From positions 2,592,128 through 2,656,127 of the forward strand of contig CM121341.1 in NCBI GenBank assembly GCA_051530055.1: 64,000 nucleotides of DNA, given 5' to 3'. The notes under the pieces are model-generated. The model did not search any database and was not told the origin of the DNA. It worked only from the letters and a program-made list of their open reading frames with translations. A program made the position numbers and the translations under genes. Below, in pieces: positions 1-64,000 of the stretch. This DNA comes from Neoechinorhynchus agilis. Lineage: Eukaryota > Animalia > Acanthocephala. Every line of letters starts with the position of its first letter. Position 1 is the stretch's first letter.

Positions 1-754
1 TGACGACTACGATCTTTCCCTTCGTCCATCAGTGCGTCCGAGCCTCTTTTGGATTAATGAGCCTCCAACTCTCCTCGATGTCCACGGACGAAGACGTCCA
101 AGACCAGAGAAGTTTCGAGTTACTCTGAATGTCCAGGGATTCGATAAAAAGGATTTGAAGACGGAAATCATAAACGGGCGATTGGTTATCAGTGCTCGAA
201 GGCATGATAAATGCAATAAAACTGGAGATTTCGATTCCCGTGAGTTCCAAAAGTCCTTTGAGGTTCCAAAGAATGCAATCGCCGATCAGATGACGAGTTT
301 CGTGACCGGTGGAGGCGTTCTTGTTGTGGAGATTCCTCTGAAAATGGAAGAGCGCGACGTAAAACCGTCCGGCGGCCATGGACAAGTTGGCCTCTTTGAT
401 TTTGACGAATTCTTTAACAGCAATTTCTTCCCAAAAGTCGTGGATACTCCAGACGGGAAAAAGAAGATTGAAATGAACGTTGACGTGAGTTCGTTTAAAC
501 CAAATGACGTGCAGGTGTCTCTTAAAGATAATGAGTTGGTCGTGAAAGCTGAACATTCTACACAACAGTCAGAGGATGGAAAACAAGGATTCTCGAGATC
601 TTACTATTACAAGCAAGTCACTCTTCCACCAGGAACGGATGTTGAACATCTCACATCGCATTTCAGTGGAGGAAAACTCGTCCTTGAGGCTCCTTATGTC
701 GCTCAGCTTAAAGAAGACGAAGGGCATAAGAAGATCGAAGGTTCAAAAAAGTGA
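1..754 (+). CDS. Small heat-shock protein with two alpha-crystallin domains (p40/major-egg-antigen-like), 5' end cut by the window edge
   Basis: Open frame from position 2 to TGA at 754. Two ACD-like blocks (FRVTLNVQGF...FQKSFEVP...GVLVVEIP and IEMNVDVSSFKPNDVQV...YYKQVTLP...GKLVLEAP). Near-identical to the full copy at 37219-38061. Confidence 0.92.
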   Translation, partial: DDYDLSLRPSVRPSLFWINEPPTLLDVHGRRRPRPEKFRVTLNVQGFDKKDLKTEIINGRLVISARRHDKCNKTGDFDSREFQKSFEVPKNAIADQMTSFVTGGGVLVVEIPLKMEERDVKPSGGHGQVGLFDFDEFFNSNFFPKVVDTPDGKKKIEMNVDVSSFKPNDVQVSLKDNELVVKAEHSTQQSEDGKQGFSRSYYYKQVTLPPGTDVEHLTSHFSGGKLVLEAPYVAQLKEDEGHKKIEGSKK

Positions 755-2149
755 TCACTGATCATTCGTCTATTTTGGTAATGAATAGTTGTCTTTAATT
801 ATCCATCGAGAGAAGGGTAACGAGTGTAAAGATTCGTTTTTAAAATCTTTAGTTCACTCTTTCATCTTTATTCATTGATTTCATCGCTATGTGTCTTTTC
901 AATTCAAAGTTTTTTGACTCTGCCCAAAAATAGAAGATACGAGAAGAAACATTTTAGATAATAATGTTATTTTAAGGAATATTCACTGAAATAGTAATAC
1001 ATTTCAACATTTTGGCGATCGATGTTGTACTAAAGGAGTGCTTTGAACGAGTTGCTAATAATCTAAAGGGTCCATTAGTAAAAGCAATGAGCGTAGTTAA
1101 GGATTTATTAACGGACGTTATCCAGTTTGAATAGGAATCTCTTAGGGGCGAACAGTTGGTCGAAGTCAAAAAGTGCAAAGAAAAAAATCAAACTGCTCGA
1201 AGAGGCTTACAATGGTTCCAAACTGGAATTCTAAGAGACAAGCTAAAGATTTACAGAAATCGTCCAGTTCAGCGGTTATAAAGTGGAATACGGTTTTGTA
1301 AGGTGCCATCAGTATTGAATACTCAAATTATGATTCGTTCGAAATGAGTGGTGTTCAAAAGATCGCAAATGCTTGCACAATTATTAAGGACTTGGTACCA
1401 CTGTTAAAGATTATTCAGCCTGCAGCACTTAATGATCAAAAATTACTGTGGAGGATAGGAAAAGTGAAAGCAATTCACCTCCAGTAAATAAGATTGAGCA
1501 AAAGGTCCTGAGCGCCTTCGAAGTGTGTGAATTAGCCAAGAGGCTGCCAAGGAACGAAAAACTCTAGCCGTAAGGCCCTGTGTGTATGCGATTTAAGAAA
1601 GATAAAATAAAACATCGCAAATTTCCACTGCCCCTCAACCTCAATAAAAACCTAATATTCACAGCATAAACCATCGCTTTTAACTAACACCCTAAAACAT
1701 CCTTAACGCCCTAAAAAATCGAAGAGTAACCGGCTCCTCAACTTTTTTGACTATGTGCATCTGTAACGGCACCCCAATGGCCACAAAGGGTCACAATAAA
1801 AACACGGTGTCCGTCTCGAAACACGTAAATAATTATCATTCAGCCTTACTGGTTCAGATAATGTTATTGCTGCTATCTGCGCTGAGCATGCTAACGATGT
1901 CAACGTTATTCTCCATGATGTGGTTTTCATTACCATCGAGCCCAAGCGATAGCAACTCTCCAAGTGCAGTACAATAGGCCTGCAGGATTTCGCTAGGTTG
2001 TGGTGGTTAGCAGTAAAAATATCGACTTCTTGGCTCGTTACATGTTGTCAGCTCGTTTTGAAGAGTGTGCAAAGATTAAAATAGGCAAAAAGGTTTTCCG
2101 ATGGTCGCTTGATAAATTCAGCGCGTCTACTCACTCGCACTTTGATTTA

Positions 2150-2290
2150 CGGTAAACTCGGGCCTTCGATAATACTTCTCGTTCGCAGAGGGATATTGAT
2201 TGCGTTTAGCAAAAAGGACGGTAAGATGAGGAACATTGCAATTGGTTGTACGTTATGCCGATTAGCTTCCAAGATTGCCTGCAAAATCAC
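2150..2290 (+). mobile_element. CRE-clade non-LTR retrotransposon RT fragment
   Basis: KKDGKMRNIAIGCTLCRLASK matches the KK.GG.RPIA.G...RRL..K motif of the other CRE ORFs in the window. Partly repeated at 38796-38880. Confidence 0.6.
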
Positions 2291-2668
2291 ATCTCTTTTG
2301 GCGGTGTGTTCAGCAGGGTGATCCACTCGGTCCTTTACTGTTCAAATTGACTATCAATGAGCTAAGCAGCAGCCTTTAGTTGTCCCTCAAAGGACTAATC
2401 AATGCTCTTGGCAAAAACATAAAGCTCGTTCGTGAACAACGTGTCTCACTGGGATTGCTTCTGAGGTACAAAAAATGCGATATCATCGCAAAAGACGTTC
2501 CTAAAATACATTATCACTTTGATTTTATCCCAGAAGTAAAAATATATGACTTGTTCTCTGTAAATCTACTCAGTCAACCTCATTCATTTTATCAAGTTGA
2601 CAAATCTCTTCTCCAAAAAATGTTTATTTCCCAAAAATCGAGAACCAAATTATGAAAGCGATATCATC

Positions 2669-3496
2669 TTAAGCTAACCGCAGCTCTGCTACGCTGCTGA
2701 ACAAGGGATCCGTGAATTTGATAGTAGATTTGAAAACGAAATCAACGTTATGAACTGCGTCAATCTGCAAACGAAAACGATATTCTAAATTCAGCGACGA
2801 TAAGCAGTAAAAGCGAAGTATACCTTTCGAACCACTTTCTTTTGCTCGTAGTGGTTCAAAACCGGCATTGTCTGTTGATGAAAAACAGTAAGTCGTTTCT
2901 GAATCGTTTCCATATTATCATCTACTCTATTGCTCGTCTTCGCTCTTCCCAATAAGCGTTCAATCATTACCTTATCGGGAACTTCAAATGAAATGAGCAA
3001 TGTTGGTTCTCCAATCTGACAAAAAAATAAAATAATAAATATTCTGAGAAAAAAGATCTCACATGTTTCTCCAGTTCAATCGCTTGATCCAGTTCTCTTG
3101 GATATCCATCGAGCAAAAATCCATTATAATTCCCCGCTTCTGAAACCATCTTCTTCAATATCATGTTTAGCACGGTTTTCTAAGCAAAAGCCTCAACTTT
3201 TTCACTTTAGAAACATGCAAACACTTACCATTGGAACTAGTTTTCCCTCTGCCATAATCTTAGACAGTTCCTTGCCAAGATCGGAACTGGATTGGATCTC
3301 TTCACGTAATAAATCGCCGGACGAGATATGAAGGGCGTTATAGCGTTCAGCCAGTTTCGCACATTGCGTGCCTTTTCCGCTTCCTGGCCCACCGAAAAGA
3401 ATAAGAACTGGTTTATTCTTTAACGCGGATCGAATGTCTGTAACAATTCATATTGTTAAACACATATAGAAATCAGAAAGCACCTTTAGTATCCAT
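2669..3496 (-). CDS. Adenylate kinase (AK1/UMP-CMP kinase-like), 5 exons, 208 aa
   Basis: Exons 3496-3484, 3437-3229, 3179-3063, 3015-2824, 2764-2669; GT-AG introns of 46, 49, 47 and 59 nt. Spliced product [30 protein letters not shown]...[11 protein letters not shown]...[10 protein letters not shown]...RVDDN..TIQKRL...TAA, with P-loop and NMP-kinase motifs intact. Confidence 0.93.
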
Positions 3497-3663
3497 CAGT
3501 TTACCGTGGAATCTGAAAACGCCGGGAGTTTCTAGGAAAAGAACGGAACGATTTTCTCGTTGCGCTCCAGTTATGACTATTAACGACTATGACAAAATGT
3601 GATTCTCTGCTGTTTTTACGCTGTGAGAGTGCTATTTTTGGCGAGATGGTCTTATGCACGTAG

Positions 3664-3766
3664 AAAGTAGGAAACGCATTGTAAGTACGGAGAAAAATAA
3701 TAATTTCAAACCGCAAAGTAGGAAACGCATTATAAGTACGGAGAAAAAATAATAATTTCAAACCGC
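3664..3766. repeat. 51/52-bp tandem duplication upstream of the AK gene
   Basis: aaagtaggaaacgcatt(g/a)taagtacggagaaaaa(a)taataatttcaaaccgc occurs twice; the same pair lies at about 40252-40354. Confidence 0.9.
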
Positions 3767-4363
3767 TTATTAGAAAAGGAGATTAAAATTCACAAGAACT
3801 CCAGCTGACATGGTCAACTCTTGCGTTAAAACGCCACATTGGTGTTTTGAAATTCGCGTTAGTTTGATATTATTATTTGGAATTTCATCGAGTTTTTAAA
3901 TATATTGCTTTTAGTTCTCTAGATTTACAGGATTGTTTGTGTTTTTTATGGTAGAAAAATTAGTGGAATTCATTAAGTCTGATACTTCAACACAATATTG
4001 TGCCTTTATCGAGTTTGCTTGTAGGTTTTTACGACGAGCGATCGGACTTGATAAATTCCTTCAACCTTAATAAAAAAAACATGAACAATTCAATCTTCAA
4101 GGGTTTACAAGACTGCGGAATTTCCGACTTTTCAATGCAATATTTGGAAAAGAGAAAATGAACGCCATGATCACTCAAAGACGGATGAGGGAAAGCCACT
4201 TGGGTTTTTTGCCCAACTCTAATCGATTGGCAATCATTGGTTAAGCGCACTTAGTTTAGAAAGGTTAACTTTGTGCGATGTGACTTGTTTTAAATGGCTA
4301 AATTAAGTCCGTAGACAATATTTATTGAATTTCCAACCTTTTTCGTTATCACCTGTGCCGACG

Positions 4364-4511
4364 GAGAATCGGAACTAGACTGGTTGTCATATCTAATTTG
4401 TTAGCATAACTCAGGTATTGTTAAGGAAAAACGGGAGGCAAAGATCATTTCATCGTCTATTCAGATACCGGGATCCGATCATCTTGCTTTGAACGAAGTA
4501 TACTAAAACGT
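4364..4511. repeat. Dispersed ~150-bp repeat, second copy at 48395-48542
   Basis: gagaatcggaactagactggttgtcatatctaatttgttagcataactcagg... is shared in direct orientation. Confidence 0.85.
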
Positions 4512-5889
4512 CTAACAGAGAACACAAATTAGAAAAGTGACACTGATTGGACAAAAACGATGTGACTTATTAATAAAATGATTACAATTATAGCCAAGGA
4601 TTATAAAATGAATTGAACAGAACGTTTATTCCTTGTCCATTTATAGCCAGAATTTGTGAACGAATCTAATTTGTTATAAAAAAATATTCTGCATCCGAGA
4701 TCGAAGACCCCTGCACACGTCCCCGAAGAGCAAGGCATAGGACAGAGCTATGGAACGGAGTGAATGTTGGTGACGTCATTGAAAGCGCCCTGAGCTGGGC
4801 AGAGATGCTTGCGGTACAAGAAGGTTATTGTTAGTGTCGTTGTTGAAAGCTCTCTGAGCTGGGCAGAGAAGGTTGTGGTACGACGAGGTTAATGTCAATT
4901 ACGTCTTGTTGATTAAAACGTCCGATGTTAAAAGGCATTGAACTTTAAGAAGAGCTGGGTATAGACTGTACGGTCGTGCTGGTTGACGATAAGCGGCAAA
5001 TATCGATCAATCAATTCATTGATGTTGTATTAATTATTGAATTAAGTGATTGTTGGGAAAAAGTGTTAGTTGGAGCTAAATGTGATTTTACTGGAAACTA
5101 ACTTGGATGGTGTTGAACTGCATCTGAGTAGCTGTTGGTTGGGGTGTAGCGGTTAATATTGGCGGCAAATGCCAATTGATGACGTAATGCGCACTTGAAC
5201 TGTAATGTTGGTAATGCTGAGTTGATAAAATTATCTGACCTATGGGTCAGTTAGAATTGTGAAAGACTCACATAAATGGTGTAAACGGATATTGATTATG
5301 CTTCTTGGTTGAAGTAGAGGTTGAACGTTGTATCACCTGTTATTTTTAGCAGGGTTCAAAAACTGGGTATACATGGGATGGCTGCTCCGTCTGCAGTCGT
5401 TTCGCCGATGCTTGCATTGGCTATTGGTGCTTGCCTAATTGTCTCGTCTAATTAAGACGAAATAGCCATTGTGTTATAATGCACGAGCATAAGAGTTGAA
5501 ATTAACAATGGTTGATTTCTCGGTGGAGCTTTGTTGATATTGGAAATGATTACGTCACATAAGATGATGTTAATTATTGGCTGATGATTGGTTTTAACAA
5601 TCAAAATTAAATTCAAGTTAGTTGTTGTTGGACATAAGATCCGCGACAACTAGAAGCATTGTCGGGAAAGTATCAGTGGGGGTTGTTATTATTCGACCTC
5701 CACTAGATTGTGGACGGTAGCAATGACGTTAGTCTTTGTTACCACGATTGCCGCGAATGGCTCATTAAATAAGTCATGGTTTATTGGATCATGCGAATCA
5801 GATATGGATAACTGTGGAAAATCTTGCCACGTAGCTTCGACTTGCGGAGAAGTGCTTTTATTATATCAAAGTCAATGACGTCTTAGGGC

Positions 5890-6027
5890 GTCAGACTGTG
5901 CTGACTCTGCTGGGTGAAGTATGCTGATTGCATTGCCTTATTAGGCAGGCGACGTGTCTTTCAAATGTCTTCCCTATCAACTGAAGTTGGTAGTTTATAC
6001 GACTACCATGGTCGTAACGGGGAATCA
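5890..6027 (+). pseudogene. 18S rRNA fragment (degenerate)
   Basis: ggcgacgtgtctttcaaatgtcttccctatcaactg...ggtagttta...ctaccatggtcgtaacggggaatca matches the conserved SSU segment around nt 300-370. Confidence 0.85.
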
Positions 6028-6687
6028 ATCGTAGAGAATAGCAATACGAAGTTTGGAGAAGAGTTCTCTCTTCTTTGTTAGGAACTTTATCCCTGGAATT
6101 AGATCGTCTGTTGATAGGGTACACGTTCCGTAATGCAGCGCGACTCCTGCGATGTATCGAGAGCTTCGTATTGTCCTTGAAAATGTGGGCGCGAGAATAT
6201 TCAAACCGCTCGTACTGATTTCTGCAGCAGGTCTCCAAGGTGAGTAGCTTCTAGTCGATAGGGAAACGTAGGCAACGGACGTAGGTAAATTAGATCCGTA
6301 ACTTCGGAAAAAGGATTGGCTCTACAAGCTGAGCTGGCCGGGCTGTCGCGAGAAGCGGTATGTTGTCGACTCTTGGATCTGTCCCAGTTGTTTGTTCCTG
6401 CGAATGTGTCGATTTCGAGGACGGAACATGGCGCTGCGTTCGGTGGGCAGCGAAAGCTATGCTCCGCGTTTGTTCGGCGTATCCAAACGGGCACGCTCGC
6501 TTCTTACGCGGGGATCCGATCAACGTTAAACAGCTGGCCTAGAAATGGTATGGATAGGGGGAATCCAACTGTTTAATTAAAGCAAAGCATTGCGATAGCT
6601 GTAATCGGTGTTGACGCAATGTGATTTCTGCCCAATGCTCTGAATGTTAAAGTGAAGAAATTAATTTAAGCGCGGGTAAACGGTGGA
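6028..6687 (+). pseudogene. 28S rRNA fragment, upstream of the insertion
   Basis: Conserved LSU words: gcagcaggtctccaaggtga, gatccgtaacttcgg.aaaaggattggctct, gggggaatccaactgtttaattaa, gacgcaatgtgatttctgccca.tgctctgaatgt, gcgcgggtaaacgg. Many substitutions relative to the consensus. Confidence 0.92.
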
Positions 6688-7606
6688 CGTAGGTCTGAGT
6701 CCGACACAGGCAACACACATGATAAACGGCTATGGACTCCCGCACCTCGTCTGAAGATTACAAGCGGCCCACGACATTTCGTGAACATCGCTTAATAAGC
6801 TTAAGCAGTTCTGGCGGACAAAATTGAAAAAGCTTTTATTCCTGCCCCATTTTTTAAATAACGGGGTGTTGTTCCTGTCACTAAGCAAAGAGCATTCCGT
6901 AGTAATTTCAAGAATGAAGAGTTATAAGACCTCGACGAGGACGAGCGTATTTTCAAAAATCTAGAAGAATATCTTATCAGCATCGCTGGATCATTGTTCG
7001 ACATTTCAGTCAAGAACATGAGCAATATCTATACAGAATACCTCGAGAAGATGTGGGAAAACGCATCAACTCAATCTCTAGGAATAAACGTTTTCACTGG
7101 TGGACATTTCAATCACTCGGCGCTAACTATTCAATACCGGCGAGACAACCACCACAATTATACAATGCGGATAAAAATGCGGTATCAACTGCTGGAGGTT
7201 ACATCAAACGTTTCTAGGATGGAACTATGAGAGACGACAAACGACCGAAGCGAGAATGTTATGTCCGAAAAAGAAACAAAGTACAAAATTATCGCCGAGA
7301 ACATAGCAGCCCAATATGATTTCAAAAATATGACGTTAAAATTATTGATTTGGCAGTCGGAACAAGAGGAACGTACTCAGCCGCACTACTGAAAAGGTTA
7401 TGGGCGTTCAACTTATCAGACAAGACCGCGTTAAACATGGCTAAAACGACAGCGTTTCATGGGCCATACTTGGTCCCTCCGTTCATCACAAACGAACAAC
7501 AGCTGAAACATAACAATAGAATGAAGGCTAAATAACGAAAACAAACAAATTAACATAAGGGAAAAATGTAATTAACACTTACTGTTATCCTCTAATAAAT
7601 CGGCTC
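6688..7606 (+). mobile_element. 5'-truncated, degenerate R2-like (RLE) retrotransposon inserted in 28S
   Basis: The 3' junction abuts ta(a)ccaaatgcctcgtcatctaattag, the canonical R2 site. Frameshifted peptide remnants YR(R)D...LLEVT, EKETKY and AVGTRG resemble the PD-(D/E)xK endonuclease tail. About 20 nt of upstream target are missing. Confidence 0.65.
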
Positions 7607-8600
7607 TAACCAAATGCCTCGTCATCTAATTAGCGATGTGCTTGAATGGATTATTGGGATTCCTACTGTCCCTGTCTGCAACCTAGCGAGACCACAGCCA
7701 AGAGAACGGGCTTGGATAGTAACAGCGGGGAAAGAAGACCCTGTTGAACTTGACTCTAGTCAGTCTCTGTGAAGAAACATGATGGTCGCAGAATAGGTGG
7801 GAGGCTGCGCCGGTGAAATACTACTACCATCATTGTTTCTTTACTTACTCAGTGATTCAGGTAGCATTAATTCGCTAATTGCGATATATATAATTCTTTC
7901 TTAAGTGTCAAAGGAGTGTCGGTCTAAGAGCACAGACTGATTGGGAGTTTGACTGGGGCGATACATCTGTTAAAACCTAACCCAGGTGTCCTAAGGCAAT
8001 CTCAGCATGGACAGAAACCTCGCACAGAGCAGAAGGGCAAAAGATTGTTTGATCTTGATTTTCGGTACGAATAAAGACAATGAAAGTTTGCCTTTCCGAT
8101 CCTTTTGGTCCTCCGACGTCGCTTTCTGATCCTTCGATGTCGGCTCTTCCTACCATTGGGATGCAAAAGTCCCATAGCGTTGGATTGTTCACCTATTGAT
8201 AGGGAACGTGAGCTGGGTTTTGACCGTCGCGATACAGGTTAGTTTCACCCTACTGTTGAGCCGGTTGTTGTAATAGTAATCTTGCTAAGTACGAGAGGAA
8301 CCGCAGATTTACACATCAGGTACACGCACTTGTTCGAGAGGCCGATGGTGCGAAGCTTCGTCCGAAGGGTTACGACTGAACGTCTCTAAGTCGGAAGCCT
8401 ACCTTGGAGCAACAACGCAATTGCGCACTACGCGGTCTGGATTTATTACAAATGTGAGAACGAGCGAAGTTTTCTACGCAAAAGCTACGATTCTCCTCTG
8501 TGCGTAAAATCATTTGCAGACGACTTAATTCTCGGTAAACTTGTCATACATTGTAACCACCAAACTACGAACAATTGAGACTTCAACCCATAGGATCGGA
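7607..8600 (+). pseudogene. 28S rRNA 3' part (degenerate)
   Basis: ccaaatgcctcgtcatctaattag, gaaagaagaccctgttgaacttgactctag, gatccttcgatgtcggctcttcc, gggaacgtgagctgggtt, gtacgagaggaaccgcag, aaatcatttgcagacgacttaa. Confidence 0.93.
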
Positions 8601-8626
8601 ATTGAACTGGTCTCCTACCAATTTCG

Positions 8627-8766
8627 GCTGTAGTGCAACCCCGGCTTGATCCGCGATGGATTCTACGCGCAAAGATCGCATCTCAGCACTCAATCAAGTT
8701 TTTCTCTTTACTTTTTAACTGGACCAATCCCAGCTGTAGTGCAACGCCGGGTTGATCCGCGATGGA
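8627..8766. repeat. Two 34-bp direct subrepeats just 3' of 28S (ETS/IGS-like)
   Basis: gctgtagtgcaac(c/g)ccgg(c/g)ttgatccgcgatgga at 8627-8660 and 8733-8766. Confidence 0.75.
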
Positions 8767-9108
8767 GTCCATGCAAGCACGGTGTCTCCATCTCCGTCCC
8801 AAAAATAACTTTGACAAATTGGGAATCCAATGGATCCCCCGCTAGATGTCAAACTAGCGAGAACAGATACTACACTTTGATCTTAGCCTTTCGGCAAGAA
8901 GCGATAGCTTAGAACAGCGCACTCTAGGATTTAACTCTAAACATGTATCCGAATTAAAAACTTTCTGATTCAATACGTAATGCGAAGACATTTGCTGAAA
9001 GAACGCAATTTCCATTAATTTTTCCGATCGAGTTTTTCCTTCGAGGGATTCAGCTCATTTTCTGCATACAGAGAGTCTTTCCCATCTAGAGATTCGTTTG
9101 TAAACATG

Positions 9109-9285
9109 CAAATTTTCGAGGCCTCAACCTCCTTATCAAACATCTAAAATCATATGTTGTAGGGGAGCTCATTTGATCCCTGGACGCGGGACCATCAATT
9201 TCCGAGGTGACTCTTCACCTTAAGTTAATTCATTCATTTAACCGTAATGTTCGTGAACTGCAATCGTTTCTGCGAAGTGTTCAGA
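9109..9285. repeat. Repeat whose other copy is split by a retroelement (11911-12025 plus 13185-13245)
   Basis: aaattttcgaggcc...ctcttcacctta is followed directly by agttaattcattc...gtgttcaga here; in the other copy the two halves are 1.16 kb apart. Confidence 0.85.
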
Positions 9286-9447
9286 GGGAATATACGAATT
9301 TAGCATCCTCGGTTTCAGTCTTATTTGAGACCCCTCTTAAGAACACCTCGAAAACTTTTTGTTAAGCAATCCATGTTTTGTAAACTTTTCAATATTCAAA
9401 TCAAAAACATCGTTCAGATAAACACAACTCTGTTTACCTTTCCGGAG

Positions 9448-9454
9448 TATAAAA
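9448..9454 (+). promoter_or_regulatory. TATA box of the small secreted-peptide ORF
   Basis: TATAAAA followed by a G-run, 59 nt upstream of ATG 9507. Confidence 0.6.
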
Positions 9455-9506
9455 GGGGGCGAGATGAGATCTCAATCTATCGCCGTCGATCTTCAAACCG
9501 CCAACA

Positions 9507-9755
9507 ATGCTCGCTCTTTTCGCGATTCTCGCTCTCGTCTCTTCAATGGCAGTGGCTAACGATGATCAGGAAACTCCACTCACGACAATGGAACCAATGG
9601 GGCTCGCCGATCTTGGATGTCCATGCCTTTTGCTAAATCCGAAAGCTGCAGCTTCTGATGAAGTGAAGAACGAAACTCTTCACGAATTCCGATTGTGCGC
9701 ATCTTGTGGACGTAGCCGGACCACCGCCTCAATACAGGCGACCGCTCAGGCTTAG
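9507..9755 (+). CDS. Putative 82-aa secreted peptide of unknown function
   Basis: Signal-peptide-like N-terminus MLALFAILALVSSMAVA, upstream TATA box, ccaacaATG context, four Cys (CPC and CASC). Confidence 0.55.
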   Translation: MLALFAILALVSSMAVANDDQETPLTTMEPMGLADLGCPCLLLNPKAAASDEVKNETLHEFRLCASCGRSRTTASIQATAQA

Positions 9756-12025
9756 TCCAGAAGGCATTAATGGAGCTCTTAAAGGAAGAGCTTAGATAAA
9801 TAGTTGCAATTTCAATGAGTGAATGGGAGTTGGTAAGGTGAAGATTGTTGCCAAAAAATGTGAACAAAGATCTGCTGCGTTGCTTTTAAAGTCAAAGCTT
9901 TATTAGTGTAGTTTTCAGTAAGTGGCATGACCTTTGACGTTACTTAAATGTACAAGCGAAAACACTGACTACTCTCCCTTCCATCGGGCTTCAATCTTTC
10001 TTATTCTCTCCTATGACATTTCCCAAATACAAATTTATTCGGAATTGTTGATCCCGTAAATGATTATTTATTGAAGACGCTTCGAACCTCGTCTCGTTCG
10101 TCATCAGTTTTAAAATACAAGTGGATGAGTCTTGAATTTTAGAACTGATGATGAACCCGACGAGGTTCGCAGAACTTGATCGATCCAATACTGAATTGAA
10201 CGACGTCAGCGTTGAGTCCAAATTACACAATGTTTCATTGGCGAGATTCAAGTGACAAATTTGATCAGATAGTTGTTTTTCGACCAGAGATTCGTCCGTT
10301 GAGAGTAGATCGCAACTTGTGTGACAGGTATGCCCGGTGGAGGAGGTAAAAATAATAAGGCATTCAAACCAGGAAGATTGGACAATTGAGCATCCGTGTC
10401 ATCAGGGCCTTTTCTAGTTGGAAGAGATGCTCAACGATCACGAAGTAGGTCTAAATGAATGCTGTCGGTTTGAGCTAAATAACCAAGAGACTTATTCCGA
10501 ATGACCGGTGTACCGATAGCTCCGAATTTCGAGCCCATGGTTTCATCACAAATACTTTCACGTAGCGATCGGTACCCAGACTCAGGGGACACATTTCCAA
10601 AGCAGTTGGTCTTAGGACCCTGGAATGTGTCCTGGTTGTCCAGTTTTGAGCCATCTTCTACTGATTTCACTAAACAAGAATTGAATATTGCGGCCGCGTC
10701 CACGGGAAAATAATTATTTGTGCCGGGGATATATGTACTTAGGTCCTTGTTGTTCATATTTATCTAAAACCGACTAATGAATCGATCCTCGATAACAGCG
10801 CAAGTAATCAAAAAAAATCAATACTAAAAGTGTCACCGTTTTTGTGTGTAAATAACAAAAATCGATATTAAAATATTTGATGGATAGCGGTGAGCCGTCA
10901 CAACGGCGACAAACATAAACACACGTTCGGTGAATCGAACGGCCCAAAGTGAAGCGTCCACACGGATACATGCGCGGGTCGTCTATGTGGAGCGAATTGC
11001 GTGATCACGGTACGTGACATTCGCGCACTTATCAATTCACGGAACACGGAACCCCAGAATGGTTCCATTGAATGTAGTCGTCAGGGTCAGATAGGAAATC
11101 AGGAATGAACTAATTCATTGTTTTCTAGTGCGTAGAAAAACTGATTCCATTTTTTGGCATAATATTGGACCGAAATTAATCGAACTTTAAAATCTTATTT
11201 TTTCGACGTGCCACTAAACAACGAACTTTTTGAACTGTTCATAAAGATAACTTTCAAACAACCTCTATAAACGCGTACAGGATTTTCCCTCAAAAATATC
11301 GAATTTTAAAATAAAATCTAATTTTTCTACTTGCCAAAAAACAACGAACTTTATGAACTGTTCAATCCTTTCAAACATTGAACTCATTATTTGAAGAAAT
11401 TGAACTGTTCATAAAGATAACTTTCAAACAACCTTTTTACAATGACTAGGATTCAATTGGTCGAAATATATTCGTCTTTAACGATCTCCCTTGGGTGTCG
11501 ACAAGCGACCAAAACAATAACGTATGAAGATTGAATTGTTCATGACCTTTTTATATGGCGGAAAATTAAAAGACTTTAATGATTCCGATTGTCTCAGGAG
11601 CCACACTCACGTGTCATTTTAATAAACGCCTACAAGATTTTGCTGAAATATCGGAATCAATAAATTCTTTTAATTTTTACGCTGCAACTCACTAATTTCA
11701 TTCGTCAATTAAGCACACCCTAAAGTGCATCTCTTGTTTATTTGTCCAGTAAATAAAACGGGTTAAGTTTATTCGACCAACCCTAAAATAAGCCCAAATC
11801 TTTACTTGAAAAGCTTTTAGATTTCGTTGCGCAAAGTGGCAATCGGGCGAACAAAATAAAAAGTTTTTCTCTACATACGGCGAGTTTTTGTTCCTCCTCG
11901 AGATTTACATACAAATTTTCGAGGCCTCAACCTCCTTATCAAGCATCTAAAATCATATGTTGTAGGGGAGCTCATTTGATCCCTGGACGCGGGACCATCA
12001 ATTTCCGAGGTGACTCTTCACCTTA

Positions 12026-13184
12026 TGCGCTACTGCTCCGCGGAGGTTATTTGTCGGAAGGAAAAGAGAGCAACGCGCAGTATCAAACCCTAACGCGCCC
12101 AATCCTCCAGCACAATGTTCTGTGGAATTGCCTGTACATTCCGGAAATGCTCTACAATTTGCGATCGGCCCCATATTTTGAGCATTCCACTAAGTTGCTT
12201 CAGTTCGACTCAATGTTTAGGACGCAACTGCAGAGAATAATTAATACACAATTTTCCGACGAGACATGGTAGCAAGCAACACTTCCAGTAGAGTATGGAG
12301 GATTGGGCCTACGAAGTGTAACAGAACTCGCTCTCCCGGCTTTCCTCGCGTCGGTACACAGTACTAAAAAAATGGTCAATGCCATACTACGCCAGACGAA
12401 TATGGATAACGGCGACACCGAATTCGGCGCTTTTTCGTGCTGGCTCAACAAGACAGGTTTCGAAAAAGCTCCAGAGAATAGCCATAAGCAGTCGGTTTGG
12501 GACAAGACCCTCGTCGAGAACACACTAAAAGGGAAACTCGACGTGGCTTCTCAAGCACGACTATGTGGTGCCGAGGTCGATGAGTCAGGACGACATGGTC
12601 TCCACTGCAAAATATCCAGCGGACGAATCGCGAGACACACGGAGATAAATAATTTTATCAGCGTAGCCATCTACTCACTGAATGCACCGAACGTATTGGA
12701 ACCAAACCACCTATGCCGCTCCGACGGAAAGCGTTCCGATGGTATGACTATATTTCCATGGAAGGAAAATGTCTCATCTGGGACGCGGCATGTGTCGATT
12801 CACTGCCGCCTTCCAACCAAAGTGATGCTTCGTCCATAACGGGAGGGGCAGTGGCCGAAAGGAGGAAGATGACAAAATATCTGGAGTTGAGCAAGTCTCA
12901 CATCTTCCTTCCTTTCGGGGTCAGCTCTCGAATTCTGCGCCGAGCTGGGGAAACTCATGATTAAGGCCACAGGTGATCGCAATCAAAGGTCATACCTAAT
13001 TCAAAAAATAAGCATGGGCAAAATTAACAACTAACGGTTCTTGCCACTTTATGAAAATACATTTTTATTAATTAATGTGTTTAAAGTTTTTTCATCGGTA
13101 TTTTATAATGTATACTTTAAGTTGAGCGCATTCGTTTTATTGTTTCGTATTAGAATTCTGATATTGATTTTTCGGTTGTTTCAC
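12026..13184 (+). mobile_element. CRE-clade non-LTR retrotransposon, degenerate 3' part
   Basis: LPVEYGGLGLRSVTELALPAFLAS, HGLHC...GRIARHTEINN, RSDGMTIFPW, LIWDAACVD, RRKMTKY; followed by an AT-rich tail region. Confidence 0.85.
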
Positions 13185-13929
13185 TTAATTCATTCTTTTA
13201 GCCGTAACGTTCGTGAACTGCAATCGTTTCTGCGAAGTGTTCAGAAAGTTTTCTTAATTTTCTTTGCCGCTTGCTTGGACCCATTGAAGTGAATGTGACG
13301 AGTTGTAGGCGATTGAGTTTTATTAGAGTTGCAAGCGGTGAACAAAGAAAAAATTTGGTTTAAATTTTATTTAAAAGTTGCATTGGAGAAATTCCTATCA
13401 GCGGACAGTTACCAAATTCCGTGTTTGAACATCATATCTAGGACTTTTGGATCTCTTGGACGCGTTTCTACAATCGAAGGTGAACCAAGAAACAAGGAAC
13501 TTACTGTCAATCGCAATGCTCCGGGGGTATATACAAGACTTCATTTCGGGCATGGTTTTCATTATCCGTTTAGCATGCTGCCGGGCACGAGAGATCGCCC
13601 ATTCGATCGCGAAAAATATCCAAAGTTGTCTGAATTGATGGTTCTGCTGGCCAAACATCCAGGAAATTGATCGTATAAATGAACTTTCGCCATCCGCGAC
13701 GAACGTATACGAGACAACAATGCTGTGGCCCTGCCCCTTGCGGCGGACGACCTTACGATTGCTCAACTGGAAGCCGTAATGCGGGGTTATACCATGCTGC
13801 GACTTCTATTATACCATAATAGCGACCACACAGCTCTTATCATCAGTTGGACCCTATGTCGGATATGAGATGGTTGCTGCAATCTCAATCTACATTATTT
13901 CCACCTCCGATTTACCGAAATCCAAAATT

Positions 13930-14075
13930 CCCTTCCCCGCAGTAATCTATTCTAACACTCGAAGCATCCTCCTTAAACTAGATGAAATATCACATGAAAT
14001 ATCACTCATTTCATCTACTTCAAAGGCCGACGTAATCATCTTAACAGAAACGTGGCTTACCCCCGTCAACAGCAA
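13930..14075 (+). mobile_element. APE endonuclease N-terminus of a CR1/L2/Jockey-type LINE
   Basis: YSNTRSILLKLDEI...ADVIILTETWL matches the N.RS...K...EL...DII.LTETWL motif. Confidence 0.75.
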
Positions 14076-14161
14076 TTCAGCTAACCCTACCCTGGCACTC
14101 CTCCTTCCATAGGTGCCGCGATGGCCGTCTAAGAGGGGGCATGTCAATTTCCTACTCAAGT

Positions 14162-14242
14162 TTAATTAAATTAAATATTTCGATCCTCTATCTCGGATCT
14201 TCTTCAGTATTGCTAGAGGATCGAAATATTTAATTTAATTAA
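14162..14242. repeat. Perfect 29-bp inverted repeat with a 23-nt spacer
   Basis: ttaattaaattaaatatttcgatcctcta (14162-14190) and its exact reverse complement (14214-14242). Confidence 0.92.
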
Positions 14243-14870
14243 CCTTAATTACTTTCTCCACTCGAACAAAACAATGATGAATTATCTTTTCAATAATTTC
14301 CTACTCTTCATCTCTCATAGGCTATCTGCCAAACCCAGATCTAGAATTCACCGCAGTCCACTTCCCAACTCCTCTACGAAATGGTTTTAAAGAATTCACA
14401 ATCGCTGGCCCTGACTGCTTTTTACGTCAACTGGAGTCGATGATGGAGCTCATAAGTTTCTCCGAACTCCTGCCTGCGCTCTAATGTGCTCCTTGGAACT
14501 CCTGCCCTTAGAAGAACACCCTTCTCTAATCTTTAAAAAGCACTCAAAAGCGCTTTCATTATCCTCCTCCGCTCGCCCCAAAATTTTCCATCCTTCAGTT
14601 CATCACGTCAGCCGTGCAAATTTTAGATGCTATTTTATGAAACATTTCAAGGCGACGGATTTGAGATTTGGATAGGTTGCAAAATGCGGGATAACCGTAG
14701 GTGACGAGGGTAAAGTAAAGCTGAATTAAAATTTGTAGATCAGGTGAAGGGATTCCTTAATGTCGGAGGCGTTTGATTGAGTAAATTTTTAAGGCGTTGT
14801 GCTTGAGGGAGAGAAGGTGTTGTGTTTCCCATTTAAAATTTGATTGAAATTGGAGACCAATTGAAATATG

Positions 14871-16084
14871 AGACCAATTGAAATTAGAAACCATTGATAT
14901 TATCACGGGATACTTAATTGGCGAATGCAGCTGCAGGCAAATCCTCAAACGCAAACCGAGGGAATCCAACCGTAACCTCGCAGTTAAGATCTTAAAGAAC
15001 GCCACACTTAACTTCTAAATGGATGATTGCGAAGTCAAGATGTTTAAGACAATAAAAGAGACCAATTGAAATTAGAAACCATTGATATTATCACGGGATA
15101 CTTAATTGGCGAATGCAGCTGCAGGCAAATCCTCAAACGCAAACCGAGGGAATCCAACCGTAACCTCGCAGTTAAGATCTTAAAGAACGCCACTCTGAAC
15201 TTCTAAATGGATGATTGCGAAGTCAAGATGTTTAAGACAATAAAAGAGGCCGAGGTAGAACGAGCAAATATCACAGTTCCCCTGGAAATGTTTAAGCATT
15301 GTTGTCACCAGTTCATTATTCCTGAACACTACGAAATGGACCTTAATGTGCCTGTAAACACATTTGGAGCAATGCAAATCAATCGATTGTTCTACTTGAT
15401 AGGCAAAATGTTGCGAAAATTAGAGAAGTTAAAAGATCTTAATATTGTTCATGGAGATTTCAAACCAATCAGCATTATGATGGTCAGTTGTCTAAGTAAA
15501 TCTGAACAATTCAAACTCATTAATTTTGGTCATGCCGTGCAGCTACGAAACCAAGAGTCTCTTTATGGATACCTCCAAACTTCATACTATCGCGCTTCGG
15601 AATTGATAGTGGATTTACCCACCGCCAAATCAATCGACATGTGGAGCCTTGGTTGCACTATCGGGGAACTGGCGGTTAGCAGGCCAATTTTTCCAGGGAG
15701 TGATGATTATGAGACGGTCCTTGATAATGGAGTACGGACATTGCTATATTATAATGATACAATCAACGGAGATGGATGGATGTTGAAATCTCAATTGGAA
15801 AGAGGAATCTTTCCATTGAACAGCAGTGCGCTACATCCACCGAATGTTATGCCCTTAGTTTACCCGACACAACAAGATACGCAAAATCCAACAAATTTGT
15901 GGCAATTCTGGATCGTATGTTTAAACTTTCACCCGGGATCGAGTTGATCCAACTGTCGCCCTTCAAATATACTTTTCAGAGAACGCTGACACTCAATTCA
16001 GCGCTGGTGGGCCTTCATGATTATGCAATTCGATTGTTCAGAATTTCGGACATTTGTCGATGTTTTGGCACTTGCTTCAAATAA
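14871..16084 (+). pseudogene. HIPK/DYRK-like Ser/Thr kinase pseudogene, copy 1
   Basis: LAVKILKN, IVHGDFKP, KLINFG, YYRASE, IDMWSLGC..GEL...P.FPG. Carries an in-frame TAA before ATG 15207, a 188-bp internal tandem duplication (14871-15058 / 15059-15246), a deletion near HPP and a 3' frameshift. Confidence 0.85.
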
Positions 16085-17144
16085 ATACTGCTTTGATTTT
16101 TGTGAATTTAAGTAATAGACCGCTATTGAAAATTTCATGATGGGTATTAATTTAAATAAGCAATTCTCTGATATAATCAATTCCCTTTATAAAGCTAAAA
16201 CACTATTATAAGTGATTTATGCGCACGATTAAACAATTTGTACGAATTTATTGATTGTGATGAGGAAATATGAACACGGGTTTAATGCGAAAAGCATAAG
16301 TTGCTTTTGTATTCTAAAAGATCGAAGCGTATATTTGATTATTTATTTTCATCCACTTTTATCATCATATTTTTAGAAACCGAACTCTCTCAAAAGGAAC
16401 GATAAATTAAAGTTTAAGAATATTTAGAGACAAAAGGGAATTTGTGCAGCTAATAGACATTTCATTGAATGAAAAGAACCTACTTATTGAGAAATGTTGC
16501 TGTCGATATCTCAAACGCTAATCGAGATAATTCCTTATGATTTACAAATCTTAACACTTTTAGAATGTACTTTATTTTGTCATAATGTTTATCGATTCCA
16601 ATATCATATTGCCTAAAGTCACGTTACAAATTTCAATTCAAGGCATGAGCAAAATGGTATTTCGTAATCTTTTTATTGTTTCAACCGAATGAATGTGTAA
16701 ATACTAAGCGAGTTAAAACGTTAAAGTATATTCTGTGGAATCACATGTTGAATTTATTCTCATGAATTTCTCCATCAGAGCGTTCGTTTAAATCTCATAA
16801 CAAGATGGACATCATAATTAAATTAACGAAAATTTTATCTTGCTTCTAAAAACATTTTTCTAGTGAATTCTCAATATTTCGTCCGTCTCGTCGGACTTCT
16901 TCAGGTCTTCGGTCTTATGAAAATGTTTTATAATAGGAGTGTTATCTTCTCACGATCAAAAACAAATTATTGATTGGGTTTGAATAACTCAATGTTTGCA
17001 ATTTTAACTACTTTTAATCTATGTGCACTACCGAACACTGACCAAACATTTTCATCGAATTGTATTTTCGTTAAACTTAAAATATTATTGACCTTTATTC
17101 TATGTGTATAAATAGCGAATACACTCAAAGAAGAAATCGATGGC

Positions 17145-18572
17145 ACGCTCGGAGGCAATCCCTCTGTAGTCCTGCGGGATTTGGAGACACTCGTGAAGGA
17201 AACGACGAAAATTTGCATTGATCTGAATCCTTCAAAATGAGAGATTAAAGTGATGAAGATGGAAAAATACCATGAACCACTTTCAGAACCTGGCCCAGAG
17301 ATAGAATAGATTACTCTACACCGGTTGATTCTCCAAGGAAGCTGTGTTTTTTAACATGGAAACAGAGATTTAATCTTCAACCGCAACTTTACATGCTATG
17401 CAAACGAAATTATCTTTGCACGAGGCTCTGTTCCTGATCAAGAATACTCTCCTCATTTCAAAATTACTGTATAACCTGCCCGCAACACTTTTTTAGACAC
17501 AAAGATAAGATGGAACAATTAGACGAAACGGTGGCAGCCTGGCTTGAGAATATTTAAATACTCAGCTATCGGACGATACCTGGCGTCAAGCATCCTTGCA
17601 TGTGTCGTGCGGCCAAGTAGATATTTTCCTGTCAGCTTATTTGGGATCGTGTGGATCAAGCCACAAAATAGTTCAGTCGTTTCTTGGCGGGAATTACATT
17701 TTGGTCGAAGATTTCATGGAGGCTCTTAATCTTTGGTGTGAAGATTCCGGTAGCGAGGGGACTCACTCTTTATAGCGAGAATTCAGAGTTCTTTAATTTC
17801 ATATTCATGTGACCCGGCCGATTGAACTCGCTTGACGGCAGTCTTTACTAGACAAGCGAGTGCTTTGCTCGACGCTCTCCTAATCGATTCTGTGGGCACT
17901 CTCCGACGAGACGGTAAGGATTGCAGTGTCCCTAAGACTTCGAGTACCGATGTGTACTTCCAATCGCTGCCTCGGCAATCAGACGGAAGGCGCTCACGAC
18001 ACGCCGAAGTGAACGAAATTCATAGTCGTGCCCTGAATACTATGAATACTTCCAACAAACTCGAGCCGCGCAATCTTTGCCGACTCGAAATAAACGGCCA
18101 AAGCTCTATATCTCAAACCAGGTAAAGATACTTCACGTGCACATATGAACCGAATTGAGCCAATACCGGTCACGGAGCAAATAATAAAGGAGATAAAAAA
18201 GCCACCGTATTCAAAGCGATTCTGCTACTTTGTTTCTTTTAAACGAATTTAGTCAACGCAATCAACGAGAGATATATTAGGGACGGCAGTCTCGACTAGA
18301 CAATCGAGTTCTTTGCTCGACGCTCTCCTAATCGATTCTGTGGGCACTCTCCGACGAGACGGTAAGGATTGCAGTGTCCCTGAGACTTCGAGTACCGATG
18401 TGTACTTCCAATCGCTGCCTCGGCAATCAGACGGAAGGCGCTCACGACACGCGGAAGTGAACGAAATTCATAGTCGTGCCCTGAATACTATGAATACTTC
18501 CAACAAACTCGAGCCGCGCAATCTTTGCCGACTCGAAATAAACGGCCAAAGCTCTATATCTCAAATCAGGTA
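17145..18572 (+). mobile_element. Scattered CRE-clade RT/RLE fragments, including a local duplication (about 17820-18125 and 18283-18572)
   Basis: DGTLGGNPSVVLRDLETLVKET resembles the YLDDATLG...LRDLETLVRET of the 46 kb element; SDGRRSRHAEVNEI is the RH(N) region. Mirrored at 54652-55630. Confidence 0.7.
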
Positions 18573-18989
18573 GAAACAAAAGCCACCGTATTCAAAGCAA
18601 CGCAATCAACGAGAGATATATTGGGTGACTTAAAACTTTCAATGGGTTGCATAACCAAAAGCGTTACTTAAACTTTAATCAGTCCGGTACATAATGTTAA
18701 ATATCGAAGTAAGGCCATTCGTTTCAATGTTTTCGCAGCTACGTTTCGGAAAAGGGCGGCGTAAAACCTTCCATAATCCAGGCGGACCAAGGGATTCATC
18801 GTATTTGTGTGGAGGTGGTCCAGTGGATTTGTACTCCGAATCCCGGTTTCAGGGTCAAATGGTTCTAATCAACGATCGACGATGACGCACGACCAAAGGG
18901 GACGAAATACCGGCGATGGGAGGAAGCTCACTGACGAGTTTCGCCTCCTGGGGGTATCTGAATATCCGGAGAGATGTAGCGACAAGCTT

Positions 18990-20050
18990 CATTGTCTATG
19001 TCATCTGGGGGATTGGGCATTCGGGTGCAAGTTAACCTTGCATTGGCAGCCTTTCTTGGATCGTATGAGGAGAGTCAATCAATAGCGAAGAAAATTTTGA
19101 GGGAAAAGTTCTCTCTTGATTAAGACTTTGTGGTGGCAGTTGCAGAATGGTGTTAGCAGACAGGCGCTAACCATGTTCTCGTGAATGGCCTCAGACAGTC
19201 GATCTGGAACAGACCTCTCGTCGCGAGAGCTCACAGCTCTCTACTTTCAGGTTCTCGCGATGGAGTCGTCCGAGCTTGAATGTTGGCAGTTTCGACACGA
19301 GAATCGGGAGCGTGGTTGGAGGCTGTTCCTCTGGCATATTTGGGAAATCTTCTCACTGATGAGGCAATGAGGATCGCAGTGTCCTTAAGACTTAGTCTGC
19401 CGACATCGCTATCGATGTGGGTCTTTGGTTGAGCTTTCGGGCGACACGGTCTCGTTTGCCGAAAGTCAGGAGGAAGGTTCTCACGTCATTCTGAGATCAA
19501 CAGCGTAATTTCTCGGGCGTTGAGAACGGCGAACTTCCCCAACATCTTGGAAGCCTCCCATCTTTGTCGACTAGACGGTCGTCGACCTGACGGAATTTCG
19601 GTCTTTCCGCGGCGGAAGGGAAAGTGCCTTCTCTGGGATGCCACGTGTGCGGACACCCTCGCAGTAAGCAACTTTCCCTATTCTCTCGAAATCGCTGGAG
19701 GTGCCGCCAGTGCTGCGGAAGGGAGGAATTTACGAAAATATAGAGAATTAGCATTGCCCACTATTTTGTCCCCTTCTGAGTAGAGACGTATGGAGCCATT
19801 AGCAGCTCGGCACTCACTCTGCTCCAGGATCTCTCGGAGAAATTGAGAGAAACGATCGGCGAAGCACGAGCAGGTGTATTCCTGCGGCAAAATATCTCGC
19901 TCGCAGTACAACGAGGCAATGCTGCCAACGTGATGGCGACAGCCGAGGAAGGAGAGAAGCTAAGATTTTGCGGACGGTGGTGCTTGCACGTTTTGTACTT
20001 TATTGTTGTAAAACCCGAAGAGAAAAAATATATAAAAAAAATTAAAAATA
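18990..20050 (+). mobile_element. CRE-clade retrotransposon 3' half with 3' UTR and A-rich tail, degenerate
   Basis: ANFPNILEASHLCRLDGRRPDGISVFP...LWDATCADT...RNLRKY...FLRQNISLAVQRGNAA; same family as 26.5-28.2 kb; ends in an A-rich run at about 20020-20050. Confidence 0.88.
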
Positions 20051-21017
20051 AATGTGCATAATACAAAGGATGGCAACTTTGCAGGTATCCTTAAAAACCT
20101 AGCCGAAATGTGATGAAGTTGTATATGAGGTCCATTGCAAGGACTGCCCAGCCAAATATTTGAGACAGACCAAACACAAACTAAGCAAAAGAATTCCACA
20201 GCACAGATATTCGCATTTAGACGTTACGACTCTTCCTCAGCCATATCAAATATTGCGGTGAATTGTGGACATCAAATTGATTTTTATGGGCAGCCATATT
20301 TACGAAATCGGTTGATAATGGTAGCCATCGATCTAGTGGATAACTAGTCAAGCAACGTTGGTCTGATGAACAGGTTGCCCGATGAAACCAATTCGGAAGG
20401 ATAACGCTAATGTTCGTGTTTTAGATGGCAACCCTTGATCATGTCGCAATTATCCGACGAAATATCGGAAATAAATTAGTTAATTTAAATCCACCCAAAG
20501 AAAGTCTCTTTCCCCCTGTATTGATCGACCAATCAAAAATGGAGAACTTTGTTTCCAATATTTCGGCATCCTCGGTTGCTGGTAGTGAAGTGGCGGAAAC
20601 TATAAAAGGATATTTTACGTTGGCTCAATTTATAATAACTAAAACCCTGAAGGAAAGTTAAACCATGATTCGTATATCGTAAAAGTTGTCTCGGACAAAG
20701 AACTTTGTTTTAATGAAATTCTATAGACCTTTTAATCCGTATGTAGGAAGGAAAACTAAATTTTATTGGTGTCAAAACTATTCTAAATCACACCAGCAAC
20801 TGAATCTAAAATTAATGGAGCCAAGGTCTCATCATGTTAAATCCGATCCAATCTCCTTGGTGTAATATCGAATCTATATTCGACGTTATGTAATTGTGTG
20901 AATTTTTCCGGTATTGATGAGGTCGATACATTTTCCTGTAATTGTTCAGAAATCTTCCAATATTAAGAGCAGTCTTTTGTGCATTTCCATTTGTATCCGT
21001 TAATGTCTTTGCGCTGC

Positions 21018-21380
21018 CTATGAATGTTGTAGTTTCAAAAGAGTCGACTTTGGAGTTGCTGGACCGTTCGGAAACAGTGCTCGTTTTTTATCAACGATTT
21101 CGACCGTTTCTAATGCGCCAGACACAGCTTTACCAGGTTTGGGTGCTGTGGCGTTACTTTCTTTTTCAACGACATGAATATTATTCGGAAGCTCCGCTGA
21201 TTCGATTACTGTTAATTCGCTTGCAGATTCGGGCTTGATATCCTCTCTAGTGTCAACGGCAACGGCATCGTTTTCTACCTCGTTCTGAGACTCGAGTTCG
21301 GTTGGTTCGATCGCTGCCGTTTCGCTCCCAGATTCGGGCTTGACGTCCTCTTTAGTGTCCACGCCGACGGCGTTATGTTA
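21018..21380 (-). other. Acidic ORF fragment with an internal ~40-aa repeat
   Basis: VDTKEDVKPESGSE...IEPTEL / VDTREDIKPESASE...IESAEL; no clear start or splice context. Confidence 0.35.
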
Positions 21381-22609
21381 GTTCGAACTTTTCCTAGCCA
21401 TAAACCTAACAATATGAACAGTTCAATCTTCAAACACTTCTTCGTCCCTCATTCCAAAAATACCAGCTCTAATATCTCGTATTTACCCATTTGTTCAAAC
21501 TGTAGAATCGCGCATGAGACGTATAAAAGATTGTACCTGGCTACTCAGCGATATTTCCTATTTGTGTCAAGAAAATCGACACTCTCCTGGAGCTAACCTC
21601 CAATTCGTTGTAAGGCTTCCGAAATACTCTTTCGGTAGCTATTTTCTCAATGAATGTCTCTAAAACGATTTACATACCAGTAAATTGATCAAATCTGACA
21701 AATTGGGGATTACTTTTTAAAATCAAAGGATTCCCGAATTCAGACAAGTTGAATATTTTAAAAGTTTCGATTAAGTTTGGACGCTCCCTTTGCTCGATCT
21801 TGAACGAGGGTGATTTCTTCTTTTAACTCATTCCTCCTTCGGCTTACCTCATCTCTAACAGAGTTCTCCTTCTGGATTTTCGTTTAGCGAAGTTCATGGA
21901 ATCCTTAAATTATTCTAAGTGTTTTTTGGTCGAAGCAGTCATTCGGAGCTACGAACCCACCTTGCTCCCTTTTTCATAAAATCTTCAAATCTATGATCGC
22001 TGGATTGCAACCTGGTCGTCCATTACACGAACCTTCTTGCCAAAAGATGGCCTTTTATGGACATGGGAGAAGTCACGTTATATTTAATACTTTGAAACAA
22101 ATGACCCTCTCAATTAGCCCAACTTCGGATTTGACCAAGTCAATCTTCGATATCCCGGATCTTATTTTCACCAATTAATACAAGTAAATCCTGCCAATTC
22201 TCATCCGCGATGATGGAGATAAGGTATTCGAAACGTAACTATTTTATTATATTTTTTTATAACTCACGCAGATCTCCTTCTACATTGTACCTTAGTTGAT
22301 CGTTGAACATTGAAGATTATATCGTTATTGGGAGTGATTCTATTCTATACTCAAACTATCAGTGATTATTCCAACGTCGGAGGACCCCATTAACTTCTCC
22401 TTTGTCTACAAATTTTGAACCAATCATAAGTCCAAATGAGGAGTGACTATCGGAGATTTAAGTGTATCCATGCCGCTCGCATCGTCTTTGCTAAAAAACA
22501 AGGATACATCCGATAAAAGCTTCAATTTTAGGTGGTTATTCTACCCGTCGAAATCAAGACAAAATTTAAAATTGATCGCCACCATGCAAGTTATACACTT
22601 CAAATTGAT

Positions 22610-22924
22610 TTATTCTTTTTTTTGAGAAGCTATTGATGCGCTATTTTCAGCTTCAAACAATTTCTCTACTTCAGAAACTCGCTGGCGTAGCTCTGTTCGT
22701 CGCCTAATCCACTCACCATGAATTTCGGAATCTTGTTCATCTATTTGAATGGCCTTACACAATGCCTCTGACTTTGAAAGTATTTGTTCGCAAGTACTGA
22801 GCAAAGTATCCGTGTTGACGCTCGTCGCAAAATTGGAGCCGTTTATGTCTTCATTGTAGCTGTGAAGTATACGACTCAAACTGCTGTTAAATTTTAGCGA
22901 TTCGTTCAATTTATTTGATGACAT
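22610..22924 (-). other. Unknown helical/coiled-coil ORF, probably part of a degenerate multicopy gene
   Basis: 104-aa ORF mirrored by the 118-aa ORF at 61165-61521. Downstream frames contain stops. A third partial copy of the downstream DNA lies at about 34388-34670. Confidence 0.35.
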
Positions 22925-24338
22925 CTAAGGTGAAAAATTAAGTGATAGTTAGATCGTACTTTGGGATGCGAGATTTTTAATGAAACGACCAAAAAAATTG
23001 AAGCAAAAATTGATTCAGGCCTCCAGCGATGAATAGTTCGTGATCTTGAACCTCATGTTTACTTCAATAAAATCGGTCAAAAAACAAAATTATAATAACA
23101 CGTCTAATTTTATTTAAAGTAGAGGAGCCGTGTACTCCGGATCCACGGGAACACTCAAACACCCATCAATAACGAATATTCTATATATCAAAAACCATTA
23201 AACATCTTTGTCGACAAGTTTACGATTCGTGCAACATTTTAGCTGCATTCAAAAGGCCAGGTTAACGTGCCATCGATTTCTTCTTTGAGTGTATTCGCTA
23301 TTTATACATATAGAATAAAGGTCAATAATATTTTAAGTTTAACGGAAATACAATTCGATGAAAATGTTTGGTCGGTGTTCGATAGTGCACATAGATTAAA
23401 AGTAGTTAAAATTGCAAACATTTAGTTATTCAAACCCAATCAATAATTTGTTTTTGATCGTGAGAAAATGAACAACGTTGCGTATTATAAAACATTTGCA
23501 AAGGACCGGAGACCTGAAGAAGTCCGACGAGACGGACGAAACATTGAGAATTCACTAGAAAAATGTTTTTAGAAGCAATATAAAATTTTAGTTAATTTAA
23601 TTATGATGTCCATCTTGTTATGAGATTTAAACGAACGCTCTGATGGAGAAATTCATGAGAATAAATTCAACATGTGATTCCACAGAATACAATTTAACGT
23701 TTTTACTCGCTTAGTATTTACACATTCATTCGGTTGAAACAATAAAAAGATTACGAAATACCATTTTTGCTCATGCCTTGAATTGAAATTTGTAACGTGA
23801 CTTTAGGCAATATGATATTTGAATCGATAAAGATTATGACAAAATAAAGTGCATTCTAAAAGTGTTAAGATTTGTAAATCATAAGGAATTATCTCGATTA
23901 GCGTTTGAGATATCGACAACAACATTTCTCAATAAGTAGGTTCTTTTCATTCAATGAAATGTCTATTAACTGCACAAATTCCCTTTTGTTTCTGAATATT
24001 CTTAAACTTTAATTTATCGTTGCTTTTGAGAGAGAGAGTTCCATTTCTAAAAATATGATGATAAAAGTAGATGAAAATAAATATTCAAATTTACGCTTCG
24101 ATCTTTTAGAATACAAAAGCAACTTATGCTTTTCGCATTAAACTCGTGTTCATATTTCCTCACCATAATCAATAAATTCGTACAAACTGTTTAATCGCGC
24201 GCATAAATAACTTATAATAGTGTTTCAGCTTTATAAAGGGAATTGATTATATCAGAGATTTGCTTATATAAATTAATACCCATCATGAAATTTTCAATAG
24301 CGGTCTATTACTTAAATTCACAAAAATCAAAGCAGTAT

Positions 24339-25330
24339 TTATTTGAAGCAAGTGCCAAAACATCGACAAATGTCCGAAATTCTGAACAATCGAATTGCAT
24401 AATCATGAAGGCCCACCAGCGCTGAATTGAGTGTCAGCGTTCTCTGAAAAGTATGTTTGAAGGGCGACAGTTGGATAAACTCGATCCCCGGGGGAAAGTT
24501 TAAACATACGATCCAGAATTGCCACAAATTTGTTGGATTTTGCGTATCTTGTTTTGTCGGGTAAACTAGGGGCATAAGGTTAATAATGCTGTCCAATGAC
24601 CCTATCGGTGGATGTAGCGCACTGCTGTTCAATGGAAAGATTCCTCTTTCTAATGGAGATTTCAGCATCCATCCGTCTCCGTTGATTGTATCATTATAAT
24701 ATAGCAATGTCCTTACTCCATTATCAAGGACCGTCTCATAATCATCACTCCCTGGAAACATTGGCCTGCTAACCGCCAGTTCCCCGATAGTGCAACCAAG
24801 GCTCCACATGTCGATTGATTTGGCGGTGGGTAAATCCACTATCAATTCCGAAGCGCGATAGTATGAAGTTTGGAAGTATCCATAAAGAGACTCTTGGTTT
24901 CGTAGCTGCACGGCATGACCAAAATTATTGAGTTTGAATTGTTCAGATTTACTTAGACAACTGACCATCATAATGCTGATTGGTTTGAAATCTCCATGAA
25001 CAATATTAAGATCTTTTAACTTCTCTAATTTTCGCAACATTTTGCATGCCAGGTAGAACAATCGATTGATTCGCATTGCTCCAAATGTGTTTACAGACAC
25101 ATTAAGGTCCATTTCGTAGTGTTCTGGAATAATGAACTGGTGACAACAATGCTTAAACATTTCGAGGGGAACTGTGATATTTGCTCGTTCAACCTCGGCT
25201 ACTTTTATTGCATTAAACATCTTGACTTCGCGATCATCCATTTAGAAGTTCAGAGTGGCGTTCTTTAAGATCTTAACTGCGAGGTTACGGTTGGATTCCC
25301 TCGGTTTGCGTTTGAGGATTTGCCTGCAGC
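24339..25330 (-). pseudogene. HIPK/DYRK-like kinase pseudogene, copy 2
   Basis: 300-aa ORF 25241-24339 with the same motifs. The AVKILK lysine lies upstream of the shared TAA, and the subdomain XI-like text is in another frame. Confidence 0.85.
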
Positions 25331-26536
25331 TGCACTCGCCAATTAAGTCTCCCGTGATAATATCGATGGTTTCTAATTTCAATTGGTCTCATATTTCAAT
25401 TGGTCTCCAATTTCAATCAAATTTTTAATGGGAAACACAACACTTTCTCTCCCTCAAGCACAACGCCTTAAAAATTTACTTCATCAAACGCCTCCGACAT
25501 TAAGGAATCCCTTCACCTGATCTACAAATTTTACTTCAGCTTTACTTTACCCTCGTCACCTACGGTTATCCCGCATTTTGCAACCTATCCAGATCTAAAA
25601 TCCGTCGTCTTGAAATTCTTCATAAAATAGCATCTGAAATTTGCACGGCTGAATAAAATTTTCATAAAACAATCAAAACGCCTCTCAACCCTACAACCAC
25701 AATTTCTTCCACATTTCGCTTCCTTTTCACACGAGCGCAACACTCGTAATCCTAATTCGTTTTATCTTCACTCGGCCTCCCCTACGCTCCTTTTTCAATG
25801 CTAGCCAATATTCTCGTATATCAGAACTTGAAATGAACTTGAGGAAAGACCATTGGCCCACCTTACATTCGCGATCCATTGATTCAACTGCTCGTCGACA
25901 AGGTCAATGAAACTAATCGCGAATTGTCGGAATCTTTTAGTTCTCGATTGAACTCTGGATAAAAATTAAATTTAGACGAAAATCCAGCCCGCCAAATAGT
26001 TTACCGCCCGTTTCGCTTTTTACAGACAATCCTTCAAATGTAGTTTTTGGTTGCCAATTCTATCGTTAATGTCATTTTCGAGCAACTCATGATGATAATG
26101 TCGTCGATATTCAGAACACCATTTATCCTAAAGAGGGTGAAATCGATGTGAATTTTAATGGGTCGCTTTTGACTGAAGTAAAAAAATGACCACCATCTTT
26201 ATTTTTTGGGAAATACTTTAAGGCTCGAAAATTACTGGACATTTAAGAGTGTTGGCTGTAAAATCTCAAAAAAATGCAGCTTCTCTGGGCTAACAATCGC
26301 GATCTAATCAGTTTGTTGCCGTTCTTAAAATCGTTTGCTCTATTCTGCCAAGTCATCGCCAGAGGATGATAAGATGATTGTAGGTTCTGAGAGTGGATGT
26401 CGGTCGTTTCCGAGTTTTGTAGTGTCGCAGTTGCGTCCATTTCTCACTTTTCCTTTCTCGTCCAAACTCAACGTTTCGTTATATCCACAACGGTACAGTT
26501 AGACGTCCGATAAAAAATAACAATTATTTGCTGAAA

Positions 26537-28225
26537 TTTTTTTTTCTTATAACATAATGAACATAGTTTCGTTTTCTTCAAATGTTATGTTTGTTCGGCA
26601 GCTTCCTTGATGGCCGCGGCATTGCCGCGTTGGATCGCCGCGCTGGTTCGCTGCAACCTGTTTGAAGCACACTCACCACCTCCCGCCAAATTCCAGCTTT
26701 TGTCCTTCCTATACCGTCGCCATCACGCTGGCAGCATTGCCTCGTTGTACTGCCAGCGAGATATTTTGTCGAAGGAATACGCCTGCTCTTGAGTCTCCGG
26801 TTGCCTCTCTCAATTTCTTCGAGACATCCTGGAGCAGAGAGTGTGCCGAGCTGCCAAGCGCTCCATACGTCTCTACCCCAAAGGGGACAAAATAGTGAGC
26901 CCTCGATAAGTGAAGATATTTCCGTATTTTCCTCCCTTCCGCTGCACTGGCGGCACCACCGGCGATTTCGAGGGAGTAGCGGAGGTTGCTGGCTGCGAGG
27001 GTGTCCACACACGTGGCGTCCCAGAGAAAGCATTTGCCCTCCCACCACGGGAAGACCGAAATTCCATCGGGCCTACGGCCGTCTAGTCGACAAAGGTGGG
27101 CGGGTTCCAGGATGTTCGGGAAGTTCGCCGCTTTCAACGCCCGAGAAATTGCGTTATTGATTTCAGAATGGCGTGAGAACCTTCCTGCTGACCTTCTGTA
27201 GACGAGACCGTGTCGCCCGAAAGCATCAACCAAAGACCCACATCGACAGCGATGGGGCGTGCATATCGGGAGACCAAGTTTTAAGGATACTGCGATCCTC
27301 GTTGCCTCATCAGTAAGAAGAGTTCCCACTGATGCCAGAGGAACAGCCTCCAACCACGCCCCAGATTCTCGTGTTGAAACTGCCAACAGTCTAGCTCCGA
27401 CGACCCCATCGCGAGAACCTGAAAGTAGAGAGCTGTAAACTCTCGCGATAAGAGGTCCGTCCCAGATCGACTGTCTGAGGTCATTCACGGGAGCATGGTT
27501 AGTTCCTGTCTGCTGGCACCATTCCTCAACCGCCACCACGAAATCCCGGACAAGACAGAACTTTTCCTTCAAAATTTTCTTCGATACTGCTAGGCTCCCC
27601 TCAAACGATCCAAGAAAGGCCGGCAAAGCAAGGTCCACTAGTGAGCGAATCCGCAATCCCCCAGATGACACAGGCAAACTGAGAAAATACTGGAAGGCTT
27701 CTGGGGCATGATCCCTAATTGCGTGGAACATCGTTTCTCCATTGGGAGAGTTATAGGCATTCTGAAAATCACACTTAAGAATCACGCACGGCTCTGAGAT
27801 TCTCGTAGCAAAGTTTCGGAGCGAGTGGACAATAGCTTCCGCCCCGCAGGATGTGCAGCAGCCCAGTTGGATTAGACGAAGTTGCTGTCCGGTTTTCTCG
27901 GTAATACGTTTGCAGAGAATTTTTCCTGCGAGTCGGCGTATCGTCGAAGGTACGGCGATGGGACGGATCCCACCTTCTTTTTTTGTGAGCGCACACAATG
28001 AGGCTAGGAAAAATAGGTCCTTTGCAACGGGGTTCAGGTCCACTCCAGTCAGGCGGTCGACTATTCGAGAAAGCGCACTTCCTAGAGAGAGCTGCTTCAC
28101 CAGTTGAAAAGGACATCATGTCCTTTAGGTGCTGAGGCCTTAGTCCGTCAAGCCCGTGACCCGAACCATTTGCAAAAGATGAGATGGCCTTTTGTAACTC
28201 TGAAATTTGACTGCTTAGCAAACAA
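26537..28225 (-). mobile_element. CRE-clade non-LTR retrotransposon, internally deleted, with poly(A) end
   Basis: SFANGSGHGLDG, KKEGGIRPIAV, QLGC, KCDFQNAYNS, then a direct jump to LPVSSGGL (QGDPL/YLDD core absent), followed by RHSEINN, RPDG, WDATC, RKIRKY, VPFGVETYG, QRGNAA. A T-run at about 26537-26546 is the minus-strand poly(A). Confidence 0.93.
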
Positions 28226-31200
28226 ATTGAAAGTTCAAGACATCATTAATGGATATCGAATAAAACAATTACGTATAATACTTGCCCACAATCCCATGTG
28301 AATTACTCAAGGTCCCAAAGTTTTGATTGGAATTTGCTAGGGGTTAGAAAATGCCCGTTTGCTGCCTGTATCTTTAATAAAGTTTTAGTTTGCCAGCGCG
28401 ATGTGTAGAGCAAACAGGGTGCGATAATCATAAAATTAATTTTCGCATTTTTAAGCCACCATTCTCACGAACACTAAAATTCTCGCATATCGACATCTGT
28501 ATTTATTTACAACTAAAATCTCTAACTCAATGGATTCTCAGTCATGACGTTCTGTTCCCCCGTCCACTTTCCAATGTATTTTAAGTCCGTATTGGGCTGT
28601 TGAAACATTCTCAATAAGACGGGCGATTGTGACAAGCCGATTAAATACAAAGTGTAATTTAACATGCCTTCATTTTTAATATTGTTATTGTTCATCGTCA
28701 TTAATGACGAATTAAGCTCAATTTGTTTCTTCACAGTTTTCGATCTTTTGTTTGTCGGTCGTTTACCGCTATTGGTATTGATTTTTCTTTTTCTATTACC
28801 GGTCGTCATTCTGTTATCCTACTCTTCCAAAACAAGATTTTTTGTTACATTCTCTACATCGTCCTTGGGCTTTGTCCTAACTCGGAATCATTGTGATTGA
28901 ATGCCTTTAAATCAAAAGGCGGTGGGAACGGAAAACAGCAAAAGTCTTATTGAAAAGGAGTTCCTTGTTAGGGTGTTTGTAGATGCCGGTCAGAAAGGAG
29001 TTAATCAAAACAATGAAATCTAGAAAGTACTCTTAGAGCTAAAATTATTGTCTGTTCTTCACAGAATCAGCGGGCGAATTGCTTTCAATCGACTGATTTT
29101 TCCCATTGTTCGCTATGATAACCTTTTATCAATTTATTAAAAAACCCTGAGTTTCAAAAGCTTTAAAGGAGCTGAAACGAACAGAACTCCCAAAATGAAC
29201 ATTTTTTCGATGTGGGCGTTTCGCTTAAAGTCGAGATGCGAAAAGAGCTATCCATCAGAATATAATGCCAAATCTTACTCCGTCAGAAGTATTCTAATAT
29301 ATTCGAAGTTTCAGAGGACTAATTATATAGCTACGCCCAATTCCCGTTGGGTTTTAGCTGAATTCCGAAGATCCAATGGAAATGCCGTCCGTTGGAAAGA
29401 AGGCCCCGAATTGTAGAGGAAATTATAGAACTGATTAACTCTTCGCTGTTACACTCGCGTATCAATAAAGCAAAATATTTGCGAATAAAAGAAAAAACCA
29501 ATTGCTAACAATCCGATGAATTGGTCGCTATGACAACTTTTGATCAATTTATTGAAATAAACCTTAGTTTTGAAAATTTCAAAGAAGCGACAAATATAAC
29601 TTCGGATTTCTCAGGATGCCGTATTCGTGGGCATCCCAATCCTTCGTTCGGGTTGGGGGGGTTCTTTAAAACGAAGGATTTCTCGGGATGCCGCTGTCGT
29701 TGTGCATCCCAATCATCAGTTGAAGGATTCTTCAAAGCGAAGGATTTTTTGAAATTTCGTCAAGCTAAAGGCGTGAAATATTCGGTACAATTCTTCTACC
29801 TTGAACTTCATGGACTAAGTTGATCAAGGCTTTTTTTAACGGATTGAAGACTTTAATTGCAAAGATTTAATAAATAAAATGTCTTTTGTAAGTTTTAGAC
29901 TTCTGGATCTAGAGTCGTTACTGTAAGCTACGATGTTGCAAAAGATGAGATGGCCTTTTGTAACAAAAAAGAAGATTTAAGATCATTCACACGGACCTCA
30001 ATTACAAAAAAGTTTTTAGCAATGAAGATTTTTGTAAAAATAATTGTCAATATCTACTTGCCAATCTAATGAAAAGTAGTTCGACAGCAAATTTAATACA
30101 TTTTTCATCTTTACTTGCGAGCTTTCGCCGTCTTACGGCTTCCTCAGGAATCAACAATGTGAAGTGTGTTCAACAAGCGGCATCGATGCGCAAAGTTCGC
30201 CGGTCCGTTCAGCAGTTCTGGGGCTTTGTCGAGCTTATGTTTTAGAACTCACTTTCGCATTGTCGACGGAAACATAATTCCCTTCCAGGATATTAATGCA
30301 TCGGCGATAATTCCACCCGGTCCGTGGCCACAAATTTAATTCGCGTGAAGAATATTACTTCGTCGTTGTTGCACTCTGGCTAGTAATTTGCCTTCTGTGT
30401 GGCTACAATTTTGGTCCGGATTCAATGTGTTCCGAACGTGTTCGGTCACACGTTGGCGAAAGCTCGGAAATAAAGATTTTTTTCGTTATCAGTATAACAG
30501 CCCGCCCAAATGTCCATTTAAAACGGAAACCTGGAATTCCGGCCGTTGTCATCTGTTCATTAGCAATCTTATTAAACAATGTGGCCAACCTCCGTAATGG
30601 ATTCCAGATTTTTGCTTTCCAGAGTTCCGTTCCTACATCATCAGGAGCCCCTACTAATCGTATAAAGATTGGAGCTCGACAATATCTTGCGTCTGTTGCT
30701 GTCGGGGTTTGACTAGCGGAAAAAGCTCACGATTATCACCTCCGATGTTGAACTTCTGCATAGTGGATCTCCCGAGCGGCCCAAACGGCTTCCTTCTTCG
30801 CAATCCGATATTTCTGTAAATTTGTCGGCGTTTTGTTTTCAAGAAAGATGTCTCTTCTTTTCGTGAATCTTCTTGTTAACCATATCAGCGCAGAGCAAGA
30901 GATCACAGTCAATAGAGCATTTTCCGGCCTTGGTGCATTCCAGAGACTTGCAAGTTTCGGAATGGATGATTTGCTTCCCTTCACGTTTCCTAAACTGCTT
31001 TGCGCCAAATCGCCACCATTTCGTTTGACTGGGGCCGTTTTTCCAAGTCTTTTTAAACCTGGGACAGAATACTAAAAGTCACCGTTATTCTTTTTCCTCG
31101 CATTGCTGTCTAATTCTGTCAAGATCAAAACTGTAGGACATTGTGCAATCCAAAACCCATTCATTATAGAGGTTTAAAAGACATGGAAAAACAAATAATT

Positions 31201-32319
31201 TAGCTTTGCAGGACCAAGGAAGGTAAGGGAGCAAACGCTAAGCCAAACAGTGACAACGAGTATATTTTTCATATCAAATTAAATAATCCAATACTTGTAA
31301 ATTTGAGTCAGAATATTTCACAGGTTACCAAAGAGCTTGGTTCTGTGCGTTTCTGAATGGACTCATTTGTTTGACTTTACATTGTGGTGCCACAAGTAAT
31401 TGTATTCTTTTTAGTTCGTCCAAGATATGAATTCCAACAAGTAACGCCGTCAAAATCCAGCACACCCAAAATAACTAAAATCGTGCCGAACTTTTATATC
31501 GAATAGAGACGCGATTTCGAGTGTGTGAAGAAACTTAATAGTTACGAAATACAGTCAGTTATAAGTTGCTGCGAAATTGAGAGTTTACCGATCGAAGGAA
31601 TTAAGTGTCATTACATTTTCACAGAAAACGAATTGAACAAGAACGCCAGGCAGCATTTTTAATTGAGCAATTCGATTATACACACAGTTCGCCTCTCGAA
31701 TAAAAGGATTCTGTTACACTGCATCTTGGGCGTTTCCAGTTCTCCTGAACTCGTCGTCGGGTTCTTAATGTAGAGCACTGGAGTTTCTTTATACGATGCT
31801 CTAAGTGGCTTTGTTTCTTCGGGACCTAAATGATTATTCAGGGTACTTTTAGAAAGTAATTTCAATGTTGAAAAGATCGATCTTCTGAGTTTGTCGCCTC
31901 ACTTATCATGGCATTGGCTTTGCCAAATTGATTTGAATTCTATACAAAAAATTGATGTTTCTGCGATTCGCGAATTGAACGCAATACTTAGATTATTGAT
32001 TTAGCACTAGCGGAGTGCTTTTGAGCTAAAAAACATACAATGAGAGGCCGCATCGACCGGCTTCTCAGTTCAAGTTTTGCAGCTTAACAAAATGTTCCGA
32101 CATCGCTCAACGACAAACCAAAAACAGCGTCAGCTTTTGCGATTGGCGAGACCATCGTAGGAATAATAACGGATGATAAGTTAATTTGGGATTACAACAT
32201 AATGTAAAATACTTTGACTGCCTGATTGATGCCGGAGGTGGCAGGTAGTTTGATAAATCTTGCTTCTTGCACTTAAATGTCCTTAGTAATTTTAAATTTT
32301 TCAATGTTTGCAAACAACA

Positions 32320-34231
32320 CCGAATTTTTTAGATTTTTAATTAAAGCCACGATGTGAATGGAACATGCCTACTAAACGACCTACGAGGGGCCCGGAGGAC
32401 TGGGCGTGTGGTGTGCGCGTTCATAATGCGCTTGATATGTCGCTGGTTCAACACCACCGGTCGCCGGGTTAAAGGGGAGTTGCGACGCTGCTGGAAGGGG
32501 TGGGGTTAGGTTTTGACATCGCCCATCGGCCCCAAAGGGGGTTGGCCCTGTTCCTTCGAGTGCGGCTGAGCGCCTCCGATGTGTGTTAGCCGAAAGGCTC
32601 AAAAGAATAAAGAAGATGTCACTGACCAACAAGTGTATGAGGCCTTGAAAAATTAGAGGATAAAAATTAAGAGTGATTCTTCGAATGGACATAACGCATC
32701 CGAATTTTTAGATTTTAATTAAAGCCACGATGTGAATGGTGCCTACTAAACGACCTGCGAGGGCCCAGTGGCCGTTTGGTGTGCGTTCCTGTGCGCTGAT
32801 ATGTCGCTGGTTCAACGCCACCGGTCGCTGGGTTTCACGGGTGTGCGAGGTTGCTGGAAGAGGTGGGGTCAGGATTGAGATCACCCATCGGCCCCAAAGG
32901 GGATTGGCCCTGTTCCTTCGAGTGCGGCTAAGCGCCTCCGTTGTGTGCAACCGAAAGGCTCAAAAAGGAATAAAGATGTCACTGACCAACAAGTGTATGA
33001 GGCCTTGAAAAATTAGAGGATAAAAATTAAGATAGATTCTTCGAATGGACATAACGCATCCGAATTTTTTAGATTTTTAATTAAAGCCACGATGTGAATG
33101 GTGCCTACTAAACGACCTACGAGGGCCCAGTGGCCGTTTGGTGTGCGCGTTCATAATGCGCTTGATATGTCGCTGGTTGAACACCACCGGTCGCTGGGTT
33201 TCACGGTTGTGCGAGGCTGCTGGAAGGGGTGGAGTCAGGTTTTGAGATCGCCCATCGGCCCCAAGGGGGGTTAGCCCTGTTCCTTCGAGTGCGGCTAAGC
33301 GCCTCCGTTGTGTGCAACCGAAAGGCTCAAAAAGGAATAAAGAAGAATGTCACTGACCAACAAGTGTATGAGGCCTTGAAAAATTAGAGGATAAAAATTA
33401 AGATAGATTCTTCGAATGGACATAACGCATCCGAATTTTTTAGATTTTTATTTAAAGCCACGATGTGAATGGTGCCTACTAAACGACCTACGAGGGCCCA
33501 GTGGCCGTTTGGTGTGCGCGTTCATAATGCGCTTGATATGTCGCTGGTTGAACACCACCGGTCGCTGGGTTCCACGGTTGTGCGAGGCTGCTGGAAGGGG
33601 TGGAGTCAGGTTTTGAGATCGCCCATCGGCCCCAAGGGGGGTTAGCCCTGTTCCTTCGAGTGCGGCTAAGCGCCTCCGTTGTGTGCAACCGAAAGGCTCA
33701 AAAAGGAATAAAGAAGATGTCACTGACCAACACGTGTATGAGGCCTTGAAAAATTAGAGGATAAAAATTAAGATAGATTCTTCGAATGGACATAACGCAT
33801 CCGAATTTTTTAGATTTTTAATTAAAGCCACGATGTGAATGGTGCCTTCTAAACGACCTACGAGGGCCCAGTGGCCGTTTGGTGTGCGCGTTCATAATGC
33901 GCTTGATATGTCGCTGGTTGAACACCACCGGTCGCTGGGTTCCACGGTTGTGCGAGGCTGCTGGAAGGGGTGGAGTCAGGTTTTGAGATCGCCCATCGGC
34001 CCCAAGGGGGGTTAGCCCTGTTCCTTCGAGTGCGGCTAAGCGCCTCCGTTGTGTGCAACCGAAAGGCTCAAAAAGGAATAAAGAAGATGTCACTGACCAA
34101 CAAGTGTATGAGGCCTTGAAAAATTAGAGGATAAAAATTAAGATAGATTCTTCGAATGGACATAACGCATCCGAATTTTTTAGATTTTTAATTAAAGCCA
34201 CGATGTGAATGGTGCCTACTAAACGACCTAC
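32320..34231 (+). repeat. ~370-bp tandem array (5 units plus a partial) with a tRNA-like head
   Basis: The marker ccgaattttttagatttt..taaagccacgatgtgaatgg recurs at about 32320, 32700, 33060, 33431, 33800 and 34171. The two outer units are more diverged. Confidence 0.95.
33124..33203 (+). ncRNA. tRNA(Met, CAT)-like structured element, one per repeat unit (SINE head or Pol III ncRNA)
   Basis: Closing stem ggcccagtggcc/ggtcgctgggtt; anticodon-like arm gcgcg-TTCATAA-tgcgc; T-arm gctgg-tt(c/g)aaca-ccacc; A-box-like TGGCCGTTTGG; B-box GTTCAACAC in the outer units; TTTT about 40 nt downstream. No canonical D arm. Confidence 0.5.
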
Positions 34232-34769
34232 AACAAAAATAATAAATTTCTATCATCTGTATTCTCATAACTATTTTTTTGTTCTTCCTTTAAACCAGAT
34301 CTTCAAGCGCCATCAACTTCCATAAATAATGGCGACCTCCTTAATTTTATTGAGAACCCCTAATTGAGATTCTACCCTTTGGCAGCGCTCTACATTGTAC
34401 CTTAGTTGATCGTTGAACATTGAAGATTATATCGTTATTGGGAGTGATTCCATCCTATACTCTAACTATCAGTGATTATTCCAACGTTGGAGGATCCAAT
34501 TAAGTCCTCTTTTGTCTATAAATTTTGAACCAATCATAAGTCCAAAGGAGGAGTGACTATCGGAGATTTAAGTGTACCCATGCCGCTCGCATCGTTTTTG
34601 CGGAAAAACATGGATAGATCCAATAAAGGCTTAAATTTCAGGTGGTATTATACTCGTCGAAATCAAGTCCAAGTGAAAAAACTCGATTTAGTTGTTCTAT
34701 GAAATGTCGACAATTTTACATCAATACTCTGGGCAGCGTTTATAAGGATGATATCAATAAATAGCTTAT

Positions 34770-35290
34770 TTAAACATCGTTTCGGTTATCCTCGCTCTTG
34801 AATCACACCGCTGTTGGAACCACAAGATCTCGGTACGTGAAGATCCATTATCCGCGAAAATTGCGTTTACTTTGCCTATCGCCAATCGTTTCTCCGTTAA
34901 TGATGATCGGCAAATCAGTGCTGCCCTGTGCATCTCAGCACAGATTGTCTGCTTCATTACCCAGCGATGATTGGAATCTCCATGCATGACTAGCCTTTTG
35001 GGAAACGGTTTGCTATACTAACTGAAATCAATGACCTGATTAACTTTGAAGCACAAATTCAGGAACGGCAGATAATTTGATGGTTGGTTTCGCGTCACCT
35101 TAATCTTTCAGTTTTATCCATAGAGATCAACTTCTTTTCCAAGTCATCGACCTCACAATCTTCTCTGTAGGTAGACGGTACATCATCCACAAAGCAGAGG
35201 TAAATTTGACTCGACGTTAAATGTGGGAATCATCGATGAGAATCATTGCAAAGATGAACGTAAGGCTGTTTCCCATTGACATTCAACGGA
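34770..35290 (-). mobile_element. Penelope-like element RT fragment
   Basis: Frameshifted FVDD, LPFLNL and YSKP, then MHGDSNH...K......HRAALIC...IFADNG, typical of the PLE RT C-terminal region. Confidence 0.7.
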
Positions 35291-37218
35291 TCTGTCGGCG
35301 AATTCTATTGCTCGAGCGATGTCTTCGAGACTGTATTATTTGGTCATTTATAACAAATGCGCCTCCCATTAATAACACGTTTTATTGATTTTTGTGCTTA
35401 AGAAATTAGACCAATGTACCTTTGGATCCTCAAAAACACGCGGTTATGTTAAATCCTTTGCCACGACCTATAAGTGGTCGTAATGGGAAACATGCGATAA
35501 GCTTTAGACTTAATGCGTGAGAAAGGCTTAATATAAAGGCAATTACACCTGTGAAACTTTCTTTCATTAATTTTTCGTGCTCTTCACAGACCTCGATCGT
35601 AATTTTTCAAATATCTTCACCCTGTAAATTCAAGAAAAGATGCTGAAACAATATTAAAAAGAATAAAAATTCAAACTCTTTTTGTACGCATTTTTTACAA
35701 AATTTAGTTCAAAAACCTCTTTACTAATATTTAATATTTATTAAGAGGCTGCCATTTTCTGAGAATGCCAAATCCGGACCGGGTGCGAATATCCATCCGG
35801 GAGATGTTTGTTTGGGTGGGAATATCCGGTCTCGCGGATATTGTTTGTAGGACAGTTCCGGTTCATTTTAGGTCATGATATCCGTGGAGACGTATGGGAA
35901 AGTGCGAACTGGAGGGAGGATGAAACGAATTCAAAAATTGACATCTACATGTTCAATGTTTTCGTAACCAACTGCTTCCTCGAGTTTCCCCCGGAGGTTG
36001 ATGCCGGTACGGAATTAATGGATATGGACGGAGACGAAGGTGGACAATCCATTCCTGAAGTCCTTCATGAGTCCTTTAGGGACATACAATAAATACTTCA
36101 AAACCATACATCTTCAAATGCTGGAACTTTCGATAAAAAGATAATCATTTTCTATCTCACGACCAATCCAGCCGCGTGATTTTCTTCGGAAGCAATATGT
36201 AGCTCCATGGCGTCGATCTCTCAAAGATGATTACAATCGAATCAAATCGATTTCGTTCTTTGAAGGAGTTAATCAATTCCTTTAAGTGATGTGCACAATT
36301 AAACAATTTGTACAAATTTACTGATTTTGAAGAGGAAATATGAATACGAGGTTAATGCGAAAAGCATAAGTTGCTTTTGCAATCTAAAAGATTGAAGCGT
36401 AAATTTAAATATTTATTTTCATCTACTTTTATCATCATATTTTTAGAAATCGAACTCTCTAACAAAAGCTTAAAGTTTAAGAATATTCAGAAACAAAAGG
36501 GAATTTGTGCAGCGAATAGACTTTTAATTGAATGAAAAGAACCTACTTATTGAGAAGTGTCGTTGTCGATATCTGAAACGCTAATCGAGATAATTATTTA
36601 TGATTTACAAATCTTAACACTTTTAGAATGCACTTTATTTTGTCATAATCTTTATCGATTCAAATATCATATTGCCTAAAGTCACGTTACAAACTACAAT
36701 TAAAGGCATGAGCAAAAATGGATCTTTAGCTTGTCTCCTAGAATTCCAGTTTGGAACCATTGTAAGCCTCTTCGAGCAGTTTGATTTTTTTCTTTGCACT
36801 TTTTTGACTTCGGCCAACTGTTCGCCCCTAAGAGATTCCTATTCAAACTGGATAACGTCCGTTAATAAATCCTTAACTACGCTCATTGCTTTTACTAATG
36901 GACCCTTTAGATTATTAGCAACTCGCTCAAAGCACTCCTTTAGTACAACATCGATCGCCAAAATGTTGAAATGTATTACTATTTCAGTGAATATTCCTTA
37001 AAATAACATTATTATCTAAAATGTTTCTTCTCGTATCTTCTATTTTTGGGCAGAGTCAAAAAACTGTGAATTGAAAAGACACATAGCGATGAAATCAATG
37101 AATAAAGATGAAAGAGTGAAGTAAAGATTTTAAAAACGAATCTTTGCACTCGTTACCCTTCTCTCGATGGATAATTAAAGACAACTATTCATTACCAAAA
37201 TAGACGAATGATCAGTGA

Positions 37219-38061
37219 TCACTTTTTTGAACCTTCGATCTTCTTATGCCCTTCGCCTTCTTTAAGCTGAGCGACATAAGGAGCCTCAAGGACGAGTTTT
37301 CCTCCACTGAAATGCGATGTGAGATGTTCAACATCCGTTCCTGGTGGAAGAGTGACTTGCTTGTAATAGTAAGATCTCGAGAATCCTTGTTTTCCATCCT
37401 CTGACTGTTGTGTAGAATGTTCAGCTTTCACGACCAACTCATTATCTTTAAGAGACACCTGCACGTCATTTGGTTTAAACGAACTCACGTCAACGTTCAT
37501 TTCAATCTTCTTTTTCCCGTCTGGAGTATCCACGACTTTTGGGAAGAAATTGCTGTTAAAGAATTCGTCAAAATCAAAGAGGCCAACTTGTCCATGGCCG
37601 CCGGACGGTTTTACGTCGCGCTCTTCCATTTTCAGAGGAATCTCCACAACAAGAACGCCTCCACCGGTCACGAAACTCGTCATCTGATCGGCGATTGCAT
37701 TCTTTGGAACCTCAAAGGACTTTTGGAACTCACGGGAATCGAAATCTCCAGTTTTATTGCATTTATCATGCCTTCGAGCACTGATAACCAATCGCCCGTT
37801 TATGATTTCCGTCTTCAAATCCTTTTTATCGAATCCCTGGACATTCAGAGTAACTCGAAACTTCTCTGGTCTTGGACGTCTTCGTCCGTGGACATCGAGG
37901 AGAGTTGGAGGCTCATTAATCCAAAAGAGGCTCGGACGCACTGATGGACGAAGGGAAAGATCGTAGTCGTCAAATGGATCGAACAGGTCCAACGCGGGAC
38001 CGAACAGATTGTCAAAGTCGAAGAAGTTGCGGCGGTAGCGCGAGATTGGAAATAGAGACAT
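37219..38061 (-). CDS. Small heat-shock protein with two alpha-crystallin domains, 280 aa, intronless
   Basis: Complete ORF with F/D/P-rich N-terminus (MSLFPISRYRRNFFDFDNLFGPALDLFDPFDD) and two ACDs. Differs from the 1-754 copy at EGEG versus EDEG. Confidence 0.95.
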   Translation of the reverse strand: MSLFPISRYRRNFFDFDNLFGPALDLFDPFDDYDLSLRPSVRPSLFWINEPPTLLDVHGRRRPRPEKFRVTLNVQGFDKKDLKTEIINGRLVISARRHDKCNKTGDFDSREFQKSFEVPKNAIADQMTSFVTGGGVLVVEIPLKMEERDVKPSGGHGQVGLFDFDEFFNSNFFPKVVDTPDGKKKIEMNVDVSSFKPNDVQVSLKDNELVVKAEHSTQQSEDGKQGFSRSYYYKQVTLPPGTDVEHLTSHFSGGKLVLEAPYVAQLKEGEGHKKIEGSKK

Positions 38062-38100
38062 TCTGAAAGTTCGATGGAGAAATCTTTAGTGTTTGTCTCG

Positions 38101-38220
38101 TTTTATACTAAAGCGTTAAATTCTAGTTTCTCTCTAGAAAGAGTCTAGACAAATTCTAGATGTTTCTCCGGCGCGTAAATTGTTTCCTAGAAAGCGTTTA
38201 GAAGGTCTCTAGAAAGCTAC
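38101..38220 (-). promoter_or_regulatory. Heat-shock promoter: TATA box plus clustered HSE-like motifs
   Basis: TATAAAA on the minus strand at 38101-38107, about 40 nt upstream of the ATG. Repeated TTCtaGA(A)-type motifs (ctctagaa, ttctagatgtttc, tcctagaa, tagaaggtctctagaa) at 38121-38220. Confidence 0.78.
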
Positions 38221-39256
38221 GCGATGCGAAAATGGAAACCGTTTCTTTGGTAGTCTCTTAAAATGCTCACTGGTCGGAGATTAAAAGTCAGGTTTTTAGC
38301 GATGCCGAATGTTTGGCTTCTCGTTTAAATCCTGGCAAATAATAAAACTGCAAATTTACACGACGAGAAAAGTTCCTATAGCGAATGCCTAACAGTATTT
38401 TTTTGGAACAGTTTCAACGATTAGACTTGTTCTAAGGTTCATTGAAGAAACTGAAAAAATTTCATAATGAGCCGCAGAATTAAACTTTACGTATTATTCA
38501 AATCGTTTGATGGTTTTAAAATGTTGTGGTGATCAATAAAACCGTTTTCAACATCGTCGTAAAGTGCCCTTTTTACTGGGAATTTCTTGCAAACCAAGGG
38601 AATACTTGAGGCTCACCAATTTCGCGCGAGATAGTTTTTAACTTTTTGGTCGCGGAAACTTCAAGGCATCTTAAGCAATCATTTAGGCGATCAAATAATA
38701 TAAAAATACATATTAACTTTAATCGAATCTCTCTTTAAGATTTTTTATCAATGCAACTTTGGGTGCGAATTTTCGTCGATCAATATTTTCGACTAAGCAA
38801 AAAGGACGGTAAGATGAGGAACATTGCAATTGGTTGTACGTTATGCCGATTAGCTTCCAAGATTGCCTGCAAAATCACATCTCTTTTGGCGGTGTGTTCA
38901 GCAGGGTGATCCACTCGGTCCTTTACTGTTCAAATTGACTATCAATGAGCTAAGCAGCAGCCTTTAGTTGTCCCTCAAAGGACTAATCAATGCTCTTGGC
39001 AAAAACCTAAAGCTCGTTCGTGAACAACGTGTCTCACTGGGATTGCTTCTGAGGTACAAAAAATGCGATATTATCGCAAAAGACGTTCCTAAAATACATT
39101 ATCACTTTGATTTTATCCCAGAAGTAAAAATATATGACTTGTTCTCTGTAAATCTACTCAGTCAACCTCATTCATTTTATCAAGTTGACAAATCTCTTCT
39201 CCAAAAAATGTTTATTTCCCAAAAATCGAGAACCAAATTATGAAAGCGATATCATC

Positions 39257-40084
39257 TTAAGCTAACCGCAGCTCTGCTACGCTGCTGAACAAGGGATCCG
39301 TGAATTTGATAGTAGATTTGAAAACGAAATCAACGTTATGAACTGCGTCAATCTGCAAACGAAAACGATATTCTAAATTCAGCGACGATAAGCAGTAAAA
39401 GCGAAGTATACCTTTCGAACCACTTTCTTTTGCTCGTAGTGGTTCAAAACCGGCATTGTCTGTTGATGAAAAACAGTAAGTCGTTTCTGAATCGTTTCCA
39501 TATTATCATCTACTCTATTGCTCGTCTTCGCTCTTCCCAATAAGCGTTCAATCATTACCTTATCGGGAACTTCAAATGAAATGAGCAATGTTGGTTCTCC
39601 AATCTAACAAAAAAATAAAATAATAAATATTCTGAGAAAAAAGATCTCACATGTTTCTCCAGTTCAATCGCTTGATCGAGTTCTCTTGGATATCCATCGA
39701 GCAAAAATCCATTATAATTCCCCGCTTCTGAAACCATCTTCTTCAATATCATGTTTAGCACGGTTTTCTAAGCAAAAGCCTCAACTTTTTCACTTTAGAA
39801 ACATGCAAACACTTACCATTGGAACTAGTTTTCCCTCTGCCATAATCTTAGACAGTTCCTTGCCAAGATCGGAACTGGATTGGATCTCTTCACGTAATAA
39901 ATCGCCGGACGAGATATGAAGGGCGTTATAGCGTTCAGCCAGTTTCGCACATTGCGTGCCTTTTCCGCTTCCTGGCCCACCGAAAAGAATAAGAACTGGT
40001 TTATTCTTTAACGCGGATCGAATGTCTGTAACAATTCATATTGTTAAACACATATAGAAATCAGAAAGCACCTTTAGTATCCAT
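39257..40084 (-). CDS. Adenylate kinase, second intact copy
   Basis: Direct repeat of 2208-3798 at offset +36588. Splice sites are retained (one cag to tag acceptor change), and the one coding difference I noticed (ctg/ctc) is synonymous. Confidence 0.92.
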
Positions 40085-40589
40085 CAGTTTACCGTGGAAT
40101 CTGAAAACGCCGGGAGTTTCTAGGAAAAGAACGGAACGATTTTCTCGTTGCGCTCCAGTTATGACTATTAACGACTATGACAAAATGTGATTCTCTGCTG
40201 TTTTTACGCTGTGAGAGTGCTATTTTTGGCGAGATGGTCTTATGCACGTAGAAAGTAGGAAACGCATTGTAAGTACGGAGAAAAATAATAATTTCAAACC
40301 GCAAAGTAGGAAACGCATTATAAGTACGGAGAAAAAATAATAATTTCAAACCGCTTATTAGAACAGGAGATTAAAATTCACAAGAAAAAAGACGAGTTTT
40401 CGAACTTTAATTTTTTGCCATTATTAAATGCTCAAAGATTGAGAAAGAGGTAGGATCTCCGACGGACAATAAATCATCCGAAAATCTGCCTCTCTTAAAT
40501 TAAGTGCATATTGATCGTCGAGTTGTAGTAATAAAATATGGAATATTAACACGGTAAAATTTTAATACAATCTTAGCAGACTTTATTAA

Positions 40590-40790
40590 CTTATATTATT
40601 CTCAATTGTCCTTCACCGTCCCCAAGACACTCGCTGCGTTTCCTCGCTGGATAGCCAAGGATATGTTCTGCACTAGGAACGAGCGAGCCCTCCTGTCATT
40701 GGTCAAGTTGATCAGTCGATGCCCCAGTTCGAGAACAAAACTCCTCGCCGCACGTCCGAAAGCTGGGTTCGCAATAAAATTAAGGAGGTC
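40590..40790 (-). mobile_element. CRE-clade retrotransposon C-terminal fragment
   Basis: Minus-strand translation FGRAARSFVLELGHRLINLTNDRRARSFLVQNISLAIQRGNAASVLGT. Confidence 0.75.
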
Positions 40791-40892
40791 GCCATTATTT
40801 ATGGAAGTTGATGGCGCTTGAAGATCTGGTTTAAAGGAAGAACAAGAAAATAGTTATGAGAATGCAGATGATAGAAATTTATTATTTTTGTT

Positions 40893-42061
40893 GTAGGTCG
40901 TTTAGTAGGCACCATTCACATCGTGGCTTTAAATAAAAATCTAAAAAATTCGGATGCGTTATGTCCATTCGAAGAATCTATCTTAATTTTTATCCTCTAA
41001 TTTTTCAAGGCCTCATACACTTGTTGGTCAGTGACATATTCTTTATTCCTTTTTGAGCCTTTCGGTTGCACACAACGGAGGCGCTTAGCCGCACTCGAAG
41101 GAACAGGGCCAACCCCCCTTGGGGCCGATGGGCGATCTCAAAACCTGACTCCACCCCTTCCAGCAGCCTCGCACAACCGTGGAACCCAGCGACCGGTGGT
41201 GTTCAACCAGCGACATATCAAGCGCATTATGAACGCGCACACCAAACGGCCACTGGGCCCTCGTAGGTCGTTTAGTAGGCACCATTCACATCGTGGCTTT
41301 AGTTAAAAATCTAAAAAATTCGGATGCGTTATGTCCATTCGAAGAATCTATCTTAATTTTTATCCTCTAATTTTTCAAGGCCTCATACACTTGTTGGTCA
41401 GTGACATCTTCTTTATTCCTTTTTGAGCCTTTCGGTTGCACACAACGGAGGCGCTTAGCCGCACTCGAAGGAACAGGGCTAACCCCCCCTGGGGCCGATG
41501 GGCGATCTCAAAACCTGACTCCACCCCTTCCAGCAGCCTCGCAAAACCGTGGAACCCAGCGACCGGTGGTGTTCAACCAGCGACATATCAAGCGCATTAT
41601 GAACGCGCACACCAAACGGCCACTGGGCCCTCGTAGGTCGTTTAGTAGGCACCATTCACATCGTGGCTTTATTAAAAATCTAAAAAATTCGGATGCGTTA
41701 TGTCCATTCGAAGATCTATCTTAATTTACATCCTCCAATTTTTCAAGGCCTCATACACTTGTTGGTCAGTGACATCTTCTTTATTCCTTTTTGAGCCTTT
41801 CGGTTGCACACAACGGAGGCGCTTAGCCGCACTCGAAGGAACAGGGCCAACCCCCCTTGGGGCCGATGGGCGATCTCAAAACCTGACTCCACCCCTTCCA
41901 GCAGCCTCGCACAACCGTGGAACCCAGCGACCGGTGGTGTTCAACCAGCGACATATCAAGCGCATTATGAACGCGCACACCAAACGGCCACTGGGCCCTC
42001 GTAGGTCGTTTAGTAGGCACCATTCACATCGTGGCTTTAATTAAAAATCTAAAAAATTCGG
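40893..42061 (-). repeat. ~370-bp tandem array (3 units plus a partial), inverted partner of 32320-34231
   Basis: The reverse-complement marker ends at about 40952, 41322, 41691 and 42061. Confidence 0.95.
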
Positions 42062-45000
42062 TGTTGTTTGCAAACATTGAAAAATTTAAAATTACTAAGG
42101 ACATTTAAGTGCAAGAAGCAAGATTTATCAAACTACCTGCCACCTCCGGCATCAATCAGGCAGTCAAAGTATTTTACATTATGTTGTAATCCCAAATTAA
42201 CTTATCATCCGTTATTATTCCTACGATGGTCTCGCCAATCGCAAAAGCTGACGCTGTTTTTGGTTTGTCGTTGAGCGATGTCGGAACATTTTGTTAAGCT
42301 GCAAAACTTGAACTAAGAAGCCGGTCGATGCGGCCTCTCATTGTATGTCTTTTAGCTCAAAAGCACTCCGCTAGTGCTAAATCAATAATCTAAGTATTGC
42401 GTTCAATTCGCGAATCGCAGAAACATCAATTTTTTGTATAGAATTCAAATCAATTTGGCAAAGCCAATGCCATGATAAGTGAGGCGACAAACTCAGAAGA
42501 TCGATCTTTTCAACATTGAAATTACTTTCTAAAAGTACCCTGAATAATCATTTAGGTCCCGAAGAAACAAAGCCACTTAGAGCATCGTATAAAGAAACTC
42601 CAGTGCTCTACATTAAGAACCCGACGACGAGTTCAGGAGAACTGGAAACGCCCAAGATGCAGTGTAACAGAATCCTTTTATTCGAGAGGCGAATTGTGTG
42701 TATAATCGAATTGCTCAATTAAAAATGCTGCCTGGCGTTCTTGTTCAATTCGTTTTCTGTGAAAATGTAATGACACTTAATTCTTCGATTGGTATGCTCT
42801 CAATTCCGCAGCAACTTATAACTGACTGTATTTCGTAACTATTAAATTTCTTCACACACTCGAAATCGCGTCTCTATCCGATATAAAAGTTCGGCACGAT
42901 TTTAGTTATTTTGGGTGTGCTGGATTTTGACGGCGTTACCAGTTGGAATTCATATCCTGGACGAACTAAAAAGAATACAATTACTTGTGGCACCACAATG
43001 TAAAGTCAAACAAATGAGTCTCTTCAGAAAACGCACAAAACCAAGCTCTTTGGTAACCTGTGAAATATTCTGACTCAAATTTACAAGTATTGGATTATTT
43101 AATTTGATATGAAAAATATACTCGTTGTCACTGTTTGGCTTAGCGTTTGCTCCCTTACCTTCCTTGGTCCCGCAAAGCTAAATTATTTGTTTTTCCATGT
43201 CTTTTTAAACCTCTATAATGAATGGGTTTTGGATTGCACAATGTCCTACAGTTTTGATCTTGGACAGAATTAGACAGCAATGCGAGGAAAAAGAATAACG
43301 GTGACTTTTAGTATTCTGTCCCAGGTTTAAAAAGACTTGGAAAAACGGCCCCAGTCAAACGAAATGGTGGCAATTTAGCGCAAAGGAGTTTAGGAAACGT
43401 GAAGGGAAGCAAATCATCCATTCCGAAACTTGCAAGTCTCTGGAATGCACCAAGGCCGGAAAATGCTCTATTGACTGTGATCTCTTGCTCTGCGCTGATA
43501 TGGTTAACAAGAAGATTCACGAAAAGAAGAGACATCTTTCTTGAAAACAAAACGCCGACAAATTTACAGAAATATTGGATTGCGAAGAAGGAAGCCGTTT
43601 GGGCCGCTCGGGAGATCCACTATGCAGAAGTTTCAACATCGGAGGTGATAATCGTGAGCTTTTTCCGCTAGTCAAACCCCGACAGCAACAGACGCAAGAT
43701 ATTGTCGAGCTCAATCTTTATACGATTAGTAGGGGCTCCTGATGATGTAGGAACGGAACTCTGGAAAGCAAAAATCTGGAATCCATTACGGAGGTTGGCC
43801 ACATTGTTTAATAAGATTGCTAATGAACAGATGACAACGGCCGGAATTCCAGGTTTCCGTTTTTTAAATGGACATTTGGGCGGGCTGTTATACTGATAAC
43901 GAAAAAAATCTTTATTTCCGAGCTTTCGCCAACGTGTGACCGAACACGTTCGGAACACATTAAATCCGGACCAAAATTGTAGCCACACAGAAGGCAAATT
44001 ACTAGCCAGAGTGCAACAACGACGAAGTAATATTCTTCACGCGAATTAAATTTGTGGCCACGGACCGGGTGGAATTATCGCCGATGCATTAATATCCTGG
44101 AAGGGAATTATGTTTCCGTCGACAATGCGAAAGTGAGTTCTAAAACATAAGCTCGACAAAGCCCCAGAACTGCTGAACGGACAGGACGAACTTTGCGCAT
44201 CGATGCCGCTTGTTGAACACACTTCACATTGTTGATTCCTGAGGAAGCCGTAAGACGGCGAAAGCTCGCAAGTAAAGATTTTCTTTATTATTACAATAGG
44301 CCGTAAAGTGTTCATTTAAAAAGAAAACTTAATCAATAATGCGGCTGGAAATCAAGTAGTATTTTACAAGATTGGGCACAAAAATTTCGTGAGCTCCTCT
44401 GCACAAAATATGCATCAAGGAGCCTCCTTGCCTTCAAAAACAAAATCCACCCACTTTGAATATCGCTGGCATATGCGTAGGACGTTATCAAATATCGATT
44501 ATTTTGATCTGGTGAATGAACCTTTATTGGAAAAGATTCAGAGGGATTACGCACTCGAAGATACAGCCACATCAACTGTTGCCGAGTAGAGGATCGCAAA
44601 GGCCGTACTTTCATTGTTTTAGTACAAACATTTTTATAGATTAAAAGTTATGTTCTTCTTTTAATGGCTTTAAAGTCATTTTGATCTAATCTTTGTAGCG
44701 GCTTCAGCATAAAGAAAGTTACTGTCCTCGACAGATCATTATGGCAGACTGATGAATATTAAAGTATTTCAGAAAACAAGTCTTTACCTATCTTAACAAT
44801 AAAGATGAAAAATGTATTAAATTTGCTGTCGAACTACTTTTCATTGGATTGGCAAGTAGATATTGACAATTATTTTTACAAAAAACCTTCATTGCTAAAA
44901 TCTTCTTTTTTTAATTTTCAGCATATAATTCTTATTTTTTATCGGACGTCTAACTGTACCGTTGTGAAGATAAAACGAAACTTTGAGTTTGGACGAGAAA

Positions 45001-45180
45001 GGAAAAGTGAGAAATGGACGCAACTGCGACACAACAAAACTCGGAAACGACCGGCATCCACTCTCAGAACCTACAATCATCTTATCATCCTCTGGCGATG
45101 ACTTTACAGAATAGAGCAAACGATTTTAAGAACGGCAACAAACTGATTAGATCGCGATTGTTCTTATATTGGCGGACACC

Positions 45181-45725
45181 GATTTTAAATGGAATATAAA
45201 CGCATAGAAGAGCATCTTCCATTAATTGAATACCAATCATTTTATTCTGGCATCTTCATCAAGCAGCCGAATCCCCACATCAAGTTACTGATCATTAGGT
45301 AAAACCTACAAAAAGCTGCGTAATCATTTAAAAGGTTGGGTACCTTCAAACGAATTGACCAATCATTAGTAGAGGCAATGATGATCGGTCCCTCTGTCAA
45401 TAGCCTCTTTTTCCTAAACGAACACTAAGCTGGACGACGGTTCCTAGTCGATACCGGTGCCGAAGTCAGCGTCCTTCCAGCCACAACACTCGATAAAACG
45501 ACCAAACACTCTGGCAGAGCACTTACAGCTGCAAACGGTTCAACAATCCCAACATTCGGCAACAAGCTATTGCAGTTGAATTTCGGTAAAACTCAGACGG
45601 AATGGATGTTCACTGTTGCCGCGGTTAAACATCCTATCCTAGGCGCTGATTTCCTTCGACACTCAGGTTTACTGGTCGACGTAAGGAATAAGCAGCTGGT
45701 TAATGCAGAAACTTTCGCAGCGATA
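45181..45725 (+). mobile_element. Ty3/Gypsy gag-protease fragment, duplicate of 48770-49314
   Basis: RRFLVDTGAEVSVLP aspartic protease motif and PILGADFLRH; no differences seen from the second copy. Confidence 0.85.
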
Positions 45726-47350
45726 AGAGGGTATCCCTGATCAGGAATAAAGTTTCGCGTGACGAAAGTTCCCGGACTCTATCGCACCGCATCGTGATGT
45801 TCGGGAGTAGATGGTAGATTTAATTTTCCACATTAGAATCAAAAACGCAGCTCCCTAGAAGACTCAGCCGGTCAAGAGTGATCAATTCTATGCCGGGTGC
45901 CAACTTTTGAAAAACTCGTCTTCGATGTTCATTACCAACAATTCACATTTCCCCTGCACTAAGCTCGACGCCCAATCTGGCAGTCTCCCTCACGAGTGTC
46001 TCCAGATCGCGTAGTACTATGGAGGGATCACTTCCGAGCGTAGCGTCATCCAAGTACCAAGCGTTAAAGCTGGACTCAAGAGAGTGTTCTATTGGATTCA
46101 CTGCAAGGGGGAAATCGATTGGACCGAGAGGGTCTCCCTGATGTACTCCTCTTTTGGACCAAATGAAGCGGTCGTTGAACAGCAAAGGAGTCTCTGTCGC
46201 GTATGCGTTGAGAAAATCGGGATAAGCTTCTAGTGCGCGACTTTGGAGTGCCTCAAACAGAGCGGTACGGTGAATGAAATTGAAGGCATTTGTAAAGTCG
46301 TACTTCAAAATCACACGCGGCGTTGAACTGTTTGTGATGAAGTGGCGGAGCGCGTGGACAATGGCTTCGGACCCGCGGGGTGTGCAGCATCCCAGTTGAA
46401 CTGGGCGAAGTTGCTGCCCTATCCCTTCTGCAATACGCTTGCAAAGGATTTTACCCGCGAGCCGACGTAGAGCAGAGCCAACGGCGATGGGACGAATCCC
46501 ACCAGTCTTTTTGTTCAAAGCGCACAAAGATGCGTCAAAAAATAACTCAATTGTCCGCGGATGAAAATTTGCTTTGGTGAAAAGGTCGACCAGGCGACAA
46601 AGATTGGTAACAAGCGAGTGGTCTGCATCTCCAACTGAGAACGACATCATATCTTTTAGTTGCTGAGAACGAAGCCCATCGAGGCCATGGCCAGAGCCAT
46701 TGGCGTAGGAGGATATGGCCATTCTCAGTTCAACTGTCGAAGTGGAGTGTCTTTGAGGAACGGAACATGCAGAAATTTCTGTTTGGGTTGAAATTTGCGG
46801 CTACTTCAACTTTAGACCCTGAAGTGTGGAGGGCGGACAAAATACGGACAACTTGCCGAACATCTCCATCGGCGAGTTTTGAAGATAAGCGCTCGGCAAG
46901 CGGTCTCGTAGATGTTCGATGGCAGTTAATCTCATTCGCACGTTGTTTGGGATCCTCCTTTGCTAAACGACGAGTGCTCGAGAAACTTTCCTCAAAGAAA
47001 ACGAGGTGTCTTTTGATTACCGCAGCGAGGGACTTCTCCGAACTATCGCCAGCGGAAGGTATAAGCCTAGGGAAAGCAAAGAGCCGTGTCCAAAAGGACT
47101 GAACTTTGCTTGACGCAGTCCAGCAGAAGTGTGGTGAATTCGTTTAACTACTAGATGTCGTGCGCGCTTTGGGATCCGTTTAAGAATGTTTTGGGAAAAT
47201 CGCCCACGAGATCATGAGCGGAAGGTAGACTGTCGGCGTCAGCGAACGCGGGATTTGACCAGATCCCCTACAACGTGATTTGACGGGCCCATGAATGCGC
47301 AAAACCCTGGATTTCGTGATTGAAAAAGAGTCGAGGCCTGGTGTCCCGGT
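45726..47350 (-). mobile_element. CRE-clade non-LTR retrotransposon RT region (second family), 3'-truncated
   Basis: SYANGSGHGLDG, KKTGGIRPIAVG, QLGC, KYDFTNAFN, GVHQGDPLGP, AWYLDDATLG. Confidence 0.92.
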
Positions 47351-47519
47351 ATCGTCGGGCGTTTCCTCGGTGTTTCCACTTGGCTCGTTTTGGGCGAGCA
47401 AGTTTTCATCTTCACATTGCAGTCTAGCATCCAGGTTTCGAGCGAAGCGTGGGAACGACATCGGTGTCGTCGGTGGGGCTTTTGGCCCAAATTTTCTGCA
47501 ACGGATGCCCCACTTTGCA

Positions 47520-47870
47520 TTTATGACACGCTCCTACGTAACCTCGACAGTAATCCCTCCCACGTAACCCGTCTCATTGAACTCGATCTATCAAAAGCAT
47601 ACGACTCCTTGGGCCATTCACTGCTTCTCCGAGCCTGCTTCGAATTTGGTCTAAACTTGTGACAGATTCATTGGCTGGCCTCTTATCTTCACAGTCGCCA
47701 GCAAAACATTCACAGCTGGGCAACCTCCTCAATCAGAATATCTCTCACCAAAGGCTTACCTCAAGGTGCTGTCATCACTTCTTTTTAATATTTTCCTAAA
47801 TGACCTCAGACCTCCCTTGTCTCACTTTAAACTTTTCTTATATGCCGACCACCAGCCCACTTCTCCCTAT
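47520..47870 (+). mobile_element. APE-type LINE (CR1/L2/Jockey-like) RT fragment
   Basis: LDLSKAYDSLGHSLLL, WLASYL..RQQ, GLPQGAV, LFNIFLNDL, LYAD. Confidence 0.8.
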
Positions 47871-47999
47871 ATTTAACATCTTACAAAATCATCCACCGTC
47901 TCATTCAACTCGAAAACTTGGTCAAAAGATCAGAGATCCGACACGTCTTAATCTGTTTAAAAAACTGGATAAATTGTTTTTTCGCAACGTGAATTTTAT

Positions 48000-48220
48000 G
48001 CCAACTAATAATAAAGCACAAAACGTGCAAGCTCCACCGTCCGCAAATTTAGCTTCTCTCCTTCCTCGGCTGTCGCTATCACCCTAGCAGCATTGCCTCG
48101 TTGTACTGGAATACACCTGCTCGTGCGTCGCCGGTCGCTTTTCTCAATTTCCTCGAGAGATCCTCGAGCAGAGTGCCGAGGTGCCAAGTGCTCCATGCGT
48201 CTCTGCTCCGAAGGGGACAA
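48000..48220 (-). mobile_element. CRE 3' end fragment, same family as 19-20 kb
   Basis: QRGNAARVIATAEEGEKL and a 3' UTR shared with about 19940-20000. Confidence 0.8.
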
Positions 48221-48769
48221 AATCTAAATGATATAACAAAATTTCACAAAGAAATAACCAAGATTAGAAGTCGCGTTGTAGGAAGACGGAAACTTGTCCC
48301 ACTAATTTCTACGAGAAACTCTTTGAATCTAACCCAGATCGATGCCACAAATGAAGTTTCAACGAGGACGTCACCATCAAACTTTTCAGCGACCGAGAAT
48401 CGGAACTAGACTGGTTGTCATATCTAATTTGTTAGCATAACTCAGGTATTGTTAAGGAAAAATGGGACACAAAGACAATTTCATCATCTATTCAGATACT
48501 GGGATCCGATCATCTTGCTTTGAACAAAGTATACTCAAACGTAGCATTAAAATGGTTCAATGGATGGTTTGCGAATCGCAATCATGTGTTACCAAAGAAT
48601 TTTAGTCGCATTTTCATTTAAGCTTTTAAGGGCTCATGATATCGATATTCAAAGGCTTTTATTGCGAGGCGGACATCTTATTCTACGGATATCTTGGGTG
48701 TTGTGGCTTTTTAGTAAGAATTTCTAGTGCCTGGTATGCGAATAACGTTTGAGCGGACGATTATTGACC

Positions 48770-50295
48770 GATTTTAAATGGAATATAAACGCATAGAAGA
48801 GCATCTTCCATTAATTGAATACCAATCATTTTATTCTGGCATCTTCATCAAGCAGCCGAATCCCCACATCAAGTTACTGATCATTAGGTAAAACCTACAA
48901 AAAGCTGCGTAATCATTTAAAAGGTTGGGTACCTTCAAACGAATTGACCAATCATTAGTAGAGGCAATGATGATCGGTCCCTCTGTCAATAGCCTCTTTT
49001 TCCTAAACGAACACTAAGCTGGACGACGGTTCCTAGTCGATACCGGTGCCGAAGTCAGCGTCCTTCCAGCCACAACACTCGATAAAACGACCAAACACTC
49101 TGGCAGAGCACTTACAGCTGCAAACGGTTCAACAATCCCAACATTCGGCAACAAGCTATTGCAGTTGAATTTCGGTAAAACTCAGACGGAATGGATGTTC
49201 ACTGTTGCCGCGGTTAAACATCCTATCCTAGGCGCTGATTTCCTTCGACACTCAGGTTTACTGGTCGACGTAAGGAATAAGCAGCTGGTTAATGCAGAAA
49301 CTTTCGCAGCGATACCATTAGCCTCCGTTTCTGTATCGATCGAAGCCATCAGCGTCGATTTCCTCCGATCGAAGAACGACGAATTTAGTAAAATTCTCGC
49401 AGATTTCCCCGAACATTCCAGCGGCTGATGGATACGGTTTGTTCAGGTGTGGATTTTGCTTTCGTCTACTTAGATGATATACTAATCGCGAGTTCAAATC
49501 GATTCGAGCACAGGAAATGGCTTCAGCATTCGAAAAAACTAAAGCCGCTCTAGCAAACGCAACGATGCTTTCACATTCAGTGACCGACGCACCAATCTCT
49601 ATCAGTACAGATGCATTCGAGTTCGCTATTGACGCTGTTCCACAGCAGAAGGTGTCCGATTCATGGCAGCCGCTGGCATTCTTCAGCAAACAAATGCGTA
49701 AACCTGAGCAACGGTACAGCACCTTCGATCGCGAGCTTCTGACCATGTATCTCGCTGTCCGACATTTTCGATATTACGTCGAGGGCCGATCGTTTACGAG
49801 TTACACTGATCATCGACCTTTAGTTTATGCGATGTAAAAAGTTTCGGATCAACAACGACATTTGAATTATATATCTGAGTTCACGACCAATATCAAACAC
49901 ATTAATGGACAAGAGAACCTAGTTGCCGATGCAGTCCCGCGTTGATTATTTAGCCAGTATTTCCGAAGCAATATCGTTTGAAGCGATGTCAGAAGATCAA
50001 AACTCTGATCAACACATCCAGGCATATCGTTCAGCGAATACCTCGCTGCGGTTGAAAGAAATTCCTTTCAATGGTACAGGACAAACTATTTTGTGTGACA
50101 TTTCGACTGGCCGTTATAGACCGTTGGTACCATCATCTTGGACGAAACGAGTTTTCGAGGCTGTACACCAGCTGTCCCACCCTTGAATCAAAGCAACCCG
50201 TAAATTGGTTAAAACAAGATACGTTTGGCCTGGTTTATCAAAGGATGTTGGTGCCTGGGTTCAGTCGTGCAACGGATGTCAAAAGGCTAAGGTTA
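48770..50295 (+). mobile_element. Degenerate Ty3/Gypsy pol lacking the RT core
   Basis: Protease (LVDTGAEVS), then RNase H-like (STDAF...PLAFFSK...YSTFDRELL...VRHFRYYVEGRSF..YTDHRPL), then the integrase zinc-finger start (VHQLSHP). Confidence 0.88.
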
Positions 50296-50671
50296 AAAAA
50301 AAACAAAATCCACCCACTTTGAATATCGCTGGCATATGCGTAGGATGTAATCAAATATCGATTATTTTGATCTGGTGAATGAACCTTTATTGGAAAAGAT
50401 TCAGAGGGATTGCGCACTCGAAGATACAGCCACGTCAACTGTTGCCGAGTAGAGGATCGCAAAGGCCGTACTTTCATTGTTTTAGTACAAACATTTTTAT
50501 AGATTAAAAGTTATGTTCTTCTTTTAATGGCTTTAAAGTCATTTTGATCTAATTTTTGTTTGAGATATGGGAATTTGAAGAAAGAATTAATTTATTGATT
50601 GAATATTTCGATCCAAACTAGGATATTCTTCAGCGAATTCTAAAAAAGAGAGGCAGGGAATGCCAAAACTA

Positions 50672-50900
50672 TCACACGTTGATCTTATCGGGTGGAATCC
50701 GAACCTTCAATCTGTAATCTGGCTTGTTTCCATCAAAAATGGATGACGACTGGATATACACAGCTTCCGTGACCACACGACTGAATCGATCGTAATTCCG
50801 TAATAACACTTGCATGTTATCCAAATCGATCTGATCTCCAGTATTCACAGCGTGTGAGACCACTGCAGAACTCATGTCATTCTTCCCATTTATCGATCGC
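50672..50900 (-). mobile_element. Penelope-like GIY-YIG endonuclease C-terminal fragment
   Basis: SSAVVSHAVNTGDQIDLDNMQVL...RVVTEAVYI matches SA..EH....H.ID..N..IL...EA.YI. Confidence 0.7.
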
Positions 50901-52599
50901 TTGTGCTCCTGAATTCTCCTGTTTGGATCGTTCGTTTGTCCGATGTAGACCTGATTACATTCACTACATGGAATCTTGTATACTGATCCAGATTGAGGCT
51001 CGATTTTTTTGTTGGGACAAAGCAGTGTGTAAATTACGTCCCTTCCGAAGCGGCTTCAGCATAAAGAAAGTTACTGTCCTCGACAGATCATTATGGCAGA
51101 CTGATGAATCCTAAAGTATTTCAGAAAAAAGTATTTACCTGGCAAGTAGATATTGACAATTATTTTTACAAATATCTTCATTGCTAAAAACTTTTTTGTA
51201 ATTGAGGTCCGTGTGAATTGTCTTAAATCTTCTTTTTTTTTAATTTTCAGCATATAATTCTTATTTTTTATCGGACGGTTAACTGTACCGTTGTGGATAA
51301 AACGAAACTTTGAGTTTGGACGAGAAAGGAAAAGTGAGAAATGGACGCAACTGCGACACTACAAAACTCGGAAACGACCGACATCCACTCTCAGAACTGG
51401 CGATGACTTGGCAGAATAGAGCAAACGATTTTAATAACGGCAACAAACTGATTACATCGCGATTATTCTTATATTGGGGGACTGGAACACATTAATGCAA
51501 TCCTTTTAAGGGACGTAGCGACTCATTAAAGGCCAATTCTCAGCTAGTAGCCCAGAAAAGCTGCATTTTTTGAGATTTTACATCCAACAATCTTAAATGT
51601 CCAGTAATTTTCGAGCCTTAAAGTATTTCCATAAAATAAAAGCAAGATAAAAATTTTATGAATTTCACAAGCCACAGGTTTCTTCGGTTGGTTGAAATAT
51701 TGTAACTATGATGGTGGTCATTTTTTTTCTAGACGTCAGTCAAAAGCGACCCATTAAAATTCACATCGATTTCACCCTCTTTAGGATAAATGGTGTTCGT
51801 TCCGACGTTTGGGACCGTTTTTCTTATTGAATATCGACGACATTATCATCATGAGTTGCTCGAAAATGACATGAACAAAGGAATTGGTAACCAAAAACTA
51901 CATTTTAAGGATTGTCTGTAAAAAGCGAAAAGGGCGGTAAACTATTTCGCTGGCTGGATTTTCGTCTAAATTTAATTTTTATCCAGAGTTCAATCGAGAA
52001 CTAAAAGATTCCGACAATTCGCGATTACTTTCATTGATCTTGTCGACCTCAATGATCTCTCCTCAAGTTCATTTCAAGTTCTGATATTCGAGAATATTGT
52101 CTAGCATGGAAAAAGGAGCGTAGGTGAGGCCGAGTGAAGATGAAACGAATTAGGATTACGAGTGTTGCGCTCGTGTGAAAAGGAAGCGAAATGTGGAAGA
52201 AATTGTGGTTGTAGGGTTGAGAGGCGTTTTGATTGTTTTATGAAAATTTTATTAAAGTATTCGGTGAGAGGGGGGAAAGACAGCCGTGCAAATTTTAGAT
52301 GCTATTTTATGAAGAATTTCAAGACGACAGACTTGAGATCTGGATTGGTTGCAAAATGCGGGATAACCGTAGGTGACGAGGGTAAAGTAAAGCTGAAGTA
52401 AAATTTGTAGATCAGGTGAAGGGATTCCTTAATGTCGGAGGCGTTTGATGAAGTAAATTTTTAAGGCGTTGCTCTTGAGGGAGAGAAAGTGTTGTGTTTC
52501 CCATTCAAAATTTGATTGAAATTGGAGACCAATTGAAATATGAGACCAATTGAAATTAGAAACCATCGATATTATCACGGGAGACTTAATTGGCGAATG

Positions 52600-53593
52600 C
52601 AGCTGCAGGCAAATCCTCAAACGCAAACAGAGGGGATCCAACCGTAACTTTGCAGTTAAGATCTTAAAGAACGCCACTCTGAACTTCTAAATGGATGATT
52701 ACGAAGTCAAGATGTTTAAGACAATAAAAGAGGCCGAGGTAGAACGAGCAAATATCGCAGTTCCCCTCGAAATGTTTAAGTATTGTGGTCACCAATTCAT
52801 TATTCCTGAACACTACGAAATGGACCTTAATGTGTCTGTAAACACATTTGGAGCAATGCAAATCAATCGATTGTTCTACTTGGCATGCAAAATGTTGCGA
52901 AAATTGGAGAAGTTAAAAGATCTTAATATTGTTGATGGAGATTTCAAACCAATCAGCATTATGATGGTCAGTTGTCTAAGTAAATCTGAACAATTCAAAC
53001 TCATTAATTTTGGTCATGCCGTGCAGCTACGAAACCAAGAGTCTCTTTATGGATACTTCCAAACTTCATACTATCGCGCTTCGGAATTGATAGTGGATTT
53101 ACCCACCGCCAAATCAATCGACATGTGGAGCCTTGGTTGCACTGTCGGGGAACTGGCGGTTAGCAGGCCAGTGTTTCCAGGGAGTGATGGTTATGAGACG
53201 GTCCTTGATAATGGAGTACGGACATTGCTATATTATAATGATACAATCAACGGAGACGGATGGATGCTGAAATCTCCATTGGAAAGAGGAATCTTTCCAT
53301 TGAACAGCAGTGCGCTACATCCACCGATAGGGTCATTGGACAGCATTATTAACCTTATGCCCCTAGTTTACCCGACACAACAAGATACGCAAAATCCAAC
53401 AAATTTGTTGCAATTCTGGATCGTATGTTTAAACTTTTCCCCGGGGATCGAGTTTATCCAACTGTCGCCCTTCAAACATACTTTTCAGAGAACGCTGACA
53501 CTCAATTCAGCGCTGGTGGGCCTTCATGATTATGCAATTCGATTGTTCAGAATTTCGGACATTTGTCGATGTTTTGGCACTTGCTTCAAATAA
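52600..53593 (+). pseudogene. HIPK/DYRK-like kinase pseudogene, copy 3
   Basis: 300-aa ORF 52691-53593 with catalytic loop DGDFKPIS, NFG and ASE; same upstream TAA and 3' frameshift as copy 2. Confidence 0.85.
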
Positions 53594-55830
53594 ATACTGC
53601 TTTGTTTTTTGTGAATTTAAGTAATAGACCGCTATTGAAAATTTTATGACGGATACTAATTTATATAAGCAATTCTCTGATATTATCAATTCCCTTTATA
53701 AAGCTAAAACACTATTATAAGTGATTTATGCGCACGATTAAACAATTTGTACGAATTTATTGATTGTGATGAGGAAATATGAACACGGGTTTAATGCGAA
53801 AAGCATAAGTTGCTTTTGTATTCTAAAAGATCGAAGCATAAATTTTAATATTTATTTTCATCTACTTTTATCATCATATTTTTAGAAATGGAACTCTCTC
53901 TCTCAAAAGCAACGATAAATTAAAGTTTAAGAATATTCAGAAACAAAAGGGAATTTGTGCAGTTAATAGACATTTAATTGAATGAAAAGAACCTACTTAT
54001 TGATAAATGTTGTTGTCGATATCTCAAACGCTAATCGAGATAATTCCTTATGATTTACAAATCTTAACACTTTTAGAATGCACTTTATTTTGTCATAATC
54101 TTTATCGATTCAAATATCATATTGCCTAAAGTCACGTTACAAATTTCAATTCAAGGCATGAGCAAAAATGGTATTTCGTAATCTTTTTATTGTTTCAACC
54201 GAATGAATGTGTAAATACTAAGCGAGTAAAAACGTTAAATTGTATTATGTGGAATCACATGTTGAATTTATTCTCATGAATTTCTCCATCAGAGCGTTCG
54301 TTTAAATCTCATAACAAGATGGACATCATAATTAAATTAACTAAAATTTTATATTGCTTCTAAAAACATTTTTCTAGTGAATTCTCAATGTTTCGTCCGT
54401 CTCGTCGGACTTCTTCAGGTCTTCGGTCTTATCAAAATGTTTTATAATAGGAGTGTTATCTTCTCACGATCAAAAACAAATTATTGATTGGGTTTGAATA
54501 ACTTAATGTTTGCAATTTTGACTACTTTTAATCTATGTGCACTATCGAACACCGATCAAACATTTTCATCGTATTGAATTTCCGTTAAACTTAAAATATT
54601 ATTGACCTTTATTCTATATGTATAAATAGCGAATACACTCAAGGAAGAAATCGATGGCACGCTCGGAGGTAATCCCTCTGTAGTCCTGCGGGATTTGGAG
54701 ACACTCGTGAAGGAAACGACGAAAATTGGCATTGATCTGAATCCCTCAAAATGAGAGACTAGTGATGAACATGGAAAAATACCATGAACCACTTTCAGAA
54801 CCTTGCCCAGAGATAGAATAGATTACTTTACACCGGTTGATTCTCCTAGGAAGCTGTGTTTTTTAACATGGAAACAGATATTTAATCTTCAACCGCAACT
54901 TTACATGCTACGAAAACGAAATTATCTTTGCACGAGGCACTGTTCCTGATCAAGAATACTCTCTTGATTTCAAAATTACTGTATAATCTGCTCGCAGCAC
55001 TTTTTTAGACACAAAGATAAGATGGAACAATTAGACGAAACGGTGGCAGCCTGGCTTGAGAATATTTAAATACTCAGCTATCGGACGATACCTGGCGTCA
55101 AGGATCCTTGCATGTGTCGTGCGGCCAAGTAGATATTTTCCTGTCAGCTTATTTGGGATCGTGTGGATCAAGCCACAAAATAGTTCAGTCGTTTCTTGGC
55201 GGGAATTACATTTTGGTCGAAGATTTGATGGAGGCTCTAAATCTTTGGTGTGAAGATTCCGGTAGCGAGGGTACTCACTCTTTATAGCGGGAATTCAGAG
55301 TTCTTTAATTTCATATTCATGTGACCTGGCAGATTGAACTCGCTTGACGGCAGTCTCGACTAGACAATCGAGTTCTTTGCTCAACGTTCTCCTAATCGAT
55401 TCTGTGGGCACTCTCCGACGAGACGGTAAGGATTGCAGTGTCCCTGAGACTTCGAGTACCGATGTGTACTTCCAATCGCTGCCTCGGCAATCAGACGGAA
55501 GGCGCTCACGACACGCGGAACTGAACGAAATTCATAGTCGTGCCATACTATGAATACTTTCAACAAACTCGAGCAGCGCAATCTTTGCCGACTCGAAATA
55601 AACGGCCAAAGCTCTATATCTCAAATCAGGTAGACACACCGAGTTCATTTCCGATACAAGCGTTTTCATTAAGTTGAACGCGTCCACCGCAAAGTAAAAA
55701 AATTCCATTGGATGACCACACTCATTGGCTCAACCACTAAGTTCGAAATCTGCTTTTGGAGACAAGCCTGAGATTGTCTCAATGGACCTGAAGAAAATTT
55801 CGGAAACGAGTTTAGGGTTTGCTTGGGAGC

Positions 55831-56797
55831 ATCGATAGAAAAACCTTGGAGATGACAGAGTTAAACAGATGTGTATTAATCATAATCCCCTCACCGGACG
55901 GACAACCCGCATTTCATTGAGATATTTCGAACGAGGAAGCTTCGTAGATTAATTGACAATGAATGATGATGCAAGGCTTCTTCTTTTGAAACATTTTTAT
56001 AAGTTTCATCCGTTCGGAGGATTACGATCAATACACAACTTTCAAAGAAACTAACAATCGAGAGAAAATCCATCGGAATGATAGAATTAAAAAGAAGTGT
56101 ATTGATCATATTGCCCCGAACGCTTGAAACATATTTTATTGAGATATTTCAAAAGAGGAAGCTTCACAGATTAATTTAAAATGAATGATGATGCGAGGCT
56201 TCCTCTTTTAAAACATTTCAATATGTTTTATCCGTTCGAGGGATTATGATCATCACATCTCAAAGAAAATAATAATCGATAGAAAATCCTTGGAGATGAC
56301 AGAGTTAAAAAGATGTGTATTAATCATAATCCCCTCCCCGGACGGACAACCCGCATTTCATTGAGATATTTCAAACGAGGAAGCTTGACAGATTAATTGA
56401 CAATGAATGATGATGCAAGGCTTCTTTTGAAACATTTTTATATGTTTCATCCGTTCGGGGGATTACGATCAATACACAACTTTCAAAGAAACTAACAATC
56501 GAGAGAAAATCCATCGGAATGATAGAATTAAAAAGAAGTGTATTGATCATATTGCCCCGAACGCTTAAAATATATTTTATTGAGATATTTCAAAAGAGGA
56601 AGCTTCACAGATTAATTTAAAATGAATGATGATGCGAGGCTTCCTCTTTTAAAACATTTCAATATGTTTTATCCGTTCGAGGGATTATGATCATCACATC
56701 TCAAAGAAAATAATAATCGATAGAAAATCCTTGGAGATGACAGAGTTAAAAAGATGTGTATCAATCATAATCCCCTCCCCGTACGGACAACCCGCAT
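55831..56797. repeat. Dimeric higher-order tandem repeat (A-B-A-B-a, ~220-bp monomers, ~443-bp period)
   Basis: A starts at about 55831, 56275 and 56716; B starts at about 56057 and 56498. A and B share gaggaagctt..agattaatt..aatgaatgatgatgc.aggcttc. Confidence 0.9.
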
Positions 56798-56989
56798 GGG
56801 GTGTAAGCTGCTGTTAATTAACATGGAGGAGGTGTACCGGGCCAGCGTACTTCGCGGCTTTACCTCCGTCGCACCGAGCTTGAGGCTGATTCAAGTCGAT
56901 TAGCTGAGTTTGTTGAGTTTGTGTGTACTAGGGCAAAACGTTCCAATGGATATCGAAAGCAGAGGGCTTCAATGCTAAAAGCCCACGAG

Positions 56990-58010
56990 GCAGTTGTTCC
57001 CATCAAAAATTGCCTTTACGTACCGAAGCTTCTCTACAAGTTCAGAACCACTCTTAAAACGTCAGAAAGACTTGGCTAATCTCGACAACCTCGGACGGGA
57101 CAAACTTGAGAGCCTTCTAAATGTGAGCTTCGGCGAATTATTATGGAGGCAGACAACCTTGCCCACATCTTTCACTGGTTCTTGTATTAGACGAACGAGT
57201 GACCGTGCCTTACCCTCCGTTCTTGGGTCAATATTCGTGAGTCGTGAAAACTCGAAAAAAGTCTTCGATGAGGTTAATGAAAGGCATTTCACAGAGGTCT
57301 TATCGAAATGGTCGTCACTAACCGGATTGAATAAGCCTCCAGGAAACTCCGCCAACTCACCACTCGTTCATCAGGTTTACTACTTTTTTAATGGACCCGA
57401 TGGATGAGAGGTCCCTAATTTGACTGATGGCTTGTTCGACCAAAGAATCGGGATCATGGGAACACTACTAGACGACGAGACACTGCACATCTTATTTTGC
57501 CTCAGATTCGAATTGAATATCTGCATTGTCCCGCACCGATGCTCGCATATAGACGAAACTGGCACACATGGACTCTGCAGGAAAGTTCCCGAGAGATTCG
57601 GTACTCAACGGCATAATCAGCAGAGCTTTGTCTCGCATTAACATTCCCAACGTCCTCAAACGTCCGGACGGAGTGACCGTCTTCCACTGGGTCCGCCGCC
57701 GCTGTCCTATGTGGGACGCGACATGCACCGAAGACAATCTTCGAAGTTGCGAAAAAGGCGCTAACGAAGTCGCCAATGCTGCGGAACGAAGGAAGGTTGC
57801 CAATTTCAGCAACTTCACTGCAGATTTCATCTTTGCTCCGCTCGGAGTCGAAACCTATGGGTTGTTGTGGAAGACGACCTTGGTGCTGACCAAGGAAACA
57901 GGTCTGCGATTGGCAAGAATTACAAAGGATAATCGCGAACCAATGTTTTTACGCCAAAGCATTAGTCTCGCCGTGCAGCCGGGAAACGCCGCGAGCATCC
58001 GTATGACGGG
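56990..58010 (+). mobile_element. CRE-clade retrotransposon 3' half (further family), degenerate
   Basis: HGLCRK...RH, RPDGVTVFHW...WDATC, RRKVANF...FAPLGVETYG, FLRQSISLAVQPGNAASI. Confidence 0.85.
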
Positions 58011-58503
58011 CATTCGATCGGTTAGATGTTCGTATGAGTTAAGAAAAAGGATCGATGAATTATGTAGTGCAACTGATGGCGGCAGTCGTAGCTGTCCGGT
58101 GGACTTTAGGACCCTCGGACTGTTGGAATCATTCTATCCAACCGGTTGTCTGGTCGCGAGAAAATTGGAATGTCGATGATGGGCCAAAGATATTAGATAA
58201 GATGCCTAGACGAGAGATTAAAGAAGGCTCCAAGACCTTTGCCGGAGTAGAACTAATGGTATAGTTGCAAACCCGAGGAACAGCAATAGCGCTACAAGTC
58301 TACAACAAGGCAAACCGAAACCGCCCTTCGCAGTATGACTAAAATTGGATGAAGCCTGTAAAAAAATAAGCAACTGTTTATTCACAGATCACATATCGAA
58401 ATATACGATTTAAATTATTTGTCAGCGAGCGACAAAGGTACTAGATCTATTACTTGCTGATATCTAAAATAAACGCAATATAATTTTACTTTCTTATTGT
58501 GTC

Positions 58504-59191
58504 TCAATTAGAGTTTCGGTATCCCGTTATTACATGAGCTGCGATCCACGCCTGCGTGTACGTTGCATCCTCCAACAGCCTATTCAGCATGATTATTGCT
58601 TGCGGTGAATTCGCAAGTCCAGCTAAAAGCAGGGTATATTGCAATTGGGGATCTTGTGGAACGCCACCGCTTCGTATGGTTCCGAGTGCTGCTTCCAAAT
58701 GTGGATGGACACCGAACTTTGGAAGCGAAACTTCAACTTGAGCCACTTTAGTGGGCGGTTCTACAGTATTGTCTTGAGCTTTCCTCTTCCGATTACTTCT
58801 GGTAGTCTTCTTTTGTGTGATCGGTTCTCCTGTTTGAATGGCATCCAAAATTTGACGGTAAGACACAATGTCTTTTCTTGGTCGTCCTCGATGCGGCACA
58901 CAAGACAGTTTGCCGTCCACCTCCATTTCAACCTTGTCTATGAGTCTTTTCATGCACAAAATTGCTTCGTTTTTAAAATACTTTTCCGGATCTTTAGGTG
59001 GACGGCCGTTTCTTTTACGATGGACGGGAATAAACCCAGTAGGCACGGTTACTCGTGGCATATTTACTTCGTCCGGTAAATCACTGGGAGCGAAACAAAG
59101 CAAACGAAATCAAAATTTTTAAACTTTTAAATACTCACGTTTTCAATGCATTTTCGATTGATTGCTGCTGGAGCTGATTTTTTACGTCCAT
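58504..59191 (-). CDS. Two-exon AT-hook-containing protein, 210 aa
   Basis: Exon 1 59191-59139 (MDVKNQLQQQSIENALK), GTGAGT...CAG intron 59138-59084 (55 nt), exon 2 59083-58504 in frame. AT-hook-like RKRNGRPPK and HRGRPRK, plus a basic NLS-like RSNRKRK. Confidence 0.75.
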
Positions 59192-60043
59192 TTATTGTGT
59201 CTAAAGTTAGGTGTTTCCAAATGATTTAACTTCAACCTAAAAAAAGATTTTGTTAGGAGTTGACAGTAAAATAATCTATGCCGTCCGGTATTCTTCGATC
59301 ACAATCTAAGATCGGCTTATTAGGCTTAATACGATTTAGATTGCGAGTGATTTTGCTAACGATGATCGTCTTTAGCTCAACATAATCTCGATGGATTCCT
59401 CCGCTAATATTGACTCTAACATGTTGATTATTGATTCGATGTGGATATTACTATATATTTTTTGTTTCAATATTTTTATCACATGACTCTAAATATATGC
59501 CGCCGCATCATATTTCCTATCAACATTTAATTGTAAATTAAGATCAATAAGTCATTTTTTTGTAAAATATATCGACTAACTGGTAATAAGATCTTGATTG
59601 TTTGTGAATTTCATCCATCATGTAAAATTTCAACCTTTAAAACCGAATCGCATGTTCATACTTTTACTTAAATAAAAATAACTATTAAAAAGAACTGAAA
59701 TATTTTTATTTGAAGCACGAAATCGTCACAGAATCTAATGACTTTATCGAATTTCGCATTATCGAAAAAGCTGTTCATTCTCTCTATCGATCGTGTGGTT
59801 TTCACCGTTTTCAATCTCATAGACGTGACCGTTCCTGATTATATTAATTCGCCATGAAAATGTTAAGCATGGCAAAGTATCCTTTTAAATTTGTCTTTAT
59901 CTATTTTGCTCAAAAATAATTTCTGACCAATCGGTTAGGTGATAATTTTTTAATATTTTATAAGAACATGAACGAGACACGAGGAACGTTCGAATCAAGA
60001 CCATGAATATTTTAAAACATCTTTTCTTAACACTTTAATAAAC

Positions 60044-60195
60044 TTTGAATTGTGGTGACGATGATCCCGGATAAAAGATATTTTATTGATATGAAATATT
60101 CCGCGATGAAGCCTCATATCACCAGTCATGATTGCGGATAAAACACTTTTCAATAAAACATCTTTAATCCGGAATTATACTCACCACAATTCAAA
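60044..60195. mobile_element. MITE-like foldback element (~152 bp)
   Basis: Ends tttgaattgtggtga / tcaccacaattcaaa, with further nested complementarity (ccggat/atccgg, ttttattga/tcaataaaa, tccgc/gcgga). Confidence 0.6.
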
Positions 60196-61164
60196 ATTTA
60201 TCATCTCGGAGGATTTTCTCTTTATCATTTTAATAAACATCAAGCGTCTTGGTTTACTGACCTTTTTTCAATTCGAGCGAAATCAAAAAATAGAGTATAA
60301 AATCTAAATAGCAGTACGATTTATTTTTTACAAATTTACAAAATTGAAAGCCCATTTCCATTGAACGCAACGTGTTTATAAATGCCAAAATGGTAAACAG
60401 TATTTTTGATTGGATAACTTGAAAGTAGAAAACGAACAGCGTTTATTTCGCTGTTTGAATGCAGATAAAATGTTTTATGAATTACTTCATATATAAATGG
60501 AGCAACTAAATATTATAGAAATCGTGATCATTTGCATTTCCCAAAAGACTATTTTTATATTGAAAAACTTTAGGAATAAACGATTATTTCCATCGCTTTT
60601 CTACAGATAAGAAATAAAATCGGCGAAAGATTTTTTATTATTGGGTTAACAATTATTGAAAGGTATAACATGACAAAGACTTGAAATTTTAAATTCAAAT
60701 ACTAAACTCCAAGAAAAAATTTCATCCGACTGATTCCGGTCGAAAAAATTAGAATCTGTGATCTATTTTTACATGTCTACTTTTCGATCATTTTAAATGT
60801 TAATTTGCGAAAATTTTTGTTAACCTGGTCTTTTGAATGCAGCTAAAATGTTGCACGAATCGTAAACTTGTCGAGAAAGATGTTTAATGGTTTTTGATAT
60901 ATGGAATATTCGTTATTGATTGGTGTTTGAGTGCTCCTGTGGATCCGGAGTACACGGCTCCTCTACTTTAAATAAAATTAGAAGTGTTATTATAATTTTG
61001 TTTTTTTTTGACCGAGTATATTGAAGTAAACATGAGGTTCAAGATCACGAACTATTCATCGCTGGAGGCCTGAATCAATTTTTTGCTTCAATTTTTTTGG
61101 TCGTTTCATTAAAAATCTCGCATCCTAAAGTACGATGAAACTATCACTTAATTTTTCACCTTAA

Positions 61165-61521
61165 ATGTCATCTTGTAAATTGAACGAATCGCTAAAATTT
61201 AACAGCAGTTTCAGTCGTATACTTCACAGCTACAATGAAGACATAAACGGCTCAAATGTTGCGACGAGCGTCAACACGGATACTTTGCTCAGTACTTGCG
61301 AACAAATACTTTCAAAATCAGGGGCATTGTGTAAGGCCATTCAAATAGATGAACAAGATTCCAAAATTCATTGTGAGTGGATTAGGCGACGAAGAGAGCT
61401 ACGCCAACGAGTTTCTGAAGTAGAGAATTTGCTTGAAGCTGAAAATAGCGCATCAATAGCTTCTCAAAAAAGAATAAATCCATTTGAACTGTATAACTTG
61501 CATGGTGGCGATCAATTTTAA
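61165..61521 (+). other. Unknown helical ORF, inverted partner of 22610-22924
   Basis: Very similar 118-aa ORF. Confidence 0.35.
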
Positions 61522-62598
61522 ATTTTGTCTTGATTTCGACGGGTAGAATAACCACCTGAAATTGAAGCTTTTATCGTATGTATCTCTGTTTTTCCGCAAC
61601 AACGATGCTAGCGGCATGGATACACTTAAATCTCCGATAGCCACTCCTCATTTGGATTTATGATTGGTTCCAAATTTGTAGACCAAAGAGGAATTAATGG
61701 GATCCTCCAACGTTCGAATAATCACTGATAGTTTGAGTATAGGATGGAATCACTCCCAATAACGACATAATCTTCAATGTTCAGCGATCAACTCAGGTAC
61801 AATGTAGAAGGAGATCTGCGTGAGTTATAAAAAAGATAATAAAACAGTTACGTTTCGAATACCTTATCTCCATCATCGCGGATGAGAATTGGCAGGATTT
61901 ACTTGTATTGATTGGTGAAAATAAGATCCGGGATATCGAAGATTGACTTGGTCAAATCCGAAGTTGGGCTAATTGAGAGGGTCATTTGTTTCAAAGTATT
62001 AAATATAACGTGACTTCTCCCATGTCCATAAAAGGCCATCTTTTGGCAAGAAGGTTCGTGTAATGGACGACCAGGTTGCAATCCAGCGATCATAGATTTG
62101 AAGATTCTATGAAAAAGGGAGCAAGGTGGGTTCGTAGCTCCGAATGACTGCTTCGACCAAAAAACACTTAGAATAATTTAAGGATTCCATGAACTTTGCT
62201 AAACGAAAATCCAGAAGGAGAACTCTGTTAGAGATGAGGTAAGCCGAAGGAGGAATGAGTTAAAAGAAGAAATCACCCTCGTTCAAGATCGAGCAAAGGG
62301 AGCGTCAAAACTTAATCAAAACTTTTAAAATATTCAACTTGTCTGAATTCGGGAATCCTTTGATTTTAAAAAATAATCTCTAATTTGCCAGATTTGATCA
62401 ATTTACTGGTATGTAAATCGTTTTAGAGACATTCATTGAGAAAATAGTTACCGAAAGAGTATTTCGGAAGCCTTACAACGAATTGGAGGTTAGCTTCAGG
62501 AGAGTGTCGATAAAAAAAGAGCAGTGTAGATATGGACGGAAGGTTGAAGTTCGGAGATAGGCTGCTAATGGTCCAAACCGACAAAAACGACTACGACC

Positions 62599-63731
62599 TC
62601 ACCTTTGTTGATTCGTGAGTAAAATGATCCGGTCCAAAAAACTGAAGCAATCCGAGAAAACAGCGCCGATGAATGCAACAATCCTCGTCCACTTTGAAAC
62701 CATCAAACGGATTATCTTTAGGAGAATATTACGCAAAAATCGAAAAGCTTGAGAGAAAAATTTCAAATTCAATTCAAGTGTGAACATAATTTCAGTGATG
62801 TCTTCTCGTTCGAACTTTATTGATGTTAGATTGCAGTCGGGACACTCAATATGCCAAACAAGATTATTGAGTGTAGACGGATAACCATCTGTACCTAACA
62901 GCCAGTGGTCCGAATATGTAAACTCTCCTGCCTTGTAGTACGGTAGTAAGAACGAATAGAGCTGAACTATTGTGGCAGAGAGGTTCCACGTAGACCTATA
63001 GCTATCGAGGTGGTCGCAGATGTGCCTAGGTATAGTTGTAGGGTCTTCCGAAACGAAAGCCCACCGTTGAGCAGATCGGCGACTCCTATATCGACTGTAA
63101 ACTCTAACAGGTCTACGATTATAATAGTGCCCTATCTTATCTAGCAACTCAGCTTCGACCATAGGTGCACTCACGCGGAAGTGTTTAGTTCTGCTCCTCT
63201 GCAGACACATCCGCTGAACCTGAAATAACCTTTTTGACTTGATCCTTGGTAGAGGTTTGGCCTTTTGGGACCTTGGGTGCTAACTTAGAGTCTTCCTCGA
63301 AACAACTTTCAATGCAATGAGGATCGGTATACTTTTCATCTTGATCAATATCGAACATACCTTTATCATATCGTATTTCCCAACTAGCATTGTTAGCAAG
63401 AGAGAACGATAAATGAACATAAGCATTCAGCTTTGTATGCATGGCAAATAAAGGACCGATCGTTATAACATCAAACTGACCCCTGCATGACCTGGGAAGC
63501 AAAACACCGTGGAGAGATGTCCGAGCGAACGCCCGCAATGAAACCTTTTAATGTAATCAGGGGCATCATCTCGCGTGTAAGTCTAGTGTTAGGCCCGACT
63601 CTGAACGGTTCTAAAGTATCTGTCACCACTATAGACCATACAGCATTATTATAGAAAAACTTGGAACTAAGTTCATCATTAGTAGTTTGAACGGCCTGCG
63701 TATAGGCGTCCCCTATATGCAGGCCGTTCAA
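62599..63731 (-). pseudogene. Unidentified intronless coding region broken by two frameshifts
   Basis: Three overlapping minus-strand ORFs (63731-63471, 63538-63185, 63210-62599) read as one protein-like text; no family recognised. Confidence 0.4.
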
Positions 63732-63747
63732 ACTACTAATGGTGAAC
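63671..63747. repeat. 36-bp-stem hairpin
   Basis: Arms 63671-63706 and 63712-63747: 34 Watson-Crick pairs and 2 G-T pairs; 5-nt loop. Confidence 0.92.
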
Positions 63748-63779
63748 GGCCTGCATGTCCGTCTCGTGCAACTGGATAT

Positions 63780-64000
63780 TTCCAGGGCGTTCGAGTCGGT
63801 CGATCACTCCCTTCTCCTCCAATCATGTGCTTCCTTTGGCCTCCCAACCTGGCAGCTCGCTTGGATTTCCTCTCCAACCGCGAACTTCTTGTTCCTCCTC
63901 TCTGCCCATACTTAAAGGGGTCCTCAAAGGCGCCGTACTTTCCCCTCTCCTCTTTGACATTTTTCTAAATGACCATCCCCTCACTCCCATACCAAATATT
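63780..64000 (+). mobile_element. APE-type LINE RT fragment
   Basis: DFLSNR followed by KGVLKGAVLSPLLFDIFLND, matching the GVPQG.VLSPLLF.IF.ND motif. Confidence 0.7.

Follow-up and report, generated by a model that had tools for sequence, protein, structure and literature searches.

A tRNA-headed SINE family in Neoechinorhynchus agilis and a 370-bp satellite probably derived from one of its copies

Introduction

tRNA-derived SINEs (SINE2/tRNA) are short retroposons that are mobilized by LINEs and carry an internal Pol III promoter. Satellite formation from SINEs is an already known route to satellite DNA, exemplified by the sSats of squamates (PMC10702118) and by PcH-Sat of limpets, which derives from the Nin-SINE (PMC11121367). 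Other mobile elements form tandem arrays together with a piece of their target: in Drosophila, an R1 array with 33-nt rDNA duplications and dimers of hobo and P elements have been described, and their expansion was attributed to unequal exchange (McGurk and Barbash 2018, PMC5932611). tRNA mimics, such as mascRNA and the TMERs of MHV68, and D-armless tRNAs are a further point of comparison, with their stem and anticodon-like hairpin.

Here we describe a locus of the acanthocephalan Neoechinorhynchus agilis that resembles SINE-derived satellites in its short, low-copy arrays, in its SINE-derived monomer, and in the independent occurrence of such arrays at several loci and in several subfamilies of one genome. 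It differs from them in that the monomer comprises a SINE that is complete except for its tail, together with two segments of non-SINE DNA (A and B), rather than a portion of a SINE, and in that an empty paralogous site documents the state before the array. As in arrays of the R1 and hobo type, the unit comprises a mobile element and one copy of the target, and the duplication bounds the array on both sides; unlike in the R1, hobo and P arrays, the duplication is 61 bp long and the junction lacks a tail, which is atypical for retrotransposition.

Results

A preliminary description of the window, which is the whole 64,000-nucleotide stretch of DNA analysed here, had reported tandem arrays of a unit of about 370 bp, and these arrays are real. 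TRF detected a left array at 32320-34231 on the plus strand (period 370 bp, 5.2 copies, 94% matches, score 3343) and an inverted right array at 40893-42061 on the minus strand (period 370 bp, 3.2 copies, 98% matches). Megablast revealed an inverted duplication of about 4 kb, with a left arm at 30107-34359 (plus strand; inverted repeats I3, I5, I13 and I18) that holds the left array and a right arm at 40765-44279 (minus strand), the arms being 97-98.5% identical. The 6.4-kb spacer between the arms contains an HSP20/alpha-crystallin open reading frame (37219-38061, minus strand; Pfam PF00011, E 4.8e-30), which lies outside the repeat and belongs to the context of the locus. A role of the two arrays as TFIIIC-type insulators around this gene was considered and found unsupported, the box-B C being changed to G in the young units. 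This region of the window is very rich in repeats.

TRF and alignment of the units delimited five units in the left array (u1, 32320-32699; u2, 32700-33059; u3, 33060-33430; u4, 33431-33800; u5, 33801-34170; plus strand), which are followed by an additional terminal segment B at 34171-34231. The right array, on the minus strand, comprises three units (R1, 42061-41693; R2, 41692-41324; R3, 41323-40954) and likewise ends in a terminal B at 40953-40893. Each unit consists of 61 bp of local target DNA (B), a SINE without its tail and a 52-bp segment (A). In unit 3, B occupies 33060-33120, starting with CCGAATTTTTTAG and ending with CGACCTAC, the SINE occupies 33123-33378, with its full-length 5' end and without the (TAAA)n tail, and A occupies 33379-33430, starting with AAAAATTAGAGG and ending with ACGCAT (all on the plus strand). 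Dispersed genomic matches place the equivalent SINE starts at 32387, 32761, 33494 and 33864 in the other left units and at 41998, 41630 and 41260 in the right units.

Segment B, which contains T6 and T5 runs, flanks each SINE-A insert and stands at both ends of the array, giving the order L-B-(SINE-A-B)x5-R, in which L and R are the left and right flanks. Segment A is joined straight to the SINE at the position where a tail is expected, and it lies outside the SINE family: copies with 100% identity occur in a non-SINE context at G000:C2:6994475 (L036) and C54:6965 (L035). The junctions within and between units share only 0-1 nt (with junctions marked by a slash, B/GA/SINE, SINE TTG/A and A/C of B).

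At a paralogous site 41 kb away (L034; G000:C1:2550252-2551512) the array is missing, and L, one single B of host target DNA and R are contiguous. Because the array is bounded by B and L034 holds a single B, we infer that amplification took place at the DNA level and in situ. In principle, the empty site could itself be a collapsed array, since recombination between two B copies restores L-B-R exactly.

Two units are diverged, both in the left array only. The SINE of unit 1 (32387-32647, plus strand) is a mosaic in the alignments: from its head as far as roughly the CCGAAAGG hairpin, which amounts to the 5' two-thirds of the unit, it is of the type of another subfamily (that of copy L026) and has a 6-nt insertion, and its 3' part is of the array type. 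Unit 1 is a recombinant with another SINE subfamily. In the SINE of unit 2 (32761-33007, plus strand), a 4-nt deletion and substitutions have destroyed the anticodon-like arm.

Recurrence of the unit elsewhere in the genome is restricted to unit positions 64-323 (64-283 for some matches). A first look yielded 225 candidates, which are spread over all three chromosomes and share a sharp 5' end at GGGCCCAGTGG, that is, unit position 64. The 25-mer at the head has 140 genomic matches when up to 3 mismatches are allowed, and its reversed control has 0; we accordingly count at least 140 dispersed copies. Target-site duplications, defined as exact direct repeats of at least 8 bp, flank 13 of 15 full-length copies and 0 of 210 mismatched control pairs; they measure 8-12 bp, with one of 40 bp. 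The ~80-nt "tRNA-like RNA" of the preliminary description is the head of this dispersed tRNA-headed SINE of N. agilis, which has far more than 100 copies. The question it had raised, whether copies are dispersed with target-site duplications or tandem only, is answered in favour of the former.

The family agrees with tRNA-derived SINEs in its head, which is tRNA-like and carries boxes A and B, its length of ~300 bp, its non-coding structured body and its (TAAA)n-type tails, which the dispersed copies have and the array copy lacks. It also shares with them the short target-site duplications, the occurrence of 5'-truncated copies (L028, which has a target-site duplication, L020 and L025) and subfamilies with a common head and body and different 3' modules. 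The TTTT run (33240-33243, plus strand), small hairpins and A-rich stretch that had been noted in the unit are present; the T4 run recurs in 19 of 31 copies and is a feature of the family. When a LINE partner was sought with the 73-nt 3' module, 79 candidates emerged; 40 of these were scored and all resemble SINE copies, with one partial match at C2:7258501. An exact-pattern scan of metagenome contigs with a 28-nt head motif gave 0 matches. No description of SINEs in Acanthocephala was found in the papers searched, and the family is new to that literature.

The head of unit 3 comprises 82 nt (33123-33204, plus strand) and is supported by its fold and by its similarity to the genome's own tRNAs. 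Its minimum free energy is -37.4 kcal/mol (z -3.5), none of 200 shuffles being as good, and dispersed copies reach z -4.6; the stable fold of ~80 nt that had been proposed is thus beyond chance, with a closing stem of 13-14 bp. In this stem 33123-33135 pairs with 33189-33201. The hairpin read as GCGCG/TTCATAA/TGCGC at 33145-33161 and the nine nucleotides between it and the closing stem were confirmed; this hairpin is anticodon-like, with CAT at 33152-33154. The head stem is directly followed by CCA or TCA; the CCA seen earlier is present in u4, u5 and R1-R3 and also in 31 of 36 dispersed copies. The proposed T-like arm holds up only weakly: 72% of cells pair, one of its five pairs never forms, and the arm is absent from the minimum-energy fold, in which the 3' half of the arm is base-paired to the D region instead.

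Covariation, which the preliminary description had put forward as support for its tRNA-like RNA, was not borne out. Across 41 heads, the proposed fold has 90.8% of its cells paired; column shuffles give 90.7%, and 70 of 500 reach the observed value. Its covariation score is 0.057, compared with 0.055 for the shuffles, of which 133 of 500 score at least as much, and a double-sided change occurs in one cell only. The minimum-energy fold likewise has no covariation across copies above that of shuffles; in this test for compensatory change, as expected of a functional structured RNA, observed values equal shuffled values for both folds. The G32394:C32465 pair that had been read as compensatory is a single case in the mosaic unit 1, and in L026 the same C stands opposite an unpaired A.

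ARAGORN found 0 tRNAs in the 64-kb window. The Rfam tRNA model RF00005 has no match in the array units or in 10 dispersed copies, even at E<=10, so the Rfam check suggested earlier for one unit brought no tRNA to light. At the gathering thresholds and at E<=10, Rfam gave chance-level snoRNA and miRNA matches only, and no tRNA, SINE-related or hammerhead family. Unlike in other tRNA-derived SINEs, the head forms a long hairpin rather than a cloverleaf, because the 3' half of the D arm has been lost and about 6 nt have been gained before the 3' acceptor strand. With tRNA mimics and D-armless tRNAs it has in common the stem, the anticodon-like hairpin and, in some copies, CCA; it differs from both in having no cloverleaf, no match to the tRNA model, no covariation and no host transcript context, and its CCA belongs to the retroposon consensus.

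Comparison of the head with the genome's own tRNAs gave scores of 59-67, against a shuffle-null maximum of 45 +/- 4. Whole-length alignment cannot name the ancestor, because tRNA-Leu-CAG, tRNA-Met and tRNA-Ile tie. At isotype-specific positions, which lie in the acceptor stem and the anticodon loop, elongator tRNA-Met agrees at 17 of 21, Ile-AAT at 15 of 21 and the others at no more than 13, in a sample of 30 anticodon classes that lacks Val, Pro, Phe, His, Asp and some more. Elongator tRNA-Met is therefore the best but unproven candidate, and is only moderately favoured.

The box-A consensus is TRGCNNAGTGG. Alignment and column counts identified a box-A-like motif, TGGCCGTTTGG, at 33131-33141, and alignment a box-B-like motif, GGTTGAACACC, at 33175-33185 (both plus strand). 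They lie at head positions 9-19 and 53-63, with tRNA-like spacing. For box A, the family consensus TGGCCGTGTGG agrees with the canonical one at 10 of 11 positions, and a subfamily with TGGCCGAGTGG at 11 of 11; box B agrees at 10 of 11. At the motif level, the SINE head is therefore predicted to contain an internal Pol III promoter. The position equivalent to C56 of box B is C in 34 of 36 dispersed copies and G in six young array units. TFIIIC-dependent targeting is lost when C56 of box B is changed to G (PMC5391098).

Further arrays of the same SINE superfamily were detected by TRF with other periods (13.7 x 329 bp, 2.7 x 265 bp and 2.2 x 320 bp), and tandem SINE copies occur at at least 8 loci. 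Identical tail-to-head junctions recur between sites: three sites on C1 share ...AAATAAACCACACATA/GGACC, two on C3 share GATAAATAG/GGGCCC, and another two on C3 share AAATGCGAC(C/G)CATA/GGGGG.

Discussion

Our data indicate that the array is very probably a SINE-derived satellite that arose by an ordinary route, in which a SINE together with 61 bp of its landing site was multiplied in place. We propose that the SINE spread by LINE-type retrotransposition to far more than 100 sites. At this locus one tail-less copy, joined to an unrelated 52-bp sequence (A), would have come to stand between two copies of B. The B repeats, and at a later stage whole units, would then have undergone unequal exchange and so turned this B-SINE-A-B structure into a small satellite with a 370-bp period; this exchange is the most likely amplifier. 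The whole locus lies in the inverted segmental duplication, and the unit numbers of the two arms would since have diverged to 5 and 3.

Canonical target-primed insertion is at odds with the lack of an A-rich tail beside the downstream B and with the fact that B does not start with A. Moreover, target duplications are seldom as long as 61 bp, though one family member has 40 bp. The non-canonical SINE-A junctions suggest that the first event may have been DNA repair or a template switch rather than retrotransposition. Double insertion is unlikely, because the same unique SINE-A chimera is present in all units; one insertion flanked by 61-bp repeats and followed by exchange fits better. B stands between units and at both array ends and is single at the empty L034, as in arrays of the R1 and hobo type.

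It is possible, though unlikely, that the array originated from an extrachromosomal or rolling circle, (SINE-A-B)n, re-integrated by homologous recombination at B, or from template switching during replication, which would have produced both the duplication and the mosaic insert in one step. A single crossover in B would yield exactly L-B-(SINE-A-B)n-R, the three-part mosaic unit and its 0-1 nt junctions are of the kind left by non-homologous or template-switch repair, and the Bari1 arrays have been suggested to stem from rolling circles (PMC5932611). The sequence is equally compatible with a circle and with unequal exchange. However, a circle must already carry B beside SINE-A, and an earlier joining at the locus or its paralogue is therefore still needed. 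The unit counts of 5 and 3 in the two arms imply that unequal exchange or slippage acted later under any model.

We consider it doubtful that this tRNA-headed SINE superfamily is unusually prone to become satellite by a specific route and not just by chance. The identical junctions at distant loci would fit insertion of multimeric cDNA with read-through or circular RNA as its template, in the manner of a retrozyme; the 370-bp array would then be a DNA-level exception, because its unit contains host target DNA. A hammerhead core requires CUGANGA. The sister subfamily reads CTGAAGA, and the array subfamily reads CTGACCA instead, which makes a hammerhead in the array SINE unlikely.

The other alternative raised in the preliminary description, arrayed Pol III ncRNA genes or cassettes punctuated by tRNAs, found no support, the box-B mutation and the decayed units speaking against it. 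In this reading the units would be working D-armless tRNA-like or SINE-derived Pol III RNA genes, ended at the T6 of B or cut by RNase P/Z and amplified for dosage, which we regard as highly improbable on present sequence data. The stable head fold (z -3.5 to -4.6), the box-A- and box-B-like motifs and the T6 and T5 runs after each unit would suit such genes. The unit, however, belongs to a decaying retroposon family without covariation; the six youngest units have G at the cytosine of box B that TFIIIC requires, u2 has no hairpin and u1 is a mosaic. In addition, neither ARAGORN nor Rfam recognizes a tRNA, and the paralogous locus does without the array. The units thus probably have no working RNA function. 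An assembly artefact, whether a chimeric long read that folds back on itself or a repeat that was collapsed or expanded, is hardly credible, even though the region is repeat-rich and the assembly combines error-prone long reads and Hi-C scaffolding (PMC12690905): a fold-back would give identical arms, whereas the arms are 97-98.5% identical, carry private substitutions, 5 versus 3 units and diverged units on the left only, and a third, empty paralogue lies 41 kb away.

Taken together, these results favour the first alternative of the preliminary description, an undescribed tRNA-Met-derived SINE amplified in tandem, with the Met origin only moderately favoured, and remove a candidate "new tRNA-like RNA gene family". 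They document a SINE family in Acanthocephala, a phylum without described SINEs in the literature searched. The birth of a satellite can be read in a single assembly, from an empty paralogue through the 61-bp direct repeat that seeded it to later mosaic and damaged units. For annotation of this compact 46-Mb genome they carry a warning: a first look gives 2843 tRNA-like candidates, and instead of tRNA genes many of these may represent heads of SINEs.

Results

The published assembly of Neoechinorhynchus agilis comprises 46.2 Mb in 102 contigs (N50 16.4 Mb), three of which hold 94.26% of the sequence (PMC12690905); the assembly used here (G000; 46,219,100 bp, 102 contigs) has three large contigs of 19.38, 16.38 and 7.82 Mb. 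The window (G000:C1:2592128-2656127) is a duplication-rich gene-family cluster, filled with segmental duplications and fragments of reverse transcriptase; its HSP20 and protein-kinase ORFs are duplicated. Two duplication pairs are 97% (23483-25651 and 52281-54449) and 99% (1-1187 and 36786-37972) identical. The HSP20/alpha-crystallin ORFs (32-754, + strand; 37219-38061, - strand, in the 6.4-kb spacer between the arms of an inverted duplication) and protein-kinase-domain ORFs (15207-15947, +; 24339-25241, -; 52691-53593, +) occur in two to three copies each inside nested direct and inverted segmental duplications. Of eukaryotic origin, the window also contains a U2 snRNA gene that looks complete (8714-8905, -), together with SSU and LSU rRNA fragments (5755-8598, +; LSU model positions 1496-3399 only). 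The rRNA fragments adjoin the U2 gene and lie outside any rDNA unit. A tandem repeat at 55831-56797 (period 441 bp, 2.2 copies; sub-period 222 bp, 4.4 copies) is unrelated to the SINE described below.

TRF recovered the tandem array claimed in the preliminary description, with a 370-bp unit in 5.2 copies at 32320-34231 (+; units u1-u5), and an inverted 370-bp array of 3.2 copies at 40893-42061 (-; R1-R3). Each arm of the inverted duplication (30107-34359 and 40765-44279, 97-98.5% identity) holds one array. The outer flanks of the arms are 100% identical over 764 bp; the arms differ in unit number (5 vs 3) and also in u1 and u2, the old, diverged outer units (90-93% identity).

Within a unit, a 61-bp segment B (from CCGAATTTTTTAG to CGACCTAC) is followed by the two bases GA, a tail-less SINE of ~256 bp and a 52-bp segment A, and the left array reads L-B-(SINE-A-B)x5-R, where L and R are its flanks. 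SINE-free, 100% identical copies of segment A lie at C2:6994475 and on contig C54. At a paralogous locus 41 kb upstream on the opposite strand (L034, G000:C1:2550252-2551512), left flank, a single B and right flank are contiguous, with 95-98% identity to the array locus. The 370-bp monomer thus includes local target DNA, so that amplification took place in situ at the DNA level and not via an RNA multimer. A unique SINE-A junction is common to all eight units, and they therefore descend from one event.

A whole-genome search with one unit gave 225 first-look candidates, spread over all three chromosomes; beyond both arrays, only unit positions 64-283 or 64-323 matched, with a sharp start at 33123, at GGGCCCAGTGG. 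A 25-nt hairpin motif had 140 genome matches at <=3 mismatches vs 0 for its reversed control. Dispersed copies carry (TAAA)n-type tails and have direct repeats on either side; exact target-site duplications, 8-12 bp long and in one case 40 bp, flank 13 of 15 full-length copies, and none of 210 mismatched flank pairs reached 8 bp. 5'-truncated copies are present, one of them (L028) with its own duplication. In the head, the ~80-nt tRNA-derived 5' part of the SINE, the consensus matches a box-A-like motif (positions 9-19) at 10/11 bases, rising to 11/11 in a subfamily with TGGCCGAGTGG, and a box-B-like motif (positions 53-63) lies at the spacing of a tRNA gene. Multiple subfamilies share head and body and differ in their 3' modules. 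The repeated element is thus, at the sequence level, a tRNA-headed SINE with the hallmarks of tRNA-derived SINEs. Dispersal, tails, target duplications, 5' truncation and boxes A and B uphold the first of two earlier alternatives, a SINE amplified in tandem, and settle for dispersal the question of whether copies are scattered with target duplications or only tandem. The N. agilis genome paper makes no mention of SINEs (PMC12690905), and a full-text literature search found no paper on SINEs in Acanthocephala.

Near the end of C2, a chromosome-scale contig, the copy with the 40-bp exact duplication (L012, G000:C2:16322527-16323350) has a COX1-like mitochondrial fragment with two in-frame TGA (C2:16319085-16320107) at a distance of ~3 kb. 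One subfamily (L094, L098-L102, L104, L106 and other loci) combines the common head and body with another 3' module (...CAATCAATCTGAAGAACATAACCATGCGTATGTCTGACTGTAAGG plus tail). Downstream of the CCGAAAGG hairpin it has CTGAAGA, a match to the CUGANGA box, which is absent from the array subfamily.

Against 53 distinct tRNAs of the same genome (30 anticodon classes; an incomplete set), the head scored 59-67, exceeding the shuffled-head maximum of 45 +/- 4; its tRNA ancestry is therefore well supported. Scored over the whole length, Leu-CAG, elongator Met and Ile-AAT cannot be told apart. At isotype-distinguishing positions (5' acceptor strand, anticodon loop and 3' acceptor strand), elongator tRNA-Met matches 17/21, Ile-AAT 15/21 and every other class <=13, which makes elongator tRNA-Met the best candidate ancestor within this incomplete set. 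CCA follows the acceptor-like strand in 31 of 36 copies and is part of the family consensus.

The ~80-nt fold of the preliminary description held in most respects. The head of unit 3 (33123-33204, 82 nt) folds at -37.4 kcal/mol (z -3.5), far below shuffles, and values down to z -4.6 occur among dispersed relatives. The closing stem (13-14 bp), the GCGCG/TTCATAA/TGCGC hairpin, the nine nucleotides between them, CCA after the stem in inner units, TTTT at 33240-33243 and small hairpins downstream of it are all present. The T-like arm is missing from the MFE structure, which pairs the 3' half of that arm with the D region and is predicted to be a long hairpin, not a cloverleaf. ARAGORN found no tRNA in the 64-kb window, and at E<=10 neither the array nor ten dispersed copies gave an Rfam match to one.

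The claim of covariation failed. Across 41 heads (36 dispersed, five array), the proposed fold is 90.8% paired vs 90.7% with partners shuffled in columns (70/500 shuffles as high), its covariation score is 0.057 vs 0.055 (133/500 as high), and only one double-sided change occurs; the MFE fold on the same alignment likewise gave no covariation signal vs shuffles. The head fold belongs to the consensus, i.e. to the source gene, and single copies merely decay. The pair G32394:C32465, earlier read as compensatory, lies in unit 1; in L026, a dispersed locus, the same C stands opposite an unpaired A. From the head to about the CCGAAAGG hairpin, unit 1 is of the L026-type subfamily, and from there through A and B it is of array type, so that its sequence marks it as a mosaic from recombination or conversion.

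Discussion

The second earlier alternative, an array of Pol III ncRNA genes or tRNA-punctuated cassettes, finds no support, and a box-B change, decayed units and an array-free paralogue speak against it. The box-B cytosine is C in 34/36 dispersed copies and G in the six young units (u3-u5, R1-R3); a C56G-equivalent change abolishes TFIIIC-dependent recognition (PMC5391098). The anticodon-like hairpin is lost in u2, and the array is missing at L034. Nothing in these sequences points to the array as a working RNA gene; if the head were transcribed, the RNA would be expected to stop after ~315 nt, at the T6 and T5 runs with which B begins. Nor does the array qualify as a tRNA, a tRNA-like processing signal or a conserved structured RNA.

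Unequal exchange between B repeats most likely built the array. An insert between 61-bp direct repeats would have been a ready substrate: exchange between both B copies would yield a dimer, and exchange between 370-bp units the array. The locus would later have been duplicated in inverted form, or its arms would have undergone gene conversion; the 764-bp outer flanks are identical, while unit number and u1/u2 divergence differ. Expansion by unequal exchange is documented for the Drosophila R1 array, which carries 33-nt target duplications between units, and for hobo (PMC5932611); these arrays have the same seeding architecture as the one here. Since unit junctions share only 0-1 nt and the downstream B has no tail beside it, canonical retrotransposition was not necessarily the founding event; long duplications do occur in this SINE family, as at L012. 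Rolling-circle amplification or integration of a circle, or a template switch in one step, would give the same end product as unequal exchange, and we consider these routes less likely.

Other arrays of the same SINE superfamily lie at C1:3.706 Mb (13.7 x 329 bp), C1:4.059 Mb (2.2 x 320 bp), C3:3.990 Mb (2.7 x 265 bp) and C3:3.635 Mb (about four units), besides several dimers. The 329-bp satellite, 13.7 copies long, is built from a sister subfamily of the array SINE and is likewise read as SINE-derived. Three distant C1 loci (L037, G000:C1:3705800-3711600; L041, C1:4058700-4060400; L125, C1:9399550-9400072) share one tail-to-head junction, ...AAATAAATAAACCACACATA|GGACC, which points to either satellite dispersal or multimer insertion. 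On C3, tandem SINEs at L038 (G000:C3:3989600-3991200) and L023 (C3:4109313-4110404) have the common junction GATAAATAG|GGGCCC, those at L040 (C3:3609300-3610300) and L104 (C3:3635690-3636212) have AAATGCGAC(C/G)CATA|GGGGG, and four SINE copies stand ~300 bp apart at C3:3634786-3635768.

Taken together, the preliminary observation was largely right apart from covariation, and the array is a SINE-derived satellite. It thus belongs to an already known type, the same as the SINE-derived satellites of squamates (PMC10702118) and of a limpet (PMC11121367). Applied genome-wide, Rfam's model for tRNA yielded 2843 first-look candidates, 63 of them scored, and many of the unscored ones may be SINE heads; within these 46 Mb, tRNA-like sequences are possibly far more numerous than true tRNA genes.
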